From: an uncultured Candidatus Saccharibacteria bacterium
Lineage (GTDB): Bacteria > Patescibacteriota > Saccharimonadia > Saccharimonadales > UBA4665
Reading direction: 5' to 3'
NCBI GenBank assembly: GCA_964647125.1
Contig: CAZYFP010000001.1
Span: 108,072-172,071 of the forward strand
DNA: 64,000 nucleotides
Part shown: positions 1 through 64,000 of the stretch, one piece after another
Layout: every line of letters starts with the position of its first letter
How positions within the stretch are numbered: position 1 is the first letter of the stretch
Program-made: the position numbers and the translations under genes
Notes under the pieces: model-generated
What the model saw: only the letters and a program-made list of their open reading frames with translations
What the model was told of the DNA's origin: nothing
The model's database searches: none

Positions 1-390
1 AATGCCGCCAAAACTTGGCGCAATTGCTTTCACGGCGGCCACAATTTCGTCGGCAGTGTGTACATCAAGCACGATCGGCACGGCATCAATGTTACCAAAT
101 TGCTTGAACAACAGTGACTTACCCTCCATGACCGGCAGTGCGCCGAGTGGACCAATATTACCGAGGCCAAGCACTGCTGAACCGTCACTTACAACAGCTA
201 CGCTATTACCGAGCCAGGTGTAGTCGCGAGCTTCACTGGGATGCCCGGCTACGTACGAACTAACGGCGCCAACACCAGGTGTGTAGTCAAGTTTTAGTTT
301 GTCGAATGTAAACTCAGGATCTTTTAGTGTGACCGATATCTTGCCCTTAAGTTGCTTGTGTCGTGCGAGTGCCTCATCTTGTATATTCAT
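1..390 (-). CDS. NAD(P)-dependent malic enzyme, N-terminal part (gene runs off the window start)
   Basis: Reverse-complement translation from ATG (complement of 388-390) gives MNIQDEALARHKQLKGKISV...YTPGVGAVS...VAVVSDGSAVLGLGNIGPLGALPVMEGKSLLFKQFGNIDAVPIVL, the conserved malic-enzyme N-terminal signature. It is absent from the ORF track because the window edge truncates it. Confidence 0.8.
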   Translation of the reverse strand, partial: MNIQDEALARHKQLKGKISVTLKDPEFTFDKLKLDYTPGVGAVSSYVAGHPSEARDYTWLGNSVAVVSDGSAVLGLGNIGPLGALPVMEGKSLLFKQFGNIDAVPIVLDVHTADEIVAAVKAIAPSFGGI

Positions 391-458
391 ATAGGTACAG
401 TATAGGGTTTGCAGGCTGACAATAAAAGGAGTAATATCATCGCTACAGGAGAAATACT

Positions 459-719
459 ATGTCACTATTCCGAAGAAATCGCGAACGAGTCCCAAGTGAG
501 CAGGCATGTCTAGAGAACACCGCGGTACTGGCGCGCGTGCTAGCCAGTACGCCGAGTGCTTTTCGCAACACCGGCAGAGTCATTGGGGCCGAAGTTGACC
601 GCGCTTCACAGGCCATGGGTTGCGGCGCTGTGTACAGTCAAGCCGGTCGAGTAGCTTGCTTTGCGGCGGAGTGTCCCTTACAGGAGCCTGTTGACTCACC
701 AGTTGCCGATCTAAGCTAA
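459..719 (+). CDS. hypothetical protein (86 aa), weak call
   Basis: ATG is preceded by AGGAGA at 6 nt and by a TTGCAG-N17-TAATAT promoter-like pair. However, the composition is Ala/Arg/Ser/Val-rich like a translated GC-rich region, and no motif is recognisable. Confidence 0.35.
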   Translation: MSLFRRNRERVPSEQACLENTAVLARVLASTPSAFRNTGRVIGAEVDRASQAMGCGAVYSQAGRVACFAAECPLQEPVDSPVADLS

Positions 720-737
720 AAAGTACAAGGTGGGACT

Positions 738-765
738 TTGATTGTTTTAACAGATGTGCTATACT
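738..765 (+). promoter_or_regulatory. sigma70-like promoter for rplS
   Basis: TTGATT (738-743), 16 nt spacer, TGcTATACT extended -10 (hexamer 760-765), about 40 nt upstream of the rplS ATG. Confidence 0.55.
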
Positions 766-805
766 GGCTTGAAGCGAAATATTAGTGTAAGGAAATCGTA
801 ATTCT

Positions 806-1333
806 ATGGATTCTATTGTCAAAAAAATTAGTGATAGTTACAAGAAAGCAATTGTTGTCGATGTACGCAGTGGTGACACCGTTAAAGTGCACCAAAAAAT
901 CCGCGAAGGCAGTAAAGAGCGCGTGCAGATCTTTCAGGGTCTCGTTATCCGAACCGACCACAAGGGTAGCCAGACAAGTCGTATTACCGTTCGTCGTATC
1001 GCCAGCGGTGTGGGTGTAGAAAAAAGCTTTTTGATGCACAGTCCACTTGTGCTAAAGGTAGAAATCACCAAGCGAAGCAAGGTTCGCCGTAACTACCTGA
1101 CCTACATGCGAAACCGTACCGGTAAGTCTGCGCGTTTGACTGGTCTAGACTTTGACCGTCAAGCAGTAAATGATGTGCGTGATATCGAGGCCGAGAAAGC
1201 CGAAGCTGCTGCCAAGGCTGCTGCCGCTGCCGAAGCCGAAGCAAAAGCTGCCGAGAAGGCCAAAGAAGAAGCTGAACTTGCTAAGAAGCAAGCTGAAGTT
1301 GAAGCTGCTCACGAAGCTGCCAAAGCAGAATAA
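806..1333 (+). CDS. rplS: 50S ribosomal protein L19 with about 60 aa Ala/Glu/Lys-rich C-terminal tail
   Basis: Core sequence VRSGDTVKVHQKIREGSKERVQIFQGLVI...RRIASGVGVEKSFLMHSPL...VRRNYLTYMRNRTGKSARL is typical L19. The tail is AEKAEAAAKAAAAAEAEAKAAEKAKEE... Confidence 0.95.
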   Translation: MDSIVKKISDSYKKAIVVDVRSGDTVKVHQKIREGSKERVQIFQGLVIRTDHKGSQTSRITVRRIASGVGVEKSFLMHSPLVLKVEITKRSKVRRNYLTYMRNRTGKSARLTGLDFDRQAVNDVRDIEAEKAEAAAKAAAAAEAEAKAAEKAKEEAELAKKQAEVEAAHEAAKAE

Positions 1334-1355
1334 TTTACATTGTTTCTCTCAAGCA

Positions 1356-1382
1356 AAACACCCTGATTTTCAGGGTGTTTTT
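1356..1382 (+). terminator. rho-independent terminator after rplS
   Basis: AAACACCCTG-ATTTT-CAGGGTGTTT forms a 10 bp stem that runs into a T-tract. Confidence 0.8.
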
Positions 1383-1531
1383 GGTGTGCGTGGGTTAATT
1401 TTACAGAGAGGTCGGCGGCGGCAGCGAGGAGGAAGTTGTCGTGTCAACGACAGCTTTGACTGTGGGCATCGCCCGGTATTGTCAGATGCGGTTGCATCCT
1501 CTCCTCGCTGCCGTACTGCCCGAGCCTGAGT

Positions 1532-1789
1532 CTACTTGTTCAGGCTCTCCTGGGGTGCGAACCGTTGGTTCAGTTCACCGATCGTGCCAAAGGTGCTGGC
1601 GTAGAAGAAGAACAGTGCGAAGCTGATCGGACCGAGCGCAAGCGCGGCAGTGAACAGCAGGGCTCCCCGCAGGGGGTTGTCCAGCATGTGCTGACGGTTG
1701 TTGCTGGCCATGTAGGCCGAGAAACCGATGAAGCACAGCAGTCCCATGACTACCCAGATGGTACCGAGTTCGACATCGAGCATGTACAT
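1532..1789 (-). CDS. small hypothetical membrane protein (85 aa; start may be the second ATG at 1783)
   Basis: Two to three hydrophobic segments (WVVMGLLCFIGFSAYM, GALLFTAALALGPISFALFFFYA). GGGAG lies just upstream of the start. It is the lone minus-strand ORF in a locally GC-rich patch. Confidence 0.45.
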   Translation of the reverse strand: MYMLDVELGTIWVVMGLLCFIGFSAYMASNNRQHMLDNPLRGALLFTAALALGPISFALFFFYASTFGTIGELNQRFAPQESLNK

Positions 1790-2022
1790 CTCCCTTGTGT
1801 GTTGTAGTGTTCAGTCGAGCAATTAGTTCGCTAGATTGCCTCTAGTAAACACGTTGCCAAACTGAACGCGCGCAGCACAAATACCGCCTCTCTGTAAAAG
1901 AGCTGGCTCTCGACCAATGGCTATGCTTACTGTTTGTTTGTAAGAACCTCTCACTGGGAAAGTCAACGTTGCATATAGTACGCCCGCTAGTGTGCGCTGT
2001 CAAGCACTGGTAGACTAAAGGT

Positions 2023-2619
2023 ATGCAAACCGTAGGAATTGATGAAGTTGGTAGGGGATGTTGGGCTGGCCCGCTCGTCGCCGGGGCGGTACTACTACCA
2101 TCAAATTTCACTCTAGAGGACGGACCTCTAGGTGGGGTATTGCGGCTGCGGGATAGTAAAAAATTGAGCAAAAAGCAGCGTGAACAATTAGCAATGATTA
2201 TTAATGAACACGCTGTTGCTATTGGCTTGGGGTGGGTATGGCCAGAGGCTATTGACAGTGGTGGTATTACTGCGGCTGTCAAGAGTGCCATGCAGCAAGC
2301 GTTGGCGGCAATCACAACTGAGTACGATGAAATTATTGTTGATGGCAATATAAATTATTTTGCGAACAATCCAAAAGCACGCGCAGTGATTAAGGCGGAC
2401 GATCTATACCCATCCGTCAGCGCCGCCAGTATTGTGGCCAAGGTCGCCCGTGACGCCTACATGGAACAAATCGCGCAGGAGTATCCAGAGTATGCTTTTC
2501 AGTCACATGTTGGTTACGGTACTGCAGCGCACATTGCAGCATTAAATACACTCGGTGTCACTGTCATCCACCGCAAAAGTTACAAGCCGATTCAAAAGCT
2601 AATGGAGGCAAGCACGTGA
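2023..2619 (+). CDS. rnhB: ribonuclease HII
   Basis: GIDEVGRGCWAGPLVAGAVLL N-terminal catalytic motif, DSKKLS, VDG...ADD..YPSVSAASIVAKV. The rplS-rnhB-yraN neighbourhood is typical. Confidence 0.9.
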   Translation: MQTVGIDEVGRGCWAGPLVAGAVLLPSNFTLEDGPLGGVLRLRDSKKLSKKQREQLAMIINEHAVAIGLGWVWPEAIDSGGITAAVKSAMQQALAAITTEYDEIIVDGNINYFANNPKARAVIKADDLYPSVSAASIVAKVARDAYMEQIAQEYPEYAFQSHVGYGTAAHIAALNTLGVTVIHRKSYKPIQKLMEAST

Positions 2620-2960
2620 CCACCACAAATACGGGCAAGAAGGCCGAACGGGCTGCCGGAAGTTATCTTGAGATGCGAGGGTTTACAATCTTGGAAATGA
2701 ACTGGCGTCGGCCACGTTGCGAGATAGACATTATTGCGCGTAAAGACAAGGTGATATACCTAGTTGAGGTGAAGTATCGTAAGAGCAACGATTACGGCAG
2801 TGGGCTAGAATATGTGACAGCTACCAAGCTTAGGCAAATGCGTTACGCGGCAGAAAGCTGGGTTGATGAGTCCAAATACGACGGCCAATACCAGCTTGCC
2901 GCAGTAGAAGTGGCAGGACCAGAATTTGCCATAGAGCATTTCATTGAAGATATTGTATAA
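2616..2960 (+). CDS. yraN: YraN-family (UPF0102) endonuclease-like protein
   Basis: GKKAERAAGSYLEMRGFTILEMNWRRPRCEIDIIARKDKVIYLVEVKYR matches the YraN pattern. It overlaps rnhB by 4 nt (GTGA). Confidence 0.8.
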   Translation: MTTTNTGKKAERAAGSYLEMRGFTILEMNWRRPRCEIDIIARKDKVIYLVEVKYRKSNDYGSGLEYVTATKLRQMRYAAESWVDESKYDGQYQLAAVEVAGPEFAIEHFIEDIV

Positions 2961-2988
2961 AATATATTAAAGTGGTATAATATATTTA

Positions 2989-3786
2989 ATGACAGAAAGC
3001 CATCGTATTGCAGAAGCGGCCATGGACTCGTTTTGGGAGTTCAAAGAACTCGGAGAGTTTGACCGTGGTTTTGAAATGCTGCGCAGCTTCGGACTTCGTC
3101 CTAATGTTGTTGAGTTTGTGACCTCGCCTGATTCGTACTATTTTCCTAATCAGCGCGGTAATCAACTGATTCGTCCAAAGTCAGTTAGCGACGAAAAAAT
3201 CCCGGTAGTTGCACTTGAAGTGGGCGAAAAATATTGGTTTGAGGCACCCGCACTACACAGTCTACAAAGAAATGCTCTGCTGTTGGCTGGTTGCACGCTC
3301 AATGATGTCGAACTGCTTGATCGAGAGTTTGCGGCGCACGGTACCAGTATTGAAGGTTCTGGTGGCGTCGCTGGCACTGGAAGTGTGGCTAGGAGTCTTG
3401 AGACATCACCAAAGCTACCAGAGAAACGTATTGAATCAGGACCACGGCTTATTTTGAACATTGACCGTACTGCTACGCCTGGACAGATAGATTTTAGTCC
3501 AATTGCGCTACACGAAATAACGCATGTTGCTCAAACATTGTCTGAGCCATTTTGGAAAGACGACTACTTACGTGCTGAGCTGGAAGCGTATGCGGTGCAG
3601 GCAACCTTGATGTTCTCGGACCGTGTGCCATACGATACGAGTATAGCCATGGCAGGCACAGTTGATAACTTTAGACGAAAGTGGCTAGGCAAGGATGAAT
3701 TTGAAACGACGCCAGACTTTGAACGCGCCTTTGCCCAGGATATGATCCTGTCAAAAGTCTACGGCCGACTCGGTCGCGCTAGTTAA
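2989..3786 (+). CDS. hypothetical protein with HExxH motif (possible zinc metallopeptidase-like)
   Basis: 265 aa containing ALHEITHVAQ, with a downstream ELEAYA that could supply the third ligand. TGgTATAAT lies 7 nt upstream of the ATG. Confidence 0.6.
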   Translation: MTESHRIAEAAMDSFWEFKELGEFDRGFEMLRSFGLRPNVVEFVTSPDSYYFPNQRGNQLIRPKSVSDEKIPVVALEVGEKYWFEAPALHSLQRNALLLAGCTLNDVELLDREFAAHGTSIEGSGGVAGTGSVARSLETSPKLPEKRIESGPRLILNIDRTATPGQIDFSPIALHEITHVAQTLSEPFWKDDYLRAELEAYAVQATLMFSDRVPYDTSIAMAGTVDNFRRKWLGKDEFETTPDFERAFAQDMILSKVYGRLGRAS

Positions 3787-6355
3787 TTTTGGCGTAGAAG
3801 GCTTTGAGGTTGGCTTCTTCGCGCTGTCGCCAGTCGGCCCGTGCGGCAATTTCGTTGATAGAAATCTTGATATTGCGAGCCATGGCCACATCACTCAGTT
3901 TTGGCTCAAAGAATTCAGTAAATTTCTGCTGCCAGTCAGGCGTGGACAGCGCACCGGCTGCATACCAGATGAAGTATTCCATGTGCTTGCCGCCGCCAAA
4001 CAGCTCCATCAAGTGATCCCATGAACTAACCATCCAGTCCCAGGCTAGCTGGCGGGTGTAGTAGTTGCGCATAAGATAGACAAACCAATGTGCTAGATCT
4101 TGCTGACGCACGACGCCAGTCTTAGGTGCCAGCCCCCATTCGATGAGTCGTTTTGCAACTGCCTCGTCACGAGTTGAACACAGTGCTGCTGCGATTGATT
4201 CCTGTATTTCAGAATTCTGAGTTGTGGCATATTCGTCCATGAGTTGATCAATTGCAGAGCTGTCACCGAAACGCACGGCTACGCCAGCAATGAGACTGCG
4301 AAGTTCTGCGGGTAGATCGGCAGCGTTGCCGGCCTTTTTATACAGGTCAAGCGCAGTTTGGATAGCCTCAGGATTCTCTCCGGCGATGCTGAGCGCCAAA
4401 GCGGTGGTGCGGAGGTGCTTGGTATTTGGATCATCATTGGGCTGATCTTCCCAGCCTAGTTTGCTGTACCAGTGGCTTGATAGCTTTGCCTTGAGCTGCT
4501 TGATCTGTGCTTCGACGGTTGTATCACCGTCTGTCAGTGTCTGGCTTTGACTGATTGCTCGCACCAGCATAGTCCAAACGGCATCTCGCGGTTCCTCGCC
4601 ACACAGCTCGACTAATTCAAGCGCCTCAACCAGTGATAGTTCACCATGGCGACACAATAACAACATGTCGTTTAGTAGGTTGATTCGTTCCATCGAGTCG
4701 ACTGAGCGGTCTGCGACTTTGGCATACAGTCGCTTGCGTGGCTGCTCGTCCTGGTAGTAAGTGACGTAGTGCCCAGTGCCATGTGCGTTAAACATCGGCA
4801 GGTCTGTTCCGGCGTAGGCAATAGTCGCCTCACGGGTGTCGAGAATTTCAAGTGGCAAGCCTACATCTGCCAGAAGTGGTACCGGCCACAGCGATTCTTT
4901 GTCTTCGCTATCAAGCAAAAAGCGCTCTTGCGACAGGTGTAGTGTGTTGTCGTCTATGCGCTTGACGCTCAACATTGGCATGCCAGATTTGAGAATCCAG
5001 GGTGTCATTAACTGCTCTATGTCTTGCTTGCCGACAGCGCCAAACGCCTGCCACAGGTCATTTCGAGTAGCGTTCTTGTAGGGGAATTGCTCAAAGTAGT
5101 GCTTCAAGCCAGCCCGGAAGGTGTCTTCGCCAATGTAGTCGTAGAGCATGTTGAGCACTCGGGCGCCCTTGCCGTACACGATGGATGGGTCAAACAGGCT
5201 CGAGATTTCATCTGGGTGATTCACCTCAACACTTACGGATTGGACGTCCTTGTAAATATCACGGTTTGATGCGCCAAGTGCACGACTGGTAGCAAATTCT
5301 TCCCACTGTTGCCAGTCTGGGTGCAAGCGATCTGGTGCGAGATTTTCCATGATTGATGCAAAACTTTCGTTGAGCCACAGATCATCCCACCACTTCATAG
5401 TGACCAAATTACCGAACCACTGGTGCGATAGTTCGTGTGCAACAACCAGGGATATTAACTGTTCTCCAGAGATAGAACGGTTGGTTGGGTCGGACAGCAT
5501 GCCAACTTCTCGGAATGTAACCAGTCCCCAGTTTTCCATGGCAAGACTGTCAAAATCGGGCAGGGCAACTTGGTCAAACTTGCTAAGCGGGAATGGCACA
5601 CCAAAATAATCATTAAAAAAGTCGAGGTAGGCAACAGCCTCATCATTCGCAAATTGTAAGTGCGAGGTCTGCTGGGCGACCGTGGCATAGCTTGATACTG
5701 TTACGCCATCTTTCGTCTTTGCTGATATGCCGTGCATTTCACCGTACACAAACGCTAGTAAGTAGGTGCTCATACGGGGTGATACGTCGAATGACGTAAT
5801 GCGTCTGCCGTCTTGTTCGTGGCTGCTAATTTCTGGCGTATTGCTGAGCGAAATGCCGTCAGCTGGCGTATTAAGTGTTAGGGCAAACGTTGCTTTGGCT
5901 TCGGGCTCATCAATGCAGGGAAACGCTTCGCGAGCGTGGTGGCTTTCGAACTGCGTGGCAATTAACTTCTTGTCTTCGCCATTGTGTTTGAAGTAGCACG
6001 GATATACGCCGTGCATTGGGTCGGTAATATTGCCACGAAACTCGAGCCGTATCTCGTATTCGCCTGGATATAGCATTTCGTCACAGTGCAACCGAACCTC
6101 GTCGTATGATTTCTGAGGGTTTATACGCGAAACTACAAAATCTTTGGCGCCCTTTTTGTCGGTGCGCCGAAGGCGGGCTGCGTAAACGTCAAGTCCTTTT
6201 TGGTGAAAGGTAATACGCTGGCTGGGGCGGCCAACTTTTTTACCGGTAATAACTACGCTGCCACGAAATGTCATTTCGTCCGGATACAGCTCGTAAGCCA
6301 TCGTGTAGTTAGTAGGTTGGAATTGCTCGAATAGTCGTGTAACGGATTTGCTCAT
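3779..6355 (-). CDS. pepN: aminopeptidase N (M1 family)
   Basis: 858 aa with the exopeptidase motif LAMENWG and the zincin motif VVAHELSHQWFGNLVTMKWWDDLWLNESFA (HExxH-X18-E). Confidence 0.92.
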   Translation of the reverse strand: MSKSVTRLFEQFQPTNYTMAYELYPDEMTFRGSVVITGKKVGRPSQRITFHQKGLDVYAARLRRTDKKGAKDFVVSRINPQKSYDEVRLHCDEMLYPGEYEIRLEFRGNITDPMHGVYPCYFKHNGEDKKLIATQFESHHAREAFPCIDEPEAKATFALTLNTPADGISLSNTPEISSHEQDGRRITSFDVSPRMSTYLLAFVYGEMHGISAKTKDGVTVSSYATVAQQTSHLQFANDEAVAYLDFFNDYFGVPFPLSKFDQVALPDFDSLAMENWGLVTFREVGMLSDPTNRSISGEQLISLVVAHELSHQWFGNLVTMKWWDDLWLNESFASIMENLAPDRLHPDWQQWEEFATSRALGASNRDIYKDVQSVSVEVNHPDEISSLFDPSIVYGKGARVLNMLYDYIGEDTFRAGLKHYFEQFPYKNATRNDLWQAFGAVGKQDIEQLMTPWILKSGMPMLSVKRIDDNTLHLSQERFLLDSEDKESLWPVPLLADVGLPLEILDTREATIAYAGTDLPMFNAHGTGHYVTYYQDEQPRKRLYAKVADRSVDSMERINLLNDMLLLCRHGELSLVEALELVELCGEEPRDAVWTMLVRAISQSQTLTDGDTTVEAQIKQLKAKLSSHWYSKLGWEDQPNDDPNTKHLRTTALALSIAGENPEAIQTALDLYKKAGNAADLPAELRSLIAGVAVRFGDSSAIDQLMDEYATTQNSEIQESIAAALCSTRDEAVAKRLIEWGLAPKTGVVRQQDLAHWFVYLMRNYYTRQLAWDWMVSSWDHLMELFGGGKHMEYFIWYAAGALSTPDWQQKFTEFFEPKLSDVAMARNIKISINEIAARADWRQREEANLKAFYAKIN

Positions 6356-6405
6356 CCTCTAAGTCTAGCATGAGAGTAGACGGTATTTTAGCCGTCTTCG
6401 CGGGT

Positions 6406-6627
6406 CTATTTGGATTTTTTAGCTGACTTATTTCGCAGCGGAGAAAGTAACATGCTTGCGGCTGCCCCAAGTATCATGCCACCAAAAGTTATCATCCCAA
6501 TTCCGTATAGCCATCCTCCATGATCAGGATTATTAAGAGGGTTTACAGTGTCAGCACCGGACACAACTAGCAATACTGCAAGTGCAATCATGACTGCATG
6601 GGTAGTGATTTGAGAGATGTTTTTCAT
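6406..6627 (-). CDS. small hypothetical membrane protein (73 aa)
   Basis: Two hydrophobic helices (HAVMIALAVLLVVSG; GIGMITFGGMILGAAASMLL) and a Lys-rich C-terminus. AGGAAT lies 5 nt upstream of the ATG. Confidence 0.5.
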   Translation of the reverse strand: MKNISQITTHAVMIALAVLLVVSGADTVNPLNNPDHGGWLYGIGMITFGGMILGAAASMLLSPLRNKSAKKSK

Positions 6628-6718
6628 GGCTATTCCTATATTGGTGGTACCTCATTAATTATATCAAAAGTACACTGTGTCCCAAAAGAGACTGAGTAGG
6701 TAACGAGACACCAGCTGA

Positions 6719-6747
6719 TTGACATTAACCCGCTACTCGCCTATACT
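6719..6747 (+). promoter_or_regulatory. sigma70-like promoter upstream of nusA
   Basis: TTGACA (6719-6724), 17 nt spacer, TATACT (6742-6747). Confidence 0.65.
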
Positions 6748-6760
6748 ACTAGTTGTTCCG

Positions 6761-6785
6761 TCCGGCCACAGTGGTCGGATTTTTT
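6761..6785 (+). terminator. intrinsic-terminator-like hairpin in the nusA leader (candidate attenuator)
   Basis: TCCGGCCA-CAG-TGGTCGGA forms an 8 bp stem with one G-U pair, followed by TTTTTT. It lies between the promoter and the nusA start. Confidence 0.6.
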
Positions 6786-6824
6786 CATACAGAGACATCT
6801 ACAATTTAGAAAAGGAGAAAACAG

Positions 6825-8045
6825 ATGGATATGGATTTTAAACAACTTGCGGTAGCGATTAAGGCTATTGCAGAAGAGAAGAACTTGCCTGAAGCAACTG
6901 TGCAAGAAGTAGTAGAGCAGGCTTTGGCCGCTGCCTACCGCCGCGACTACGGCGATCGTGAGCAAGAAATACGCGTGACTATGAACTTGAACACCGGCGA
7001 AGTCGATGCATACATCGAAAAAGAAGTCGTTGAGCGAGTCGGTAACGACGCCTTTGAGATTAGCCTAGCTGACGCCCAAGTCCGCAAAAAGAGTGCCAAA
7101 ATTGGTGACATGATCGAGCAGCACGAAAAGGTTGAGACGTTTGGTCGTGTAGCTGCCCAGACTGCCAAGCAAGTTATTTTGCAGCGTCTGCGAGAAGCTG
7201 AGCGCGAAATCGTGATGGCTGAGTTTGAAGACAAAATCGGCACCGTTATTAACGCCGTTGTTAGTCGCGTAGAAGGTAACATCGTGCGTATTGACCTTGG
7301 TCACGCGCAGGGCATCATGCCTCGTAGCGAGCAGATTCAGGGTGAGCGTTACTACCCAGGCCAGCGCCTAAAGGTATTTTTGAAGGATGTTGAGCGCGGC
7401 TTCCGTGGGCCACAGCTAATTGTGAGTCGTGGTAATACTGCATTTGTGGAGTGGTTGTTCCGCGGCGAAGTTCCAGAGATGGATGGTGGCGCTGTTGAGA
7501 TTAAGGCAATCGCCCGCGAAGCTGGAGTACGCAGTAAGATCGCTGTTGCCAGTAACGTTCAGGGTGTAGACCCAGTCGGTACTTTTGTCGGCGGTCACGG
7601 TACTCGTGTGAACGCCGTTATGAGTGAAATTGGCGAACAGGAAAAGATCGACATTATTGTCTTTAGCGACAATACCATCGAGTACATCACTAATGCACTC
7701 AGCCCAACCAAGGTAAGTCGTGTAGAGCTTGACGAGGCAAATAAAAAAGCCCGAATTGTAGTGCCAGAAGACCAGCTCAGTATTGCTATCGGTAAGAGTG
7801 GTCAGAACGTACGTCTTGCTAGTAAGCTAACCGGGTACGAGCTCGATATTGCAGCCGATGCTGCACCTGCTACGCCGGCTGATGCTGAGCCTGCTAGCGA
7901 AGTTGTTGCAACACCTAGCGCTAGCTCGGATGTAGTAGCCGAAGGCAAGATCGAAACAACTGAGCTGCCAAAGCAGCCAAAGCTGAAGCGCAAGAGTGAT
8001 CTTGAAAAAGGTCTACTAGAGGCTATCGAAGAGCACGGCGAATAA
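6825..8045 (+). CDS. nusA: transcription termination/antitermination factor NusA
   Basis: N-terminal AIKAIAEEKNLPEATVQEVVEQALAAAYRR, an S1 region (GTVINAVVSRVEGNIVRIDLG), and KH repeats (DPVGTFVGGHGTRVNAV; LSIAIGKSGQNVRLASKLTG). AAGGAGAA RBS is present; the start could be 6831. Confidence 0.93.
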   Translation: MDMDFKQLAVAIKAIAEEKNLPEATVQEVVEQALAAAYRRDYGDREQEIRVTMNLNTGEVDAYIEKEVVERVGNDAFEISLADAQVRKKSAKIGDMIEQHEKVETFGRVAAQTAKQVILQRLREAEREIVMAEFEDKIGTVINAVVSRVEGNIVRIDLGHAQGIMPRSEQIQGERYYPGQRLKVFLKDVERGFRGPQLIVSRGNTAFVEWLFRGEVPEMDGGAVEIKAIAREAGVRSKIAVASNVQGVDPVGTFVGGHGTRVNAVMSEIGEQEKIDIIVFSDNTIEYITNALSPTKVSRVELDEANKKARIVVPEDQLSIAIGKSGQNVRLASKLTGYELDIAADAAPATPADAEPASEVVATPSASSDVVAEGKIETTELPKQPKLKRKSDLEKGLLEAIEEHGE

Positions 8046-8175
8046 TAAGAGAACTGAGTAGGTTCTCTCATCGCGTGGGTAAAATTGGATTTTGTCCGGC
8101 AGCTGTTTCTTGAAAGTATAATCAATAAAACCTGGAGTAAATCCGGGTTTTATTGATGAGTGCTATAATCGCGCT

Positions 8176-8556
8176 ATGAGTGAGCAATGTCCATTTGCGG
8201 CAGACATTCGAGGATCGGTTGAGTTAGATCCCGGAGATCCTGGTTTTTCGTATGTGCCACAATCTTGTGTAGGTTGTCTTGAACTGCCGCTCAGGAATGC
8301 AGCCGAAAGTATTCCGCAAGAATACCTTGAAGAACTTGAGGAGGACTGCATGGACTTCATGTCTGACTCGGCTACCGCCACCACTGTTTTTGCATGGGCA
8401 AGGAATGCCGACAGTACTATCACGGTTACGCGCGAGTCACGTCAAGTCTGGATGCGGGGAGATGAAGAGGTGTCCATTGAGTATCATAGTCGGCGAACGG
8501 CGAAAATTGTATGTGAAAAAGAAGTTCAATTAGCACTCTGGGTTGACGAGTGCTAA
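8176..8556 (+). CDS. hypothetical acidic Cys-containing protein (126 aa)
   Basis: TGcTATAAT lies 6 nt upstream of the ATG. The protein has one CxxC (SCVGC) and an acidic centre, and its stop codon is the last triplet of the CIRCE right arm. Confidence 0.5.
   Translation: MSEQCPFAADIRGSVELDPGDPGFSYVPQSCVGCLELPLRNAAESIPQEYLEELEEDCMDFMSDSATATTVFAWARNADSTITVTRESRQVWMRGDEEVSIEYHSRRTAKIVCEKEVQLALWVDEC
8530..8556. promoter_or_regulatory. CIRCE element (HrcA operator consensus) upstream of clpC
   Basis: Exact TTAGCACTC-N9-GAGTGCTAA with N9 = TGGGTTGAC. It is identical to the copy at 29234-29260. Confidence 0.85.
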
Positions 8557-8572
8557 TTTGTGATGATACTAT
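8543..8572 (+). promoter_or_regulatory. sigma70-like promoter embedded in CIRCE (clpC)
   Basis: TTGACG (8543-8548, in the CIRCE loop and right arm), 18 nt spacer, TACTAT (8567-8572). Confidence 0.5.
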
Positions 8573-8661
8573 TTAGTTAGTAGCTTTTCTGGACTTCAAA
8601 AGTAGATATCTTACAGAAGTTTCTCAGGAAAGAACGCTACAATACTAGTGTTACTCGAAAG

Positions 8662-11163
8662 GTGGCCCACAAGATGTTACCAAACTCCTCAGATTTCCAA
8701 GATTTTTTGAATCATCTCACTAACAATGCATTGCAAAGCATTAAGCATGCCGATGCAATCGCGCGCAGCTTTGGTAGTGCGTATGTTGGCACAGAACACC
8801 TACTGCTCGGTGTGCTGGCACAAGAAACGAGCATGGGTTCAAAGATTCTTGAGGGCGCGGGTGTAACATTAGATCGCGCGCGTTTAGCACTAAACATGAA
8901 CCCTAAAACGCTCGTCATCAATATGGGTGCCAAAGGCCTAAGTGAGGCGGCCAAGCTTACTTTACGCATGGCGTATGATGTTGCGCAGGACTATGGCCAA
9001 GAATACTGTGGCACCGAGCACATTCTCTACAGCATACTGAGTCAAAAAAATGCCAGTGCTACTAAGCTACTGCGCGGTATGAATGTGGATGTCGATACAC
9101 TCGTCAGTGAACTCGAACAATTTTTGAATCGTCAGCAGTACGAAGAAGACGCTGAGGGTGACATGCCTGGAGGCGGTCGCAAAACAGCCACCAAAAAAGC
9201 CCGTAAAACTGCTCTAGATACCTACGGCACTGATCTGACTGCGGAGGCCAAAGCTGGCAAGCTTGATCCGGTAGTTGGCCGCGAGAATCAGATTCGGCGC
9301 CTGGTAACTATCCTGAACCGCCGCACCAAAAATAACCCAGTGCTGATTGGTGAACCAGGGGTCGGCAAAACGGCTATTGTTGAAGGACTTGCCCAGCGCA
9401 TAATTGCTGAGGACGTACCAGACACCTTGCTTGATAAGCGCATCGTCATGCTGGACCTTGCTGGCATGATTGCCGGTACCAAGTACCGTGGTGAATTTGA
9501 AGAACGACTGAAGAAAGTCATGGGCGAGCTAGAGAAAGACAGCAAGACCGTTGTGTTTATCGATGAGCTGCACTTAATAGTTGGTGCCGGAGCTGCCGAA
9601 GGGGCTATGGATGCTGGCAACATTCTGAAGCCAGCACTCGCACGAGGGAAAATACAGCTGATTGGTGCCACGACTACTGATGAATATACCAAGCACATCG
9701 AAAAAGATTCTGCCCTCGAGCGTCGTTTCCAGCCAATTCAAGTACCCGAAACGACCAAAGGCGAGACATTGGCCATTTTGAAGGGCCTCCGAAAGCATTA
9801 CGAAAAATTCCACGGTGTAAAAATTAGCGATGAAGTGCTGGCAGACACCGTGACACTGGCGGCTCGCTACATAAATGACCGCTTTATGCCTGACAAAGCG
9901 ATTGATCTACTGGATGAAACTGCCGCTCACCTTCGAGTCGACAAGGGCAAGACCAATCCAGAAGTTCGCCGCTTGCAAAAAGAATTAAAGCTGACAAATG
10001 CCCGAATTGACGAAGCAGTTGATGCGGAAGATTACGAGCGCGCAGCTCGCTCAAAAACTCGCGCTAGCCAGATCAAGGAAGAACTAGAAGCGTTACATAA
10101 AACAAATAAAACAGTAAAGCGCCTGACGCTTACCAGCGAAGACATAGCTGACGTGGTAGCCCGGATTACCGGTGTGCCAGTCAAAAAGGTGATTCGGTCT
10201 GAAGCGAAGTATTTGCTAAACCTGGAAAAAAACATTGGCAAACACGTCATTGGCCAAGAAGAAGCAGTCGCTGCCGTGTCACGCGCTATCAGACGTAATC
10301 GTGTAGGTATTGGTAGCGAAAGTCGTCCCATTGGCTCGTTCATATTCCTAGGACCAACCGGTGTTGGTAAAACAGAGCTTGCCAAGGTACTTGCCCGTGA
10401 ATTTTTTGGCAGTGAAAAGAATCTAGTCAAAATAGACATGAGCGAATTCGGCGAACATCACAATGTTTCGCGACTGGTGGGTGCACCAGCTGGCTACGTC
10501 GGTTATGACGACGGCGGTCAGTTAACTGATAAAATCCGTCGCCAGCCGTACAGTTTGGTGTTGTTTGATGAGATCGAAAAGGCACATCCAGACGTGTTTA
10601 ATATGCTACTGCAAGTACTCGAGGATGGTCATTTAACTGACGCCAAGGGTCGAAAAATTGACTTCACGAACACGATCATCATCATGACCAGTAATATTGG
10701 GGCAGACAAACTACAGAAGGAAGCAAGTCTTGGGTTTAGCGCTGTGCGCACGACTGACCTGAATGATCTCGATGCATTGCATGCACAGAACAAAGAAAAG
10801 GTGATGGATCAGCTGAAAAAGGAGCTGCGTCCGGAGCTGCTCAACCGTATTGATAAAACGGTGGTCTTCCGTGCTCTAACTAAGAAAGATATCTACAAAA
10901 TAATTGACCTACAGGTTGATGAGCTACGGACACGACTACAAAAGCGTGGTTTGAGTGTTCAGCTGACACCTGCCGCCAAGAGTTATTTGCTCGAAAACGG
11001 TTATGATGCCAAAAATGGCGTCCGGCCACTGCGTAGATTAATTCAGGACACGATTGAAGATAAAGTTGCGCTCGACCTGCTCGATGAAAAATATTTGAAG
11101 GGTGATATCATACAGGTAGCAGCCAAAAACGGCGCACTATCGTATGCGACAACAACCGAATAA
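8662..11163 (+). CDS. clpC: ATP-dependent Clp protease ATP-binding subunit ClpC-type (class I AAA+)
   Basis: Duplicated Clp-N repeats ([10 protein letters not shown] / [10 protein letters not shown]), two Walker A motifs ([15 protein letters not shown]; [15 protein letters not shown]), and a UVR-like linker ([25 protein letters not shown]). The more likely start is ATG 8674, which has AAGGTGG 9 nt upstream. Confidence 0.9.
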
Positions 11164-12172
11164 CATTCCTAGTTTCAGTCCAGAATCTTCTGAACCACGC
11201 GGTCGCGTGTGGTTGGGCCGCTTCTTCTTGCTGGTATTGCTATCGCTAGTAGCTGGAGTATTTTGGCAGCGCCAAGCCATACGAGACTGGATACAGCTGT
11301 ACGGCTACGAACCTCCAGCGAATATTGCAAGTCTCGCAAAACAGACGACCATGACCGACAAGGCCGAGCACTTGTTTTACCTCAACAAACCCATTGTCGC
11401 TAGCAAGAGTGCTTTCGCAAATTACTGCACAAATCAGGAGCAAACAATAGTACTTGGCTGTTACCACAGTGGCCAGGACGGCATATTTATTTTGCAGATT
11501 GCTGCCAATTCGGAACTGGGTGGTGTCATGCAGGTAACGGCTGCCCATGAAATGCTGCATGCTGCCTACGAGCGCTTGGCGCCAGATGAAAAAAACCGAC
11601 TGAACGAGTTGCTTCAAAATTTTTACGACAGTGGGCTCAAGGATAAAGCTATTAAAAGCGAAGTAGATGCCTATCGAAAAACTGAGCCTGGTCAGTTGCT
11701 TAATGAGATGCATTCAATATTTGGTACCGAAGTCGCCAAGCTGCCGAGTGCTTTGCAGCGCTACTACGGACAGTATTTTACCAACCGCAGCAGTGTAGTT
11801 ATTCAGGCGGAACGTTATCAGTCTGCCTTTCGAAAACGAGAACTCGCTGTGAAGAGGTATGATCAGCAATTAACTAACTTGCAGGCTGTTATAGACAGTA
11901 ATCAGGGTGTATTAACGGCCAAAGCCGCTCAGCTCCAGACTGCTCGGTTGCAGCTAGAAAAGGATAGAGCATCTGGTAATATTTCGGCCTACAACGCGGC
12001 CGTACCAGCCTACAATCAGGCTGTGCGCAGCTACAATAGCTTGCTTGAAACCACCAAGCGACAAATTGTGCAATTCAATACAATTGTGACTAAGCGAAAT
12101 GCTTTGGTTGTAGAAGAGCAAGATCTGGTAAAACAGCTGAGTGGTGACTCGCTACCCGCAGCTCAACAATAA
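11144..12172 (+). CDS. hypothetical membrane-anchored protein with HExxH motif and coiled-coil C-terminal half
   Basis: N-terminal TM segment (FFLLVLLSLVAGVFW), AAHEMLHAAY, and a Gln/Ala-rich heptad-like C-terminus. It overlaps the clpC end by 20 nt. Confidence 0.6.
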   Translation: MRQQPNNIPSFSPESSEPRGRVWLGRFFLLVLLSLVAGVFWQRQAIRDWIQLYGYEPPANIASLAKQTTMTDKAEHLFYLNKPIVASKSAFANYCTNQEQTIVLGCYHSGQDGIFILQIAANSELGGVMQVTAAHEMLHAAYERLAPDEKNRLNELLQNFYDSGLKDKAIKSEVDAYRKTEPGQLLNEMHSIFGTEVAKLPSALQRYYGQYFTNRSSVVIQAERYQSAFRKRELAVKRYDQQLTNLQAVIDSNQGVLTAKAAQLQTARLQLEKDRASGNISAYNAAVPAYNQAVRSYNSLLETTKRQIVQFNTIVTKRNALVVEEQDLVKQLSGDSLPAAQQ

Positions 12173-12198
12173 GTGCGAAATGGTACACTGGTAGTATT

Positions 12199-13554
12199 AT
12201 GGCGAAAAAACCTGCAGTTCGATATGTCTGTACAAATTGTGGAGCGATGCAGTCTAGCTGGGCCGGGCGTTGCTCGCAGTGTAATGAGTGGAATACGTTG
12301 CAAGAAGAGGCAATGCTGGTTACTTCGGTTTCCGGTAAAGTCAGTCATGGCAGAAGCTTGCAGACGGGCAGTGTTAGTTCGTCAGTTGCACATGATCAAC
12401 AACGCATCTCAACTGGCATTGCAGATGTAGATGCAGTGCTGGGCGGTGGTATTGTACCTGGCAGTGTCACGCTGATAGCCGGGCAACCTGGCATTGGCAA
12501 GAGTACGCTGCTGTTGCAGCTGGCCTACGCTGCTGCGGCAAAGGTGCCAGTTTTGTATGTGAGCGGTGAAGAGTCCGCTCATCAAGTTGGCTTGAGAGCA
12601 GAACGGCTTGGCACGCAGCGTGAGCAGCTGCAGATTGCCACCAGTACGTCAGCAGATGATGTGGCGGCAACCTTAGCGGCGGGGGAGGCCAAGCTACTGA
12701 TTGTCGACTCTATTCAGACTATGAGTGCCGATGCGGTTGCGAGTGCGGCTGGCAGTATTTCGCAGATTACCAACAGTACAAATCTTATTACATCTGCAGC
12801 CAAGCGCAGCGATACGGCCGTCTTCCTTGTCGGGCATGTTACCAAAGAAGGCACTATCGCCGGACCAAAAGTCATGGAGCACATGGTAGACGTGGTGTTG
12901 CAGCTAGAGGGCGATCAGTATGGCGGTTTTAAGATCCTACGCGCCAGCAAGAACCGTTATGGTGCCACGACTGAATCGGCTATTTTTGAGATGGAAGATA
13001 CCGGTCTAAAAATTGTTGAAAATCCGTCCGCTACGCTTTTGGCAGAGCGCCAGATAACGGACGGCTCTGTTGTACTTGCGACGCTTGAGGGTACTCGCCC
13101 GCTCCTTGTTGAAGTGCAAGCCCTGGTAAATAAAACTAGCTATGGCTATCCGAAACGTGCCGCCAGTGGCCTCGAGCTAAATCGGTTAAACCTACTGGTG
13201 GCCATGCTAGAACGGCGCACAAAATTAAACTTGTCTGACCAGGATATTTACATCAATATCGTTGGTGGTATTCGCGTTAACGATCCGGCGGCCGATCTGG
13301 CAATCTGTCTAGCAATCGGTTCGGCAGCAAAAGGACTCAAGCTCCATGACAATGCAGTGGTATTTGGCGAGGTTGGCCTAAGTGGGGAAATTCGTCACGT
13401 ACCCTATGCCGAAAAGCGTATAGCCGAAGCTAAAAAGCTTGGCTACACCATGGCAATTGGACCGAAACTACGGAGTAGCAAAGCCGTGGCTGGACTCAAG
13501 AGTGTTAGCTCGGTTCGAGAAGCCCTCAATACATTCTTGGAAAAAGACAGCTAG
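12199..13554 (+). CDS. radA: DNA repair protein RadA/Sms
   Basis: Zinc ribbon CTNCGAMQSSWAGRCSQCNEWNT, Walker A GQPGIGKSTLLLQ, the KNRYG motif, and a Lon-like C-terminal domain. Confidence 0.93.
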   Translation: MAKKPAVRYVCTNCGAMQSSWAGRCSQCNEWNTLQEEAMLVTSVSGKVSHGRSLQTGSVSSSVAHDQQRISTGIADVDAVLGGGIVPGSVTLIAGQPGIGKSTLLLQLAYAAAAKVPVLYVSGEESAHQVGLRAERLGTQREQLQIATSTSADDVAATLAAGEAKLLIVDSIQTMSADAVASAAGSISQITNSTNLITSAAKRSDTAVFLVGHVTKEGTIAGPKVMEHMVDVVLQLEGDQYGGFKILRASKNRYGATTESAIFEMEDTGLKIVENPSATLLAERQITDGSVVLATLEGTRPLLVEVQALVNKTSYGYPKRAASGLELNRLNLLVAMLERRTKLNLSDQDIYINIVGGIRVNDPAADLAICLAIGSAAKGLKLHDNAVVFGEVGLSGEIRHVPYAEKRIAEAKKLGYTMAIGPKLRSSKAVAGLKSVSSVREALNTFLEKDS

Positions 13555-13560
13555 GCCTCG

Positions 13561-13592
13561 CGAGCTAGTTGCAGTACTGCAAGCATAGCTCG
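13561..13592. terminator. hairpin between convergent radA and PBP genes (possible bidirectional terminator)
   Basis: CGAGCTA...TTGCAG-TA-CTGCAA...TAGCTCG nested inverted repeat. There is no clear U-tract. Confidence 0.4.
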
Positions 13593-13641
13593 TGAGTCTC
13601 GGTGCTATTCGGCTGCTTTAATGCCGTTTATGCCCACGCCT

Positions 13642-16476
13642 TCATAGCGCAGGGTCTGGCGTAACCGGAGCATCTGCATGTTCAGTCGTCATTGATCCAC
13701 TAGCTGATCCTTGGTACAGGACGCTGTCAGTGATAGTTGCAGACAAGCTGACTGAACCGGTGCTCGTTGGTTTGTAGCTAACCAATACATTAATTGAGCT
13801 GCCAGGCGATGCTGAAGGTGATGCTGTTTTTATAGTTTTTCCGTTGATTTTGATGATGAGTGAAGATTTAAAATCTTTACTGGAAAGAGGATGAGATCCA
13901 GCTGTGACGAGTATGTTTATGGTGCAGTCTTCATCTTTACAGACGGGGATAGATGTAAATTCAACCCTAGGTTTGCTGTCGTCACAGTTGTGAACGTCAT
14001 CACTGCCCGTGTAGCTTGCTGCGCTACCACCAGCCACAAATGTATCAACAGAGAAGGTATTAGCATTACCGCCAGTTACCAGCATCTTGGCCGTACTTGG
14101 CGTACAGCCAGTGGCTAGCTTGTTAGATACCTTGTCGATAGTTACCGAGCTGTAAGCGGTACTGCTCTTGGGCTTGTAATTGGCAGGGAATAGATCTTTG
14201 TAAGGACTTGGGAAGATTGCACCAGTACCAAAGCCGCTACGCATGACGTATGCCGGTAGTGTCTTGACGGTAGACGGCCGTTTCCAATCTACTGGCTTGA
14301 GACCTTCGTGTGCTTTTGACATCCAGTTGGTGATGATTGGGCGGGTTAATAGCTCCATCGATCCATTAAGTGCCCGGTTGCGGGTGTGATAGCCAACCCA
14401 CGTAACGGCAGCGTATTTGGTGGACCAGCTAGCCATAAGGCCATCCAGGTTGTCGTTGGTGGTACCAGTTTTGACCGCAAACTTCCAACCGCTTGATTGA
14501 TGCTGGAATTTACGAGGAGCACGAATGTAACTAGCTCGAGGATCCTGCAGAATGTCAGTCACAATATAGGCTGAGTCTTTACTGACAACTTGCTTACCCT
14601 TTGGTTGCTGCCACTTGTAAAGTGTCTTTCCGGCCGCATCAGTGATTTGTTTGATGTAGGTCTTAGGAATGTAGCTACCTTGGCGAGAAATTGTAGCCAG
14701 GCCATTGACGTGCTCGTCGAGGTGTAGGTAGGCACCATCACCGATAGCTGATGCACCATAACAAGGTGCTTCGCGGCTTAGCTTCACGTCGTAGTAACAA
14801 TTGTAACCAAAGCCATCAGAGCTGCTGCTGCCGCCGTTCATCATCTTTTCTGCTGTCTTGATTACCTTTTCGGTGCCCACCATGAGGTTGGCTTTTACGG
14901 CTGGCACGTTACGGGATCCGGCTAGAGCATAACGTAGTGTCATTGCGCCAGGGTATACAAAATCGTAATCCCATAAACAGTGTGTTGCTGGATCGGCATA
15001 CTTAGGTCGACGCTTGTCGATACATGGATAGCCTGGCAGTTTTGCTTGATTGTCGTAAATTACTGAGCCAGCTCCAGCGCCAGTTTCGTTTATGAAGGCG
15101 GTGTAATCATATGCCTTAAAGTTTGAACCTGGCGGCAAGGGAGTTCGGGCATAGTTAATTTTGCCGTATTCCTCATTGCTGAAGTTGGTGCCCCCAACGA
15201 GCGATACGATCTGTCCAGTCTTTACGTCTTCGGCTACGAACGCCGCGGTGTCACCGCCAGCGGACTTAATAAGGGGCAGGTCATTGCGCACTTGTTTTTC
15301 GGCTTCCTTTTGTAGCTTGAGATCAAGCGTGGTGATGACTTTCCAGCCGCCACGTTGCACGGTCTCGGAGCCGTATTTTTTCTCAAGTTGCTGCTTGGCG
15401 GATAGCACGAAATAAGGAGCACGAATACCGTTGTACTTAGACTTTAATGGGTGAATTTGCTTAAGGATATCGACAGCCTTGGCATCTTTGGCTTCTTTTT
15501 TGGTGATATAGCCTTGCTTGGCCATTTGGTCGAGTATGTAACTTTGGCGTGACAGAATTGTTTCACGACCAAAGCCATCGGTACCCGTGACGGCACTGTT
15601 CCATTCGCTACTACTATATGGTGAGTAATAACTTGGAGACTTTGGAATACCGGCCAAAAATGACGCCTGGGCTAGCGTTAGGTCCTTGGCTGAAACATCG
15701 AAGTAATCTCGAGCAGCAACTTCAACACCATTTTCAATTCCACCGTAAGGCGCAGCATTCAGGTAGCCAGTTAAGATGTCGTCTTTGGAGTATTCTCGCT
15801 CCAGCTCAACCGCCAATATCAGCTCTTTAACTTTACGAGTTAGGGTACGATTGTTAGTCCATTGTTCATTTAGCTTCACCAGCTGCTGAGAAATAGTTGA
15901 ACCACCCTGGACAGGGCCCTTACCAAGTACGTCATTCAGCCCGGCGCGTACAATACCGCGCACGTCAAAGGCTCCGTGCTTGTAGAAGTCTTTATCTTCA
16001 ATAGCAACAGTGGCTTGCTTCATGTATGGAGATATTTGATCACCGTCAACGGGGATACGCTTTACGGCATCGTAGTCTTGCCACAGCACTGTTTTACCGG
16101 TTTTGTCGTAGTAGGTAATACTGCCACCAAGGTTGTCGCCAGCTACGCCTTTAATTTTAGGTAAGTCTTTACGGAAGTAGGCGAACACTCCAATGACTAA
16201 GAAGAAACAGACGATAATACCAATACCGGTAATCTTGAGAGACATAATGGCGCCTTCGCGGCTAAACCAGTAGGCTGCTAGGCGCTTGGGGTGCATACGG
16301 TAGGCCAGGCGCTTCCAGCGGTTTTTGGGCAACGTGCTCAGGTAGAGCGCACGCTTCATCGCGCGTTCTTGCTTGGTCGCCTTGCGACGATCGCTGAAGT
16401 TCTGGTTAAGTTTTATGTTGCTGCCTCTGCGGCCGGTTGGGCTGCGGCGTGCCGGACTCTTAGAAGTCTTTGCCAT
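13642..16476 (-). CDS. class A penicillin-binding protein (GT51 transglycosylase plus transpeptidase) with basic N-terminal tail and long C-terminal extension
   Basis: GT51 motifs AIEDKDFYKHGAFD and GGSTISQQLVK, a TM segment IIVCFFLVIGVFAYF, and transpeptidase-like SNFK and KTGTT motifs. 944 aa. Confidence 0.88.
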   Translation of the reverse strand: MAKTSKSPARRSPTGRRGSNIKLNQNFSDRRKATKQERAMKRALYLSTLPKNRWKRLAYRMHPKRLAAYWFSREGAIMSLKITGIGIIVCFFLVIGVFAYFRKDLPKIKGVAGDNLGGSITYYDKTGKTVLWQDYDAVKRIPVDGDQISPYMKQATVAIEDKDFYKHGAFDVRGIVRAGLNDVLGKGPVQGGSTISQQLVKLNEQWTNNRTLTRKVKELILAVELEREYSKDDILTGYLNAAPYGGIENGVEVAARDYFDVSAKDLTLAQASFLAGIPKSPSYYSPYSSSEWNSAVTGTDGFGRETILSRQSYILDQMAKQGYITKKEAKDAKAVDILKQIHPLKSKYNGIRAPYFVLSAKQQLEKKYGSETVQRGGWKVITTLDLKLQKEAEKQVRNDLPLIKSAGGDTAAFVAEDVKTGQIVSLVGGTNFSNEEYGKINYARTPLPPGSNFKAYDYTAFINETGAGAGSVIYDNQAKLPGYPCIDKRRPKYADPATHCLWDYDFVYPGAMTLRYALAGSRNVPAVKANLMVGTEKVIKTAEKMMNGGSSSSDGFGYNCYYDVKLSREAPCYGASAIGDGAYLHLDEHVNGLATISRQGSYIPKTYIKQITDAAGKTLYKWQQPKGKQVVSKDSAYIVTDILQDPRASYIRAPRKFQHQSSGWKFAVKTGTTNDNLDGLMASWSTKYAAVTWVGYHTRNRALNGSMELLTRPIITNWMSKAHEGLKPVDWKRPSTVKTLPAYVMRSGFGTGAIFPSPYKDLFPANYKPKSSTAYSSVTIDKVSNKLATGCTPSTAKMLVTGGNANTFSVDTFVAGGSAASYTGSDDVHNCDDSKPRVEFTSIPVCKDEDCTINILVTAGSHPLSSKDFKSSLIIKINGKTIKTASPSASPGSSINVLVSYKPTSTGSVSLSATITDSVLYQGSASGSMTTEHADAPVTPDPAL

Positions 16477-16635
16477 AACGTGATCTATTCTCCCTTTGTC
16501 AGTCGTTCACTATCGACTAATTATAGCAAAAAACCTCAAAATCAACGCCTATTTTGGCTATGCTTAGAGCCAGCTGAAAAACTCAGCTGTCTGAATAATT
16601 TACCTCTGACAGCTGGTGCGTTATACTGACCAGTA

Positions 16636-17874
16636 ATGAATTTATCACAAGAACTTACCTGGCGTGGCTTTGTAAACCAAACAACCTATCAAGATCCTGA
16701 GGCACTTAATGGTGAACCAATCACGTTTTACCTGGGTGTCGACCCGAGTGCCAGCAGCATGCAGGTTGGTAACTTGGCAGTTGTTATGATGGTGCGACAT
16801 TTCGTCCAACACGGCCACAAGGCAATTCTGCTGGTTGGCGGTGCGACTGGTATGATTGGCGATCCGGATGGTAAAAAGCAAGAACGTGATCTGTTAACGC
16901 TCGAGCAAATTGCTACCAATAAGAAGGGTATAGCTGCACAGTACAAGCAAATTTTGGGCGATTTGCCATTTGAGCTGGTCGATAATTACGATTGGTTCAA
17001 GGACTATAATTACCTCAATTTTCTGCGTGAAGTTGGCAAGCATGTACCAATGCGAACAATGCTTGGCCGTGATTTTGTACAGTCACGTTTAGGCGAAGAT
17101 GGTGCCGGTATTAGTTATGCCGAGTTTAGCTACAGCTTGATTCAGGGTTATGACTTCGTGCACTTGCACAAAGAAATGGGCGCTACGCTACAAATTTGTG
17201 GTGCTGATCAGTGGGGAAATAGTATTACGGGTGTAGACCTTATCCGTCGCCTCACGGGTAACGAAGCACATGTGTGGAGCGCGCCACTGGTTATTAATAA
17301 GTCCACGGGTATTAAGTTTGGCAAAACTGAGGGTGGTGCTATTTGGCTCGATGCTGCACAAACGAACCCGTATGATTTTTATCAATTTTGGCTTAATGTT
17401 GACGATGAAGGTGTAGAAGATTATCTCAAGCTTTACACATTACTTACCCCTGAGGAGCTTGAGGAGATAATGATTGAATTTACTCAAAATCGAGGCGCAC
17501 GCGCGGCTCAGAAACGTTTGGCGTATGAAGTAACCAAGATTGTGCACGGCCAACAAGTTGCTGAAGATGTAGTAAAGCTGACGCAGCTTTTGTTTAGCAA
17601 GGCTCAGATCGAGCCAGAAGACTACTCACTGATTGCTCGAGTGTTGCAGACAAAGCCAGTACGGCCAGAGGCCCAGCTGCTGGAAGTACTTGTGGAGTTT
17701 GGGTTAGCTAGCAGTAATACCGAAGCGCGTCGTTTTGTGAGCGAAGGTGCGGTTACGATAAACAATGACAAGCTCACACTAGATAAACAGACGCTATCGT
17801 CAGAAGATTTTCACAATGGGATTATTGTGATTCGCCGTGGTAAAAACTCTATTGCTGTCGGCGAGCTGCAGTAG
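16636..17874 (+). CDS. tyrS: tyrosine--tRNA ligase
   Basis: YLGVDPSASSMQVGNL (HIGH-region variant), GGATGMIGDP, KFGKTEGG (KMSKS-type loop), and a C-terminal S4-like domain. Confidence 0.92.
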   Translation: MNLSQELTWRGFVNQTTYQDPEALNGEPITFYLGVDPSASSMQVGNLAVVMMVRHFVQHGHKAILLVGGATGMIGDPDGKKQERDLLTLEQIATNKKGIAAQYKQILGDLPFELVDNYDWFKDYNYLNFLREVGKHVPMRTMLGRDFVQSRLGEDGAGISYAEFSYSLIQGYDFVHLHKEMGATLQICGADQWGNSITGVDLIRRLTGNEAHVWSAPLVINKSTGIKFGKTEGGAIWLDAAQTNPYDFYQFWLNVDDEGVEDYLKLYTLLTPEELEEIMIEFTQNRGARAAQKRLAYEVTKIVHGQQVAEDVVKLTQLLFSKAQIEPEDYSLIARVLQTKPVRPEAQLLEVLVEFGLASSNTEARRFVSEGAVTINNDKLTLDKQTLSSEDFHNGIIVIRRGKNSIAVGELQ

Positions 17875-17906
17875 CCGGGGCTGGCTGATCTTGCTACACT
17901 GACGCT

Positions 17907-19610
17907 ATGCTGCGCCGCTTACTTAATACTAAACACCTGGTGCCGGCGGCCGTCTTTTTTCTTTTCGTTGGCTACAACTTGACTGTTGTCGGCCCAGCCT
18001 ATTTATCCGACGAGGCTGCCTACCTGTCTAAGGCTGCTACTGTTGCGGGCAGCACAGTTCATCATTCGACAAGTTGGTTTGGTGGCTACTCTGTACTGAT
18101 TAGTCCAGCGTATCTGCTGTCGTCCAACATCTTCGTGCAGTGGCATATTGTCATGATTATTAACGCTCTGATGTGGGTCGTTACCACCTACTTGCTGCGC
18201 TATGTACTCCAGCAAACACATCCTAAGGCTAAGCGACTACATATTGAACTCGCAACACTTGGCGCAATACTGTATCCGGCGTGGTTATCAATGAGCGGCT
18301 ATGCGTTTTCAACCAGCGGGTTTGTACTAGTACTGCTGGCAGTATTTTCAGCCCTTGCTAAAAGCCGGCTAAAGAGTCTGCCTTGGCTATGCTTGGCTGG
18401 TCTTGCAGCCGGTTATCTGTACTGGATACATCCATTTGCGATATTGTTTGTCGGCCTGTTCGTTGTTCTGTTGCTGGCACTTGCCTGGTCACAAAAGCGG
18501 AAAGAGTTATTAGTAGTTCCACTCATTAGTGCGGGTATGGCTGTTTTGTACACAATTGCTGTGCAGCCATGGTTTGTGGAGCGAATGAAATCTAGCCTCG
18601 GTAGTGATGACCACTACAGTCGCGGGGTTCACTATGTTATATCAGCGTTTTCTTCGCCATCGGTGTGGGGAAGTATAGCCCTTGAGCTGCTAGGGTTGTT
18701 ATTTACGCTTATCATTGCGACATTTGGATTTGCAGTGTTTGCTGCAGTCCCAGTTTGGCAGCGGCTAGTAAAAGATCGCCGTAAATGTCGTACGCTGTTG
18801 CAGGATACGAGCTTTGTACTACAGCTACTCGCGGTACTCAGTGTCGTACTAATACTGGGTTTTGTTGCAGTGCTGTGGGGCACAAACGGCCACCGCAGGA
18901 TCGACCACTGGATTTACGAACGCTACACCGATATGTATATTTTGCCCCTGTTGGCGATGGGCTTGCTGGCGCGCTGGCGTTTGAAGTGGTCGGCATTTTT
19001 GGCAGGCCTGGTGCTGGCTATTGGTATCGTGTTGAGCCTTGTAACGAATCCGGCAAACACTTCATTTCGGTTTGTAAACAAGGTTGACTTGCAGGCGTTG
19101 TGGTCAATGCATGCAGCGTCTGCCGTGACGAGTACTATTGCCAACTATTGGCTGTGGGGGTTGATTGGTGCCATTGGTGTGCTATTCGTCGGGTTTGCGA
19201 CGGGAAAGCGGAAACGGTTACTCTGGCTGCTGGCTTTGCCAATAGCATTAAGTGCGGCGGGTAATTACAGATACCACCACGCCATTATTCGTGATCACTC
19301 AATGGTTACATCTCTTTACGACCAACTCAAGAATACCTACTCGCGGTCGGACTGTATTGGTTTCACGCCGCAAAAAAATAGCAGTGAGCGTTTTCAATTG
19401 TACGCGTACTACTTGCATGGCTATAACTTGCGACAAATGACCCTGCAACAGTGGCAGCAATCCTGTGCCGGGCCATACCTAACGTACCGACTACCGCCTC
19501 AAAGTAGTTTTAGCTATGACATTGTTGGCCGTGAAGAAATCAGCGGATTATATTTAATCACTAAGGCACTACCACGTCACAACACAGCCGTGCCACTTTT
19601 GTTCAAGTGA
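17907..19610 (+). CDS. polytopic membrane protein, probably a GT-C-fold glycosyltransferase
   Basis: 567 aa with more than 10 predicted TM segments. LSDEAAYLSKA follows the first TM, resembling the DE-x-x-Y loop motif of ArnT/PMT-type enzymes. Confidence 0.55.
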   Translation: MLRRLLNTKHLVPAAVFFLFVGYNLTVVGPAYLSDEAAYLSKAATVAGSTVHHSTSWFGGYSVLISPAYLLSSNIFVQWHIVMIINALMWVVTTYLLRYVLQQTHPKAKRLHIELATLGAILYPAWLSMSGYAFSTSGFVLVLLAVFSALAKSRLKSLPWLCLAGLAAGYLYWIHPFAILFVGLFVVLLLALAWSQKRKELLVVPLISAGMAVLYTIAVQPWFVERMKSSLGSDDHYSRGVHYVISAFSSPSVWGSIALELLGLLFTLIIATFGFAVFAAVPVWQRLVKDRRKCRTLLQDTSFVLQLLAVLSVVLILGFVAVLWGTNGHRRIDHWIYERYTDMYILPLLAMGLLARWRLKWSAFLAGLVLAIGIVLSLVTNPANTSFRFVNKVDLQALWSMHAASAVTSTIANYWLWGLIGAIGVLFVGFATGKRKRLLWLLALPIALSAAGNYRYHHAIIRDHSMVTSLYDQLKNTYSRSDCIGFTPQKNSSERFQLYAYYLHGYNLRQMTLQQWQQSCAGPYLTYRLPPQSSFSYDIVGREEISGLYLITKALPRHNTAVPLLFK

Positions 19611-19655
19611 TAGACATATTCGGTACGACTACGCCTTTCGCGATATACTAGCTGC

Positions 19656-21692
19656 ATGACTAGCGATACGGCATTGGTGGAACTAAAAGGGGTTGGGCCA
19701 GCCGTGGCTGCTAAATTTGGGCAGCTTGGACTAAAAACCATCGCCGACCTCATAGACTACTACCCCAGACGGTATGACGATTACTCGCAAGTAACACCGA
19801 TAGCCAAGCTGCAGCCCGGAGCGGTAACAATTCAAGCGGTTATCAAGCAGGCCAGTGGCCGCTATGTGCGCCGCGGCATGCATATAACAGAAGCCGTGGC
19901 ATCTGATGATACGAGTAGTGTGCGGCTGATTTGGTTCAATCAGCCGTATCGTGCAGCCACCCTCAAAACCGGACAGTCCTACTACATATCTGGTCAATTT
20001 GAACTAAGCCATCAGCGCTTCCAGATTATGAGTCCATCAGTGGAGCTGGTCAGTGATTTTCCGATCAATACTGCTAGAGTTATCCCAATTTACCGCGAAA
20101 CAAAAGGTCTAAATAGTCGTCAGATACGAGCCGCACTCAAGCAAGTTATGCAGCAAATTGATTTGTTGGCGGAGTCGTTACCAGCCTGGCTTATCACGCA
20201 GCAGAAACTCATGTCTCGAGCAGAAGCTATTCGCGCTATTCATTTCCCAGAATCGAGTGAGCAGTTAGCAGCAGCGCGTCACAGATTGGGCTTTGAAGAG
20301 GTATTCCAACTCAGCCTAGCCGCCCTTATGAATAAGCGTGAAGTTGCTGGTGAGCAAGCACCTTCGGTGCCATTCAAAGAATCTGTCGCCAAGAATTTTG
20401 TGAGCAATTTGCCGTTTAAACTCACAAATGCACAGCGCAAAGTAGTTTGGCAAATATACAAAGACATTGAAAAGACGCAGCCTATGAACCGGCTAGTCGA
20501 AGGCGACGTTGGTTCTGGCAAAACAGTGGTTGCTGCCATGGCAGCTATGATGGTGCTAGAACAGGGTCATCAGGTGGCACTTATGGCTCCAACTGAAATA
20601 CTGGCTCGTCAACACGCCAATACGATTCAAAACTTATTAACGCCACTTGGCTATGGTGACAAGGTAGGTCTGCTCGTTGGTAGTATGAAGCCCGCCCAAA
20701 AAGCACAAGCCCATGCTGCTATAGCCGCGGGCAAACTCCAATTCATCGTGGGTACCCACGCGCTCATACAAGATAAAGTTGATCTCCAGAATCTAGAGCT
20801 GATCATTATTGATGAGCAGCATCGTTTCGGTGTAGAACAGCGCAAAAGCTTAATGGCCAAAGCGGGACACATGCCACATGTGTTGAACTTGACGGCTACG
20901 CCTATTCCTCGCAGTCTGGCATTAACGCTGTATGGCGAGCTGGATGTCTCTATTTTGGACGAAAAACCACCCGGTCGCCAGGAGATTGTCACGGAAATTG
21001 CGTCGCCAAATTCACGCAAACAGCTGTATGCCAAGCTAGACGAAGCAATTGACGCTGGCCGCCAGCTGTTCGTGGTATGTCCGCTTGTTACGGAGTCTGA
21101 AGTCTTGCAAGCCAGCTCGGCCGAAACCATGTATGAAACTCTCAAAAAGGGAGTCTTCAAGCATCGTCGAGTCGGGCTGCTACACGGCCAAATGAAAAGC
21201 GATGCCAAGCAGGTAGTTATGCAGCAGTTCGTAAGCCACGAGCTAGATATCTTGGTGGCCACAACAGTGATAGAAGTTGGCGTAGATGTGCCAAATGCCA
21301 GCATGATGCTCATCGAAAACGCCGATCGCTTTGGCCTGAGTCAGCTGCATCAATTACGGGGTAGAATTGGCCGTGGTGAGCATCAGAGCAGCTGTTACCT
21401 CATGATGAGCGATAGCTCGGCCCCAAACCAACGTCTCCGCGCCATGGAGCGTATAACCGACGGCTTTAAGTTGGCCGAGTTGGATCTGGAATTACGTGGG
21501 CCTGGCGCTATCTACGGCACGATGCAGCATGGTGCGCTTGATCTGCGCATTGCAAATCTATCAGATATTTCATTAATTCGTGCTGCTCGGCAGTCAGCCG
21601 ATGAATTCCTAAGTACCGGCGAAAATTTGGTACAATACAAGGAATTGAATAAGCACATAACCCGGCTAAGAGCCGTCACAAACTTAAACTAA
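19656..21692 (+). CDS. recG: ATP-dependent DNA helicase RecG
   Basis: N-terminal wedge region, helicase motifs GDVGSGKTVVA, DEQHRFGV, TATPIPRS and QLRGRIGRG. Confidence 0.93.
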   Translation: MTSDTALVELKGVGPAVAAKFGQLGLKTIADLIDYYPRRYDDYSQVTPIAKLQPGAVTIQAVIKQASGRYVRRGMHITEAVASDDTSSVRLIWFNQPYRAATLKTGQSYYISGQFELSHQRFQIMSPSVELVSDFPINTARVIPIYRETKGLNSRQIRAALKQVMQQIDLLAESLPAWLITQQKLMSRAEAIRAIHFPESSEQLAAARHRLGFEEVFQLSLAALMNKREVAGEQAPSVPFKESVAKNFVSNLPFKLTNAQRKVVWQIYKDIEKTQPMNRLVEGDVGSGKTVVAAMAAMMVLEQGHQVALMAPTEILARQHANTIQNLLTPLGYGDKVGLLVGSMKPAQKAQAHAAIAAGKLQFIVGTHALIQDKVDLQNLELIIIDEQHRFGVEQRKSLMAKAGHMPHVLNLTATPIPRSLALTLYGELDVSILDEKPPGRQEIVTEIASPNSRKQLYAKLDEAIDAGRQLFVVCPLVTESEVLQASSAETMYETLKKGVFKHRRVGLLHGQMKSDAKQVVMQQFVSHELDILVATTVIEVGVDVPNASMMLIENADRFGLSQLHQLRGRIGRGEHQSSCYLMMSDSSAPNQRLRAMERITDGFKLAELDLELRGPGAIYGTMQHGALDLRIANLSDISLIRAARQSADEFLSTGENLVQYKELNKHITRLRAVTNLN

Positions 21693-21694
21693 CC

Positions 21695-22510
21695 ATGTAT
21701 TCTGGATCTACTTTTACGACATTTTCGGGGCGTATTTTGGGCGCTCATCAAAAGATTGATCGCGTTGCCAGGCGGCATGTGCGGGCATTGGCTCCAGGAG
21801 CGTATTTTCCGGGTATTCAGCGTATTTTGCACTTCGAAGGCGGCAATGGGCCAGATGCTATCAAACGTAAAAGTCCGGCCAAAGATGAGCCGTGGCACTA
21901 TTTCAAGCCGTTTGATCTGGAAGATACCGATCTACTAGAGCAGATCAGTAACCACTACGAACTGCTTACTAAGAGTTTAGCTAAACACGACGAAATTCGG
22001 GCTGGCTTTGAGGCCGCCTGGCTAGCGCATGCCATTGTCGACGGTCTTACTCCCGCACATCACTTCCCCTACGAAGAGACGCTGATCGAATTGCGTGGTG
22101 GTGAAGGTATTGAAAGTCGGACTACTATCAAAGAAAAACTAGTAATGCCCGGTGATACAAAACGTGAGCAAGTGGCAAACAATTGGAAAATGTGGGGGCC
22201 CGGTGGGCTTATGACTTCGCATGGCACGTTTGAGTGGGGAGTGGCTACGGCTATCGTGCCGCTTCGCTTCAAACTAGCACTGCCAACTGACGAAGAAATA
22301 GAGAAATTTAGGTCGCAAACTATTGCTGAATGGTACCGTGAGACGGCCCAAGAAATAGTAGCGCTGGGGTTATATGATCGATTTTTGAAAACTGGTTGGA
22401 CTATTCCATTAACCAAAGCGGTACGTAAGCAGTTAGCTCCACGTATTGTGAGAGCCGTTACACTCGCATGGTATGGGGCATTGTATGAATCGCGTAGGGG
22501 TAAAGCATGA
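21695..22510 (+). CDS. hypothetical protein, possibly phospholipase C/P1-nuclease-like zinc hydrolase fold
   Basis: 271 aa with His/Asp-rich motifs (EPWHYFKPFD; AHAIVDGLTPAHH) reminiscent of that superfamily. It is tightly coupled to recG upstream and overlaps rsmD (ATGA). Confidence 0.5.
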   Translation: MYSGSTFTTFSGRILGAHQKIDRVARRHVRALAPGAYFPGIQRILHFEGGNGPDAIKRKSPAKDEPWHYFKPFDLEDTDLLEQISNHYELLTKSLAKHDEIRAGFEAAWLAHAIVDGLTPAHHFPYEETLIELRGGEGIESRTTIKEKLVMPGDTKREQVANNWKMWGPGGLMTSHGTFEWGVATAIVPLRFKLALPTDEEIEKFRSQTIAEWYRETAQEIVALGLYDRFLKTGWTIPLTKAVRKQLAPRIVRAVTLAWYGALYESRRGKA

Positions 22511-23040
22511 GAATTATTGCTGGCTGGCTCAAAGGTTTAACATTTGAGTCCCCGTCAGGTCACCGGACTCATCCCATGAGTGACAAAATCCGTGGTGCGT
22601 TATTTAACGCCATGGGTGACTTGCAGGGCCTAACGGTACTTGATGCCTTTGCCGGCAGTGGCGCACTAAGTTTTGAAGCGATTAGTCGTGGTGCTAAATC
22701 TACGCTCGCACTGGAGCTAGACAAGGATGCCTTCCGAACTATCTCCAACAATATCCAGCACCTAGGCATACAAGAGCAAGCTAAAGTGTTACGCAAAAAT
22801 GTCAAAGGCTGGTCGCGTAGTAATCAGCATTTGCAATTTGATATTGTGTTAGCCGATCCACCGTATGACGACATCAGACCTGATCTGTTACAGAATTTGG
22901 TACAGCAGGTAAAACAGGGTGGTTTGATGGTCATTTCTTGGCCCGGTAAAGAGCCAACACGGGTGTTCGATGGGCTCACTCAGCTCAGCGCTAATACATA
23001 CGGAGATGCACAGCTAGTTTTTTACCGCCGAATTCGGTAA
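22507..23040 (+). CDS. rsmD: 16S rRNA (guanine966-N2)-methyltransferase RsmD
   Basis: RIIAGWLKG...P.G..THPMSDKIRGALFN, SAM motif VLDAFAGSGALSFEAISRGA, and the catalytic ADPPY. Confidence 0.88.
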   Translation: MRIIAGWLKGLTFESPSGHRTHPMSDKIRGALFNAMGDLQGLTVLDAFAGSGALSFEAISRGAKSTLALELDKDAFRTISNNIQHLGIQEQAKVLRKNVKGWSRSNQHLQFDIVLADPPYDDIRPDLLQNLVQQVKQGGLMVISWPGKEPTRVFDGLTQLSANTYGDAQLVFYRRIR

Positions 23041-23180
23041 AATAGCTCTGTTCACCCAAAACCAAAATCCTAATCCAAGGAGCCAAAGGCGACTACATAG
23101 GATTTTGCGAGGAGCAATCTAGCCGCAGGTCGAAACTTTTACTGAAAAGCAAAACGACACAACGGCATCAATTGCGACAA

Positions 23181-23265
23181 GCGGATGTGGTGGAATTGGT
23201 AGACACGCTGGTTTTAGGAGCCAGTGCCGAAAGGCGTGAAGGTTCAAGTCCTTTCATCCGCACCA
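23181..23265 (+). tRNA. tRNA-Leu (anticodon UAG), class II with long variable arm, CCA encoded
   Basis: Manual fold: acceptor GCGGATG/CATCCGC, anticodon stem CTGGT/GCCAG with loop TT-TAG-GA, variable arm GCC-GAAA-GGC, T-loop TTCAAGT, and 3' ACCA. Confidence 0.9.
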
Positions 23266-23267
23266 TA

Positions 23268-23300
23268 GAAAATGCCCGTCACCTGATGGGCATTTTCTAT
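23268..23300 (+). terminator. hairpin terminator after tRNA-Leu
   Basis: GAAAATGCCC-N10-GGGCATTTTC. Confidence 0.6.
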
Positions 23301-23342
23301 ATAGAGGATTAATCTCGATTTGACTGAATCTCTTGTACAATA

Positions 23343-23933
23343 GTGGCGATGAAGATTCATGACGTTATATATGTTCCCGGCATTGGTGACGACCCCAGAG
23401 GGCTGCAAGAAAAGCTTATACAGACATGGAAAATCTTTGGCGCCCGGCCGCATAGGTTTGAACTGCCGTGGGACGGACAACAGTCATTTGACTCAAAATT
23501 AGCCCACTTATTGAGTTATATTGATGGGCTTACACAGCAGGGGCACCGGGTGTCACTAGTTGGAGCAAGTGCAGGTGCTGGAGCGGTTATTAATGCCTTT
23601 GCGGCTCGACCAGACACGGTATCTGGAGTCATCTGTATCGCCGGCAAAGTTAACCATCCACAGACGATTGGCTCGGCATACCGCAAGCGTAGTGCTGCTT
23701 TTCACGAGTCTGCGGTTTTGGTCAAAGGTTCATTGGCTCAACTTGATGAACTGAAGAAGCTAGCAGCAATCCAGTCCAGATATGCACTACTCGACCCAAT
23801 TGTTTTACGTCGGGACAGCATCGTAAAGGGCGCGACCAATGTGACCGTGCCGACGATTGGTCACGCCACCACCATCGCCACTCAGTTAGTTTTTGGTGCA
23901 CCGTTTTATCTCAAATTCCTAAAAGAACTGTAG
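23343..23933 (+). CDS. alpha/beta-hydrolase-fold protein (likely start ATG 23349)
   Basis: VIYVPGIGDD and the nucleophile elbow LVGASAGAG (GxSxG). TACAAT lies 7 nt upstream of ATG 23349. Confidence 0.65.
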   Translation: MAMKIHDVIYVPGIGDDPRGLQEKLIQTWKIFGARPHRFELPWDGQQSFDSKLAHLLSYIDGLTQQGHRVSLVGASAGAGAVINAFAARPDTVSGVICIAGKVNHPQTIGSAYRKRSAAFHESAVLVKGSLAQLDELKKLAAIQSRYALLDPIVLRRDSIVKGATNVTVPTIGHATTIATQLVFGAPFYLKFLKEL

Positions 23934-24057
23934 TCTACTACTTGCAACATGCTCATAAATAGTATATCGTAAGAGACATGTTTGCTAAGCCTAACCAACC
24001 CCATGTACATACAGTGCCGGAGCATGTCGGTTAGTTAGCTTTTCTCTGAAAACCAAT

Positions 24058-24089
24058 AACGCCAGACACGCTCTGGCGTTTTTATTTTG
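24058..24089 (+). terminator. rho-independent terminator
   Basis: AACGCCAGA-CACGC-TCTGGCGTT followed by TTTATTTT. Confidence 0.75.
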
Positions 24090-24162
24090 TAAACAATGTA
24101 AATTAGGAAACATATTATGAACACCAAAGAACAAATTAGATTACTGCTATCAGAAGAAACCA

Positions 24163-24804
24163 GTGGAAAACCTAAAGGCGGTCAACAGCTGGACTGTCTT
24201 CATCGACTACGCAGCGCAGAAAAATAAACTAAGGCTTTTCGTGCCATGGGCAGCGCCCCCAGATGGACGTATTGAGCTGGGTGCAGAAGTATCAACCATT
24301 GAATGGCTTATGGGCAAGCAAGGGCTTGCTTCCAAGCTTGGCCAATTGATTGCAGTAGAAACGATTGTCATGCCAGCAGATAGCTATGTCAGGCGGAATG
24401 GTTTCGATATGCAAAATGTGGCCGCGTACTGGCAACGCGTTCAAGCTCAATTGCTGTCAAGGTCCGAAGTTGTATTTGTCGAATCTTCGCGCATCGAGGC
24501 ATGCGGGATCATGAAGCAGTACATGGCTCAAGAGTCATATGCTTTGGAGCGACTCAATCCTGGAACACAGCAAAAAGTTATCGCCGCAGCTGCTAAGTAT
24601 ACTAATCAAAGTGGTGAAGAGGCGTATATGAGTGCGGCGGATTACGCAATGCGTCGGGCAGCAGAGGCTCGTTTTGTACAATACGACTTCCAGGCATTGT
24701 GGGTGAGCCTTAACTGGCCTGAGCGTGATGCTATGTGCGGAGCAACGCCACGTGTATACGTTCCAGAAGAGCTTAGAACGCCATGGTTACAAGGAGGACT
24801 GTAA
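24163..24804 (+). CDS. hypothetical protein (213 aa, GTG start in the ORF track; N-terminus uncertain)
   Basis: Long ORF with no recognisable motif. Its stop TAA overlaps the ATG of the next gene (TAATG). A well-placed RBS plus ATG at 24117 is in a different frame. Confidence 0.55.
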   Translation: MENLKAVNSWTVFIDYAAQKNKLRLFVPWAAPPDGRIELGAEVSTIEWLMGKQGLASKLGQLIAVETIVMPADSYVRRNGFDMQNVAAYWQRVQAQLLSRSEVVFVESSRIEACGIMKQYMAQESYALERLNPGTQQKVIAAAAKYTNQSGEEAYMSAADYAMRRAAEARFVQYDFQALWVSLNWPERDAMCGATPRVYVPEELRTPWLQGGL

Positions 24805-25715
24805 TGATCGAGAGACAATTGCGGGATATCATTTGCCGCTCCATAGACATGCACGTTCACGTTGGCCCAGAAGTAATTCCTCGACGTTATGATCCGACAA
24901 CTCTGCGCATGTCAGAAACAGGGCTACTCGCGGGAGCTGTTCTAAAAAACCACTTCTACTCAACGGTCCCGGCTGTCAATGAGTCACAAGCCTTCGCAGA
25001 ATATGGTGCCGTTGTGTTGAACTGGGCGATGGGTGGACTAAACGCAGAGGCTGTGAGGGCGGCTGGCTATATTGCCAAACGTCGTTTTGTAGTGTGGCTG
25101 CCAACTATTAACGCAGCTAATTTTTTGGCAAAATCAGAATACGAATTAGCCCCGGAGTGGTGCTCTGGCCAGAACATCCAACCACGAAAGGCAGCTGACG
25201 TGCAAGGTATCTCTGTCCTTGATGAGAATGGTCGCCTAACCGAGGCAGCGAAAGATGTTGCGCTTGCGGTTTCGGAGACAGGTGCGATACTCGCGACAGG
25301 ACACATCTCTGAAAAAGAAAGTATCGCCATGGCGGATTTTGCGCTCGATTGCGGTGTTTCGGCAGTTATTGTCACTCACCCGGTATATCAGCGAATTGCA
25401 ATACCGCTTGCCTCGCAACGTAGATTGGCAGCAAAAGGATGCTACATGGAGGTCTGCTATTCCATGTTTAGTATCGATGGAATATCAATAAAACGTTTAT
25501 CTACGCAGATCAGAAATGTTGGACCAGATCGCACAATTCTAAGTTCGGATGTGGGCCAGCTTAAAAGCGTCTCGCCCAGTGAAGCCTTGCTAATATTTTG
25601 TATGCTGCTTGTAAAAGAAGGAATTCCTGTAAAATGGATTGAGACGATGCTAGTAACTAACCCAAGAAACATCCTGGAAGGAAGTGACAATGGCACTATC
25701 AACACAACCATATAA
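24804..25715 (+). CDS. amidohydrolase-fold (TIM-barrel metal-dependent hydrolase-like) protein
   Basis: N-terminal IDMHVHVGPE (D-x-H-x-H metal motif) with later ATGH and VTHP His motifs. AGGAGG lies 8 nt upstream of ATG 24804; the ORF track starts the frame at 24783. Confidence 0.65.
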   Translation: MIERQLRDIICRSIDMHVHVGPEVIPRRYDPTTLRMSETGLLAGAVLKNHFYSTVPAVNESQAFAEYGAVVLNWAMGGLNAEAVRAAGYIAKRRFVVWLPTINAANFLAKSEYELAPEWCSGQNIQPRKAADVQGISVLDENGRLTEAAKDVALAVSETGAILATGHISEKESIAMADFALDCGVSAVIVTHPVYQRIAIPLASQRRLAAKGCYMEVCYSMFSIDGISIKRLSTQIRNVGPDRTILSSDVGQLKSVSPSEALLIFCMLLVKEGIPVKWIETMLVTNPRNILEGSDNGTINTTI

Positions 25716-27003
25716 GGGCGCGCGGGATTTTTACCCCGAAGATAAGCGCCTGCAAAAATACATGTTCGGCAAAATCCGCGATGTTGTGGAGCGTTTTGGG
25801 TACGAAGAATATGATGCTCCTATCATCGAGCCACTTGAGCTGTATCTTGCTAAAACTGGTGAGGAAATCGTCAATGAGCAGACCTACAGCTTTGAAGATC
25901 GCGGCGGCCGTAAAGTAGTTATCCGTCCAGAAATGACGCCAACAGTGAGCCGAATGGTAGCTGCCAAGCGTAACGAGTTGTCATACCCGCTGCGTTGGTA
26001 CAGTATTCCAAACTTATGGCGGTACGAGCGCCCGCAAAAAGGACGTCTGCGAGAGCACTGGCAACTTAACGTCGATATTTTTGGTGTTGCTAGCACCCAG
26101 GCAGAGCACGAAATTATACTGGTGGTTGATCAGATATTGCAGTCATTCGGCGCCAAGCGCAATATGTACGCCATTAAGCTTAATAGCCGAAAATTCATGG
26201 ATTACGTACTTAGCCAGTACATTGATTTCGACGAAGTGCAGCGCCTAAGTGTGGCAAAGCTGATCGACCGCATGCACAAGATGGACATAGCGACATTTGT
26301 AACACAATTAGACGGGTTGTGTACGCAGGCTCAGCGAGATGCCGGTGTGGTGGAGCGTCTGCAGCAAGTGCTGGCGACCAAGCAGCTCGGTGACTTACCA
26401 GCAGAACTGCAGGCGGTACCGGAGATAAGCGATCTACAGGCATTGTTGTCACAATTGCAGGATTCTGGTGTAGCAAATGCCGAGTTTGATATTACTATCA
26501 TGCGCGGTTTTGACTACTACACGGACATCGTGTTTGAAGTGAATGACACTAACCCAGAAAATAATCGTTCTATGATGGGCGGTGGCCGCTACGACGGTCT
26601 AGTCGGGCTCTTTGGTGTTGAGCCGGTGCCAACCGTAGGTTTTGGCTTTGGTGATGTCACCTTGGCGGAGTTTTTGAAGGGGCACGAGTTACTCCCAGCT
26701 TTGCAGCCAGAAACCCAAGTCTATGTGGCACTGGCCGGTGACTTGGTAACGGCTGCACAACCATTGGTGAAATTATTACGTGAGGCCGGCGTGGCCGTTG
26801 CTCTAGATATAACGGGGCGTGCACTGGACAAGCAATTTAAGACCGCCGACAAGAAAAACATCCCGTACGTCCTGGTTATTGGTCAAAAAGAGTTGGAAAG
26901 TCAGCAATTTACGCTAAAAAATCTCAAAACTGGTGAAGAAACTACGCACAGCATTGAACGCATTGCATCAATGGTTCAAGACCGCCGTAACGAAGAGGAA
27001 TAG
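25690..27003 (+). CDS. hisS: histidine--tRNA ligase
   Basis: KGARDFYPED, class II motif 2 YSIPNLWRYERPQKGRLREHWQ, GGGRYDGL, and an anticodon-binding C-terminus. The ORF track starts at GTG 25684; ATG 25690 has a GGAAGGAAG RBS. Confidence 0.92.
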   Translation: MALSTQPYKGARDFYPEDKRLQKYMFGKIRDVVERFGYEEYDAPIIEPLELYLAKTGEEIVNEQTYSFEDRGGRKVVIRPEMTPTVSRMVAAKRNELSYPLRWYSIPNLWRYERPQKGRLREHWQLNVDIFGVASTQAEHEIILVVDQILQSFGAKRNMYAIKLNSRKFMDYVLSQYIDFDEVQRLSVAKLIDRMHKMDIATFVTQLDGLCTQAQRDAGVVERLQQVLATKQLGDLPAELQAVPEISDLQALLSQLQDSGVANAEFDITIMRGFDYYTDIVFEVNDTNPENNRSMMGGGRYDGLVGLFGVEPVPTVGFGFGDVTLAEFLKGHELLPALQPETQVYVALAGDLVTAAQPLVKLLREAGVAVALDITGRALDKQFKTADKKNIPYVLVIGQKELESQQFTLKNLKTGEETTHSIERIASMVQDRRNEEE

Positions 27004-27006
27004 GTC

Positions 27007-27453
27007 GTGATTGCGACAAACCATGCGCTCACTGGTGCGTTAATTGGTCTGACGGTACATAATCCACTAATAGCTTTGCCAGCGGCAATAGCCTCGCATC
27101 TCATTTGTGACGCTATTCCGCACTATGGCCGTCAGGCAGAAGATGCCATTACGACCAGAGGCTTTGCTATATACCTTGTAGTTGACGCCTTTTTCTGCGG
27201 TGTACTTGTACTGGTTTTGGCGCTGAGTAATGCGGCCTATTGGCCGCTAGCTGCTGTCTGTGCATTTTTGGCCGCTTCGCCAGATTTTCTGTCGATACCA
27301 AAATTTGTGGCAGCCCGCCGCGGGCAGATTTTTACCCCAAATCAGCTTGAAACGTTTCTAAAAAACATCCAATGGTTTGAGCGCCCTATCGGTGCGTTTG
27401 TCGAAGCAGCCTGGCTTGTCGGTGCTGTTGCGTTGCTGTCAGTAATTATCTAG
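27007..27453 (+). CDS. small polytopic membrane protein, YdjM/DUF457-like (membrane-bound metal-dependent hydrolase family)
   Basis: 148 aa, GTG start, NHALTGALIG...ASHLICDAIPH pattern, and 3-4 TM segments. Confidence 0.5.
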   Translation: MIATNHALTGALIGLTVHNPLIALPAAIASHLICDAIPHYGRQAEDAITTRGFAIYLVVDAFFCGVLVLVLALSNAAYWPLAAVCAFLAASPDFLSIPKFVAARRGQIFTPNQLETFLKNIQWFERPIGAFVEAAWLVGAVALLSVII

Positions 27454-27487
27454 CAAAAACGTATCTCATCTGTTAGACTAGGCAACT

Positions 27488-28771
27488 ATGCAGATTAAAA
27501 AAGAACAACTCACCCCTACCAAGATTAAATTGACGCTGGGCGCTGAGCCAGCGTTAATTGATGAGGTTAAGCACCATGTGCTGCAAGACCTAGCTAAAAA
27601 GGTCAAGGTAGCAGGCTTTCGTGAGGGCAAAGCGCCCTTAAGCATGATTGAAAAAAGCGTCGACAGCACTATGCTGCACTCGGAGTTTTTGGAGCACGCC
27701 GTCAACCGCCTGTATTCCGAAGCGATTACGCAAGACCGACTGCGCCCTATCGATAACCCAGAAGTGTCGGTGACAAAGTTCGTACCATTTTCAGAACTAG
27801 AAATCACTGCTGAAGTTGACGTTGTTGGTGATATCAAACTACCAGATTATAAGAAGATTAAACTTGCCAAGCCGGCTGTAAAAGTAACGGCGGCAGATGT
27901 TGATGACGTTTTGAAAAAGCTACAAACCCGTCTGGCAGATAAAAAAGATGTCACACGTGGCGCTAAGGCAGGTGACGAGGTCACTATCGACTTCAAGGGC
28001 ACTGACACGAAGACCAAAGAGCCAATCTCTGGTGCTGACGGTACCGACTATCCGTTGGTGCTTGGTAGTGACAGCTTTATCCCAGGATTCGAAGACGAGC
28101 TGATTGGGCTCAAGACTGATGCCACCAAGACCTTTGATATTGTGTTTCCAAAGGAGTACAGCGTGTCTGCTTTGCAGAGCCGCAAAGTAACTTTCGAGGT
28201 GACGGTTAAGAAAGTCCAGGAACTAACCGAGGCAAAACTCGATGATGCTATGGCTGCCAAGGTTGGCCCGTTCAAGACGCTTGCTGAGCTAAAGGCAGAT
28301 ATTAAAACTCAGGTAACAGCTGAGCGACAGCAAGAAACTGACCGACAATTCGAGAGTGACCTACTAGAATCCGTAGCCAAGAAGACCAAGGCGGCTATTC
28401 CGCCAGCCCTAATTGATGAAGAAGTTGAGCGCCAAGTTGGCCAACTTAAGCAAAATTTGATGTACCGTGGCCAAACCTGGCAAGAGTTTCTAGACAGTGA
28501 AAAGAAAACCGAAGAAGAATTTAGCGAAAGTCTGAAGCCCGTTGCTGAACTTCGTGTGACTGCCGGCCTAGCACTGTCCGATATTGCTGAGCTAGAAGGT
28601 ATTGTGATCACGGCTGATGATATCGATGTACGCTTGCAGCTCATGAAGGGCCAGTACCAAGACCCAGCCATGCAGGCAGAGCTTGATAAAATTGAAACTC
28701 GCCGCGAAATCGCCCAGCGCCTGCTGAGCGAAAAAACCATTGCCAAACTGACCGAGTACGCAACTAAGTAG
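27488..28771 (+). CDS. tig: trigger factor
   Basis: Ribosome-binding signature GFREGKAP, a central FKBP-like region (DFKG...G...F.PGFEDELIG), and a C-terminal helical arm. The tig-clpP neighbourhood is typical. Confidence 0.92.
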   Translation: MQIKKEQLTPTKIKLTLGAEPALIDEVKHHVLQDLAKKVKVAGFREGKAPLSMIEKSVDSTMLHSEFLEHAVNRLYSEAITQDRLRPIDNPEVSVTKFVPFSELEITAEVDVVGDIKLPDYKKIKLAKPAVKVTAADVDDVLKKLQTRLADKKDVTRGAKAGDEVTIDFKGTDTKTKEPISGADGTDYPLVLGSDSFIPGFEDELIGLKTDATKTFDIVFPKEYSVSALQSRKVTFEVTVKKVQELTEAKLDDAMAAKVGPFKTLAELKADIKTQVTAERQQETDRQFESDLLESVAKKTKAAIPPALIDEEVERQVGQLKQNLMYRGQTWQEFLDSEKKTEEEFSESLKPVAELRVTAGLALSDIAELEGIVITADDIDVRLQLMKGQYQDPAMQAELDKIETRREIAQRLLSEKTIAKLTEYATK

Positions 28772-28777
28772 ACTGAT

Positions 28778-29233
28778 ATGTCAGAGCAGCTCGGTTTATT
28801 CGCAGAAGCAATAATCAAACCCGAGCCTAGTGGTGCCGAAACAGATACAGAAGATTGTCTACCAGGGCTTGAGCAGTCCAACGTACTACACATGGTGTTT
28901 AGTCAGTCACGCTTAAAGCAAGTGACTGACCGAGCCCATAGCTTCGATACCTGGTATCGACACGACGCCGCAGAGGATCACTCGCAATTATTCTTTACGC
29001 ATTTCAAGCACGACGACGATGTGCGACTGGGAATTGTGAATATCTATTTGCGTCCATCCGGCGGTTTCATCTGCAACGCAGAGATTCAGGATGCAAAAGA
29101 CCCCGACGACAGTAAATGCATGCTGGTAGCTGCTGGCTACGAAAACCCATTCCAGGTCAGGCAGTGGCTCGAGGAGTTAATCATAAGTGATGTCGTAGAG
29201 TACGTTACAGACGACCCGTACAAGTACGCATAG
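28778..29233 (+). CDS. hypothetical acidic protein (151 aa)
   Basis: It starts 6 nt after the tig stop and ends 1 nt before the clpP CIRCE. Its N-terminus MSEQLGLFAEAI resembles that of ORF 8176. Confidence 0.5.
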   Translation: MSEQLGLFAEAIIKPEPSGAETDTEDCLPGLEQSNVLHMVFSQSRLKQVTDRAHSFDTWYRHDAAEDHSQLFFTHFKHDDDVRLGIVNIYLRPSGGFICNAEIQDAKDPDDSKCMLVAAGYENPFQVRQWLEELIISDVVEYVTDDPYKYA

Positions 29234-29260
29234 TTAGCACTCTGGGTTGACGAGTGCTAA
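29234..29260. promoter_or_regulatory. CIRCE element (HrcA operator consensus) upstream of clpP
   Basis: Exact TTAGCACTC-TGGGTTGAC-GAGTGCTAA. Confidence 0.85.
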
Positions 29261-29276
29261 TTGTTGGGCGTATACT
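29247..29276 (+). promoter_or_regulatory. sigma70-like promoter embedded in CIRCE (clpP)
   Basis: TTGACG (29247-29252), 18 nt spacer, TATACT (29271-29276). The clpP ATG is at 29329, preceded by a GGAGG RBS. Confidence 0.6.
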
Positions 29277-29328
29277 CTGTATATAACTTTTCACACGCCT
29301 TGCAGCGTGCACAAATGGAGGTAAAACT

Positions 29329-29931
29329 ATGAGCGTATTAGTCCCAACTGTTATCGAAAGCGAAGGCCGTTACGAGCGCGCCTATGACATATATTCTCGC
29401 TTGCTAAAAGATCGCATTATATTCCTTGGCAGTGATGTCAACGAAGTGTCGGCTAATGTCATTGTGGCCCAGCTACTGTTCCTGCAGTCTGAAGATGCTA
29501 AGAAGGACATCTTTTTGTATATAAACAGCCCCGGTGGTAGCGTATACGATGCCTTGGCTATCTATGACACTATGCAATTTGTTACCAACGACGTGCAGAC
29601 CGTTGGTATTGGTGTGCAAGCCAGCGCAGCAGCGTTTTTGCTAAGTAGTGGTGCAAAAGGTAAGCGATTCCTATTGCCCAATAGTACGGTTATGATCCAT
29701 CAGCCGAGCAGTGGTACGCGTGGTAAGGTGACTGACCAAGAGATTGATCTTAAGGAATCTCTGCGTATCAAAAAGCTGCTGGAAGAAATTATGGCTAAAA
29801 ACACCGGCCAGAAGCCAGCCAAAATCCATGAAGACATGGAACGTGACAAGTGGCTGACATCTGACGAAGCTCTGAAGTACGGTATTGTCGATAAAGTAAT
29901 CAGCGATATCACCATTCCTCAAAAGGCTTAG
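29329..29931 (+). CDS. clpP: ATP-dependent Clp protease proteolytic subunit
   Basis: [27 protein letters not shown], a Ser in ASAAAFLL that aligns to the catalytic Ser of the usual ASMGAFLL, MIHQPS (His), and [17 protein letters not shown] (Asp). Confidence 0.93.
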
Positions 29932-30141
29932 TTTAGCTAAAGCACTTGACACAAATTGTATAGTCCGGCACACTGTAACGTAAGAAGTAGTGTAAGCCGG
30001 GCTGTGCTCGTTTTTGCCAACGTTACGTTGTAGAAACCGCACCAAACACGCCCAGTTTAGGAACCTTCGCGCGAACAACTACAAAACATTTATTAACCAC
30101 CAATAACACCGGTAATTATAAGGGGGCGTTGACGTCTGCGT

Positions 30142-33100
30142 ATGGCTGAAAACACTAAAGCGAAGAAGACTAACACTAATAACCAACGGGTATATTTCAC
30201 AAGCGCCGGAGACGATTCGCTTGATTTGCCTAGCTTGGTTGATCACCAAAATAAATCATTCCAGTGGTTTATTCAGGAAGGCCTCAGTGAATTATTCGCT
30301 GAAATTAGCCCAATCGAAGACTACACTGGTGCAAAACTAACCCTTAGCTTCAAGGACTACCACTTTGAAGCACCAAAGATTAGCGAAACTGATGCTCGTG
30401 AGAACAACGTCAGTTTCGATGCACCACTCAAGGCAAACGTAGAGCTAGTAAACAAAGTTACCGGTGAAGTAAAAGAGCAAGAGATTTACCTCGGCGACTA
30501 CCCATGGATGACCGAGCGCGGTACCTTTGTGATTAATGGCGCAGAGCGTGTTGTGGTAAGCCAGCTGATTCGTTCGGCTGGTGTTTTCTTTACTGCCGAT
30601 GCCCACGGCACACACAATCTGTACGGCGCCAAGGTTATTCCTGGTCGTGGTGCATGGCTGGAGTTTGAGACCGCTGCTGCTGGCGCTATTTTTGTAAAGA
30701 TTGACCGCAAGCGTAAGCTACCAGTAACCACACTGCTTCGCGCACTGGGTGTTACTGAATCTCAGATGAAAGATGCCTTCAAGCACGTTGACCAAGGTAA
30801 AGTTAGCCACCTCCAGGCTACACTTGATAAGGATACTGCTCATGGCCAAAATGAAGCCCTGATCGAAGTCTACCGCCGCCTGCGTCCAGGTGACCTCGCA
30901 ACTGTTGACAACGCTCGTAGCCTTATTGAAAACATGTTCTATAACTTCAAGCGCTTTGACTTTAGTCGTGTTGGTCGTTACAAGATCAACAAGCGCCTTG
31001 ACCTGAACGTTCCTAACACCACCGAAAACCGCGTTATGCGTATCGAAGATCTGCAGGCTATCATTGCCGAGATCATGCGCCTCAACAACACACAGGAGCC
31101 TGCTGACGACATCGATAGCTTGGCAAACCGCCGTGTGAAATTAGTTGGTGAGCTTGTACAGCGCCAGTTCCGTATTGGTCTGCTGCGCATGGTGCGTAAT
31201 ACCCAAGACCGTATGAGCATGAGTGAAATCGAGACAGTTGCTCCTGGGCAGCTTATCAACGCTCGTCCAGTGGTGGCTGCTGTTCGTGAATTCTTTGCCA
31301 GTTCACAACTTTCACAGTTCATGGACCAGATTAACCCACTATCAGAGCTCGCTCACAAGCGTCGCTTAAGTTCGATGGGTCCTGGTGGACTATCGCGTGA
31401 ACGTGCTGGTTTTGAAGTTCGTGACGCCCACGCCACCCACTATGGCCGTATCTGTGCCGTTGAGACTCCAGAAGGTGCCAACATTGGTTTGGTGTTAAAC
31501 CTGGCCAACTACGCTCGTGTCAACGAGTACGGCTTTGTTGAAACCCCTTACCGTAAGGTTATTAATGCCGTTACTGCCAAAGACGCCATCGGTCACATCG
31601 CAAGTGTTGACCTTGACGACGAAAGCGGCAAAGTACTGGTTAAGGCTGGTAGTAAAATTACCGCTGCCGATGCCGCTAAACTTGCCAAAGTAACCAGCAA
31701 AGTCACCTGGCCAGTAAAGGCTCGCACTACGAGCGAAGTTGTCTACCTAGATGCTTACGAAGAAGGTGGCGCAGTCATTGCTGGTGCTGGTAACGACATC
31801 GACGAAGACGGTTATTTTGTAAACGACCGTGTTGGTGCCCGTTTTGATCTACGATCTGGTGAAGTTGATAGCAACGACATTACGCACGTTGATGCCAGCC
31901 TCAACCAAATTATTGGTAGCTCAGCTGGTCTGATTCCATTCATCGAAAAGAACTACGTGTACCGCTCGCTCATGGGTAGTAACCAGCAGCGTCAGGCTGT
32001 ACCACTCGTGCAGCCAGAGTCACCAATTGTTGGTACTGGTCTAGAAGTAGCAGCTGCTCGCAACACCGGACAGGTTGTACTTGCGCAGGCAGATGGTGAA
32101 GTTGTCAAAGCTAGCAGTGACGAAGTCGCTGTTAAGCACAAGGACGGTACCGTTACGTATCAGCCACAGCACTTTATACGCAGTAACGAAGGCACTAGTA
32201 TCAACCAACGCGTTGTCGTAAACACCGGAGACAAAGTTAAAGAAGGCGACGTGCTTATTGAAGGTATGTCTATCCAGAATGGTGAACTTGCACTTGGTAA
32301 AGACCTACTCGTAGCGTTCATGCCATGGGCTGGTTACAACTTTGAAGACGCGGTCATCATTAGTCGCCGCCTTGTTCAGGACGACACGCTTACCTCGGTG
32401 CACATCGTAGACTTCATGATTGAAGTGCGTGAAACCAAACTGGGGCCTGAAATCGTCACTCGTGATATTCCAAACGTTTCAGAAGAAACTCTCCGTCACC
32501 TCGACGAGGACGGTATTGTTCGCATCGGTGCTGAAGTCCACCCTGGTGATATCTTGGTTGGTAAAATTACACCTAAGGGTGAACAGGAACTTTCCAGCGA
32601 AGAGCGATTGCTCCGTGCGATCTTTGGTGAAAAGGCCAAGGAAGTTCGTGATACTTCACAGCGTATGAGTAACGGTAAACACGGTAAAGTCGTTGGCGTA
32701 AAGGTATTTAGCCGCGAAAATGGTCACGACCTAAAGGCTGGCGTATTGATGCAGATCCAAGTCTTTGTGGCTCAAATGCGCAAGATTAGCGTGGGTGACA
32801 AACTTGGTGGTCGTCATGGTAACAAGGGCGTTATTGCCCGAATTCTTCCAGAAGAAGACATGCCATTTACTGAAGATGGTACTCCTGTAGATATCATTTT
32901 GAACCCACTCGGCGTGCCATCACGTATGAACATCGGGCAGCTGTTTGAAACACACCTCGGTATGGCTGCACGTGCCCTTGGCATGAAAGTTGCCAGCCCA
33001 TCGTTTAATGGTGTGTCTGAAGACAAGATTAAGGAACTACTGAAAGAAGCTGGCCTGCCAGAAGACGGCAAGCAGCAACTATTCGACGGGCGCACAGGTG

Positions 33101-33708
33101 AAGCCTTTAAGGAACGTACCACTGTCGGTGCTATGTACATGATCAAGCTCAACCACATGGTTGCTGACAAGATCCACGCTCGAAGTACCGGTCCATACAC
33201 CATGGTTACTCAGCAACCACTCGGTGGTAAGGCACAAAACGGTGGTCAACGCTTTGGAGAGATGGAAGTATGGGCTCTCGAAGCCTATGGTGCCGCATAC
33301 ACACTACAGGAAATGCTTACCATTAAGTCTGACGATGTGTACGGACGTTCTAAGGCATACGAAAGTATCATCAAGAAAACCGACATCATTGGTCCAAAGA
33401 TTCCAGAAAGCTTCAACGTCCTTGTCAAAGAACTGCAAGGTCTTGGCCTGAAAGTTGACCTGGTCCAAAGTGACATCGTGGTTGATGCCGAAGAAGTTTT
33501 GGCTGGCAACATTCGCGACGAAGGCGAGCACCAGTCGACTATCGAGGTACCAGCACCATCAATTTCTGACGTTGACGTAACCGAAGAAGAGCCAAGTCTG
33601 GACGAAGATTTCAGCATCATCGAAGCTGATGAAGTTGCAGCAGAACTAGAAAAAACTGAGAACGTTGCGGCACTTGTTGCAGACGACGAAGGGGAGGAGA
33701 CAGCCTAA
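30142..33708 (+). CDS. rpoB: DNA-directed RNA polymerase subunit beta
   Basis: 1188 aa with conserved blocks FMDQINPLSELAHKRRLS, GRHGNKGVI, NPLGVPSRMNIGQ and GGQRFGEMEVWALEAYGAA. Confidence 0.97.
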   Translation: MAENTKAKKTNTNNQRVYFTSAGDDSLDLPSLVDHQNKSFQWFIQEGLSELFAEISPIEDYTGAKLTLSFKDYHFEAPKISETDARENNVSFDAPLKANVELVNKVTGEVKEQEIYLGDYPWMTERGTFVINGAERVVVSQLIRSAGVFFTADAHGTHNLYGAKVIPGRGAWLEFETAAAGAIFVKIDRKRKLPVTTLLRALGVTESQMKDAFKHVDQGKVSHLQATLDKDTAHGQNEALIEVYRRLRPGDLATVDNARSLIENMFYNFKRFDFSRVGRYKINKRLDLNVPNTTENRVMRIEDLQAIIAEIMRLNNTQEPADDIDSLANRRVKLVGELVQRQFRIGLLRMVRNTQDRMSMSEIETVAPGQLINARPVVAAVREFFASSQLSQFMDQINPLSELAHKRRLSSMGPGGLSRERAGFEVRDAHATHYGRICAVETPEGANIGLVLNLANYARVNEYGFVETPYRKVINAVTAKDAIGHIASVDLDDESGKVLVKAGSKITAADAAKLAKVTSKVTWPVKARTTSEVVYLDAYEEGGAVIAGAGNDIDEDGYFVNDRVGARFDLRSGEVDSNDITHVDASLNQIIGSSAGLIPFIEKNYVYRSLMGSNQQRQAVPLVQPESPIVGTGLEVAAARNTGQVVLAQADGEVVKASSDEVAVKHKDGTVTYQPQHFIRSNEGTSINQRVVVNTGDKVKEGDVLIEGMSIQNGELALGKDLLVAFMPWAGYNFEDAVIISRRLVQDDTLTSVHIVDFMIEVRETKLGPEIVTRDIPNVSEETLRHLDEDGIVRIGAEVHPGDILVGKITPKGEQELSSEERLLRAIFGEKAKEVRDTSQRMSNGKHGKVVGVKVFSRENGHDLKAGVLMQIQVFVAQMRKISVGDKLGGRHGNKGVIARILPEEDMPFTEDGTPVDIILNPLGVPSRMNIGQLFETHLGMAARALGMKVASPSFNGVSEDKIKELLKEAGLPEDGKQQLFDGRTGEAFKERTTVGAMYMIKLNHMVADKIHARSTGPYTMVTQQPLGGKAQNGGQRFGEMEVWALEAYGAAYTLQEMLTIKSDDVYGRSKAYESIIKKTDIIGPKIPESFNVLVKELQGLGLKVDLVQSDIVVDAEEVLAGNIRDEGEHQSTIEVPAPSISDVDVTEEEPSLDEDFSIIEADEVAAELEKTENVAALVADDEGEETA

Positions 33709-36700
33709 TGCGTAACTACACAAACGGAGCCGATATCGCAGTTTTTGATGCCGTACGCCTAGCTGTTGCTAGCGCCGGGGACATCCTAGACTGGAGTTAC
33801 GGTGAAGTCACCAAGCCAGAAACTATTAACTACCGAACCCAGAAGCCTGAGCGCGACGGACTATTTTGTGAGCGTATCTTTGGCCCAGTCAAAGATATCA
33901 ACCCACACGACGCCAAGTACAAGGGTGTGCGTAGCCGCGAAGCTGCTGTCGACAAGAACGGCGAACTTGTCACCAAGAGCATCGTTCGACGTGAGCGCAT
34001 GGGCCACATCAACTTGGCTGTGCCAGTTGCGCACATCTGGTTCCTTCGTGGAACACCTTCAGCAATGGGCCTGCTGCTTGGCCTTACGGTTAAGAGCCTC
34101 GAGCGCGTTGCGTATTTTGCCAGCTACATCGTGAAAAGCGTTGACACTGATGCTCGCGACCAACTGCTAACCGACAAGGAAGCAGAATTTGCAGCCGCCA
34201 AAGAAGCTATCAAGCTCCGTTACGAAAAAGAAGCCGAAGCCAAGGATGCAAATGTTAAGGCGCTTGCCGAAATGCAAACCAAGGAAACCGAAGAAGTTAC
34301 AACTGAATTCGAACTGTTCAAAGCCCAGACAACTAGCTTGCAAAAGCTTGGCCTGCTCAGCGAAACTGACTACCGTGCACTTCCTGACAATTTGCGCGCA
34401 CTCATCACCGTAGGTATGGGTGGTGAAGCCTTGCAGAACCTGCTCAGTGAAATTGATTTGAAGCAGTTGATTAGCGATCTAAGCACTGAGGCGGAAGATG
34501 CCAAGGGCCAGCGCAAGAAGAAGCTCATGAAGCGACTTCGTTTGCTCGAGAGCATGGATCGTGCCGGTATCAAGCCAAGCAGTACCTGCCTGAGCGTACT
34601 ACCAGTAATTCCTCCAGATCTTCGCCCAATGGTGCAGCTCACCGGTGGCCGATTTGCGACATCTGACTTAAACGACCTATATCGTCGCGTTATCAACCGT
34701 AACAACCGTTTGAAGAAACTGATGGACCTAAATGCTCCAGAAGTTATTCGTCGTAACGAGCAGCGCATGCTTCAGGAAGCGGTCGATGCATTAATCGACA
34801 ACAACAGCGCCCGTAGTGGCCGAGCTGTTGCAGCAACTGGTCAGCGTCGCCGTCTGAAGAGTCTCTCTGACCTTCTTAAGGGTAAGCAAGGTCGTTTCCG
34901 CCAGAACCTTCTTGGTAAGCGTGTTGACTACTCTGGTCGTTCAGTTATTGTTGCTGGTCCAGAGCTGAAGATCCACCAATGTGGTCTACCAAAGATGATG
35001 GCCCTCGAACTGTTCAAACCATTTGTTATTGGTGAACTTATCGAACAAGAGCACGCGCACAACATTCGCAGCGCCAGTCGTCTGATCGAGCTTGGTGAAA
35101 CAGTGGTCTGGGATGCTCTAGACAAGGTGATCCACGGCAAGTACGTACTACTTAACCGTGCACCAAGCTTGCACCGCCTCAGCATTCAGGCTTTCCAGCC
35201 AGTGCTTATTGAGGGTCGTGCTATTCAGTTGCACCCACTTGTATGTAAGGGCTTCAACGCCGACTTCGATGGTGACCAGATGGCCGTCCACTTGCCGCTT
35301 AGCGACAAGGCGCAGGCTGAGGCCCGTGACATCATGGCCGCTAACAAGAACCTGCTGAAGCCAGCCGATGGTTCGCCAATCCTACACATTGAGCAAGATA
35401 TCGTCCTTGGTTGTTACTACCTGACATACGACCGCCCAGGTCTATCCGACGAGCCAGCACAAGTCTTCTCTGGTATCGACGAAGCGTTGATGGCATACGA
35501 CGGTGGATCACTCATGCTCCAGGGCCGCGTTCGTATCCCATTCCGCGGTGAAACACGCGAGACAACTCTAGGCCGCATTTTGTTTAACGAAACATTCCCA
35601 GCCGACTTTACGTTCCAGGATGAGCCAATGACCAAGAAGCGTTTGCAAAAAGTCATGGCCGCTGTGCACGCACAATATGGTCAGGAAAAGACAGCCGAAA
35701 TCGCTGACAGCCTGAAAGAAATTGGCTTCCAGTACGCCACCGAGTCAGGTATGTCCATTGGTATGGATGACTTTGACAAAATCATTGGTATGGACGCAGT
35801 TATTTCTGATGGTGAAACCCGCACTGCAGCACTGAGCGAACAGTACGAACAAGGTTTCATCACCAACGACGAGCGTTCACGTCTAACGGTAGAAAACTGG
35901 TTGAAGGTAGAGGGCAAGGTGCAAGATTTGTTGGCTGACCAGATGGTCAATCGCGACACCAGCACCGCTATCGCCATTAACTCTGGTGCTCGTGGTAACA
36001 TCCGTAACCTCAAGGATGCCGTCGGTATGCTTGGTGTGATGCAGGACGCTGGTGGTAGCACTATTGAGCTACCGATCAAGTCTGGCTACATTGCCGGTCT
36101 TGACCCACTCGAATACTTCACCGGTACTCGTGGTGTGCGTAAGGCACTTATCGATATCGCGCTGAAGACTGCTGACGCTGGTTACCTGACACGTCGTCTG
36201 GTAGATGTCTCACAAGATGTCTTCACAATCGAAGACGCCGAAGGACTTGACCCAGGTTTTGCTACGTTCCGCTCTGATGCTGCTGCAATCGGTGTTGAAT
36301 ATGGCACACGCTTACAGGGTCGCTTTGCTGCCGAGACCATCAAGGGTCACGTTAAGGCAGGTGAACTTATCACGGCTGAGATTGCTGCTGCGATTGATGC
36401 CGATGAAAGTATCGATGGCGTGAAGATCATGAGCGTACTAAGTGCCATATCCGTAAAGGGTACGCCACGCAAGAGCTACGGTATTGATCCGGCTACCGGT
36501 GAGCTCATCGCTGACCACCACCCAATTGGTGTAATTGCGGCGCAAAGTATCGGTGAGCCCGGTACTCAGCTGTCACTTGACTCCAAGCACCGTTCTGGTG
36601 GTGCACTGGCCGATGAAACCGCCCAGGGTCTGTCACGTATCGAAGAGTTGTTTGAAGTCCGTCAGCCAAAAGGCCAGGCGTACCTAACTGAAATCGCTGG

Positions 36701-37541
36701 TACCGTTAACCTCTACGAAGATGGCGACCACTATGTCGTACAAGTTGCGGGTGACGGTAGTGAGGCTATCGAACTAGTCGTTGACAAACGAAATGTTCAC
36801 GTAGCTTCAGGTTCAGATGTTGCCGTTGGTGATGTCTTGGCAGCCAACGAAGACGGCTCATCACCACTGATCTCTCCTGTGGCAGGTGTCGTTGATGTTA
36901 GCAAGAAGAAGCTAGTCATCACCCCTGCAAGTAGTGTTAGCGCTCGTTACGAGATTCCTGGCTACAAGCAGATGATGGTCAAGGATGGTGACGTCGTGAC
37001 TGCTGGTCAGCGTCTCACTGGTGGTTCTATCAACCTCCAAGAGCTCATGCTGCTGCAGGGCGTAGAAGCTACTCAGCGCTACATCATGAACGAAATCCTG
37101 CACATCTTTGCTGGACAGGGTCAAAACATTGCAGATAAGCACCTTGAAATCATCGTGCACCAGATGTTTAGCCGCGTACAGATCGAAGACCAGGGTGATA
37201 GTGACTTTGTAACTGGTGATATCGTCAGCAAGCTAGCTGTAGCAAACGCCAACGAAGAATTGGCTGCTGCCGGTAAGCAACTTGTTGTTGCAAACCAGCT
37301 GCTACTCGGTATTACCAAGGCAAGTCTGGCAACCGACTCCTTCCTGAGTGCTGCCTCATTCCAGGACACTACTCGTGTACTGATTGCTGCCGCTACTAGT
37401 GGTAAGGTTGACAATTTGTACGGCCTCAAAGAAAACGTTATCTTGGGTCGCAAGATCCCAGTCGGAACTGGCTACAGTAAAGACGAAGATGACGCCGAGC
37501 TAGCCGACGAAGCTAGCGAAGAGCTCGTCGAAGCCGCCTAA
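33708..37541 (+). CDS. rpoC: DNA-directed RNA polymerase subunit beta'
   Basis: 1277 aa with the catalytic NADFDGDQMAVH, RAPSLHRLSIQAF and LLGKRVDYSGRSV. Its ATG overlaps the rpoB TAA by 1 nt. Confidence 0.97.
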   Translation: MRNYTNGADIAVFDAVRLAVASAGDILDWSYGEVTKPETINYRTQKPERDGLFCERIFGPVKDINPHDAKYKGVRSREAAVDKNGELVTKSIVRRERMGHINLAVPVAHIWFLRGTPSAMGLLLGLTVKSLERVAYFASYIVKSVDTDARDQLLTDKEAEFAAAKEAIKLRYEKEAEAKDANVKALAEMQTKETEEVTTEFELFKAQTTSLQKLGLLSETDYRALPDNLRALITVGMGGEALQNLLSEIDLKQLISDLSTEAEDAKGQRKKKLMKRLRLLESMDRAGIKPSSTCLSVLPVIPPDLRPMVQLTGGRFATSDLNDLYRRVINRNNRLKKLMDLNAPEVIRRNEQRMLQEAVDALIDNNSARSGRAVAATGQRRRLKSLSDLLKGKQGRFRQNLLGKRVDYSGRSVIVAGPELKIHQCGLPKMMALELFKPFVIGELIEQEHAHNIRSASRLIELGETVVWDALDKVIHGKYVLLNRAPSLHRLSIQAFQPVLIEGRAIQLHPLVCKGFNADFDGDQMAVHLPLSDKAQAEARDIMAANKNLLKPADGSPILHIEQDIVLGCYYLTYDRPGLSDEPAQVFSGIDEALMAYDGGSLMLQGRVRIPFRGETRETTLGRILFNETFPADFTFQDEPMTKKRLQKVMAAVHAQYGQEKTAEIADSLKEIGFQYATESGMSIGMDDFDKIIGMDAVISDGETRTAALSEQYEQGFITNDERSRLTVENWLKVEGKVQDLLADQMVNRDTSTAIAINSGARGNIRNLKDAVGMLGVMQDAGGSTIELPIKSGYIAGLDPLEYFTGTRGVRKALIDIALKTADAGYLTRRLVDVSQDVFTIEDAEGLDPGFATFRSDAAAIGVEYGTRLQGRFAAETIKGHVKAGELITAEIAAAIDADESIDGVKIMSVLSAISVKGTPRKSYGIDPATGELIADHHPIGVIAAQSIGEPGTQLSLDSKHRSGGALADETAQGLSRIEELFEVRQPKGQAYLTEIAGTVNLYEDGDHYVVQVAGDGSEAIELVVDKRNVHVASGSDVAVGDVLAANEDGSSPLISPVAGVVDVSKKKLVITPASSVSARYEIPGYKQMMVKDGDVVTAGQRLTGGSINLQELMLLQGVEATQRYIMNEILHIFAGQGQNIADKHLEIIVHQMFSRVQIEDQGDSDFVTGDIVSKLAVANANEELAAAGKQLVVANQLLLGITKASLATDSFLSAASFQDTTRVLIAAATSGKVDNLYGLKENVILGRKIPVGTGYSKDEDDAELADEASEELVEAA

Positions 37542-37561
37542 CCAGCGCTTCAGCAAAAGCA

Positions 37562-37592
37562 AAACCCGCCTTCGTAGCAGAGGCGGGTTTTT
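37562..37592 (+). terminator. rho-independent terminator after rpoC
   Basis: AAACCCGCCT-N9-AGGCGGGTTT followed by TT. Confidence 0.85.
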
Positions 37593-37602
37593 GGTACCCT
37601 CC

Positions 37603-37631
37603 TTGTATCTGTTGTAAAAATTTGATATAAT
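37603..37631 (+). promoter_or_regulatory. sigma70-like promoter for the rpsL operon
   Basis: TTGTAT, 17 nt spacer, TGaTATAAT (hexamer 37626-37631). Confidence 0.65.
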
Positions 37632-37709
37632 CGACAGGTCAATTTAAGTGATCTGAGCCGTGCGCGGCATTCGCATGCAGCAGTACGATCACACATCTAA
37701 GGAGATGTA

Positions 37710-38122
37710 ATGCCAACAATTAATCAATTGGTGCGCAAACCGCGCGCTAAAGCCAGTGACAAATCAAAGTCACCAGCCCTGCAACGTGTTGTAAACACGC
37801 TCAAGACTACCAACTACGAAAAAGCGTCGCCATTCAAGCGCGGTGTTTGTGTGAAGGTAACAACTAAGACTCCAAAAAAACCTAACTCGGCCCTCCGTAA
37901 GGTTGCACGTGTGCGCCTCACTAACGGTCAAGAAGTCTGGGCCTACATCGGTGGTGAAGGTCACAACCTACAAGAGCACGCCGCTGTACTCGTACGTGGT
38001 GGCCGCGTAAAGGATCTTCCTGGTGTCCGTTACCACATCGTACGTGGCGCACTTGATCTTCAGGGTGTTGCTAACCGCAAGCAAGGCCGCAGTAAGTACG
38101 GTGCCAAGAAGGAGAGCAAATA

Positions 38123-38123
<1 letters not shown>
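37710..38123 (+). CDS. rpsL: 30S ribosomal protein S12
   Basis: [12 protein letters not shown]... and [27 protein letters not shown]. Confidence 0.98.
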
Positions 38124-38602
<479 letters not shown>

Positions 38603-38604
38603 TT

Positions 38605-39042
38605 ATGGGACTCATGAGTATACGCGGTAATCGCCTCGACGACATCCAGGGCCAAATTTGGTATCCAGACACGGTCGGTAATCGTACTGAAGCTGCGCGT
38701 ATTTTCTCGCAACCTGGTTTTAGTGCACTCTACGATACGGTACTGGGCCAGACCGATTCGATAGTTGAAATATTTCAACTCAACAAAGCCATTCGAGGCG
38801 ATCGTGGCGTTAAAGAATATATTTCAGCTGACCGTGCAGGCATTGCTGCGCGTATGGACGATGAGCTGTACCAGATTCATTTGCCGATACACAGTTACCC
38901 GTTTGACATCAGCTCAATGGCTGTCAAAGAAGTGCTGTTGCCGCTCGATGAAACCGATCCATATAAGTACGGACCATTTGCTGGCCGCGTTGCCGTAGCC
39001 AAGGCAATCCAGGCGCATCTTTTAATTCCAGAACAATCATAA
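38605..39042 (+). CDS. hypothetical protein (145 aa) inserted between rpsG and fusA
   Basis: It starts 2 nt after the rpsG stop. It contains RTEAARIFSQPGFSALY and DPYKYG motifs shared with other small ORFs in the window. Confidence 0.55.
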   Translation: MGLMSIRGNRLDDIQGQIWYPDTVGNRTEAARIFSQPGFSALYDTVLGQTDSIVEIFQLNKAIRGDRGVKEYISADRAGIAARMDDELYQIHLPIHSYPFDISSMAVKEVLLPLDETDPYKYGPFAGRVAVAKAIQAHLLIPEQS

Positions 39043-39073
39043 TCAAATAACACCTAAATAGGGGACACACGTA

Positions 39074-41161
39074 ATGGCAGACAAAACAACACCAATGAAA
39101 GATATTCGTAACCTTGGTATTATCGCGCACATTGACGCCGGTAAAACTACAACTACCGAAGGCATCCTGTATCGCACAGGTTTATCTCACAAAATTGGTG
39201 CTGTGCATGAAGGTGAAACTACCACTGACTGGATGGCGCAAGAGCGCGAACGTGGTATTACCATTGTTGCTGCCTCTGTTACTTGTTTCTGGAAGGGTCA
39301 CCAGATCAACATTATCGATACCCCAGGTCACATCGACTTTACGGTCGAGGTAGAACGATCACTGCGTGTCCTCGATGGTGCTTGTGTGGTGTTTGACGGT
39401 AAAATGGGTGTTGAATCACAGTCTGAGACCGTGTGGCGTCAGGCTGACAAGTATGGCGTGCCTCGCGTGTGCTTTATTAACAAGATCAACCAAACCGGTG
39501 GTGACTTCTACAAATCACTCGAAAGCATCCACAACCGCCTGAGCAAGCGAGCATTCCCAATTCACTTGCCAATTGGCTTCGAGCAGAGCATTAACGGTAT
39601 CGTTGATCTCGTTGAGATGAAAGCCTTTACGTACACTGACTTCCACGATAAAGAGCTCGTAGAGGGTGAAATCCCAGCTGACATGATGGATCAGGTCAAG
39701 CGTGCACGTAGCTTGCTAATCGAAAACGCAGTTGCCGAAGACGAAGCTATGCTCGAAAAATATTTCGAAGTTGGCGAAGAGGGCCTGTCGGTTGCAGAAG
39801 TCAAACAAGCAATCCGTAGCGCCGTACTATCCGGTAAGTTCTTTGCGGTTACTGGTGGAGACGGTCGTGGCGTTATTGTTGAGAAGGTTCTCGACATGGT
39901 TAACGACTACCTGCCAAGCCCACTGGACGCTGGCTCTACTTGGGGTACGCACCCTAAAACTGGTGACGAAATTGAGCGCAAGCCAGATGTAAACGAACCA
40001 TTTGCTTCACTTGCTTTTAAGATTACAACTGACCCATTTGTGGGCAAGCTTGCGTACTTCCGCGTGTATTCCGGTAAGATTACCGCTGGTAGCTACGTAC
40101 TAAACAGTTCAACTGGTGAAAAGGAACGTGTTGGCCGTATTGTTCGTTTGCAGGCAGACAAGCGTGCTGACGTCACTGAAGTCGAAGCGGGTGATATTGC
40201 TGCCATCGTAGGCCTGAAAGGCACCACTACTGGTAACACGCTGTGTGACCTAAACAACCCAATCGTGCTTGAGAGCATTACGTTCCCAGAACCTCCAGTG
40301 TCGATTGCTATTGAGCCAAAGACCAAAGCCGACCAAGAAAAGATGAGTGTCGCACTGCAACGTCTTGCCGAAGAAGACCCGACCTTCCGTGTCCGTGTTG
40401 ATGAAGAGACCGCTCAGACGATTATTGCCGGTATGGGTGAGCTTCACCTTGAGATCCTAGTAGACCGCATGAAGCGCGAGTTTAACGTCGAGGCTAACAT
40501 TGGTCAGCCTCAGGTTGCCTACCGCGAAACCATCCGTAAAGATGCTGTCGAGGTTGAAGGTAAGTTTGTGCGCCAGAGTGGTGGTCGTGGACAGTTTGGC
40601 CACGTATGGCTACGCCTCAGTCAAAACGAGCAGGGTGCTGGTTTTGAGTTCATTAACTCTATCAAGGGTGGTGTCGTGCCGAGTGAGTACATCAAGCCTG
40701 TACAACAGGGTATCGAAGAAGCTATGAGCAACGGTGTTATCGCCGGCTACCCAGTAGTAGACATCAAGGCCGAACTATACGATGGTAGCTACCACGAAGT
40801 TGACTCCAGCGAAATGGCCTTTAACATTGCCGGTTCTATGGCGCTGCAGGCCGGTGTGAAGGCTGCATCGCCAACACTACTCGAGCCAGTCATGAAAGTG
40901 GTTGTAGTGACCCCAGAAGAGTTCATGGGTGACGTTATTGGCGACCTAAACTCCAAGCGTGGCCGTATCGAATCCATGGAAGACCTCGCCGCCGGCGTAA
41001 AGGAAATCACTGCTTTTGTACCACTAGGTGAAATGTTTGGTTACACAACCAATCTTCGCAGCAACACACAGGGTCGTGCCAGCTCAAGTATGGAGCTAGA
41101 CCACTACGCCGACGTACCAAGTCACGTAGCAGAAGCTATCATTGCAAAGAACGCAAAATAG
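39074..41161 (+). CDS. fusA: elongation factor G
   Basis: [28 protein letters not shown], and 695 aa with the typical domain order. Confidence 0.97.
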
Positions 41162-41177
41162 TCGCCAATATACCCTA

Positions 41178-41206
41178 TTGACTATAGTGCAATAAAGTGA
41201 TATCAT
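41178..41206 (+). promoter_or_regulatory. sigma70-like promoter directly abutting ORF 41214
   Basis: TTGACT (41178-41183), 17 nt spacer, TATCAT (41201-41206). The ATG lies 7 nt downstream. Confidence 0.55.
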
Positions 41207-41213
41207 ACTATAT

Positions 41214-41666
41214 ATGACATACGAAGATTCATCACGCCAAGTACCAAGTACCCGACCAGCTGGTTACGACACACCAACCGACTCACCAGATCCGACCTTT
41301 GTTAGTCGATCCGGAGTGGTTCGTGGCCGAATAGAAACATATTTTGAAGATAAAAACCCTCACTTTCCGGTTAGCCGCGCAACTCGAGCAGAAGCAATCC
41401 GTATAGCTAGCCAGCGCCCGGCGTCAGTCATTGTTGAGGCTATGCGAGCAGCCAATGCTGAATGGGTACAAGCATCACTAGATGCTGCACCGCTCAACTT
41501 TAGCGGTGGTCCCGACCCCGAAGGAGGTTCTGTACCTTATCAAGCGGCGCCTGTGATTCCCGCACAAAAGCAACATGTGGTTGACTTAATGCGTAACCAG
41601 GCTGAACTGTTTGGTGCAGCACTTGAAGTACGCCTTGATCAAGACCAGAACCCCTCAGCGTTCTAG
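41214..41666 (+). CDS. hypothetical protein (150 aa)
   Basis: Long ORF between fusA and tuf with its own promoter-like signal. It contains the RAEAIRIASQRPASVIVEAM motif. Confidence 0.55.
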   Translation: MTYEDSSRQVPSTRPAGYDTPTDSPDPTFVSRSGVVRGRIETYFEDKNPHFPVSRATRAEAIRIASQRPASVIVEAMRAANAEWVQASLDAAPLNFSGGPDPEGGSVPYQAAPVIPAQKQHVVDLMRNQAELFGAALEVRLDQDQNPSAF

Positions 41667-41731
41667 TAGTTGACAGCGGGTGTAGTACACCCAAAGTCAA
41701 GGTATGCCAGCGCTGTCGCTTGTAGATTCGA

Positions 41732-42106
41732 ATGACTGGTGCTATTACTAATAGTCATATGACATTACCTAAGCATGAAGTCAGCGCCGATAGCCAGTTG
41801 GCTTCACTTGCCGATTGTAGATCAGCGCTTGATAAGATTGATGGCGGATTGCTTGACTTACTGTTGGAGCGTGCGGAAGTGGCCATGCGTGTTGGTGAAA
41901 TTAAGCTCGAAACTGGTATGCCAGTGCGCGACACATCTCGTGAGATGCAGATCTTAGCGAATATCGCCGCCAGAGCCGAAGGTTCAACGCTGTCACCCCG
42001 GCATGCTGTCAACGTATTTAGTGGTATACTCTCTGTTTCGCGAGCTATTCAAGAGGCCTTGTTAGCCGAACAAAGCAACAAAACTAATCTTGACAGCACT
42101 GGCTAA
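41732..42106 (+). CDS. chorismate mutase, AroQ (type II) family, stand-alone
   Basis: LADCRSALDKIDGGLLDLLLERAEVAMRVGEIKLETGMPVRDTSREMQIL...VFSGILSVSRAIQ follows the CM_2 helical pattern (R..ID..D..L..LL..R......K......P..D..RE). Confidence 0.7.
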   Translation: MTGAITNSHMTLPKHEVSADSQLASLADCRSALDKIDGGLLDLLLERAEVAMRVGEIKLETGMPVRDTSREMQILANIAARAEGSTLSPRHAVNVFSGILSVSRAIQEALLAEQSNKTNLDSTG

Positions 42107-42146
42107 GTGGCTTGAAAAGTTAGTTATATAGGACTACGCTGATACC

Positions 42147-42422
42147 ATGAGCGCAGAACGGTATCCGGAAGTAGAACAAATTTCGGAAACAGATGAAATA
42201 GTACAAAAGCAGAATCGCTTTTTGGCAATGTATGATGGGCTTGAGGCCTGGTACGACGAGACGTCTCAACGCTGGAACCAAAGTGCGATTGTCGAGGCAT
42301 GGGACATGAGCCGCTTGCGAGCTCGCTGGCAGCAACTCGAAGAAGATCACGCCACGGCCAGACTTATCGGAGCAGTTCCAGACTTGCTGCATGCAGCGTT
42401 TTTTAGTGGAAACAAATCGTAG
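42147..42422 (+). CDS. hypothetical protein (91 aa)
   Basis: TTGAAA-N17-TACGCT-N6-ATG arrangement upstream. It contains the SQRWNQSAIVEAW motif. Confidence 0.5.
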   Translation: MSAERYPEVEQISETDEIVQKQNRFLAMYDGLEAWYDETSQRWNQSAIVEAWDMSRLRARWQQLEEDHATARLIGAVPDLLHAAFFSGNKS

Positions 42423-42536
42423 GATAACTACTTTACAAACCCTGGTGTCTTCTCTATACTAGCCGGGGTAACTCGTGTGAGTGGGTATTACTCGTGCGAA
42501 ACAAAATAAGTATTTAATTAAAGGAGTCATACTTAC

Positions 42537-43721
42537 ATGGCAGGAACATTTGACCGCAGCAAGCCTCACGTCAACGTTGGTACTATGGGCCACGTCGACC
42601 ACGGTAAAACAACTCTAACCGCAGCAATTACGACTGTACTCGCTAAGAAACTTCCTAGCGATGTTAACAAGCAGGTTGCTTACGACCAGATCGATAACGC
42701 ACCAGAAGAGAAGGCTCGTGGTATAACCATCGCTACTTCTCACCAGGAATACGAAAGCGAAAAGCGTCACTACGCTCACGTCGACATGCCTGGTCACGCC
42801 GACTACGTTAAGAACATGATCACCGGTGCTGCACAGATTGATGGCGCTATTCTTGTAGTTGCTGCCAATGATGGTCCATTGCCACAAACTCGTGAGCACG
42901 TACTACTTGCTCACCAGGTTGGTGTACCTAAGATCCTTGTCTTCCTAAACAAGATGGATCTTGCTGATCCTGAACTCGTTGAGCTCGTTGAAGAAGATAT
43001 TCGTGACCTACTAGAGAAGAACGGTTACGACCGCGAAGCTCCAATCATCAAGGGTTCTGCTACTAAGGCTCTCGAAGGCGACGCAGCTAACGAAGACGCT
43101 ATTATGGAACTTGTTGCAGCTATGGACGCATTTGTTGAAGAGCCAAAGCGCGACCTCGACAAGCCATTCCTAATGCCTATCGAAGACGTGTTCTCAATCA
43201 AGGGTCGTGGCACCGTTGCTACTGGCCGTGTTGAGACTGGTATCGTTAAGGTAAACGACGAAGTCGAAATCGTTGGTATCCGTGACACCAAGAAGTCAGT
43301 TGTAACTGGTATCGAAGCGTTCAAGAAGAGCCTAGACCAGGGTCAAGCCGGTGACAACGCTGGTATCCTGCTCCGAGGTATCGAGCGCGATGACATCGAG
43401 CGTGGTCAGGTGCTTGCTAAGCCAGGTACTATTACTCCTCACACCGAATTTGACGCTGAAGTCTACATCCTGACCAAGGAAGAAGGTGGTCGACACACTC
43501 CTTTCTTCAAGGGCTACAAGCCTCAGTTCTACTTCCGTACTACGGACGTAACTGGTGAAGTTGAACTTCCAGCCGACAAAGAAATGGTTATGCCTGGTGA
43601 TACCATCACCTTCAAGGTAAAACTACTCGCTCCTATCGCTATGGAGCAGGGTCTTAACTTCGCTATCCGCGAAGGTGGCCGAACCGTTGGTGCTGGTGTT
43701 GTTACCAAAATCACCAAATAA
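42537..43721 (+). CDS. tuf: elongation factor Tu
   Basis: [56 protein letters not shown]. Confidence 0.98.
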
Positions 43722-43736
43722 TCAGCTTTGATTGCA

Positions 43737-43761
43737 AAAAGCGCCCTTCGGGGCGTTTTTT
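43737..43761 (+). terminator. rho-independent terminator after tuf
   Basis: AAAAGCGCCC-TTCG-GGGCGTTTTTT. Confidence 0.88.
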
Positions 43762-43867
43762 GTTTGGGAAACATTCCGGATTGACCTCAGCGTGATCGCT
43801 TGACTTACGTTCTTGCCAGGCGTAGCGTAAAAATGAAGAACCTAAAAAACTTCAAATAGGAGAAACC

Positions 43868-44080
43868 ATGACAATGTCATACGAGGCACATCCGCTACAT
43901 CACGGCGGTGAGCCAGAGCTAACAGTGTTTTTTCGTGTGCCAAAAGATCTGACAGCCAATCAATATTCAGAATTATTGGCACGAACCGAAGAAGAAGTGA
44001 AACATCGCGAACGCGTTGCGGGCATTATACCGCTGGAGCGGGTCGTCTTTAGTGCACATGATAGCGAAAGCCAGCGCTAA
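43868..44080 (+). CDS. hypothetical protein (70 aa)
   Basis: AGGAGA RBS 4 nt upstream of the ATG, and TTGACT about 60 nt upstream. No motif is recognised. Confidence 0.45.
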   Translation: MTMSYEAHPLHHGGEPELTVFFRVPKDLTANQYSELLARTEEEVKHRERVAGIIPLERVVFSAHDSESQR

Positions 44081-44097
44081 ACTTGTATACTGGTGCT

Positions 44098-44499
44098 ATG
44101 AGTCAAGAAGAGACGGAACAGTTTGTAGATTATTACAAGTTATTTGATATCGAGCCTGCCGCCACGCTGGCGACTATTCGTACGCGGTATATTCGATTAG
44201 CGAAAGACAATCATCCTGATGTTGGTGGCTCAACAGCGGCCATGCAACGATTGAATACGGCATATAAAACCTTGGCAAACAGCACCTCACGTGCGGCTTA
44301 TGACATGTTGCATGGCCTGCACACTGGGCGTGATGGACAGCCAGTCTACCAGTACACTCAGGCACCTAGTAGCGCTAGCGGTGCAGTTTCAGACGACTAC
44401 GTTGACATGTTTATAGAGCAGCTTTACAACGAGCTATCTTCAATTAAAAAACAAAGCCAAAAGCAGAGTTTATTCCAGCGCTTGTTCGGCTCGGGGTAG
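44098..44499 (+). CDS. J-domain-only protein (DnaJ-like, 133 aa from ATG 44098; ORF track starts at TTG 44083)
   Basis: DYYKLFDIEPAATLATIRTRYIRLAKDNHPDVGG...LNTAYKTLANSTSRAAYD is a canonical J domain with the HPD tripeptide. There is no Gly/Phe or zinc-finger region. Confidence 0.75.
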   Translation: MSQEETEQFVDYYKLFDIEPAATLATIRTRYIRLAKDNHPDVGGSTAAMQRLNTAYKTLANSTSRAAYDMLHGLHTGRDGQPVYQYTQAPSSASGAVSDDYVDMFIEQLYNELSSIKKQSQKQSLFQRLFGSG

Positions 44500-45270
44500 C
44501 GGCTCGGCAAAAGGCTGCGAGTTTGCTGCGCTGCTGGTCAGCGTATCGACTGTGCGCGCTAGCTTACGACGTACAACTAGCCCAAAAGTCCCCGTTCGTA
44601 TGTGGCGCTCAATTCGGTCGGCTCTAGCTCGCAGCAGATCAGTGCGAGTATAAGCGATTTCGGTTGAGAAGTGATCTTTGATGTACTGCCAATCCATACG
44701 AGGCTGATCTGTTACAGAACATAATTTGGTGGCTAAACGAGCTAAACTGCTGCGAGCAGGCAAGTAGGTATCAATAGGCGCGAATACGGACCGGTGATCG
44801 GCTGTCATGAAGGCCCCAAAAGGCACATTAAGATTATTTGGTCTGCTGCCACAAACGAGCTGCTGAAACCTGCCGGTTTTAAGGTGGTCTGCTAGTTCGC
44901 TAACCGTTTGCCAGCCCAGCCAGTTGGTTGGCTCGGCAATTTCAACGCCAGAAAACGAACCTTTTCCCACCACAATCACATCACTTATGTGGGGGTTGGT
45001 CGCTATTTCCTTAAAATCAGTCAGTGTGGCATCAAGAGCAAGGTGTGGTGTTTTGCCTGTTTGTCGGCGGGTGTGGTCAACAAAACGAAGTGTTTGGGCT
45101 GCGAGATAGGCAAACGTTTCAACCTTTTCCGATTCGGCGTGACGTGCATGATCGTACGGCAGCACTATTGCTAGCTCGCCCTGGTTTGGCGGCACACTGA
45201 AGTGGGCATCCGCCTGTTGCTGATCCCATTTATCCAGAGCTGCTCGGAACTGCTGTCTATCGCTTGCCAT
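44470..45270 (-). CDS. hypothetical protein (266 aa), the only minus-strand gene inside the ribosomal supercluster
   Basis: Long ORF, convergent with the J-domain gene, with a 30 nt 3' overlap. An AT-rich divergent promoter region is shared with rpsJ. Confidence 0.55.
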   Translation of the reverse strand: MASDRQQFRAALDKWDQQQADAHFSVPPNQGELAIVLPYDHARHAESEKVETFAYLAAQTLRFVDHTRRQTGKTPHLALDATLTDFKEIATNPHISDVIVVGKGSFSGVEIAEPTNWLGWQTVSELADHLKTGRFQQLVCGSRPNNLNVPFGAFMTADHRSVFAPIDTYLPARSSLARLATKLCSVTDQPRMDWQYIKDHFSTEIAYTRTDLLRARADRIERHIRTGTFGLVVRRKLARTVDTLTSSAANSQPFAEPLPRAEQALE

Positions 45271-45378
45271 ATATAAAATAGTAGTATACTATAACTCTAC
45301 TAACAACATCTGTCGAGAACTCGTCCGGTCACTCATCACTCCGGAAGAGGTTACGACATAACAATAGGAGTATTACTC

Positions 45379-45720
45379 ATGGCTGACGCCAAAGCAACCA
45401 CACCAACACCAGATGTAAAACAGCGAATTCGTATTCGTTTGAAGGCATATGACCACAAGGTTATTGACCAGGCTGCCAAGCAGATCGTAGACACCGCGCT
45501 ACGTACTGGTGCGAGCCTAGCCGGTCCAATACCACTACCTACACGCAAGACTACCTTTACGGTCGTAAAAAGCCCTCACGTCTACAAAAAAGGTCGTGAG
45601 CAGTTTGAAATGCGCATCCACAAGCGCCTGATCGACGTCTTTGAGCCAACACCAAAGACTATCGACAGTCTGATGAATCTCAGCCTGCCAGCCGGCTGCG
45701 ACGTCGAAATCAAGATGTAA
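45379..45720 (+). CDS. rpsJ: 30S ribosomal protein S10
   Basis: [41 protein letters not shown]...RIHKRLIDV. Confidence 0.98.
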
Positions 45721-45727
45721 TACCCAC

Positions 45728-45751
45728 AAGCGCCCCGAAAGGGGCGTTTTT
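45728..45751 (+). terminator. rho-independent terminator immediately after rpsJ
   Basis: AAGCGCCCC-GAAA-GGGGCGTTTTT. Confidence 0.85.
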
Positions 45752-45768
45752 GATTAGGAGAACTGCTT

Positions 45769-46170
45769 ATGTCAAAAATACGAATCGCAGAAAATCACTT
45801 TGGGTATTTCATTGGTATCGAACCGCCCGTGCAAAATATTGCGCTCGAAAACCTGCCAGATCCGTACCGAGGCAACGGCGGTGCCGAAGCCTCAGGCTGG
45901 CCGTATTCCGCAGTTTTGAGCCAACGCGCAGGCAAGGAGCTCGTCTTGGGTATACTAAAAGATTCTTTAGTCTTGTCAGAAACAACATCCAGACGGCGGC
46001 AGATCGATGGTCAAGCCTTCTTACCGCAAGGCCTTGTCGACTACTTGCAGGAGTTGACCGGTTATTTGGAAGAGGTAGAATTTGACCCTGAACTATATGA
46101 AGTTTCACACACGGCAAATGGAGAGATTGAGTTTGTGGCTGCTCATGTTAGGGTGGCACGTGCCCAGTAA
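45769..46170 (+). CDS. hypothetical protein (133 aa)
   Basis: AGGAGA RBS 7 nt upstream. It contains PDPYRG and [14 protein letters not shown] motifs. Confidence 0.55.
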
Positions 46171-46184
46171 TCTGTGCTTTAATA

Positions 46185-46475
46185 GTGCTAATGGCTACAA
46201 AGAAAAAAACAGTTAAACGAAAACCAGCTAAAGTAACTCAGCCGAATGATGGTGTCTACCTACTCAAGTTGGTGCTGTATACGATTATTGGCACACAGTG
46301 GCTGTGGTTCGAGACTGATACAAGTTCTGTACCGATACCGATCGGACTGTTCCTGGGGCTGTTATTTGCTATGCATGAACACTTCCGCGTAGATCGCAAG
46401 ATTGAGTTTGCCGTATTGCTGGCTGCCATGCTAGCTGGCTTTATCGCTAAAGTCGGCTTGTTTATTGCTATCTAG
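46185..46475 (+). CDS. small hypothetical membrane protein (likely start ATG 46191)
   Basis: Lys-rich N-terminus followed by 2-3 TM segments (VYLLKLVLYTIIG; IPIGLFLGLLFAM; FAVLLAAMLAGFIAKVGLFIAI). TGcTTTAAT lies 7 nt upstream of ATG 46191. Confidence 0.5.
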   Translation: MLMATKKKTVKRKPAKVTQPNDGVYLLKLVLYTIIGTQWLWFETDTSSVPIPIGLFLGLLFAMHEHFRVDRKIEFAVLLAAMLAGFIAKVGLFIAI

Positions 46476-46521
46476 CTCATGCTTGCATCCAGGACGCTGG
46501 TAGCTTAGTATCTGGACAACT

Positions 46522-46917
46522 ATGGCATTTGAAGAGAAATCATCTAAGTACATTCGTGCCATCTCAATCGGGATGCTCGGCTATATCGGTTTGTGTACCG
46601 GGGTGGCGGTGTTTAGTGCTCCAGATAGCTCGTCGGTCGAGTCGTCGCAAGCTACAGAGCTTCAAACTTCGTCTGCCGAGTAAGATTCGGACGATGGCAT
46701 TACGTATGTAGCCGGTGCCGCACTTATTTGCTTGGGTGGAGTTGTGGCCTATGGCGCAATGCGAGGCCGTGATACATCAGTCCCAGTGGCCGTAAACACC
46801 GGTGGGCTGCACGATGCCATGCCGTTTGATCCCGACAGCGACCTTAGTTTTATACAGGTCACGACAGATATCTGGCGGACGTTTTCGCCAGACACTGGCC
46901 GGTTCAACGCAAAATAA
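46522..46917 (+). pseudogene. 131-codon frame for a two-TM protein, interrupted by one in-frame TAA (46681-46683); alternatively two tiny ORFs
   Basis: ATG 46522 opens MAFEEKSSKYIRAISIGMLGYIGLCTGVAVF...SSAE-stop. The same frame continues as DSDDGITYVAGAALICLGGVVAYGAM... to TAA 46917 (the ORF-track ORF 46732..46917 lies in this frame). Confidence 0.3.
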
Positions 46918-46995
46918 GCACTGTATTATTTGCAACATATTGACAGGAGTAGCGATTTGATGGTACCCTGTTATGGTATCAAAAGAAATCCTGTA

Positions 46996-47057
46996 CTTGA
47001 TGTGCATGGTAGGTCCAGCAATAACAGATGGAAACCACCAAGTCATCAAGCATTTTT
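46996..47057 (+). promoter_or_regulatory. long hairpin plus U-tract in the rplC leader (candidate attenuator)
   Basis: CTTGATG (46996-47002) pairs with CATCAAG (47044-47050), extended by TGGTaGGT/ACCACCA, and is followed by CATTTTTAT. It sits about 45 nt upstream of the rplC ATG. Confidence 0.5.
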
Positions 47058-47101
47058 ATGTCTGATAGGCAGAAGGTGGAACAGGGGTAAATGAGGACAC
47101 T

Positions 47102-47731
47102 ATGAAAGCATTAATCACACGAAAGGTCGGCATGACAAGCACCATCGCAGAAGACGGTGTTGTGACTGCTGTAACCTTGCTTTCCGCTAGTCCCTGCGTC
47201 GTAACGCAGGTCAAAACCAATGAAACCGATGGCTACACAGCTGTGCAGGTAGGTTTTGAAGAGGGAAAGACACAAAATACTAACAAAGCACAAACAGGCC
47301 ATTTCAAGGCTGCCGGTATGCTTCCGAAGATTATTCGCGAGTTCCGTGTTTCTGAAATCACCGAAGACCTCAAGGTTGGATCAACTATCAGCCCCGAGGT
47401 CTTTTCAGTTGGTGACGTTATTGACGCCACTGGCACTAGTAAAGGTAAGGGTTGGGCTGGCACAATTAAGCGCCACAACTTCCACCGTCAGCGCAAAACG
47501 CACGGTGGTAAGGGTAACACTCGAAAGCCAGGTTCAATTGGCTCGATGTACCCACAACACATTTTCAAGGGTAAAAAGATGGCCGGCCAGATGGGTCACG
47601 AGCAAGTTACGCTCAAAAACCTACGCGTGGCAATTGTTGACGTCGAAAACAGCATCATTGGTGTTGTTGGCGCGGTACCTGGTCCTAAGAAAGGTATCGT
47701 AATTATTAAGGAGGCGGTTAACCATGGCTAA
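47102..47731 (+). CDS. rplC: 50S ribosomal protein L3
   Basis: MKALITRKVGMTS... and ATGTSKGKGWAGTIKRHNF. Confidence 0.98.
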   Translation: MKALITRKVGMTSTIAEDGVVTAVTLLSASPCVVTQVKTNETDGYTAVQVGFEEGKTQNTNKAQTGHFKAAGMLPKIIREFRVSEITEDLKVGSTISPEVFSVGDVIDATGTSKGKGWAGTIKRHNFHRQRKTHGGKGNTRKPGSIGSMYPQHIFKGKKMAGQMGHEQVTLKNLRVAIVDVENSIIGVVGAVPGPKKGIVIIKEAVNHG

Positions 47732-48368
47732 TGCAGTAACTTACACCAAGTCTGGCACCAAGGCTACTACTGCCGCCAAACTAAGCAAAGATGTATTTGA
47801 AGTTGTTCCAACAACTCACGATCTGCTGAAGCAGGCCTACGTTGCCTACCTCAGCAATGGCCGTGAAAACCACGCCGTTACCAAGACTCGTGGTCTGGTA
47901 AGCGGTGGTGGTAAGAAGCCATGGAAGCAAAAAGGCACCGGCCGTGCACGTTTTGGTTCATCTCGTAACCCTATTTGGCGCGGTGGTGGCATTGCCTTTG
48001 GTCCTACTGGCCAAGAAAACTACACCAAGCAGCTAAACGTAAAGGCTAAGCGTCTGGCTATCCGTCAAGCCCTCAGCCTAGCAACGGCTAGCAAGAAAAT
48101 TGTTGTTATTGAAGAGCTAGTTAGCAAAGATGGCAAGACTGCCGAACTAGCAAAGACACTTGCAAAGATTGGTGCAACTCGCCGAACACTTATTGCCCTG
48201 GAGCACAAAACTCCCGAGCTGACACGTGCCGCAAGCAACTTGACCGACACTAAAGTAATACAGGCTACATACCTCAACGTCTACGACATCCTCAATGCCG
48301 ACACTATTGTTATGACAACTGCTGCCTTGGCCGTAGTAACTACCTGGCTTGAAGGAGGTACAAAGTAA
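47724..48368 (+). CDS. rplD: 50S ribosomal protein L4
   Basis: TKTRGLVSGGGKKPWKQKGTGRARFGS.RNPIWRGGG. Confidence 0.97.
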   Translation: MANAVTYTKSGTKATTAAKLSKDVFEVVPTTHDLLKQAYVAYLSNGRENHAVTKTRGLVSGGGKKPWKQKGTGRARFGSSRNPIWRGGGIAFGPTGQENYTKQLNVKAKRLAIRQALSLATASKKIVVIEELVSKDGKTAELAKTLAKIGATRRTLIALEHKTPELTRAASNLTDTKVIQATYLNVYDILNADTIVMTTAALAVVTTWLEGGTK

Positions 48369-48769
48369 TGAGTACGCAACTACCACTATTGCCACGACTG
48401 AGCGAAAAAGCTGTAGCAGATGCCGCTAAGGGAGTCTACGTGTTTGTAGTTCCTGGCGAGTCTAACAAGCACGCAGTTGCCCGCGCAGTCGAAGCACAGT
48501 TTGATGTCACAGTATCAGAGGTAAATATCTCTATCCTAAAGGGCAAGCCAAAGCGAACCGTCAGCAAGAAGGGTCGCCGCCAACTCAAAGGTCGTACGAC
48601 CGATATCAAGAAGGCGTTTGTGAAACTCGCACCTGGTCAAAAGCTCCCAATTTTTGATGCAATCGAAGAGGAAGAAGCTAAGCAAGCTGAAACTCAGGAA
48701 AAGTTGAGCAAGGCAGTCGAGAAGCAGGCTGAAAAAGCAGCCAAGAAGGCCACGAAGGAGAAGAAATAA
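48368..48769 (+). CDS. rplW: 50S ribosomal protein L23 with Lys/Glu-rich C-terminal tail
   Basis: Position in the S10 order and a VYVFVVPGESNKHAVARAVEAQFDVTV core. About 35 aa charged tail. Confidence 0.93.
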   Translation: MSTQLPLLPRLSEKAVADAAKGVYVFVVPGESNKHAVARAVEAQFDVTVSEVNISILKGKPKRTVSKKGRRQLKGRTTDIKKAFVKLAPGQKLPIFDAIEEEEAKQAETQEKLSKAVEKQAEKAAKKATKEKK

Positions 48770-49623
48770 TGGCGATTAAAACCTACAATCCAACTACTCC
48801 CGGCCGTCGCGGTATGAGCAGCCAGGACTTCGATGGTATCACTACTAAGAAGCCCCTAAAGTCACTAACCGTTGCGAAGCGCCGTGGAAATGGTCGCAAC
48901 AACCAGGGTCGTATCACGACTCGTCACAAGGGTGGTGGAGCTAAGAAGTTTTACCGAATTGTTAACTTCAAGTTGCCACTTGGTACTGAAGCAACTATTG
49001 AGCACATCGAATACGACCCAAACCGTAGTGCCCGTATTGCTCGTATTAAAGAAGCCAACGGCACGTACCACTACATTCTTGCAGCTAAAGGTATGCACGT
49101 TGGTCAACAGATCTCCGTTGGCGAAGAAGTTGCCATCGAAACCGGCAACCGCCTACCGCTCAAGGGCATCCCAGTTGGTAGTACTATCCACGCAATTGAA
49201 ATGATCCCTGGTAAGGGTGCTCAAATGGTCCGCAGCGCTGGTAACGGCGCACAGCTTATGGCCAAAGAAGGTGAGTACGCTCAGGTTCGCCTGCCAAGTG
49301 GTGAAGTTCGCAAAGTTCACCTAGAGTGCACCGCATCTCTCGGTAGCCTTGGTAACGAACAGCACCAAAACATCAAGCTTGGTAAGGCTGGACGTAGTCG
49401 TCACAAGGGTATTCGCCCATCTGTTCGTGGTGTTGTTATGAACGCGGCAGATCACCCACATGGTGGTGGTGATGGTGGACGTCACGGTATTGGTGGTGGT
49501 AAGAACCACGGTTCTGCTCCTAAGACGCCTTGGGGCCAGAAGACACTTGGCTTCAAGACTCGTCGTCGAAAGAGTACTAGTCAGTTTATCGTTAAGGGCC
49601 GTCACGCGGCGAAGAGGAAATAA
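48769..49623 (+). CDS. rplB: 50S ribosomal protein L2
   Basis: GRNN.GRIT.RHKGGG.K..YR, and a C-terminal [12 protein letters not shown]. Confidence 0.98.
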
Positions 49624-49631
49624 GGTAGGAT

Positions 49632-49907
49632 ATGAGTCGTTCACTCAAAAAAGGTCCATTTGTTGACTTCAAGCTCGCCAAGAAGGTGAATGCGCTTGGA
49701 GCAGATGACCGCACTATTATCAAAACATGGGCTCGTGCTAGCACGATTACCCCTGAGTTTGTTGGTCGTACGATTGCCGTGCACAACGGTAAAGTCCATG
49801 TGCCAGTTTTTGTAACCGAAAACATGGTTGGTCACAAGCTTGGTGAATTTAGCCCAACCCGCAAATTCCGTAGCCACGGTGGCAAGCTCGCGAAAGGCGG
49901 CAAGTAA
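49632..49907 (+). CDS. rpsS: 30S ribosomal protein S19
   Basis: [12 protein letters not shown]... and [33 protein letters not shown]. Confidence 0.98.
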
Positions 49908-50302
49908 TGTCAGTCAAAGCAATCGCTAAAGGCGTTACTATGAGCCCACGTAAGGTGGGTGAAGTTGCTAGCCTGGTGCGTGGCCGATCAGTTGAAGACG
50001 CACTTGTTATCTTGCAGCACGTTCCACGCCGTAGTGCAGTACCGGTTCGCAAAGTCATCGAGAGTGCCAAGGCTAACGCCGATCACAATCACGGCTACAA
50101 GCCAGCAACGCTCAACATCGTTGAAATTACCGTAACGCCTGGCCCACGTCTGAAGCGATACCGCCCGGCAGCACATGGTCGTGCACTTCCATTCCAGCGC
50201 AAAACTTCACACATTAGCGTCACTGTTGATGGTGAAAAGCGAGAAGTTAAGAAACCAGCAGCTGCTAAGAAGCCAGCCGCTACTAAGAAGGAGGACAAGT
50301 AA
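49907..50302 (+). CDS. rplV: 50S ribosomal protein L22 with basic C-terminal tail
   Basis: SPRKVGEVASLVRGRSVEDALVILQ...P.LKRYRPAAHGRA. Confidence 0.96.
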   Translation: MSVKAIAKGVTMSPRKVGEVASLVRGRSVEDALVILQHVPRRSAVPVRKVIESAKANADHNHGYKPATLNIVEITVTPGPRLKRYRPAAHGRALPFQRKTSHISVTVDGEKREVKKPAAAKKPAATKKEDK

Positions 50303-50931
50303 TGGGTCAAAAAGTAAACCCAATCAGCTACCGCCTTCAGGTCAATAAGGACTGGCGAAGCAAGTGGTTTGTAGACAAGCGCGAGTACGCTACGTACCTA
50401 AAGAACGACCTACAAGTGCGAAAGCTTATTCAAAACAAGGTTGGCAGCCGTGGTGCTATCAACAAAATTGAAATCGCTCGTACTGCAAACCTAGTGACGG
50501 TTACTATCAGTACTGCCAAGGCTGGTGTTGTGATTGGTCGTGGCGGAGCAGGCGTGCAAGAGCTAAAGGATGCTATCGACAAGATCTATGGCATTCCATC
50601 ACGCGTGAACATCGAAGAAATTAAGAAGCCTGAATTATACGCAAAGCTGGTTGCTGAAAACATTGCCTTCCAGCTCGAGCGTCGTATGAGCTTCCGCCGT
50701 GCTATCAAGTCGTCGGCTGCTAACACCATGCGTTCTGGTGCTAAAGGTATTCGTATCGAGGTTGCTGGGCGTTTGAACGGTGCAGAAATGAGCCGCCGCG
50801 AAAAAGAAGTGCAAGGTTCCGTACCGCTGCACACGATTCGTGCTGACATTGATTACGCTGGCGTTACTGCTAAGACAGCTGCCGGTATCATTGGCGTCAA
50901 GGTTTGGATTTACAAGGGAGAGGTAGCTTAA
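50302..50931 (+). CDS. rpsC: 30S ribosomal protein S3
   Basis: [12 protein letters not shown]....W.S.WF, KH domain, [11 protein letters not shown]. Confidence 0.98.
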
Positions 50932-50932
50932 G

Positions 50933-51346
50933 ATGTTAATGCCAAAGCGAACTAAGTTCCGAAAGGTACGGAAAGGCAAGATCCGCGGCGTGGCAACTGC
51001 GGGCAACTACATTGCCTTCGGTGATTACGCGTTGCAGGCTCAGGGCCATGAACGTATCACTAGCCGACAAATCGAGGCAGCCCGTCAGGCGATGACTCGT
51101 TATATCAAGCGTGGTGGTAAGATTTGGATTCGAATCTTTCCGCACACACCAGTTACCCGCAAACCACAGGACGTAAAAATGGGTAGCGGTAAGGGTAACC
51201 CAGAATTCTTTGCAGCCAAGGTTCGTCCTGGCACGATTATGTTCGAAATGCAGGGAGTTCCAGAAGACATCGCTCGTGAGGCTATGCGCCTTGCAGCCCA
51301 CAAGCTACCAGTAAAGACCAAGTTTTTGACAAGGGAGGAGGCATAA
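50933..51346 (+). CDS. rplP: 50S ribosomal protein L16
   Basis: [15 protein letters not shown]...[29 protein letters not shown]. Confidence 0.98.
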
Positions 51347-51350
51347 CATC

Positions 51351-51551
51351 ATGACCGTTGCTGAAATCCGCAAACTAACAACAGCAGAACTCGCAAAAGA
51401 GACTACTGCACTGCGTACCGAAATTGCCGAGCTAAAGCGCCGATTGCACATGGGTGAGATCCAGAATGTTCGGATCATCCGTGGCAAGCGCAAAGAGCTG
51501 GCACGCATGCTAACAGTGCTCAGTGAGCAATTAATGAAGGAGGCCAAGTAA
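51351..51551 (+). CDS. rpmC: 50S ribosomal protein L29
   Basis: 66 aa; EIRKLTTAELAKETTALRTEIAELKRRL; position. Confidence 0.95.
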   Translation: MTVAEIRKLTTAELAKETTALRTEIAELKRRLHMGEIQNVRIIRGKRKELARMLTVLSEQLMKEAK

Positions 51552-51823
51552 TGGCGAAGACAATCATCGGTACAGTGTCGTCGAACAAGACTGACAAGAC
51601 TATCGTCGTTACGGTCGCTACTCGTAAGACTCACCCACTGTATCGCAAACAATACACCGAAAGCACCAAATTTATGGCTCACGACGAAAAGAACGAAGCC
51701 GAAGTTGGTGACAAGGTTGAAATTATCGAAACTCGTCCTATTAGCGCACGCAAGCATTTCGCGCTTACTCGTATTATCGAGAAGCCAAAGCTGCGCGAGT
51801 CTGACACCAAGGAGGTCTTGTAA
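51551..51823 (+). CDS. rpsQ: 30S ribosomal protein S17
   Basis: [16 protein letters not shown]....HPLY.K......KF.AHDE.NEA..GD.V.I.E.RP.S. Confidence 0.97.
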
Positions 51824-52191
51824 TGATTCAACAAGAATCCCGCTTGGGTGTCTGTGATAACAGTGGCGCAAAGGAAATCCTTTGTATCCGCGTACTCGGT
51901 GGCACTCGTCGTCGTTACGCTCGTGTTGGTGACGTTATTGTTGCAACCGTTAAGGAAGCAATGCCAAACGGCACCGTCAAGAAGAAGACCGTTGTCCGTG
52001 CTGTAGTAGTACGCACCCGTGACCAAATTCGCCGCAAAGATGGCAGCACCATCAAGTTTGATGACAACGCAGCCGTCATTATCGGTGAAGATAAACTACC
52101 GAAGGCAACTCGTATCTTTGGCCCAGTCCCACGCGAACTTCGCGACCAGGGCTATGCCAAGATCATTAGCCTTGCACCGGAGGTACTATAA
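51823..52191 (+). CDS. rplN: 50S ribosomal protein L14
   Basis: [27 protein letters not shown]. Confidence 0.98.
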
Positions 52192-52193
52192 CT

Positions 52194-52538
52194 ATGCGTA
52201 AAGAAGTAGAAAAGAAGATCTTTAAGATTCGTCTCAAGAAGGGTGATACCGTCATCGTTCGAGCTGGTAAGTACAAAGGCCAGACCGGTAAAGTTGTTGC
52301 GACTCACCCGAGCGAAAACAAAGTTACCGTTGAGGGTGTTAACATTGTGAAAAAGGCTGTGAAGCCAAACAAGGCCTACCCACAAGGTGCGATCGTACCT
52401 ATCACTAAGCCAATTTGGGTTAGTAAGGTCAGTATCGTAGAGCCAACAAGCAAGAAGGCTTCACGTATTGGCTACCAAATCGACAAAGATGGCAATAAAA
52501 CTCGTGTATTTAAGAAGAGTGGAAAGGAGATCAAGTAA
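52194..52538 (+). CDS. rplX: 50S ribosomal protein L24
   Basis: KOW motif KKGDTVIVRAGKYKGQTGKV; position. Confidence 0.95.
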   Translation: MRKEVEKKIFKIRLKKGDTVIVRAGKYKGQTGKVVATHPSENKVTVEGVNIVKKAVKPNKAYPQGAIVPITKPIWVSKVSIVEPTSKKASRIGYQIDKDGNKTRVFKKSGKEIK

Positions 52539-53155
52539 TGGCAACTGAAGCAAAAGCAACCAAACTGGCAACCAAGACCGCAAAAGCCAAAACAACGGCT
52601 CCATATCACGCTCGCTTGCGCACTGACTACAACACCAAGATTGTGGCAGAGCTACAAAAAGAACTTGGTCTTACTAACGTTCATCAGGTGCCTCGGGTAG
52701 AAAAGCTCGTTATCAACGTTGGACTTGGCCGCGCCAAGGACGACAAGAAGATGATTGAGACTGCTCGAAACACGCTGACAAAGATCACCGGCCAAAAGCC
52801 TGTTGAAACCTACGCCAAGAAATCTATTGCCGGCTTCAAGCTTCGTGAAGGCAATATGATTGGTCTCAAGGTCACACTACGTGGTGACAATATGTATGAG
52901 TTTATGGACCGCGTGATTAACATCGTACTACCACGACTACGTGACTTCCACGGTGTGAGCAACAAGGCTTTTGATAAGCAAGGTAACTTCAGTCTTGGGT
53001 TTACCGACCAGTCAACCTTCCCCGAACTGACTTTTGAAGAAACCACTACCACTCACGGTCTACAAATTGTATTTGTAATTAGCAGTAAAGAACAAGCGCA
53101 CGCCAAAGCACTACTTGAGAAGTTTGGCATGCCCTTCCAGAAGGAGGCCAAGTAA
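52538..53155 (+). CDS. rplE: 50S ribosomal protein L5 with Ala/Lys/Thr-rich N-terminal extension
   Basis: [14 protein letters not shown]...[16 protein letters not shown] and [20 protein letters not shown]. Confidence 0.97.
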
Positions 53156-53424
53156 TGGCTAGGAAATCAAACATCGCACGCGATCTAAAGCGTCAAAAAA
53201 TGATCACCAAGTACGCTGCAAAGCGCGCTGAGCTTAAAGAGCTTGGCGACCAAGAAGGTTTGGCTAAGTTGCCACGCAACTCCAGCCCAACTCGTTGGAA
53301 GAACCGCTGTATCGAAACTGGCCGTCCACACGCCTACATGCGTCGTTTTGGCCTAAGTCGTCTCAGTTTCCGTGAGCATGCAAGCAAGGGTGAGATCCCT
53401 GGTGTAACGAAAGCGAGCTGGTAA
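53155..53424 (+). CDS. rpsN: 30S ribosomal protein S14 (89 aa, non-zinc type)
   Basis: [41 protein letters not shown]. No CxxC pairs. Confidence 0.96.
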
Positions 53425-53825
53425 TGAGTATGACTTCTACCGATCCAATCGCTGATATGCTTACCCGTATCCGCAACGCCATCAACGTGCGAAAGCACGA
53501 AGTACGCATGCCGCACAGCAAGGTAAAACAGTCTGTTGCTGAGCTGCTCAAGGCTAGTAACTTCGTCGACGGCGTCAAAGTCGAAGGTGAAGGTATCGCC
53601 AAAGAGCTCGTCGTGACTATTAACGGTGAGTCCAGCAACGCCCGCATTACCGAAATCAATCGCATCAGCAAGCCTGGTCGTCGTTACTACGTTCGTAGTC
53701 AAGACATCCCAGTTGTGAAGCGCGGCCGTGGTGTGGTGATTGTGTCTACCAGCAAAGGTATGATGACCGGTGATGATGCCAAAAAGCACAACATCGGTGG
53801 CGAATTAATTTGTAAAGTTTACTAG
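53424..53825 (+). CDS. rpsH: 30S ribosomal protein S8
   Basis: TDPIADMLTRIRNA and VIVSTSKGMMT...A....IGGELIC.V. Confidence 0.98.
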   Translation: MSMTSTDPIADMLTRIRNAINVRKHEVRMPHSKVKQSVAELLKASNFVDGVKVEGEGIAKELVVTINGESSNARITEINRISKPGRRYYVRSQDIPVVKRGRGVVIVSTSKGMMTGDDAKKHNIGGELICKVY

Positions 53826-53845
53826 AGGAATAATAAGGAAATACT

Positions 53846-54385
53846 ATGAGTCGAGTAGGAAAACAGCCCATCGCAGTACCGAGCGGCGTGACAATCACTA
53901 TCGACCCAGACAACATCACTGTTGCTGGCTCGAAGGGTACGCTTACGCAGTTCACTATGCCAGGCGTCACCGTTACACAAACTGACAGCACTATTACTGT
54001 CACTCGTGAGAACGATGAGCCAAAAAATCGTGCTAAGCACGGTCTCATGCGAACGCTTGTTAACAACATGGTTGTTGGCGTGAGTGAAGGCTTCAGCAAG
54101 CAACTAGAAATCAACGGTGTTGGTTTCCGCGTAGCACTAGCTGGTCAAGAATTAAAGATGAACCTTGGTTTTAGCCACGAAGTAATCTACAAACTGCCAG
54201 CAGGCATTCAAGCTACCGTTGAGCAAAACAAGATTACAATTGCAGGTATCGATAAACAACAAGTTGGTCAAGTTGCTGCCGAAATCCGCGCACTGAAGAA
54301 GCCTGAACCGTACAAGGGTAAGGGCATCAAGTACGTCGACGAACGCATCATCCGCAAGAGCGGTAAATCAGGGAAGGACAAATAG
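53846..54385 (+). CDS. rplF: 50S ribosomal protein L6
   Basis: MSRVGKQPI.VPSGV and PEPYKGKGIKY..E.I.RK.GK. Confidence 0.98.
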   Translation: MSRVGKQPIAVPSGVTITIDPDNITVAGSKGTLTQFTMPGVTVTQTDSTITVTRENDEPKNRAKHGLMRTLVNNMVVGVSEGFSKQLEINGVGFRVALAGQELKMNLGFSHEVIYKLPAGIQATVEQNKITIAGIDKQQVGQVAAEIRALKKPEPYKGKGIKYVDERIIRKSGKSGKDK

Positions 54386-54393
54386 GAAGTAGT

Positions 54394-54750
54394 ATGACTA
54401 ATCTAACCGACAAATTACGAAACCGTCGTCTTCGCAAAAACCGCATTCGTGCGATTGTGAGCGGTACGGCACAACGTCCTCGCCTAAGCGTGCACGTTAG
54501 CAACAAGAACATCAGCGCTCAGTTGATTGACGACGAAGCTGGCAAGACCATTGCCTATGTAACTACCGTTGGCCAGAAAGCCGCAACCGGTACAATGACC
54601 GATCGAGCAACCTGGATTGGCACCGAAATTGCCAAGCAGGCCAAGACCAAGAAAATTAGCCAAGTAGTGTTTGATCGCAGCGGCAAGCTGTATCATGGCC
54701 GAGTAAAAGCTCTGGCTGACGCTGCTCGTAACGCAGGATTGGAGTTCTAG
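54394..54750 (+). CDS. rplR: 50S ribosomal protein L18
   Basis: RPRLSVHVSNKNISAQLIDD and FDRSGKLYHGRVKALADAARNAGLEF. Confidence 0.97.
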   Translation: MTNLTDKLRNRRLRKNRIRAIVSGTAQRPRLSVHVSNKNISAQLIDDEAGKTIAYVTTVGQKAATGTMTDRATWIGTEIAKQAKTKKISQVVFDRSGKLYHGRVKALADAARNAGLEF

Positions 54751-55362
54751 ATGGCTGCACCACAAGCACAGGCTGCCGGCGGCCGACGTCCTCGTCGACC
54801 AGAAATGGCACCAGAAGAAAAGCAATTTGATGAGCGCACTTTGCACATTGACCGCGTGGCTCGCGTTGTAAAGGGCGGACGTCGTTTCCGTTTCCGCGCA
54901 CTCGTTGTAGTGGGTGACCGCAAGCACAAGGTCGGTATTGGTATGGCTAAGGGTGCGGATGTAACCGCAGCTGTTACCAAGGCAACCGAAGTAGCCAAGA
55001 AGCACATGATCACTGTGCACCTGTACAAAGGCACACTCCCACACGAAATCGAAGAAAAGATCGGTGGCGCCCGAATTTTGCTAAAGCCAGCTAGTCCTGG
55101 TACTGGTTTGATCGCTGGCGGTATTATTCGTACCATTTTGGAAGTTGCCGGAGTGAGCGATGTACTCAGTAAGTCACTGGGTTCAAGTAACAAGGCTAAC
55201 ACTGCTTATGCAACCATTGCAGCCCTAGACGGTCTTGTGCCATCTAAGAGCTGGATTACCCGCAAAGCAGCACCAAAGGCCGCTCCAAAAGAAGAGGCTA
55301 AGGTAGAGGCTCCTAAGAAGCCAGCCGCTAAAAAGGCTCCAGCCAAGAGTGAGGCAAAATAA
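54751..55362 (+). CDS. rpsE: 30S ribosomal protein S5 with N- and C-terminal Ala/Pro/Lys-rich extensions
   Basis: IDRVARVVKGGRRFRFRALVVVGD and ASPGTGLIAGG..R..LE.AG. 203 aa. Confidence 0.97.
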   Translation: MAAPQAQAAGGRRPRRPEMAPEEKQFDERTLHIDRVARVVKGGRRFRFRALVVVGDRKHKVGIGMAKGADVTAAVTKATEVAKKHMITVHLYKGTLPHEIEEKIGGARILLKPASPGTGLIAGGIIRTILEVAGVSDVLSKSLGSSNKANTAYATIAALDGLVPSKSWITRKAAPKAAPKEEAKVEAPKKPAAKKAPAKSEAK

Positions 55363-55838
55363 TGAAGTACAACGAACTAAATATCGATAGCAAAAAAGCA
55401 CCAAAGCGTGTTGGTCGCGGTATCGCCGCAGGTCAAGGTAAAACAGCTGGTCGCGGTACCAAGGGACAAAAGTCTCGTACTGGTTCGAGCCGAAAGCCAG
55501 GATTTGAAGGTGGTCAAAACCCTCTTATGCAGCGTTTGCCAAAACTTCGTGGCTTCAAGAGCCACAAGACACCTGCCGAGAATGTCTACACCGGACAACT
55601 CGAACAGTTTGGTGGCAAAACAGTCGATACGACTGTACTTGCTGAGGCTGGCCTCATCACCAACCCATATGTTGCCGTAAAGCTGCTCAAAGACGGCGAA
55701 CTTACTAAAAAAGTTACCGTAAAAGTACAACTTGCTAGCAAGTCTGCCGTTGAGGTAGTCGAGCAAGCCGGTGGTAGTTTTGAAAAAACTGAGCAACTTG
55801 GTCGCCCGGTTACGCGCGCACCTAAAGCTGAAAAATAG
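55362..55838 (+). CDS. rplO: 50S ribosomal protein L15
   Basis: KRVGRGIAAGQGKTAGRGTKGQKSR.G....GFEGGQ.PL..RLPK.RGF. It starts at the last base of the rpsE stop, so there is no room for rpmD. Confidence 0.97.
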   Translation: MKYNELNIDSKKAPKRVGRGIAAGQGKTAGRGTKGQKSRTGSSRKPGFEGGQNPLMQRLPKLRGFKSHKTPAENVYTGQLEQFGGKTVDTTVLAEAGLITNPYVAVKLLKDGELTKKVTVKVQLASKSAVEVVEQAGGSFEKTEQLGRPVTRAPKAEK

Positions 55839-55858
55839 CTAACGCACAGCAAAATAGT

Positions 55859-55888
55859 AACCGCACGCTATAAACGCGTGCGGTTTTT
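55859..55888 (+). terminator. rho-independent terminator after rplO
   Basis: AACCGCACGC-N7-GCGTGCGGTT followed by TTT. Confidence 0.85.
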
Positions 55889-56022
55889 ATATGCTAGGTG
55901 CCAGCTTTAGTGTTGAACCGAGTGACTCTAGTGAGATACCCTGTTGAATGAACGCCAAATACTGTATACTATTTTTCAGATTGTGTTTATAAAATACCAA
56001 CGAAGATGAGGGTTTAATCTGG

Positions 56023-57510
56023 ATGAACTGGAAGATTATATGGAAATCGCTTAAAAAGCGAGATATGCAAAAGCGGCTCCTGGCCGTGTTTGGTATTTTG
56101 CTGGTGTACCGAGTCTTGGCCCACGTGCCGATTCCACTCAGTAATCCCGAGACACTAAAGCAAGTACTTAACAACTTATACAGCTCAGATTCTTCACAGT
56201 TTCTAAACTTCGTAAACGTGCTCTCAGGTGGTGCGCTCGCTAACTTCTCAATTATGTTAGCCGGGCTTGGACCGTTCATTAACGCCTCAATCATCATGCA
56301 GCTGCTTACCAAAGCTATTCCGGCGCTGGAAAACATGCGTAAAGACGGCGAATCTGGACAAAAGAAAATTAACCAGTACACCCGTATCATCGCTTTGCCG
56401 CTGGCAATCGTACAGTCCATAGGTGTTATTTTCCTCGTACGTCAAACTGCTCAATCGGTTGGTGGTATCGGTGACATTACTGCCAATACCTCACTCATGC
56501 AATGGGTCCTGATGGTTGCAGCCCTTACCGGTGCTTCTATGCTACTGATGTGGCTTGGTGAGCTGGTGACCGAACAGAGTGTTGGTAATGGTATTTCGCT
56601 GCTTATTACGGTAAGTATTGTTAGTAGTTTGCCGAGCACGGTTTCTCAAGTTGGGGCCTCGGTATTCGGGGGCGATAAGTCATGGATGCTCTTTGGACAC
56701 AAATTGCCAGTGGACGCCAAATCGCTGCTGTATGCACTCGGTATATTATTTGCCGTAGTGATCATTACCTGGCTGGTCGTCAAGCTTAATGAGGCGGCGC
56801 GTAACCTAACAGTCAACTATGCTAAGCGTGTACAAGGTAACCGTAGCTACGGCGGCGTTACGACAGTTTTGCCAGTAAAGCTCATTACGGCCGGCGTGAT
56901 TCCTATTATCTTCGCTGTCGCATTTCTGAGCGTTCCTAGCTTTGTTGGTCAGCTATTGGCTGGCTCGCACAGTGAAGGCATGCGCGCATTAGGCGCAAAC
57001 CTAACGCAATGGTTCCAGGCACCATCAGCCCAGACTTTCGCAGTTGGCGGCTTCGAGCCGTACATCTACCCGGTGACGTACTTCTTGCTGGTATTTGTGT
57101 TTACCTTCTTCTACACCAGTATTGCCTTTAACTCGAAAGAAATTGCCGAGAACCTTCACAAGCAAGGTGGTTTCATCGAAGGCGTACGTGGCGGTAACCA
57201 CACAGAAAAGTATCTGGCTCGCACCGTGAACCGTCTGACGCTGTTTGGGGCGCTTAGCCTTGGCGTGCTTGCTATCGTACCGATTATTGGCCAGGTGTTT
57301 ATTAATGCCAACATCGCCATCGGTGGTACCAGTGTACTTATCCTAGTGTCGGTAGCCCTGCAGACACTTCGCGCAGTCGAATCGCGTGCACTTATGATTA
57401 CCTACGATCAGTACTCAGAGCCAGACTTCTTCCATGATCCAACCGAAGGTGAGGCTGCGCTAGCTCAGCCGGGTCGTTTGCGCTTTATTCCTCGACGGCG
57501 CAAGAAATAG
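56023..57510 (+). CDS. secY: preprotein translocase subunit SecY
   Basis: 495 aa, 10 TM pattern; LLVYRVLAHVPIP, GLGPFINASIIMQLL, WLGELVTEQSVGNGISLLI. Confidence 0.96.
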   Translation: MNWKIIWKSLKKRDMQKRLLAVFGILLVYRVLAHVPIPLSNPETLKQVLNNLYSSDSSQFLNFVNVLSGGALANFSIMLAGLGPFINASIIMQLLTKAIPALENMRKDGESGQKKINQYTRIIALPLAIVQSIGVIFLVRQTAQSVGGIGDITANTSLMQWVLMVAALTGASMLLMWLGELVTEQSVGNGISLLITVSIVSSLPSTVSQVGASVFGGDKSWMLFGHKLPVDAKSLLYALGILFAVVIITWLVVKLNEAARNLTVNYAKRVQGNRSYGGVTTVLPVKLITAGVIPIIFAVAFLSVPSFVGQLLAGSHSEGMRALGANLTQWFQAPSAQTFAVGGFEPYIYPVTYFLLVFVFTFFYTSIAFNSKEIAENLHKQGGFIEGVRGGNHTEKYLARTVNRLTLFGALSLGVLAIVPIIGQVFINANIAIGGTSVLILVSVALQTLRAVESRALMITYDQYSEPDFFHDPTEGEAALAQPGRLRFIPRRRKK

Positions 57511-57538
57511 TTACCAGATACGAAATGTCAAAAAACAC

Positions 57539-57568
57539 TTTACAGGATGTGGTAAATACTGCTATAAT
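57539..57568 (+). promoter_or_regulatory. sigma70-like promoter for infA
   Basis: TTTACA, 18 nt spacer, TGcTATAAT (hexamer 57563-57568). Confidence 0.6.
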
Positions 57569-57585
57569 TGACCATTGTTATATTT

Positions 57586-57807
57586 ATGGCAGTTAACAAG
57601 GAAGTAATCGAGCTAACAGGCACAATAATTGAGACGCTCCCGGGCGCCCAATTTCGAGTCGAACTTGAAAACGGCCATAACATTGTAGCTCACGTTGCTG
57701 GCAAGATGCGGAAACATTTTATCCGTATTGTCCCCGGCGACAGCGTGACGGTTGAGTTGACTCCTTACGATCTCAGTAAGGGTAGAATCACCTATCGCAA
57801 ATCGTAA
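57586..57807 (+). CDS. infA: translation initiation factor IF-1
   Basis: [66 protein letters not shown]. The ORF-track TTG 57568 lies inside the -10 box, so ATG 57586 is preferred. Confidence 0.95.
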
Positions 57808-57858
57808 TTATCAATATAAGCAGTGTGTTATGCACTCTGAGAGGAGCATGATCCGTAC

Positions 57859-57975
57859 ATGAAAGTACGTGCAAGTGTCAAAAAGATTAGTCCCGACGAC
57901 AAGATTGTTCGCCGTAAGGGACGTTTGTATGTTATTAACAAATTGAAGCCAAAGCACAAGCAGAGGCAGGGATAA
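57859..57975 (+). CDS. rpmJ: 50S ribosomal protein L36
   Basis: Hand-translated 38 aa [38 protein letters not shown]. It is below the ORF-track length cutoff. Its position between infA and rpsM is canonical. Confidence 0.93.
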
Positions 57976-57978
57976 GAT

Positions 57979-58365
57979 ATGGCACGAATTTCAGGAGTTA
58001 CTATTCCAAATGAAAAGCAGACCTGGGTTGCCCTTACCTATGTATATGGTATTGGTCCGAAGACTGCCGACACTATCTTGGAAAAAGCTAAGGTTGAGCG
58101 CACTATTCGCGTAAAAGACCTGACAGACAGCGAGATTTCTCGTATTCAAGAAGTAATCAACAACGACCTACTTGTTGAGGGTGAGTTGCAGCGCGTCGTT
58201 GCTGGCAACATCAAGCGCCTTAAGGACATCAATGCGTACCGTGGCCTTCGCCACAAGCAGAACCTACCAAGTCGTGGTCAGCGCACCAAGACAAATGCTC
58301 GCACACGACGTGGCAAGAAGACTACCGTCAGTGGCACCGCTAAAAAGGTAGCGTCAAAGACGTAG
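57979..58365 (+). CDS. rpsM: 30S ribosomal protein S13
   Basis: MARISGV.IP..K....ALTYVYGIGPKTA and YRGLRH...LP.RGQRTKTNART. Confidence 0.98.
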   Translation: MARISGVTIPNEKQTWVALTYVYGIGPKTADTILEKAKVERTIRVKDLTDSEISRIQEVINNDLLVEGELQRVVAGNIKRLKDINAYRGLRHKQNLPSRGQRTKTNARTRRGKKTTVSGTAKKVASKT

Positions 58366-58378
58366 GATAGGAATATAT

Positions 58379-58810
58379 ATGACAGATACAACTACAACTA
58401 CAGCTACAACGGCGACAGCAGCACCAGCGGCAGCGCCAAAGCGAAAAAAGGTTAAGCGTTCCGTACCTAAGGGCCAGGTCCACGTACAGGCTACCTTTAA
58501 TAACACAATCATTACCTTCACAGACCCTAAGGGTGGTGCATTGACACACTCTTCTGCTGGTGCCTGTGGGTTCCGTGGCTCCAAGAAGGGTACTGCCTAC
58601 GCAGCCCAGATCGCAGCCGAGCGTGCAACCCAAGCCGCGAAACAGCAATATGGCGTGAGTAGCGTTGAAGTCTTTATCAAAGGCATTGGCCTTGGTCGCG
58701 ACGCAGCAGTGCGTGCGCTATCGGGTATGGATGTCCAGGTAGAGAGCATTACCGACGTAACAGGTGTGCCACATGGTGGTGTTCGACCTAAGAAGGCGCG
58801 GAGGATTTAA
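58379..58810 (+). CDS. rpsK: 30S ribosomal protein S11 with Thr/Ala-rich N-terminal extension
   Basis: VHVQATFNNTIITFTDPKGGALTHSSAG..GFRGSKKGT.YAAQ. Confidence 0.97.
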   Translation: MTDTTTTTATTATAAPAAAPKRKKVKRSVPKGQVHVQATFNNTIITFTDPKGGALTHSSAGACGFRGSKKGTAYAAQIAAERATQAAKQQYGVSSVEVFIKGIGLGRDAAVRALSGMDVQVESITDVTGVPHGGVRPKKARRI

Positions 58811-58812
58811 TC

Positions 58813-59433
58813 ATGGCACGAGATCGACAATCTATTGTTAAGATGAGCCGTCGTGAAGGCTATGCTCTTCACCCCAAGGCTCACAAAGCGCTCGTAAAGC
58901 GCCCAACCCCTCCAGGTCAGGTAAGCAACAGCCGTGGTCGACCTAGTCGTCCAAGTCAGTATGCTTTGCAACTTCGAGAGAAGCAAAAAGTAAAGCGCCT
59001 ATATGGTTTGCTTGAAAAGCAGTTCAGCAACCTCATGAAGGAAGCGACTCGTCGCAACGGCCAATCTGGTGCTAACCTACTGCAACTTCTCGAGCAACGT
59101 GCGGACAACGCTGTATACCGAGCAGGATTTGCTTCAAGCCGTCGTGCAGCCCGTCAGCTCGTGACCCACGGTCACTTTATGCTCAACGGCACTCGCGTAG
59201 ACATTCCATCTATCCGCCTAAAGCCAGGTGACGAACTTGTTGTTCGTGACCGCAGCAAAACCAGTGAGTACTTCAAGAAGCTTGATGACGTTAGCCCAGC
59301 CCCAAGTGTAATACCTGAGTGGCTCAAGGTTGACCGTAAGAAAGTTACCGTATCAGTAAAGGGTCTGCCGACGCGTGACGACGCCGAACCAGATATCAAA
59401 GAACAACTAATCGTCGAATATTACTCACGCTAA
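58813..59433 (+). CDS. rpsD: 30S ribosomal protein S4
   Basis: SQYALQLREKQKVKRLYG..E.QF, S4 domain RRAARQLVTHGHF.LNG.RVDIPS. Confidence 0.97.
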   Translation: MARDRQSIVKMSRREGYALHPKAHKALVKRPTPPGQVSNSRGRPSRPSQYALQLREKQKVKRLYGLLEKQFSNLMKEATRRNGQSGANLLQLLEQRADNAVYRAGFASSRRAARQLVTHGHFMLNGTRVDIPSIRLKPGDELVVRDRSKTSEYFKKLDDVSPAPSVIPEWLKVDRKKVTVSVKGLPTRDDAEPDIKEQLIVEYYSR

Positions 59434-59449
59434 GGGAGGAAAGAAGCGT

Positions 59450-60394
59450 ATGTCAAACATGATTCACACACCAGGCATTGTAGCCGTAGATGAACACAGT
59501 GCTACCAGCAATACGTTTAGCGTAGAACCACTTCACAGTGGCTACGGTATGACGCTTGGTAACAGTTTGCGCCGCGTGTTGCTCTCGAGCATTTCAGGAG
59601 CTGCCGTTACATCATTTAAGATCGAGGGACTAACCCACGAGTTTACTGCCATCCCAGGCGTCAAAGAAGACGCTGTCGATGTCATGCTAAACCTCAAGGG
59701 TATTAAGTTCCGCGTGTATGGTGACGAGCCACAGACGCTGCGTATTGTTAAGCAAGGCAAAGGCCCTGTAACCGCCAAAGATATCGAAGTTAACGCCGAT
59801 GTTGAAGTAGTAAACCCAGAGCACGTTATTGCTACCATTGATGGTGACAAGACCAAGCTCGTCATGGACCTAACCGTTGAAATCGGCCGTGGGTACCGTA
59901 CTATCGAAGAAAGCACCGCTAAAAAGCAGAGCGACATGGTTGCCGTAGATGCAGTCTTTGGTCCAGTTGTTCGTTGCCGTTACCGCGTTGAAAAGACTCG
60001 TGTCGGCCAGGCAACTGACCTCGACAAGTTGCTCATTACTATCGACACAGATGGCACTATCACACCACGTGATGCATTTGAAGAAGCTGCAGCGATCTTG
60101 GTTAACCAGTACACTGCACTCGCGGGCAAGACTCGCGTTGTAGTTGCTGAGCCACAGGCTGCAAGTGCAGGTACTGGCGAAAGCGAGATTGGTTCTGACG
60201 AACCTGCTGCTCTTAACACGTCTATCGAAGACCTAAACTTGAGCGCTCGTACTACCAATGCACTTATCAACAACGACATTCACACCATCAAGGACTTGTT
60301 CAGCCTAAACGACGTAGAACTACGTGACCTCAAAGGTTTTGGCAGCAAAGCCCTCGATGAAGTAAAAGACAAGATGTCGGAGCTGGAGCTGTAA
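59450..60394 (+). CDS. rpoA: DNA-directed RNA polymerase subunit alpha
   Basis: EPLHSGYGMTLGNSLRRVLLSSI.GAAVTS.KIEG..HEF..IPGV.ED, and a C-terminal domain with L.LS.RT.N.L......TI.DL. Confidence 0.97.
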   Translation: MSNMIHTPGIVAVDEHSATSNTFSVEPLHSGYGMTLGNSLRRVLLSSISGAAVTSFKIEGLTHEFTAIPGVKEDAVDVMLNLKGIKFRVYGDEPQTLRIVKQGKGPVTAKDIEVNADVEVVNPEHVIATIDGDKTKLVMDLTVEIGRGYRTIEESTAKKQSDMVAVDAVFGPVVRCRYRVEKTRVGQATDLDKLLITIDTDGTITPRDAFEEAAAILVNQYTALAGKTRVVVAEPQAASAGTGESEIGSDEPAALNTSIEDLNLSARTTNALINNDIHTIKDLFSLNDVELRDLKGFGSKALDEVKDKMSELEL

Positions 60395-60395
60395 G

Positions 60396-60830
60396 ATGCA
60401 TCGTCACGGATATCAAGGAAGGAAGTTCCACCGCGAGCGCGACCAGCGTCGTGCCTTGCTAAAGGGACTGGCCGATTCACTCGTTAAGTACGAGTCTATC
60501 GAGACTACATTACCAAAGGCTAAAGAAATTGTGCCTTACACCGAAAAGCTCATCACCAAGGCTAAAAAGGGTGACTTGCACAGCCGCCGCCAGGTTATAT
60601 CTAGCCTGCAGACTGTCGCTAGTGCCCACAAGCTAGTAGACGAGATTGCACCAAAGCTCAAGGGCCGTGTCAGTGGACACCTGCGAATTGTAAAAACTCG
60701 TACCCGCCGCGGTGACAACGCTCAGTTAGCACGAGTTAGCTTTGTCGACGACCTAAATGCTGCGCCAGTTGCGAAAGCTGCTGCTGCACCAGCCGCAAAG
60801 CCTGCGACTAAGAAAGCTGAGGAGAAATAA
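60396..60830 (+). CDS. rplQ: 50S ribosomal protein L17 with Ala/Pro/Lys-rich tail
   Basis: MHRHGYQGRKF.RERDQRRALLKGLA.SL...ESIETTL.KAKE. Confidence 0.97.
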   Translation: MHRHGYQGRKFHRERDQRRALLKGLADSLVKYESIETTLPKAKEIVPYTEKLITKAKKGDLHSRRQVISSLQTVASAHKLVDEIAPKLKGRVSGHLRIVKTRTRRGDNAQLARVSFVDDLNAAPVAKAAAAPAAKPATKKAEEK

Positions 60831-60832
60831 CT

Positions 60833-61276
60833 ATGAAAACCTACAGCATTAAACCAACCGACGTTACTCGCAAGTGGTACGTTGTTGATGCCAGTGAGGC
60901 ACCACTTGGTCGTGTTGCAACTCAGGTTGCTACACTACTGACTGGCAAAGCGAAGCCACAGTTTAGCCACCACATCGACTGTGGAGACTACGTTGTCGTC
61001 ATCAACGCAGATAACCTGCAAGTTACTGGTGACAAAATGGAAAAGAAGATGTACTACCGTCACAGTCACTTCCCAGGCGGCCTCAAAGAGACAGCCCTCA
61101 AGGACCAGATGGAAAAAGACTCAACAGCTCCACTTATTCACGCAATCCGCGGAATGCTTCCAGTAAACAAGCTACGCGATGGCCGTTTGGCTCGTCTAAA
61201 AGTTTACGCCGGTAGCGAGCACAACCATGCTCCTCAAAAACCTGAAACTATTTCACTTAAGAAAGGTGACAAGTAA
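60833..61276 (+). CDS. rplM: 50S ribosomal protein L13
   Basis: RKWYVVDASEAPLGRVATQVATLLTGK.KP.F..H.D.GDYVVVINA. Confidence 0.98.
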   Translation: MKTYSIKPTDVTRKWYVVDASEAPLGRVATQVATLLTGKAKPQFSHHIDCGDYVVVINADNLQVTGDKMEKKMYYRHSHFPGGLKETALKDQMEKDSTAPLIHAIRGMLPVNKLRDGRLARLKVYAGSEHNHAPQKPETISLKKGDK

Positions 61277-61674
61277 TGGCAAGTAACGACTACCACTACG
61301 CACTCGGTCGCCGCAAAAGCGCTACTGCACGTGTTCGTGTCACGACTGGTAAAGGTGAGATTACCATCAATGACAAGCCAGCAGCAGAGTACCTTGCCGA
61401 GAGTAAGTACCTACTAACCAAGTTGCAGCAGCCATTTGCTGTACTTGACCTAGTTGGCAAGTTCAACGTCAGCGTCAAAGTATCTGGCGGTGGCCACGAA
61501 GGTCAAACTGAAGCAATCAGCCTCGGTATCAGCAAGGCTCTCGTATCTATTAACGAAGACTACAAGAGCACGCTTAAGCGATCTGACCTGCTTAGCCGTG
61601 ACCCACGTGAGAAAGAACGCAAGAAGTTCGGCCTCAAGGGCGCCCGCAAGCAACGTCAGTTTACCAAGCGTTAA
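61276..61674 (+). CDS. rpsI: 30S ribosomal protein S9
   Basis: GRRKSATARVRV..GKG.I.IN, GGG..GQ..A...GI..AL, and a C-terminal ...RKQRQFTKR. Confidence 0.98.
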   Translation: MASNDYHYALGRRKSATARVRVTTGKGEITINDKPAAEYLAESKYLLTKLQQPFAVLDLVGKFNVSVKVSGGGHEGQTEAISLGISKALVSINEDYKSTLKRSDLLSRDPREKERKKFGLKGARKQRQFTKR

Positions 61675-61687
61675 TTATTGCAAAACT

Positions 61688-61722
61688 AAAATAGCCCCGA
61701 AGATTCCGGGGCTATTTTAGTT
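61688..61722 (+). terminator. rho-independent terminator after rpsI
   Basis: AAAATAGCCCCG-N7-CGGGGCTATTTT forms a 12 bp stem. Confidence 0.88.
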
Positions 61723-61922
61723 TGACTGAATCTTGAGGATACTCAGTAAGCAGATGACTCTAGGCTATCAAATATACGATTGGAGGCGACCTCCTATTGC
61801 TGCGGGCAATCGCAAATTCTCTAAATTAGACAGACTATTCTTGATTCTTAAGATCAGAGGTAAGTTTGACAACACACAGTAGCGGAGTAGTATAGATACT
61901 ATTAGTAGCTAAGGAGTCTGCA

Positions 61923-62456
61923 GTGATCAAGCAAATTATTGGTGGTGTTGCGGTGTTAGTTATCGGAGGTACCACCTATCACATTAGCCAATCTGATGTT
62001 ACAAAAAACTTCGCACAAGAGACAGGTAAAACTCAGGCTCAGGCACAACAGTATGTGGAAGATACGCAAAGTAATCTTTCGTCGTTTACTAAAATCGGAA
62101 GTGACTTGGTGGCTGATGGAAATTCGATTATAGACATCTCAGATAAAATAGATTGCATAGGTTATCAATATAAATGGGAGTCACCAAGCCTAACCTGTGG
62201 TCAAGGAAAGCAGCAGCTTAGTGTTATTGGGGCTGATGAGGTTCGGCTAGGAGACTGTTATCAGGCTTTGGGTACTGACCTAGGTAATGCTGGTGGGGCA
62301 AAAATTCAAGAGTGCATTAGTGATATAGACTCAGCGAATGCTGATTATGACTTACCGATTGCTTCAAAAATGCTGAACAGTGAGAGTATTGATGAATTTA
62401 AAACATCTAACTTGTACAATAAGTCTGTCTTACGCGCAGCGATCGAATCAAATTAG
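61923..62456 (+). CDS. hypothetical N-terminally anchored/secreted protein (177 aa)
   Basis: GTG start with AAGGAG 6 nt upstream, N-terminal hydrophobic segment IIGGVAVLVIGG, and four Cys in the mature part. The region looks locally AT-richer by eye. Confidence 0.55.
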   Translation: MIKQIIGGVAVLVIGGTTYHISQSDVTKNFAQETGKTQAQAQQYVEDTQSNLSSFTKIGSDLVADGNSIIDISDKIDCIGYQYKWESPSLTCGQGKQQLSVIGADEVRLGDCYQALGTDLGNAGGAKIQECISDIDSANADYDLPIASKMLNSESIDEFKTSNLYNKSVLRAAIESN

Positions 62457-62589
62457 GTATATCGCTAGTATCTTGGTCATCCACAACGGCTCTTCTGATT
62501 TTAGCTATCGCATTCTAGATATTTAATCTCTCTAGAAGACCTATAATCGTATAGTTAACTGAGTAAAGCAGTCGTGGTACACTAGTGGT

Positions 62590-62985
62590 ATGAGTGAAGA
62601 AAACTACTATACACCCGGAGTCTGCAACCTAAACCAACCAGAAGTAGCCTATCGGCGAAAGGCTGAGTATCTCGGCATTGGCCTGGGGGTGGTTTTACTA
62701 GCAGTATTACTGGTCACAAAAGCTATGCCACTGGCAGGGCTAATGATGTTTGTGCCCGTGTGGTTGGCAGCAATTGGCTACCTGCAGGCCAAAAATAAAT
62801 TCTGCGTCTCGTATGCAGCGAGCGGTGTGCATAGTGCAAGCGCAGAATATGCGGATACCGCTAAAATTGTCGAAGAAGCTAGCCGCAAGCTTGATAAAGC
62901 CCGCGCACGCAAAATGAACACACAGGCACTTGTGGCTGGCGTTGTTGGGGCTGTGCTAACGTGCGGTCTCTTGGCCCTGATCTAA
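62590..62985 (+). CDS. hypothetical membrane protein (131 aa)
   Basis: Three hydrophobic segments (LGIGLGVVLLAVLLV; LAGLMMFVPVWLAAIGYL; ALVAGVVGAVLTCGLLALI). TGgTACACT lies 6 nt upstream of the ATG. Confidence 0.55.
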   Translation: MSEENYYTPGVCNLNQPEVAYRRKAEYLGIGLGVVLLAVLLVTKAMPLAGLMMFVPVWLAAIGYLQAKNKFCVSYAASGVHSASAEYADTAKIVEEASRKLDKARARKMNTQALVAGVVGAVLTCGLLALI

Positions 62986-62994
62986 ATAACAAAT

Positions 62995-63023
62995 TTGACA
63001 TACAAAGTGTGTAAGAGTAACAT
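62995..63023 (+). promoter_or_regulatory. near-consensus sigma70 promoter with no annotated gene behind it
   Basis: TTGACA (62995-63000), 17 nt spacer, TAACAT (63018-63023). Confidence 0.5.
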
Positions 63024-63029
63024 CAGTAA

Positions 63030-63177
63030 CTGATATGAACACAATCGCTCACCAGATTAATTGCATTATGCGCTGGTTTACCGTCAAGCGTTACGCTGTG
63101 GCGATTTGTTCTGTGAGCTCGTAAATATACTAGGAACCCATTGAATAAACCGCCACCGAAGGAGGAGGCGGTTTTTT
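63030..63177 (+). ncRNA. candidate small RNA (or 29-codon small ORF 63035..63124) bracketed by promoter and terminator
   Basis: About 150 nt lie between the 62995 promoter and the 63147-63177 terminator. There is an internal long-range pairing ACAATCGC/GCGATT.GT. The only ORF (MNTIAHQINCIMRWFTVKRYAVAICSVSS) lacks an RBS. Confidence 0.3.
63147..63177 (+). terminator. rho-independent terminator
   Basis: AAACCGCC-ACC-GAAGGA-GGA-GGCGGTTT followed by TTTT. Confidence 0.75.
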
Positions 63178-63203
63178 ATAAGAGAAAAGAAAGCACAAGA
63201 ATT

Positions 63204-63449
63204 ATGACAACAATCGAAGCAGGCCACAGGCCAGACATCCATATAGATCCAGAACACGCACTTGCAGCCGCTATAGAGCTTGCTGCAACAGCAATGAGGC
63301 ACCTCAGGCTCCACGAACAAGAAGTGCCAGCAACTGGCAGTGAAGCAATCGTTATTGCGGCCTCACAGGGCCTACTGCCGGACACACACATAGAAGAAGT
63401 ACGCCGAAGTATCGGGATTAACCTAGACATAGAAAGCATCATGTCATGA
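63204..63449 (+). CDS. hypothetical protein (81 aa from ATG 63204)
   Basis: The ORF track starts this frame at TTG 63141, which reads through the terminator hairpin, so ATG 63204 is preferred. Its stop overlaps the next ATG (ATGA). Confidence 0.45.
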   Translation: MTTIEAGHRPDIHIDPEHALAAAIELAATAMRHLRLHEQEVPATGSEAIVIAASQGLLPDTHIEEVRRSIGINLDIESIMS

Positions 63450-63697
63450 CCGAATTCTACGACACCAGCCTAGACCTCGCACGATCACAGCGCGTAGCCA
63501 AAATGCTAGTTTGTGGTAGCCTCGAAGGCTGTGGGGCAACATTACTCGAGATGGCTGATGGCAGACGGCAACTATTAAATGGCTCGGCAGTAGCCCCACT
63601 GATGAGTCAACTGTTTGAGCAAAATGTACAAATAGAAACAGGGCGTTGCCTAGAGCATAGCCCAGCAGGTGGATATAATGCCATTGCTGCCGGCTAG
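63446..63697 (+). CDS. hypothetical protein (83 aa)
   Basis: 4 nt ATGA overlap with the upstream ORF. It contains the ARSQRVAKMLVCG motif shared with ORF 45769. Confidence 0.45.
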   Translation: MTEFYDTSLDLARSQRVAKMLVCGSLEGCGATLLEMADGRRQLLNGSAVAPLMSQLFEQNVQIETGRCLEHSPAGGYNAIAAG

Positions 63698-63722
63698 AGG
63701 GTAATAGGTTATAATACAGATA

Positions 63723-64000
63723 ATGAACAAGCCAGTAATACTGACCGGCCTGCGAGCCAACAACGATCTGCATATTGGCAACTACTTCGGCGCCTTGCTG
63801 CCAATCATTGATATGGCTAAAAGCAAGTCTGACGAGTACCAGATCAATCTGTTTGTGCCAGACTTGCACAGTTTTACGACGCCGATTGATCACAGCCAGC
63901 TGCAAGCTCAGATTATGCACAACCTAAAGCTATTTGTAGCTGCCGGTTTGCCACTAGATAACGACAACATTCACATATATCGCCAAAGTTATGTACCAGC
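63723..64000 (+). CDS. trpS: tryptophan--tRNA ligase, N-terminal part (continues beyond window end)
   Basis: MNKPVILTGLRANNDLHIGNYFGALLP (HIGH-type motif) ...NLFVPDLHSFTT, the class Ic TrpRS pattern. Confidence 0.85.
   Translation, partial: MNKPVILTGLRANNDLHIGNYFGALLPIIDMAKSKSDEYQINLFVPDLHSFTTPIDHSQLQAQIMHNLKLFVAAGLPLDNDNIHIYRQSYVP

Follow-up and report, generated by a model that had tools for sequence, protein, structure and literature searches.

A CIRCE operator within the predicted promoters of clpC and clpP suggests control of the ClpCP protease by HrcA in Saccharibacteria

Introduction

Class I regulation by the HrcA repressor and its CIRCE operator acts in Bacillus subtilis on groESL and on the hrcA-grpE-dnaK-dnaJ operon, and is also found in Chlamydia, Geobacter and other bacteria. 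In B. subtilis, CIRCE lies downstream of the -10 hexamer. Titration between GroEL and HrcA is the established model in Bacillus and Chlamydia. In Firmicutes, clpC and clpP are targets of a different repressor, CtsR (class III), and the B. subtilis operon reads ctsR-mcsA-mcsB-clpC-radA-disA. The related ATPase ClpB is a disaggregase without a peptidase partner.

The CIRCE consensus is given as TTAGCACTC-N9-GAGTGCTAA in PMC545781 and PMC3842655. [quoted passage not shown] 2008), and clpP of Streptococcus salivarius is described as 'dually regulated' by CtsR and HrcA (title of Chastanet and Msadek 2003, cited in PMC3842655).

This work deals with a 64-kb stretch of bacterial DNA, referred to below as the window, in which clpC and clpP are each preceded by CIRCE. 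In the literature searched, no paper connected HrcA or CIRCE with Saccharibacteria or Patescibacteria. To our knowledge, almost nothing is known about the control of transcription in Patescibacteria.

Compared with the class I systems, the operators of the window show the same consensus and the same promoter-proximal position, groESL is a putative target in the same phylum, and in the cultivated strain Southlakia epibionticum ML1 the repressor gene lies by grpE-dnaK. In the window, however, the operator stands before the genes of the ClpC unfoldase and ClpP peptidase; it overlies the -35 hexamer and the spacer, whereas that of B. subtilis is found downstream of the -10; and the Patescibacteria repressor, of about 225-250 aa, is without the inserted domain. 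The likeness to Mollicutes resides in the reduced genomes, in HrcA being among very few conserved regulators and in the presence of CIRCE at AAA+ quality-control genes beyond the chaperonins. Nevertheless, Mollicutes are unrelated to Patescibacteria, and their targets are ClpB and Lon, whereas here both halves of ClpC-ClpP have an operator of their own. The CtsR system of Firmicutes shares its targets clpC and clpP with the present one, and the clpC-radA linkage is as in B. subtilis, but here the operator is CIRCE, without a CtsR heptad repeat or ctsR, mcsA or mcsB upstream. In S. salivarius CIRCE also precedes clpP, although there it reportedly acts beside a CtsR box, in an organism with a full CtsR system, whereas here it is the sole recognisable operator and is found at clpC as well. 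The HrcA/CIRCE mechanism itself is textbook knowledge; what is new is the targets (clpC and clpP) and the phylum. As judged from sequence, the presence of CIRCE phylum-wide at both partners of ClpC-ClpP, with no sign of CtsR, is particular to Saccharibacteria.

Results and discussion

The clpC gene and its neighbourhood

The window is a housekeeping region in which rplS, rnhB, pepN, nusA (6825-8045), ORF126 (8176-8556), clpC, ORF342 and radA are followed by the genes for a class A PBP, tyrS, recG, hisS, tig, a 151-aa ORF, clpP, rpoB, rpoC, fusA, tuf and secY. ORF126 is a called ORF of 126 aa without family. An Rfam search of the window returned one tRNA and no match to other RNA families. The nearest ClpC proteins (81-93% identity) are labelled Candidatus Saccharimonadales or Saccharibacteria, and the same holds for 16 of the 17 genome loci with an exact copy of the 27-mer of the operator described below; therefore, the lineage is Saccharibacteria (Patescibacteria/CPR), in keeping with an earlier note on this DNA that spoke of a different reduced lineage. 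The features of the clpC region are as follows.

8530 to 8556, no strand assigned: CIRCE operator 1 (TTAGCACTC-TGGGTTGAC-GAGTGCTAA), zero mismatches to the consensus; the same 27-mer is present in 16 other Saccharibacteria genomes
8543 to 8548, forward strand: -35 hexamer TTGACG, formed by the operator loop and the first base of the right arm (consensus promoter scan)
8565 to 8572, forward strand: -10 region, either GATACT (8565-8570, 16-nt spacer) or TACTAT (8567-8572, 18-nt spacer)
8657 to 8665, forward strand: clpC ribosome-binding site GAAAGGTGG, which ends 8 nt before the ATG at 8674
8674 to 11163, forward strand: clpC, encoding a ClpC-type AAA+ unfoldase of 829 aa (solved-structure matches, LGF loop)
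11144 to 12172, forward strand: ORF342, overlapping the 3' end of clpC
12199 to 13554, forward strand: radA, after a 27-nt gap from ORF342

The product of clpC has the Clp_N domain, the two AAA+ modules, the short middle domain and the (L/I/V)GF loop that define the ClpC type, the latter being an LGF ClpP-docking loop at residues 686-688. Its Walker A motifs are 334 residues apart, compared to 400 in a ClpB, and its best solved-structure matches are ClpC and ClpC1, with end-to-end alignment. ClpB reached the top NCBIfam score, yet below the cutoff, and this identity was rejected on account of the LGF loop, the short middle domain and the structure matches. The start codon is most likely the ATG at 8674 and not the GTG at 8662, because the N-termini of the orthologues agree and the ribosome-binding site is appropriately placed for it.

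The clpC-ORF342-radA junctions showed no promoter or terminator signals above chance, and this gene order was kept in all eight orthologous loci examined. Taking together the overlap, the short gap, the absence of signals and the conserved order, ORF342 and radA are probably co-transcribed with clpC as an operon.

Two identical CIRCE operators, at clpC and at clpP

The earlier note had read 8530-8556 as a perfect CIRCE, and zero mismatches were found when the sequence was read again. A 9-bp inverted repeat with a 9-nt spacer is present both there and at 29234-29260, upstream of clpP. When up to three mismatches to the CIRCE pattern were allowed, 0.03 matches were expected by chance in 64 kb and two were observed, both perfect, and a scan of the window with up to five arm mismatches revealed no CIRCE-like site beyond these two. 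The earlier note had reported a single CIRCE and missed its identical twin at clpP, which is the strongest support for the element within the window. The features of the clpP region are as follows.

29234 to 29260, no strand assigned: CIRCE operator 2, the 27-mer including its N9 identical to operator 1 (pattern search)
29247 to 29276, forward strand: clpP promoter, TTGACG (29247-29252), 18-nt spacer and TATACT (29271-29276) (consensus scan)
29317 to 29321, forward strand: clpP ribosome-binding site GGAGG
29329 to 29931, forward strand: clpP, 200 aa (NF001368, 286 bits; cutoff 249)

Operator 2 lies 68 nt upstream of clpP, and the predicted promoter, with 10 of 12 matches to the consensus, is the sole promoter-like site of that region. 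A terminator-like hairpin is found 3' of the gene (29998-30010).

From the end of operator 1 to the ATG of clpC there are 117 nt; the element is thus upstream of clpC as the earlier note had placed it, but at a greater distance than the 100 nt or so given there, once the start is set at 8674. The right arm of operator 1 supplies the stop codon of ORF126, as expected, because this CIRCE has stops in all three forward frames.

That the two copies belong to a mobile or repeated element was rejected, as they share just the 27-mer and about 2 nt, and this is also disfavoured by the ORFs that precede them, ORF126 and ORF151, which are not significantly related.

A predicted promoter fused to operator 1

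On the forward strand between nusA and clpC, the consensus scan detected no promoter-like matches other than TTGACG in combination with GATACT or TACTAT. TTGACG at 8543-8548 had previously been paired over 18 nt with TACTAT, ending at 8572, and the scan agrees with this pairing, while offering GATACT at 16 nt as an alternative. In the window the -10 of clpC is weak (four of six consensus matches) and the spacer ambiguous, of 16 or 18 nt; at the orthologous loci the -10 reads TATTAT, TATACT or TATATT, with a spacer of 17 ± 1 nt. The right arm of the operator occupies half of the promoter spacer, and the -10 begins 8-10 nt past this arm. The predicted 5' UTR of clpC is about 95 nt long.

The claim that this is the only plausible promoter is borne out insofar as it is the sole match of the scan, but it has to be qualified by a conserved TTACAG-N20/21-GCTACAAT pair in the clpC leader, a possible second signal. 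This pair is conserved in the window (8611-8643, N21) and in the three closest relatives, and strain ML1 has a second, essential sigma factor that might be relevant to it, so that clpC could be transcribed mostly from an operator-independent leader promoter, with only partial control by CIRCE. However, a spacing of 20-21 nt is unlike that of sigma-70-type promoters, the pair was not called by the scan, and the orthologues with a short leader (L143, L144, L146 and L147) do not have it, while all of them retain the CIRCE promoter. We consider this explanation rather improbable; it is, in any case, compatible with the main explanation, of HrcA acting through CIRCE.

Conservation of the operator-promoter arrangement

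The exact 27-mer was found in 16 other Saccharibacteria/Patescibacteria species genomes, before clpP at 11 loci and before clpC at five, and in all 16 it was oriented with TTGAC toward the gene. Its flanks were unconserved, with two exceptions: a short T-rich stretch adjoining the right arm and, 16-18 nt past TTGACG, a hexamer resembling a -10 (TATACT, TATAAT, TATATT, TAAAAT or TATAGT).

As a guard against ascertainment bias, eight clpC orthologues (82-93% identity) were picked without regard to their upstream DNA, the sole criteria being the tier of identity and the length of the contig. All eight had CIRCE upstream of clpC with 0-1 mismatch, and in each 22.5-kb locus this was the only good CIRCE-like site. 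Once the ascertainment by exact match was removed, the first four loop bases were seen to vary freely among Saccharibacteria loci, and a special role for the TGGG part of the loop was rejected.

Two layouts were detected: in one the -35 occupies the 3' end of the loop (NNNNTTGAC), in the other its 5' end (TTGACNNNN). When the -35 is at loop offset 4, the -10 begins 8-10 nt past the right arm (36 sites), and when it is at offset 0, the -10 begins 4-6 nt past this arm (6 sites), the spacer being of 16-18 nt in both layouts (42 sites). Hence, both hexamers of a sigma-70-type promoter, with a spacing of 16-18 nt, are present and covary over the 42 sites. Such covariation of -35 and -10 with a fixed spacer supports a real promoter with an operator inside, and not a free-standing palindrome. 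Moreover, many clpP loci have their ATG 6-10 nt past the -10, that is, at the predicted start of transcription; the leaderless clpP mRNA predicted from this position fits with the TTGACG/-10 pair being the promoter. The proposal of the earlier note that an HrcA-type operator covers the -35 and the spacer thus appears sound, considering the 16 genomes, the eight of eight blind orthologues and the covariation of the two hexamers.

These same data bear on the possibility that the main role of the inverted repeat is that of a hairpin in RNA or DNA, serving to terminate or stabilise the upstream ORF126 and ORF151 or acting as an mRNA stability element. The stem of 9 bp is perfect, and T-rich sequence often comes after it (TTTGTG in the window, TTTTTG at several loci), and the region folds better than its shuffles (z = -2.6); in B. 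subtilis, CIRCE is reported to affect mRNA stability. Nevertheless, the terminator scan was negative at both operators, and the T-richness is that of the promoter spacer. The upstream genes vary by species, whereas the element keeps its place with respect to the -10 and the start codon that follow it, and with the -35 in the loop, the left arm is left outside the predicted clp transcripts. Finally, the arms show no compensatory changes: three loci have a right-arm variant, GAGTGCCAA (T-to-C), with no compensating change in the left arm. This uncompensated variant, along with the lack of a called terminator, therefore indicates a protein-binding constraint and not a hairpin constraint, and a hairpin function as the main role of the element is very unlikely.

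CtsR

The pattern (A/G)GTCAAA-NAN-(A/G)GTCAAA, searched in the window with three mismatches allowed, gave six matches compared to 6.3 expected by chance, none of them near clpC or clpP. Upstream of clpC, ctsR, mcsA and mcsB are not present, and their place is taken by nusA and ORF126. The earlier statement that no CtsR box and no ctsR, mcsA or mcsB could be seen is thus upheld by the chance-level result of the pattern, by the two upstream genes and by the listing of strain ML1 without CtsR or McsB. The presence of CIRCE at the clp genes may have arisen from loss of CtsR followed by takeover, the 'collapse' of the earlier note, or it may be the ancestral state.

The HrcA repressor in the phylum

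No hrcA, groESL or dnaK was detected within the 64-kb window. In contrast, the supplements of the study of Southlakia epibionticum ML1 (PMC10633639, Wang et al. 2023) list SEML1_0720, a 242-aa 'transcriptional regulator' assigned to K03705 (hrcA), with the Pfam domains PF01628 and PF03444 and the ECOD domains e1stzA1 and e1stzA3, encoded directly upstream of grpE and dnaK (PMC10633639). In the Tn-seq data of the same supplements, SEML1_0720 is essential, whereas clpC and clpP are non-essential (PMC10633639), and the annotation given there shows two sigma factors, the second of them essential, and lists no CtsR, McsB, ClpX or Lon (PMC10633639). The gene order of ML1 is that of the window (nusA-clpC-hypothetical-radA, and hisS-tig-hypothetical-clpP followed by rpoB-rpoC), with one additional hypothetical gene in ML1 between clpP and rpoB. 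The earlier note had made its proposal dependent on an hrcA homologue; for the phylum this is provided by the K03705/PF01628+PF03444 protein by grpE-dnaK of ML1, whereas the window has none.

Two homology searches were without result as regards Saccharibacteria. The B. subtilis HrcA protein retrieved only Bacillaceae among its best 120 matches, and a profile of three short Patescibacteria HrcAs led to Moranbacteria, Parcubacteria and Kuenenbacteria; neither yielded a Saccharibacteria HrcA.

The short Patescibacteria HrcAs, none of which comes from a Saccharibacterium, align with B. subtilis HrcA across the wHTH, including the S[SP]ATIRN[DE]M motif, and share a QPH.SAGRIPT.K stretch with T. maritima HrcA. 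They also align at the C-terminal motifs QPEF, IGK.N and GP.RM.Y, and what they do not have is one contiguous block of about 97 residues, approximately residues 130-226 of the B. subtilis protein. The Parcubacteria HrcA of locus L076 passes the NCBIfam hrcA equivalog TIGR00331 (222 vs. 197 bits), and the profile of the three short HrcAs matches residues 15-97 of 1STZ with E = 5e-25. An AlphaFold2 model of the L076 protein (pLDDT 85, pTM 0.82) superimposes on 1STZ with a TM score of 0.72-0.74 when normalised by the short protein and of 0.57-0.58 when normalised by 1STZ. The model is consistent with a short HrcA made of a wHTH and a GAF-like domain, without the inserted domain, which, in the description of 1STZ, reportedly mediates dimerisation.

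That the operator is real but recognised by some other regulator in place of HrcA, or that HrcA has been lost from the genome and the sites are relics, has little probability. In its favour, hrcA was not seen within the 64-kb window and the HrcA of the phylum is truncated by about 97 residues. Against it, the arms are those of the universal CIRCE consensus and under strong purifying selection between species, whereas decay would be expected of relics; the HrcA homologue of ML1 is essential; and the short HrcAs from other Patescibacteria have a wHTH recognition stretch that is conserved in the HrcAs of B. subtilis and T. maritima.

Other genes with the same operator design

A metagenome scan was carried out with the pattern TTAGCACTC-NNNN-TTGAC-GAGTGCTAA, in which the first four loop bases are free, and yielded at least 120 loci, which are taken as a sample. 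Among the 120 matches listed, the downstream gene was hsp20 in 57 cases, clpB in 25, clpP in nine, clpC in three and groES/groEL in six; the rest corresponded to hrcA (three), dnaJ (two), other genes (five) and sequences that were too short (ten). The clpP and clpC loci among these matches were Saccharibacteria-like.

At least five of the groES-groEL loci with the operator-in-promoter design are from Saccharibacteria. The GroEL of L060 is labelled Candidatus Saccharibacteria, those of L020, L045 and L046 are 82-90% identical to it, and L065 is linked to Saccharibacteria through its GroES (86% identical). Therefore, in this phylum the canonical HrcA target bears the operator design of clpC and clpP as well. 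The three hrcA loci among the matches listed are arranged as CIRCE, a short hrcA (225-252 aa), grpE, in some cases hsp20, and dnaK, and belong to Parcubacteria (L076), Kuenenbacteria (L120) and one unlabelled low-GC contig. Thus, among these matches, the labelled cases of CIRCE before hrcA-grpE-dnaK are restricted to Patescibacteria other than Saccharibacteria (L076 and L120).

Proposed regulation of clpC and clpP

With high confidence, we take the element upstream of clpC to be a genuine CIRCE embedded in a sigma-70-type promoter, through which HrcA would repress clpC and clpP and stress would derepress them. As the operator arrangement is conserved across the phylum, the chaperone repressor HrcA very probably controls ClpCP, the main machine for protein degradation in Saccharibacteria.

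In the mechanism that we propose, a dimer of the short HrcA (wHTH and GAF-like domains) would bind both arms of the operator, covering the -35 and the spacer and excluding RNA polymerase. Without stress, clpC, probably along with ORF342 and radA, would in this way be repressed from operator 1, and clpP from operator 2. By analogy with Bacillus and Chlamydia, unfolded proteins would titrate the chaperonin that keeps HrcA active, and HrcA would leave the DNA; its release would induce the ClpC-ClpP protease along with GroES-GroEL, whose genes have the same operator design.

On the target side, the putative regulon is conserved over the phylum, with operators at clpC, clpP and groESL, and on the repressor side it is represented by the short, essential HrcA of a single cultivated strain and by short HrcAs in other Patescibacteria. 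For Saccharibacteria, it would be the first stress regulon, and the first promoter architecture, that can be recognised. The module also suggests which form promoters take in these organisms, namely TTGAC, a spacer of 16-18 nt and TAnnnT, often with a transcript that is predicted to be leaderless.

A further, tentative reading, which we regard as doubtful, is that in Saccharibacteria a minimal HrcA, without the inserted domain for dimerisation, is the single master repressor of all cytoplasmic proteostasis (GroESL, the DnaK system, ClpC and ClpP), and that its essentiality in Tn-seq results from lethal over-production of ClpCP upon its loss. If this master-repressor reading were true, no regulatory switch of the phylum would have been defined before the operator-in-promoter module, which could be used as a stress-inducible expression tool in these newly tractable bacteria.

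In published transcriptomes of TM7x, obtained under non-heat conditions, the Clp ATPase and clpP increase jointly in stable symbiosis, whereas for most chaperones the higher levels are those of the initial encounter; therefore, the Clp and chaperone genes are not obviously co-regulated in those conditions.

Occurrence of the layout in other lineages

The same operator-promoter layout, in which TTGAC occupies the 3' end of the loop and about 9 nt separate the right arm from the -10, is common in Lachnospiraceae before hsp20 and clpB; it was found before clpB in Roseburia faecis and before hsp20 in Agathobacter, and also in Butyrivibrio, where the 27-mer is identical. The targets differ from those of the window, being Hsp20 and the ClpB disaggregase and not the ClpCP protease. 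Roseburia faecis does not belong to a reduced-genome lineage. Hence, neither the layout nor control of a Clp-family ATPase by HrcA is unique to reduced genomes. The idea that CIRCE at Clp- or Lon-type genes is found mainly in reduced genomes is correct as regards clpB and lon of Mollicutes (PMC5138195), but it is at odds with clpB of R. faecis and with clpP of S. salivarius. The same layout was also found before clpB in Peregrinibacteria, which together with the Roseburia locus suggests that HrcA controls genes of the Clp family beyond the Mollicutes too, and before groES in a gammaproteobacterium.

A second CIRCE upstream of clpP

A second perfect CIRCE, with a loop identical to that of the copy upstream of clpC, was found directly upstream of clpP, where it is embedded in TTGACG-18-TATACT. 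This copy was absent from the earlier note.

29234-29260, second CIRCE
29329-29931, clpP

In seven clpP loci (L003, L005, L007, L010, L012, L013 and L017), only 6-10 nt separate the -10 hexamer from the clpP start codon, and the clpP mRNA is therefore probably leaderless in many Saccharibacteria. In the window, by contrast, about 45 nt of 5' UTR with a GGAGG ribosome-binding site precede clpP.

Among the matches listed (metagenome loci L018-L137, and also L002), the -35-in-loop layout was very common in gut and rumen Lachnospiraceae (Agathobacter, Roseburia faecis and Butyrivibrio), where it lies upstream of hsp20 and clpB. It also precedes a Peregrinibacteria clpB (L137) and dnaJ (L111 and L123).

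Surroundings of the two operators

Small ORFs without family lie just upstream of both CIRCEs, and small ORFs are also present in the nusA/clpC gap of relatives (L142-L146). They are variable, as they differ between species and those of the two gaps are unrelated to each other. Each forward frame of the window CIRCE holds a stop codon (TAG, TGA or TAA), and therefore any ORF inserted upstream terminates there.

8176-8556, small ORF in the nusA/clpC gap
28778-29233, small ORF in the tig/clpP gap

In the clpC leader, a cTTACAG-N20/21-GCTACA(A/C)T pair (8611-8616 and 8636-8643 in the window) is conserved in the window as in its three closest relatives (L140, L141 and L142). Its spacing exceeds the range of sigma-70-type promoters, and the pair could be recognised by a second sigma factor or could be an RNA element of the leader. 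Separately, a (G)TAG(C/T)(G/A) motif recurs about 6-7 nt past the -10 in most Saccharibacteria clpC loci (for example 8579-8585 in the window, and in L143, L144, L146 and L147), in the region where clpC transcription is predicted to start.

Downstream, a conserved 342-aa ORF with a weak AAA_13 match shares its first 20 nt with the end of clpC, and radA comes next (together 11144-13554). The clpC-radA linkage resembles the Bacillus subtilis operon ctsR-mcsA-mcsB-clpC-radA-disA, without its regulator genes.

Sizeable ORFs of up to 567 aa without Pfam or NCBIfam family are scattered among the core genes of the window, as is typical of CPR 'dark matter'.

2989-3786
17907-19610
21695-22510
23343-24804
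44470-45270

HrcA of Patescibacteria

Patescibacteria have a short HrcA, 225-252 aa long and composed of a wHTH and a GAF-like domain, which lacks about 97 residues matching the inserted domain of Thermotoga maritima HrcA (1STZ).

L076:1380-2117, short hrcA (Parcubacteria)
L120:4053-4730, short hrcA (Kuenenbacteria)
L043:5426-6142, minus strand, short hrcA (third locus)

SEML1_0720 of the cultivated Saccharibacterium Southlakia epibionticum ML1 is also a short-form HrcA and was essential by Tn-seq, whereas clpC and clpP were non-essential (PMC10633639).

Follow-up and report, generated by a model that had tools for sequence, protein, structure and literature searches.

Organization of the clpP and clpC loci

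The window, by which we mean the whole 64-kb stretch of Candidatus Saccharibacteria (TM7) DNA analysed, carries two CIRCE operators. At one site, the order of features is tig, an orphan ORF, CIRCE, clpP and rpoB; at the other, it is nusA, an orphan ORF, CIRCE and clpC, with the genes assigned by Pfam. The features of the clpP site are given below, where numbers beginning with L are our own designations for the loci of relatives.

27488-28771, + strand: tig (trigger factor), with Pfam Trigger_N, FKBP_C and Trigger_C; the conserved upstream gene
28778-29233, + strand: orphan 151-aa ORF in the interval between tig and CIRCE, with no Pfam match and no tblastn match in relatives; absent in L208 and L209
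29234-29260, no strand assigned: CIRCE operator at clpP, with 0 mismatches to TTAGCACTC-N9-GAGTGCTAA; orthologous sites in L001-L005 and L208-L211
29234-29242: left arm of this CIRCE, TTAGCACTC
29243-29251: its loop, TGGGTTGAC
29252-29260: its right arm, GAGTGCTAA
29261-29262: flanking TT
29247-29252, + strand: -35 hexamer of clpP, TTGACG, from the promoter scan; its first five bases lie in the CIRCE loop and its last is base 1 of the right arm
29271-29276, + strand: -10 hexamer of clpP, TATACT, 18 nt after the -35 hexamer, from sequence reading and the promoter scan
29317-29321, + strand: GGAGG ribosome-binding site of clpP, from sequence reading
29329-29931, + strand: clpP, 200 aa; Pfam CLP_protease, E = 5e-75
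about 29998-30020, + strand: terminator-like hairpin and T run, 3' of clpP and before rpoB, by consensus match alone
30142-33708: rpoB, by Pfam

The corresponding features of the clpC site are as follows.

6825-8045: nusA, by Pfam
8176-8556, + strand: orphan 126-aa ORF with its stop codon in the right arm of the clpC CIRCE; no Pfam match and no homologue in relatives
8530-8556, no strand assigned: CIRCE operator at clpC, identical to the clpP copy, with identity running to 8558; orthologous sites in L081/L208, L083/L209 and L084/L210
8543-8572, + strand: clpC promoter, with TTGACG at 8543-8548, 18 nt, and TACTAT at 8567-8572 preceded by TG; an alternative GATACT lies at 16 nt
8674-11163, + strand: clpC, 829 aa; Pfam Clp_N, AAA, AAA_lid_9, AAA_2 and ClpB_D2-small

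The clpC start codon, the ATG at 8674, is fixed by an 829-aa database protein (P0001) that is 100% identical. From the end of CIRCE to the ATG there are 117 nt at clpC and 68 nt at clpP, where the operator overlaps the sole predicted promoter. A first-pass annotation of this DNA had described an exact 29-nt repeat that includes an identical N9 and two flanking bases, and had placed TTGACG, an 18-nt spacer, TATACT and GGAGG in that order before clpP. Sequence reading showed all of its coordinates to be correct: positions 29234-29262 and 8530-8558 are the same 29 nt (CIRCE and two flanking T), and the promoter scan agreed with the architecture. A consensus search allowing up to 3 mismatches found just these two CIRCEs in the 64-kb window, each with 0 mismatches, compared to a mean of 0.03 in shuffled sequence.

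One point needs correction: clpP does not lie directly 3' of tig, as the unconserved 151-aa ORF intervenes, its TAG stop abutting the clpP CIRCE. The 126-aa and 151-aa orphan ORFs are not related to each other, and neither has a counterpart in relatives by tblastn. Intergenic regions are much shorter in relatives than in the window, the tig-clpP gap of L208 being merely 156 nt. The two ORFs may be strain-specific insertions or spurious reading frames. Since the terminator scan predicted no terminator from tig to clpP, read-through from tig is possible as an additional source of clpP mRNA and, judging from the sequence, may contribute to clpP expression.

Conservation of the operators in related genomes

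Relatives for the clpP comparison came from a ClpP scan with one genome per species, in which the closest loci (L001-L005) belong to Candidatus Saccharibacteria MAGs. The window ClpP is 73-90% identical to the ClpP of these other Saccharibacteria and at most 61% identical to that of other phyla. Searches with ClpC and RecG returned hundreds of Saccharimonadales proteins; the clpC relatives were reached through ClpC proteins 93, 89 and 87% identical to that of the window, and the RecG-centred loci span both the clpC and the clpP site of a single genome.

Retention of the clpP element in related genomes had been set as a test beforehand. A CIRCE was present 60-150 nt upstream of clpP in nine of nine close relatives (L001-L005 and L208-L211), reached via ClpP or RecG. 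In all five of L001-L005, it had at most 3 mismatches and lay 60-80 nt before the clpP start. Upstream of clpC, a perfect CIRCE was found in three of three relatives (L081/L208, L083/L209 and L084/L210), 120-165 nt before the start codon. Perfect CIRCEs thus stand at both genes in L208, L209 and L210, and L211 has one at clpP, its locus covering the clpP side and ending short of the clpC upstream region. The arms departed from the consensus in one form only, CTGGCACTC...GAGTGCCAA in L002, and this form of CIRCE has been listed before, for Desulfovibrio groESL. This conservation supports the original proposal, in which a CIRCE bound by HrcA is fused with the promoter of clpP and clpC would be co-regulated.

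The ClpP scan found no CIRCE within 4 mismatches at clpP in 74 loci of other phyla. In L067, a distant Saccharibacterium whose ClpP is 56% identical, none was detected at clpP (9500-10010) even at 7 mismatches, suggesting that HrcA controls clpP in one clade and not throughout the phylum.

Several reading frames in these loci stood out during the comparison. The window contains a 567-aa ORF with no Pfam family between tyrS and recG (17907-19610), which also occurs in the same-strain Logan contigs L212 and L213 but not in L208-L210; it has the appearance of an insertion specific to this strain. Two other genes, rpoB in L209 (19011-22034) and an M1 peptidase gene in L084 (3605-6150), are each broken up into several ORFs. 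The accessions of the two ENA assemblies concerned are adjacent (ERZ250394xx-395xx), and the breaks are probably assembly frameshift errors rather than pseudogenes.

A predicted promoter with its -35 box in the operator loop

The promoter scan gave TTGACG-18-TATACT, with 10 of 12 matches, as the sole sigma-70-like site in 28600-30200. We compared this arrangement over 14 sites reached through their proteins, without selection on a DNA motif (10 genomes for clpP, four for clpC). The loop contains TTGAC at every one of the 14 sites, with a -10-like hexamer (A at position 2, T at position 6) 16-18 nt downstream; the hexamers in relatives are TATACT, TACTAT, TATCAT or TACAAT. TTGAC occupies loop positions 1-5 (register A) at five sites and positions 5-9 (register B) at nine. 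The chance of finding it at either position in a random 9-mer is about 2 per thousand.

Given the presence of TTGAC in all 14 loops and of a -10 hexamer downstream, the operator brackets the -35 box. The loop is the sole part of CIRCE that is free to vary, and it hosts this box. With the -35 box in the loop, the HrcA half-sites lie just upstream of it and within the spacer between -35 and -10, a geometry that suggests simple occlusion of RNA polymerase. A transcript started at this promoter would not contain CIRCE.

These observations bear on the proposal that the palindrome acts as RNA, serving as a terminator or as a processing or stability hairpin for the tig and nusA transcripts, with clpP expressed by read-through. 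CIRCE can form a hairpin of 10 bp (-7.5 kcal/mol as DNA, z = -3.2), and no other terminator was predicted between tig and clpP. In Bacillus subtilis, moreover, CIRCE is transcribed and affects mRNA stability. However, the CIRCE sequence of the arms is kept exactly from genome to genome, with no free covariation, and the departure in L002 is itself a known CIRCE variant. The conserved TTGAC and its distance to the -10 hexamer have no role in an RNA hairpin, and clpP mRNA from the embedded promoter would lack the element altogether. No T run follows the stem, the tails being TTGTTGGGCG and TTTGTGATGA. An intrinsic terminator was rejected, as the scans called none at either the clpP or the clpC site. 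Altogether, we regard a function in RNA as highly improbable and favor a DNA operator over the promoter.

Downstream of the clpC promoter, a further conserved segment was noted in the leader. In the window, L208, L209 and L210, the sequence between the CIRCE promoter and the start codon (8610-8643 in the window) contains CTTACAG, 20-21 nt and GCTACAAT. This motif is absent from the more distant clpC loci L138, L176 and L107, and Rfam returned nothing for the leader. The motif may represent either another operator or a second promoter independent of HrcA; a second promoter would argue against control of clpC by HrcA alone.

Identity of the two loops

Two accounts had been offered for the identical N9 at clpP and clpC: that the sites are recent copies, or that the loop is constrained because it serves as the -35 box. 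The second account stands for TTGAC, invariant at the 14 sites, so the -35 box explains five of the nine identical loop bases. It fails for the remaining four (TGGG), which vary between genomes. In register B, TTGAC is preceded by TGGG, CGGG, TATG, TATA or GCAC; in register A, it is followed by GCTC, CTAT, CTTT, TAAT or ACGA.

In the sister genome L208, the clpC and clpP elements are likewise identical, over 33 nt. In L209, the loops differ (TTGACGCTC at clpC and TATATTGAC at clpP), as they do in L210 (TATGTTGAC at clpC and TTGACCTAT at clpP), and in both genomes the two genes use different registers. Identity within a genome is therefore not maintained, and these two pairs rule out a functional need for identical loops. 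At clpP, TGGGTTGAC or CGGGTTGAC occurs in the window, L208, L002 and L211; at clpC, only in the window and L208. On this distribution, full loop identity goes back to the common ancestor of the window genome and L208 and reflects lineage history, not a requirement.

The first account, in which the 29-mers are recent copies left by a mobile or repeat element, a duplication or gene conversion and have no regulatory meaning of their own, draws on the exactness of the repeat. In the repeat search, among the 20 largest of 22 direct-repeat families, this pair was the sole two-copy family with 100% identity, and a short conversion tract could also yield the 33-nt identity in L208. However, when the clpP and clpC regions were aligned, the match ended exactly at 29 nt, at the limit of the operator, and the flanks were unrelated. 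Many genomes have the sites at orthologous positions, their arms conserved and their loops variable, and the identical pair recurs in L208, while the loops of more distant relatives differ, in register as well as sequence in L209 and L210. The L210 clpC loop (TATG) is just two substitutions away from TGGGTTGAC (TGGG), and a couple of point mutations, or else conversion over a very short tract, could make the loops identical. A mobile or dispersed repeat element was rejected, there being two copies in 64 kb with identity confined to 29 nt. Recent copying without regulatory meaning consequently seems very unlikely to us, and we retain the reading of two orthologous, conserved operators.

Other genes behind the same operator-promoter unit

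A metagenome scan for AGCACTC-N4-TTGAC-GAGTGCT yielded at least 120 loci (L085-L204). The genes downstream of the TTGAC-loop CIRCE were as follows.

hsp20: at least 60 loci, many on contigs named human-gut metagenome
clpB-like: at least about 20 loci, about 40% identical to the window ClpC
clpP: at least 9 loci, all 69-84% identical to the window ClpP and Saccharibacteria-like
groES(-groEL): at least 7 loci
clpC: at least 3 loci, Saccharibacteria-like and 54-59% identical
short hrcA: at least 3 loci
dnaJ: at least 2 loci (L186 and L198)
lon: at least 1 locus (L113)

Judging from these matches, the design in which CIRCE holds the -35 box in its loop is common. Among the matches listed, CIRCE at clpP is restricted to Saccharibacteria-like loci. 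The GroES proteins of L116 and L132, which carry the TTGAC-loop CIRCE, are named Candidatus Saccharibacteria or Saccharimonadota at NCBI, indicating that a canonical HrcA target in Saccharibacteria uses this unit.

The hsp20 and clpB-like sites from gut and rumen metagenomes resemble those of the window in using register B (loop positions 5-9 for TTGAC), with the -10 hexamer about 17 nt further downstream. They differ in belonging to other organisms and other targets, and usually have an extended -10, TGnTATAAC. Together, the metagenome hsp20, clpB-like, lon and dnaJ sites look like a large HrcA regulon of this architecture in gut anaerobes.

The candidate repressor

Neither the 64-kb window nor the Saccharibacteria loci compared yielded an hrcA in tblastn searches with three CPR HrcA queries, which matched only their own source loci. 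The short Logan contigs reached through rpsI and RecG contained no hrcA either. In the metagenome collection, short hrcA genes lie at 1380-2114 of L148, 4053-4730 of L195 and 5429-6142 of L112. By source name, L148 belongs to Parcubacteria/Moranbacteria and L195 to Kuenenbacteria, and none of the hrcA loci is from Saccharibacteria. In these other CPR lineages, hrcA stands directly behind a TTGAC-loop CIRCE, which is the classic arrangement for autoregulation.

HrcA proteins of CPR and Saccharibacteria measure 222-247 aa, about 100 aa less than the canonical protein of about 340 aa. Their match to the Pfam HrcA C-terminal model begins near model position 87, and the sequence seems to lack part of the canonical middle region. 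The N-terminal winged-helix domain of CPR HrcA aligns with residues 15-98 of T. maritima HrcA (E = 7e-20). In the cultivated Saccharibacterium Southlakia epibionticum, the published supplementary listing gives SEML1_0720 the Pfam families PF01628 and PF03444 and places it next to GrpE; its residues 6-240 are matched to two of the ECOD domains in T. maritima HrcA (Wang et al., 2023; PMC10633639).

The length of these proteins and the absence of hrcA from the window and the Saccharibacteria loci compared could be taken to mean that the CIRCE-like operator is bound by some other regulator, such as a short HrcA with lost function or changed specificity. Against this stand the strong alignment of the winged helix, the position of other CPR hrcA genes directly behind the same operator, and the perfect match of the operator to the universal CIRCE consensus. 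We therefore give little credence to a different regulator and continue to favor HrcA.

Other heat-shock regulators were considered as well. For the CtsR box (tandem heptad RGTCADNNANRGTCAD), the window contained two one-mismatch matches (at 118 and 35679) compared to 1.66 expected, neither of them near clpC or clpP. A text search of the Southlakia epibionticum tables returned no CtsR, RpoH, HspR or ClpX (PMC10633639). Within the literature searched, no report linked HrcA to Saccharibacteria and none came up for the wider CPR, and a TM7x transcriptome study offered no usable co-regulation data.

ClpCP as a predicted member of the HrcA regulon

According to Pfam and a motif scan, the window ClpC combines a Clp_N domain with two AAA+ modules, contains two Walker A motifs, and has the tripeptide LGF at residues 686-688. 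Clp ATPases dock on ClpP through an [LIV]GF tripeptide. In the text search, the Southlakia epibionticum tables showed one ClpP and one Clp ATPase, the latter beside nusA in the same synteny as in the window (PMC10633639). Taken together, the operator shared by clpC and clpP, the docking loop of ClpC and its status as the only annotated Clp ATPase in a cultivated relative predict that ClpCP belongs to the HrcA regulon.

We consider it very likely that a CIRCE/HrcA operator covers the sigma-70-type clpP promoter and that the identical unit at clpC brings ClpCP into a class I HrcA regulon, where we infer that HrcA is the bound protein. The chaperone repressor HrcA has thus probably come to control the only Clp protease of a reduced-genome lineage. 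Binding of HrcA at the clpP and clpC sites, the transcription start, heat induction and feedback through GroEL are predictions, the mechanism being modelled on the known HrcA system.

In the proposed mechanism, active HrcA on both arms would block RNA polymerase from the -35 region and keep clpP expression low. In the Bacillus subtilis model, free GroEL keeps HrcA active. Unfolded proteins would titrate GroEL, upon which HrcA would lose activity and clpP would be derepressed. Under the identical operator-promoter unit, clpC would respond in the same way, as might groES of Saccharibacteria, which has the same design.

A broader proposal is more speculative and, in our estimate, may well prove wrong. 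In Saccharibacteria and perhaps more widely in CPR, GroESL, the DnaK system and ClpCP would all answer to one master regulator, a short HrcA of about 225-245 aa without part of the canonical C-terminal region. The module with the -35 box in the loop would slide between two registers 4 bp apart with control kept, and operators would occasionally homogenise, as in the window genome and its sister.

Relation to known CIRCE/HrcA systems

CIRCE and HrcA normally control groESL and dnaK, as in the dnaK and groE operons of Bacillus subtilis (Zuber and Schumann, 1994, as cited in PMC3192767 and PMC3842655). The sites described here share with that class I regulon the 9-bp inverted repeat TTAGCACTC-N9-GAGTGCTAA and the placement of a repressor-type operator at proteostasis genes, including groES in Saccharibacteria. 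In contrast, clpP and clpC are under CtsR (class III) in B. subtilis, whereas here they have CIRCE. The position of the operator differs as well. The B. subtilis CIRCE lies downstream of the promoter in the transcribed leader, while that of the window brackets the -35 box and would be absent from the mRNA.

A closer parallel for clpP is Streptococcus salivarius, in which the gene is described as being under both CtsR and HrcA (Chastanet and Msadek, 2003, cited as ref. 22 of PMC3842655). There too, a CIRCE upstream of clpP puts the proteolytic subunit under HrcA. However, CtsR also acts in S. salivarius, while the window has no CtsR box near either gene and the cultivated Saccharibacterium has no CtsR annotated in the table text; in addition, the ATPase partner clpC carries the same operator here. 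Regulons of HrcA that reach beyond chaperones have been described in other lineages. In Mycoplasma gallisepticum, CIRCE is found upstream of clpB, lon, dnaK and dnaJ (PMC4245973), and clpL of Lactobacillus gasseri is cited as being under HrcA (in PMC3192767). The Mollicutes resemble Saccharibacteria in having reduced genomes with few transcription factors and in extending HrcA control to AAA+ proteases and unfoldases, but they are a different lineage, and the targets there are lon and clpB as opposed to clpC and clpP in Saccharibacteria/CPR.

To our knowledge, transcriptional regulation in Saccharibacteria and CPR has been explored very little, and almost no regulatory sites have been described. 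The CIRCE/HrcA system itself is established, and our understanding of how it works is unchanged; what appears to be new is a predicted HrcA regulon that takes in both ClpCP subunits in a reduced-genome lineage. The prediction is that groESL, clpC and clpP are under one regulator in an episymbiotic, genome-reduced lineage. Protease control, which is given to CtsR in Firmicutes, seems to have been taken over by the HrcA circuit, as in Mollicutes. The 27-mer with its embedded promoter could provide a stress-inducible promoter-operator cassette for the emerging genetic tools of Saccharibacteria, as well as a probe for annotating CPR promoters.

A conserved reading frame adjoining clpC

A 342-aa ORF (11144-12172) lies between clpC, whose end it overlaps, and radA. 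The ORF is present in every relative examined and has no Pfam match except a weak one to AAA_13. Its position matches that of the 999-nt hypothetical gene SEML1_0511 of Southlakia, and its product may be a partner or adaptor of ClpC.

Follow-up and report, generated by a model that had tools for sequence, protein, structure and literature searches.

Expanded junctions with changing gene content in the str-S10 region of Candidatus Saccharimonadales

Results

Gene organization from rpsL to rplC

The window analysed here is a stretch of 64,000 nucleotides; its source genome, approximately 1.06 Mb in size, belongs to Candidatus Saccharimonadales (Saccharibacteria/TM7), and the relatives recovered bear the names Candidatus Saccharibacteria or Saccharimonadales. 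Its str and S10 genes have the same core order as those of Escherichia coli, with non-ribosomal ORFs at four junctions (Table 1). An earlier note on this DNA had put the number of these ORFs at about 12; the four junctions were recovered, but the count is 10-11. Upstream of rpsL lie rpoC, then a terminator and then a promoter-like sequence, TGaTATAAT. The rplC-to-rpsI block is compact, as the note had described: its 19 genes are separated by gaps of -8 to +20 nt, the sole three spacers (57-184 nt) being located near secY/infA.

Table 1. Features between rpsL and rplC (positions in the window)
Feature	Position	Strand	Location	Remark
rpsL	37710-38123	+	str operon start	
rpsG	38123-38602	+		
ORF145	38605-39042	+	junction 1 (rpsG-fusA)	
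fusA (EF-G)	39074-41161	+		
ORF150	41214-41666	+	junction 2 (fusA-tuf)	
Chorismate mutase domain protein	41732-42106	+	junction 2	PF01817, 71.5 bits
ORF91	42147-42422	+	junction 2	
tuf (EF-Tu)	42537-43721	+		
ORF70	43868-44080	+	junction 3 (tuf-rpsJ)	
J-domain protein	44083-44499	+	junction 3	PF00226, 46.7 bits
ORF266	44470-45270	-	junction 3	
rpsJ	45379-45720	+		unit with terminator reaches 45751
ORF133	45769-46170	+	junction 4 (rpsJ-rplC)	
ORF96	46185-46475	+	junction 4	probable start 46191, giving 94 aa
ORF53 and ORF61	46522-46683 and 46732-46917	+	junction 4	same frame; two-TM gene with in-frame TAA at 46681-46683
Promoter and structured leader	46918-47101	+	upstream of rplC	
rplC	47102-47731	+		opens compact rplC-to-rpsI block

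Terminators, the rplC promoter and its leader

An intrinsic terminator follows tuf at approximately nucleotide positions 43737-43762 (gcgcccttcggggcgtttttt), and another (gcgccccgaaaggggcgttttt) lies 8 nt past the stop codon of rpsJ. A divergent promoter-like region lies upstream of rpsJ, which is probably a monocistronic unit. Terminator-like hairpins were present after tuf at 57 of 78 loci and after rpsJ at 50 of 97, compared with 4-16% after the other genes tested.

The rplC promoter is near-consensus (TTGACA at 46931-46936, an 18-nt spacer and TGgTACCCT), and a hairpin (46996-47050) followed by a U-run lies between it and the rplC start. Promoter and leader were kept in approximately 92 loci. 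Compensatory changes were found in 12 of the 18 pairs of the leader, the outer four pairs being uninformative since they were set by the extraction pattern; 92.8% of the cells were paired, as against 80% after shuffling and 26-46% after sliding, and T was invariant at alignment positions 58-61, directly after the stem. A scan of positions 37000-48000 against Rfam 15 gave no match at E<=1, and our leader model (R1) found matches in 10 of 15 Saccharimonadales genomes, compared with 0 of approximately 286 from the rest of the phylum. Judging from these searches, the leader is a new RNA that Rfam lacks and that is confined to the order. The second gene of the operon behind it is rplD, encoding L4, and the leader resembles a ribosomal-protein leader, suggesting a putative, attenuator-like function.

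Because terminators follow tuf and rpsJ and because rplC has a separate promoter and leader, junctions 3 and 4 appear to be operon boundaries; therefore, just junctions 1 and 2 would interrupt a transcription unit. The note's description of repeated insertion into one gene string thus fits junctions 1 and 2 and is overstated for junctions 3 and 4. Its promoter-like signals at the inserts were not distinguishable from background (11 sites, versus 10.2 +/- 3.4 in shuffles); the signal at 41178 was recovered, but those at 42112 and 46175 were not.

Published work on E. coli (PMC3616713 and the studies of Zengel and Lindahl cited there) describes a str operon, rpsL-rpsG-fusA-tufA, and an S10 operon, rpsJ-rplC-rplD and onward, with an L4-responsive S10 leader. 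The tuf-rpsJ junction appears to be an operon boundary in both organisms, and the hairpin and U-run in the 5' leader of an L4-encoding operon recall the L4/NusA attenuator. However, the leader and promoter in the window precede rplC rather than rpsJ and have no match among Rfam leaders, rpsJ stands alone, in many cases with a terminator of its own, and non-ribosomal genes are present at rpsG-fusA, fusA-tuf and rpsJ-rplC.

Coding status of the inserts

Most inserts lack database homologs or a Pfam family, the source genome is a 31-contig metagenome-type assembly, and one frame (ORF53/ORF61) contains an in-frame stop; all of this would fit spurious ORFs in degenerate spacers or misassembly of the MAG at the junctions, the two outcomes that the note had named as fatal to its proposal. 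Both are effectively refuted. Ranked against shadow ORFs, the inserts had dicodon scores at the 94th-99.9th percentile, and they also scored well above alternative frames; their GC and GC3 were native. Plus-strand ORFs covered 60-75% of the spacers versus 28-38% of shuffled ones, approximately a twofold excess. The dN/dS values of syntenic insert homologs were 0.07-0.38, indicating purifying but relaxed selection, and confident folds were predicted for ORF145 and ORF96. Three independent contigs of different runs (Logan) matched the window at 100% identity, and independent assemblies from other samples had the same layout. The inserts are real protein-coding genes.

Occupants of the four slots

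ORF145, in slot 1, follows the rpsG stop at a distance of 2 nt, in agreement with the tight coupling that the note had reported, and ends 31 nt upstream of fusA. Its syntenic homologs (loci L103, L105 and L026) were 30-50% identical, and 17 representatives were found among 1.84e9 proteins searched. The dicodon score was at the 99.8th percentile, dN/dS was 0.12-0.21, and the AF2 model (pLDDT 84.6, pTM 0.82) had no match in the PDB. The family is narrow and fast-evolving.

In slot 2, ORF150 matched only itself among 5.8e9 proteins and was unrelated to the 144-aa ORF in the same slot of L103 (z=0.2); with a dicodon score at the 99.1st percentile, it is a species-specific orphan with coding-like statistics. 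ORF91, without a homolog in 94 loci and with a score at the 97.9th percentile, is likewise an orphan. The protein encoded between them matched positions 2-80 of the 80-position CM_2 profile, whose cut-off is 27 bits, and missed all NCBIfam equivalog cut-offs, the best score being 55.8 against a cut-off of 66.95. Chorismate mutase genes also occur between fusA and tuf in L011, L061 and L082. Neither chorismate synthase nor prephenate dehydratase was found in the window's 99.8% complete genome; the stand-alone AroQ-type domain protein is a pathway orphan.

In slot 3, ORF70 (dicodon score at the 99th percentile) precedes the J-domain gene by 2 nt and has a 63% identical syntenic homolog in L101. 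The J-domain protein scored above the 27.8-bit cut-off of its profile and carries the HPD motif in '...DNHPDVGG...'; it is a J-domain-only protein, has no G/F or zinc-finger region and missed all DnaJ equivalog cut-offs. Several genera have full-length homologs (38-51% identity), part of them encoded in the same gene neighbourhood. ORF266 is convergent with the J-domain gene, overlapping it by 30 nt, and divergent from rpsJ. L105 has a 37% identical homolog at the corresponding position and on the same strand, and homologs of 27-33% identity lie elsewhere in other genomes; searches of Pfam, PDB, PADLOC and PHROG with ORF266 gave no match.

In slot 4, ORF133 has syntenic homologs of 34% identity in L102-L105 and a dN/dS of 0.38 (L103 versus L105), and belongs to a fast-evolving family limited to the closest clade. 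A paralogous small-protein family comprising ORF145, ORF150 and ORF133 was considered and rejected: the ORF145 and ORF133 families gave an hhalign probability of 0.1% (E 0.5), and iterative HMM searches left the families unmerged. In the split two-TM gene, the in-frame TAA was identical in the three Logan contigs; intact genes of 135-146 aa hold the same position in L103, L105 and L101, and the read-through product resembled that of L105 (z=9.4).

ORF96 encodes a three-TM membrane protein with an invariant motif, H-[ED]-H-F-x-x-D-R-K-[IV]-E. It has 43 homologs, its alignment (A1) shows 24 invariant columns, and a contig-level genome search found 271 relatives. The dN/dS was 0.07 and the AF2 pLDDT 82; no match was found in PDB or Pfam and no similarity to SecY, SecE or SecG. 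Of the 75 loci carrying both ORF96 and rpsJ, all 75 had ORF96 located between rpsJ and rplC, and it was also found in further families of the order. Several members of the family lack it (G005, G009, G010, G013 and G027). By these comparisons, ORF96 is conserved across the order and positionally fixed.

Distribution and turnover of slot content

Junction sizes were taken from 80 + 19 loci, the 80 having been chosen for the presence of ORF96, whose frequency in the order is thus not readable from them. The same four junctions were expanded in most of approximately 95 Saccharimonadales loci. The rpsG-fusA junction exceeded 150 nt in 31 of 38 loci, fusA-tuf in 35 of 45 correctly paired loci (seven cross-hits were set aside) and tuf-rpsJ in 57 of 65, and rpsJ-rplC was at least 249 nt in every locus measured. 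The expanded junctions characterize the order Candidatus Saccharimonadales rather than just the window genome. In other Patescibacteria, rpsJ and rplC are also loosely linked in scattered cases, so this feature is shared beyond the order.

The contents of the junctions change rapidly. The nearest relatives each share another subset of the window's inserts, and 306 of 369 junction-ORF clusters were singletons. In all, 146 junction ORFs matched 54 Pfam families, and slots 2, 3 and 4a of other genomes hold unrelated known enzymes, including NUDIX proteins, an amylase, a peptidase and glycosyltransferases. The comparison of synteny across relatives, which the note had proposed, therefore bears out its idea of a hotspot for gene gain.

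Slot 1 raises another possibility, that each slot holds one old gene, an ancestral positional ortholog kept for co-expression, that has diverged past recognition without true gain or replacement. Of 50 genomes, 37 had exactly one tightly packed plus-strand ORF of similar size in this slot; the median distance was 3 nt from the rpsG stop to its start and 18 nt from its end to fusA. In the closest clade, the low identity of the syntenic ORF145 homologs contrasts with that of the flanks (92-95%; fusA, 94-95% in L103 and L105), and similarity would therefore vanish at family-level distances; ORF96, moreover, is an example of an ancient slot resident. However, hhalign probabilities between slot-1 families were at most 1.5%, lengths ranged from 59 to 180 aa, one Cys-rich family is unlike ORF145, and the slot was empty in nine genomes. 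Profile-versus-profile comparison of the slot families gave no similarity, the profiles being shallow. Between clades, the slot-1 ORF is unrecognisable in sequence. Since unrelated known enzymes occupy slots 2, 3 and 4a of different genomes, true replacement or gain must have occurred there, and we consider divergence of ancestral residents possible but rather unlikely as the general explanation.

Absence of mobile-element marks

Accessory genes are gained and turned over between conserved core genes at chromosomal hotspots, and the slots resemble these in their fixed flanks, in contents that differ between near relatives and in their many orphans or miscellaneous enzymes. Such variable content between conserved core flanks, as at integration hotspots, would be expected if mobile elements or genomic islands targeting conserved translation genes had delivered the inserts. 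Some sporadic genes, that for the chorismate mutase among them, are found again at one and the same junction in genera far apart, a pattern that could also reflect homologous recombination across conserved flanks. Nevertheless, we found no flanking direct or inverted repeats above chance-size matches, no tRNA target, no phage or defence families (PHROG, PADLOC) and no deviation from native GC and GC3, and the 25 families listed of the 54 Pfam families included neither a transposase nor an integrase. By these searches, the inserts lack the marks of a mobile element or island, and delivery by such elements is improbable. The slots further differ from known hotspots in lying within or between the most conserved translation operons and in that slot 1 is a single-gene slot with predicted translational coupling.

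Discussion

In archaea, cyanobacteria and plastids, S10 is linked to tuf/EF-1alpha instead of L3. The Saccharimonadales loci are similar in that rpsJ stands apart from rplC and the large ribosomal-protein block opens at rplC; in the most compact genomes of the order, rpsJ lies 25-60 nt behind tuf. They differ in that rpsJ is mostly isolated on both sides by extra genes and that the interval from rpsJ to rplC holds a dedicated leader as well as the gene for a conserved membrane protein. In model bacteria, too, unrelated genes separate tufA from rpsJ, for example ybaC in Bacillus subtilis and bfr/bfd/gsp in E. coli, and junction 3 tolerates them likewise because it would be an operon boundary; those cases leave rpsG-fusA, fusA-tuf and rpsJ-rplC unaffected, which are occupied as well in the present loci. 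The gene for the membrane protein SecY lies within the spc operon, and ORF96 is similarly a membrane protein kept within a ribosomal-protein cluster, although without similarity to the Sec proteins. The orphans ORF150 and ORF91 and the narrow ORF145 and ORF133 families resemble taxonomically restricted genes.

The note's other suggestion, that the inserts are selected for being co-expressed with the translation apparatus, could plausibly hold for no more than the positionally fixed ORF96 and the coupled slot-1 ORF; it misfits most inserts because these are heterogeneous accessory genes or orphans. We favour, with a probability of approximately three in four, permissive slots between and within separate transcription units, with rapid gene turnover and few fixed residents. 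The str-S10 region of the order would then be a set of separate units with four such slots rather than one contiguous string. The str operon would run rpsL-rpsG-[slot 1]-fusA-[slot 2]-tuf and be closed by a terminator, behind which slot 3 lies; rpsJ would form its own short, often terminator-bounded unit; and slot 4, holding ORF96, would be followed by the dedicated promoter and attenuator-like leader that begin the rplC-to-rpsI block. The occupants of slots 1 and 2 are small, co-oriented and tightly packed and are presumably co-transcribed with the genes for S7, EF-G and EF-Tu, the slot-1 ORF being placed for translational coupling to rpsG. Slot genes except ORF96 would be gained, lost, replaced or diverged past recognition over short evolutionary times. 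We infer that, with the operon boundaries and the separate rplC promoter, the genes would no longer have to be contiguous and that any ORF landing or arising in the slots would be expressed at once owing to strong transcription.

Gene organization of the str-S10 region

Few gene arrangements are as strongly conserved among bacteria as the str and S10 clusters, which are in wide use as markers for phylogeny and binning. Our renewed gene map of the window agreed with that of the earlier note and confirmed its overall observation that the str-S10 strings are interrupted by non-ribosomal ORFs at four junctions (rpsG-fusA, fusA-tuf, tuf-rpsJ and rpsJ-rplC; junctions 1 to 4), although the inserts number 10-11 and not about 12. 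The compactness described from rplC onward was also borne out: 19 genes are separated by -8 to +20 nt, and before rpsI there are only three spacers of 57-184 nt, near secY/infA.

Genes and inserted ORFs at the four junctions of the str-S10 region
Feature	Coordinates	Strand	Remark
rpsL	37710-38123
rpsG	38123-38602
ORF145	38605-39042		starts 2 nt past rpsG
fusA	39074-41161
ORF150	41214-41666
Chorismate-mutase domain protein	41732-42106		PF01817, 71.5 bits
ORF91	42147-42422		5' of tuf
tuf	42537-43721
ORF70	43868-44080
J-domain protein	44083-44499		PF00226
ORF266	44470-45270	minus	5' of rpsJ
rpsJ	45379-45720
ORF133	45769-46170
ORF96	46185-46475
Two-TM frame	46522-46917		split by one in-frame TAA
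rplC	starts at 47102

Coding potential and conservation of the inserts

A dicodon model trained on the genome's own long ORFs scored every insert far above its alternative frames, at the 94th to 99.9th percentile of shadow ORFs, and the GC and GC3 contents of the inserts were native. Three contigs, independently assembled from three sequencing runs, were 100% identical to the window across 1.1-3.0 kb, including the TAA in the two-TM frame. Given these coding scores and identical contigs, the alternative that the ORFs are spurious or the junctions misassembled, which the earlier note had itself raised, is poorly supported, and we consider it highly improbable. In relatives the split two-TM gene is intact; when read through its stop, the frame of the window was significantly similar to the uninterrupted gene of 135 aa that occupies this position in the relative L105 (z = 9.4). 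Since the TAA (46681-46683) is identical in the three independent contigs, the nonsense codon is genuine rather than an error of assembly; the frame is a real gene interrupted by a stop, either a pseudogene or a recent split.

Several inserts had syntenic homologs in the closer relatives L101-L105, which were found via the ORF96 protein and whose fusA and tuf products are 92-95% identical to those of the window. The homologs of ORF145 shared 30-39% identity in this set and 50% in the locus L026, those of ORF133 and ORF70 shared 34% and 63%, respectively, and that of ORF266 shared 37% with its strand conserved. Inserts with homologs had dN values that exceeded those of their flanking genes by a factor of 5-150; where estimable, dN/dS was 0.07-0.38, which indicates that the predicted proteins are under relaxed purifying selection. 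Each nearest relative shared a different subset of the inserts. In L101, the closest relative by ORF96 (85% identity; GCA_965610545.1 contig, locus 311-5868), DUF58 and VWA-domain genes, not fusA, precede tuf, and thus the str operon is broken differently there.

The orphan inserts returned nothing from Pfam, NCBIfam, PHROGs, PADLOC or PDB sequence searches. ORF150 was a true orphan among 5.8 billion proteins and was unrelated to the 144 aa ORF in the identical slot of L103, and the ORF145 family had just 17 representatives in 1.84 billion proteins. AlphaFold gave confident models of ORF145 (pLDDT 84.6, pTM 0.82) and ORF96 (pLDDT 81.9), neither of which matched a PDB fold. Paralogy among ORF145, ORF150 and ORF133 found no support in hhalign and iterative HMM searches and was rejected.

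The chorismate mutase is a predicted stand-alone AroQ enzyme in a genome that is 99.8% complete yet lacks chorismate synthase and prephenate dehydratase; the predicted enzyme might act on host-derived chorismate. Chorismate mutase genes also lie between fusA and tuf in three other genera (L011, L061 and L082).

Junction contents across the order

The genome is about 1.06 Mb in size, and its relatives carry the names Candidatus Saccharibacteria or Saccharimonadales. Among 19 GTDB relatives, the distance from rpsG to rpsJ ranged from 3.5 kb (compact) to 20 kb. A further 80 species-level loci were obtained through ORF96 and hence do not measure its frequency. Gaps exceeding 150 nt were found between rpsG and fusA in 31 of 38 loci, between fusA and tuf in 35 of 45 correctly paired loci, between tuf and rpsJ in 57 of 65 loci, and between rpsJ and rplC in all loci, where the minimum with ORF96 was 577 nt; the last gap was still at least 249 nt in genomes without ORF96. 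Outside the order, the rpsJ-rplC spacer of other Patescibacteria had a median of 159 nt; 10 of 60 genomes had a spacer longer than 500 nt, and in 7 of 67 the two genes were unlinked. A loosened rpsJ-rplC link, which occurs sporadically across the phylum, is thus a fixed trait in Saccharimonadales.

Plus-strand ORFs covered 60-75% of the spacers longer than 200 nt, compared with 28-38% in shuffled sequence, and 306 of the 369 clusters of junction ORFs were singletons. A Pfam scan of 146 representative junction ORFs yielded a miscellany that includes NUDIX hydrolases, glycosyltransferases, amylase, peptidase M29, PLP enzymes, adenosine deaminase and Maf/Ham1. Between rpsJ and ORF96, the accessory gene that recurred most often across genera (14 loci) encodes a NUDIX hydrolase of about 156 aa. 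Insertion by classical mobile elements is poorly supported: no transposase or integrase occurs among the 25 families listed of the 54 Pfam families matched, and a search for flanking repeats, tRNAs, phage families and defence families at the inserts of the window found none. We regard this explanation as improbable.

Junction 1 carries a plus-strand ORF in 37 of 50 genomes, nearly always a single one of 59-180 aa, with a median start 3 nt past the rpsG stop and a median end 18 nt short of fusA. This ORF is placed so as to allow translational coupling to rpsG. The 42 ORFs at this junction fell into 30 clusters, and comparison of the profiles, which are shallow, detected no similarity or remote homology between families of different clades. 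The main rival explanation, that every slot is occupied by a single ancestral gene now diverged past recognition, fits junction 1 reasonably well, where we judge it possible if somewhat unlikely; it does not fit junctions 2 to 4, which hold clearly unrelated enzymes. In five loci of other genera (L008, L011, L062, L086 and L093), junction 1 is occupied by a Cys-rich family (about 114 aa; CPTT-G..C ... C.G....CP pattern) that is unrelated in sequence to ORF145 and packed just as tightly.

ORF96 and the rplC leader

The ORF96 product is 94 aa long, starts with a basic N-terminus, is predicted to form three TM helices and contains the invariant motif H-[ED]-H-F-x-x-D-R-K-[IV]-E. In all 75 loci that include both ORF96 and rpsJ, ORF96 is situated between rpsJ and rplC; it occurs in other families of the order as well and has 271 relatives in the genome collection. 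Its dN/dS was 0.07, and no relative was found in Pfam or PDB. The ORF96 family is a new element.

The region of about 185 nt upstream of rplC (46918-47101) is conserved in approximately 92 loci. A promoter close to consensus (TTGACA and TGnTAcTCT with a spacer of 18 nt), recognizable in 79 of 92 loci, is followed by a long hairpin with conserved AGGTC, AACAGA and GAAACC motifs and by an invariant U-run. Compensatory changes were found in 12 of the 18 pairs of the hairpin, of which the four outermost were set by the extraction pattern and carry no weight; 92.8% of cells were paired, compared with 80% in shuffled and 26-46% in slid alignments, and double changes occurred in 91 cells against 24 expected. 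The leader had no match in Rfam. With a covariance model, 10 of the 15 genomes sampled from the order each yielded a single copy, and about 286 other Patescibacteria yielded none; the leader is a new element restricted to Saccharimonadales. By analogy, it is a candidate for a new r-protein autoregulatory attenuator; its closest analogue is the L4-responsive S10 leader of E. coli (PMC3616713), from which it differs in preceding rplC instead of rpsJ, and it is not a member of that family. A minus-strand ORF at 46777-47049, which seemed conserved in relatives, had a negative coding score and was rejected, its apparent conservation being that of the non-coding promoter and leader.

Transcription units and gene slots

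In 57 of 78 loci tuf is followed by a terminator-like hairpin with a U-run, as is rpsJ in 50 of 97; after rpsG, fusA, ORF96 and rplC the rate is 4-16%. The textbook terminators of the window follow rpoC, tuf and rpsJ. Those after tuf (43750-43772) and rpsJ (45741-45763) share a similar 23 nt sequence (GGGGCGTTTTT...GG.AAC, 78% identical), and the rpoC-rpsL spacer (37542-37709) contains a strong terminator, followed by the promoter-like TGATATAAT with an extended -10 and, ahead of rpsL, a structured leader. Of the promoter-like signals listed in the earlier note, only that at 41178 was recovered; as a class they were not supported, the promoter scan being at chance level (11 sites versus 10.2 +/- 3.4 in shuffles).

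We propose that the str operon ends at tuf, that rpsJ would form a short separate unit and that the large block would begin at the dedicated rplC promoter and leader. Junctions 3 and 4 thus appear to be transcription-unit boundaries throughout the order, and because of this the genes there would interrupt no operon. Genes at the tuf-rpsJ junction of model bacteria likewise interrupt no operon. Junctions 1 and 2 appear to lie inside the str operon, and their ORFs, being small, co-oriented and tightly packed, are presumably co-transcribed with the genes for S7, EF-G and EF-Tu.

We favor, with a probability of about 0.75, the interpretation that the junctions are permissive, strongly transcribed slots in which lineage-specific genes turn over or diverge rapidly beside a few fixed residents. 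The earlier suggestion of selection for co-expression with translation genes or a hotspot for gene gain is supported in part. Slot genes could possibly be exchanged by homologous recombination over the highly conserved flanks. Operon reorganization and accessory-gene hotspots are known kinds of phenomena; the novelty lies in the ORF96 family and the leader RNA.

A more far-reaching and rather doubtful interpretation is that translation operons of these bacteria contain dedicated expression slots. The rpsG-coupled ORF (here ORF145) and ORF96 would then encode lineage-specific translation or secretion partners, or abundant host-interaction factors of episymbionts, with the junction 1 protein made at ribosomal-protein levels and diversifying 10-150 times as fast as its neighbors; the rplC leader would represent a new attenuator for autoregulation by L4 or L3, with an origin separate from that of the gammaproteobacterial S10 leader.

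These findings suggest that the str/S10 region has been reorganized throughout an entire order of episymbionts with reduced genomes, with rpsJ isolated and the large r-protein block preceded by a promoter of its own and by a new leader RNA that shows covariation, and that the gaps in this region are gene slots of fast turnover, whose ORFs are readily dismissed as spurious in annotation. The candidate autoregulatory RNA, the conserved small membrane protein encoded among ribosomal genes, and the hyper-divergent, putatively highly expressed orphan proteins, which as a class may be linked to epibiotic life or to the de novo birth of genes, offer testable entry points into the biology of Saccharibacteria.
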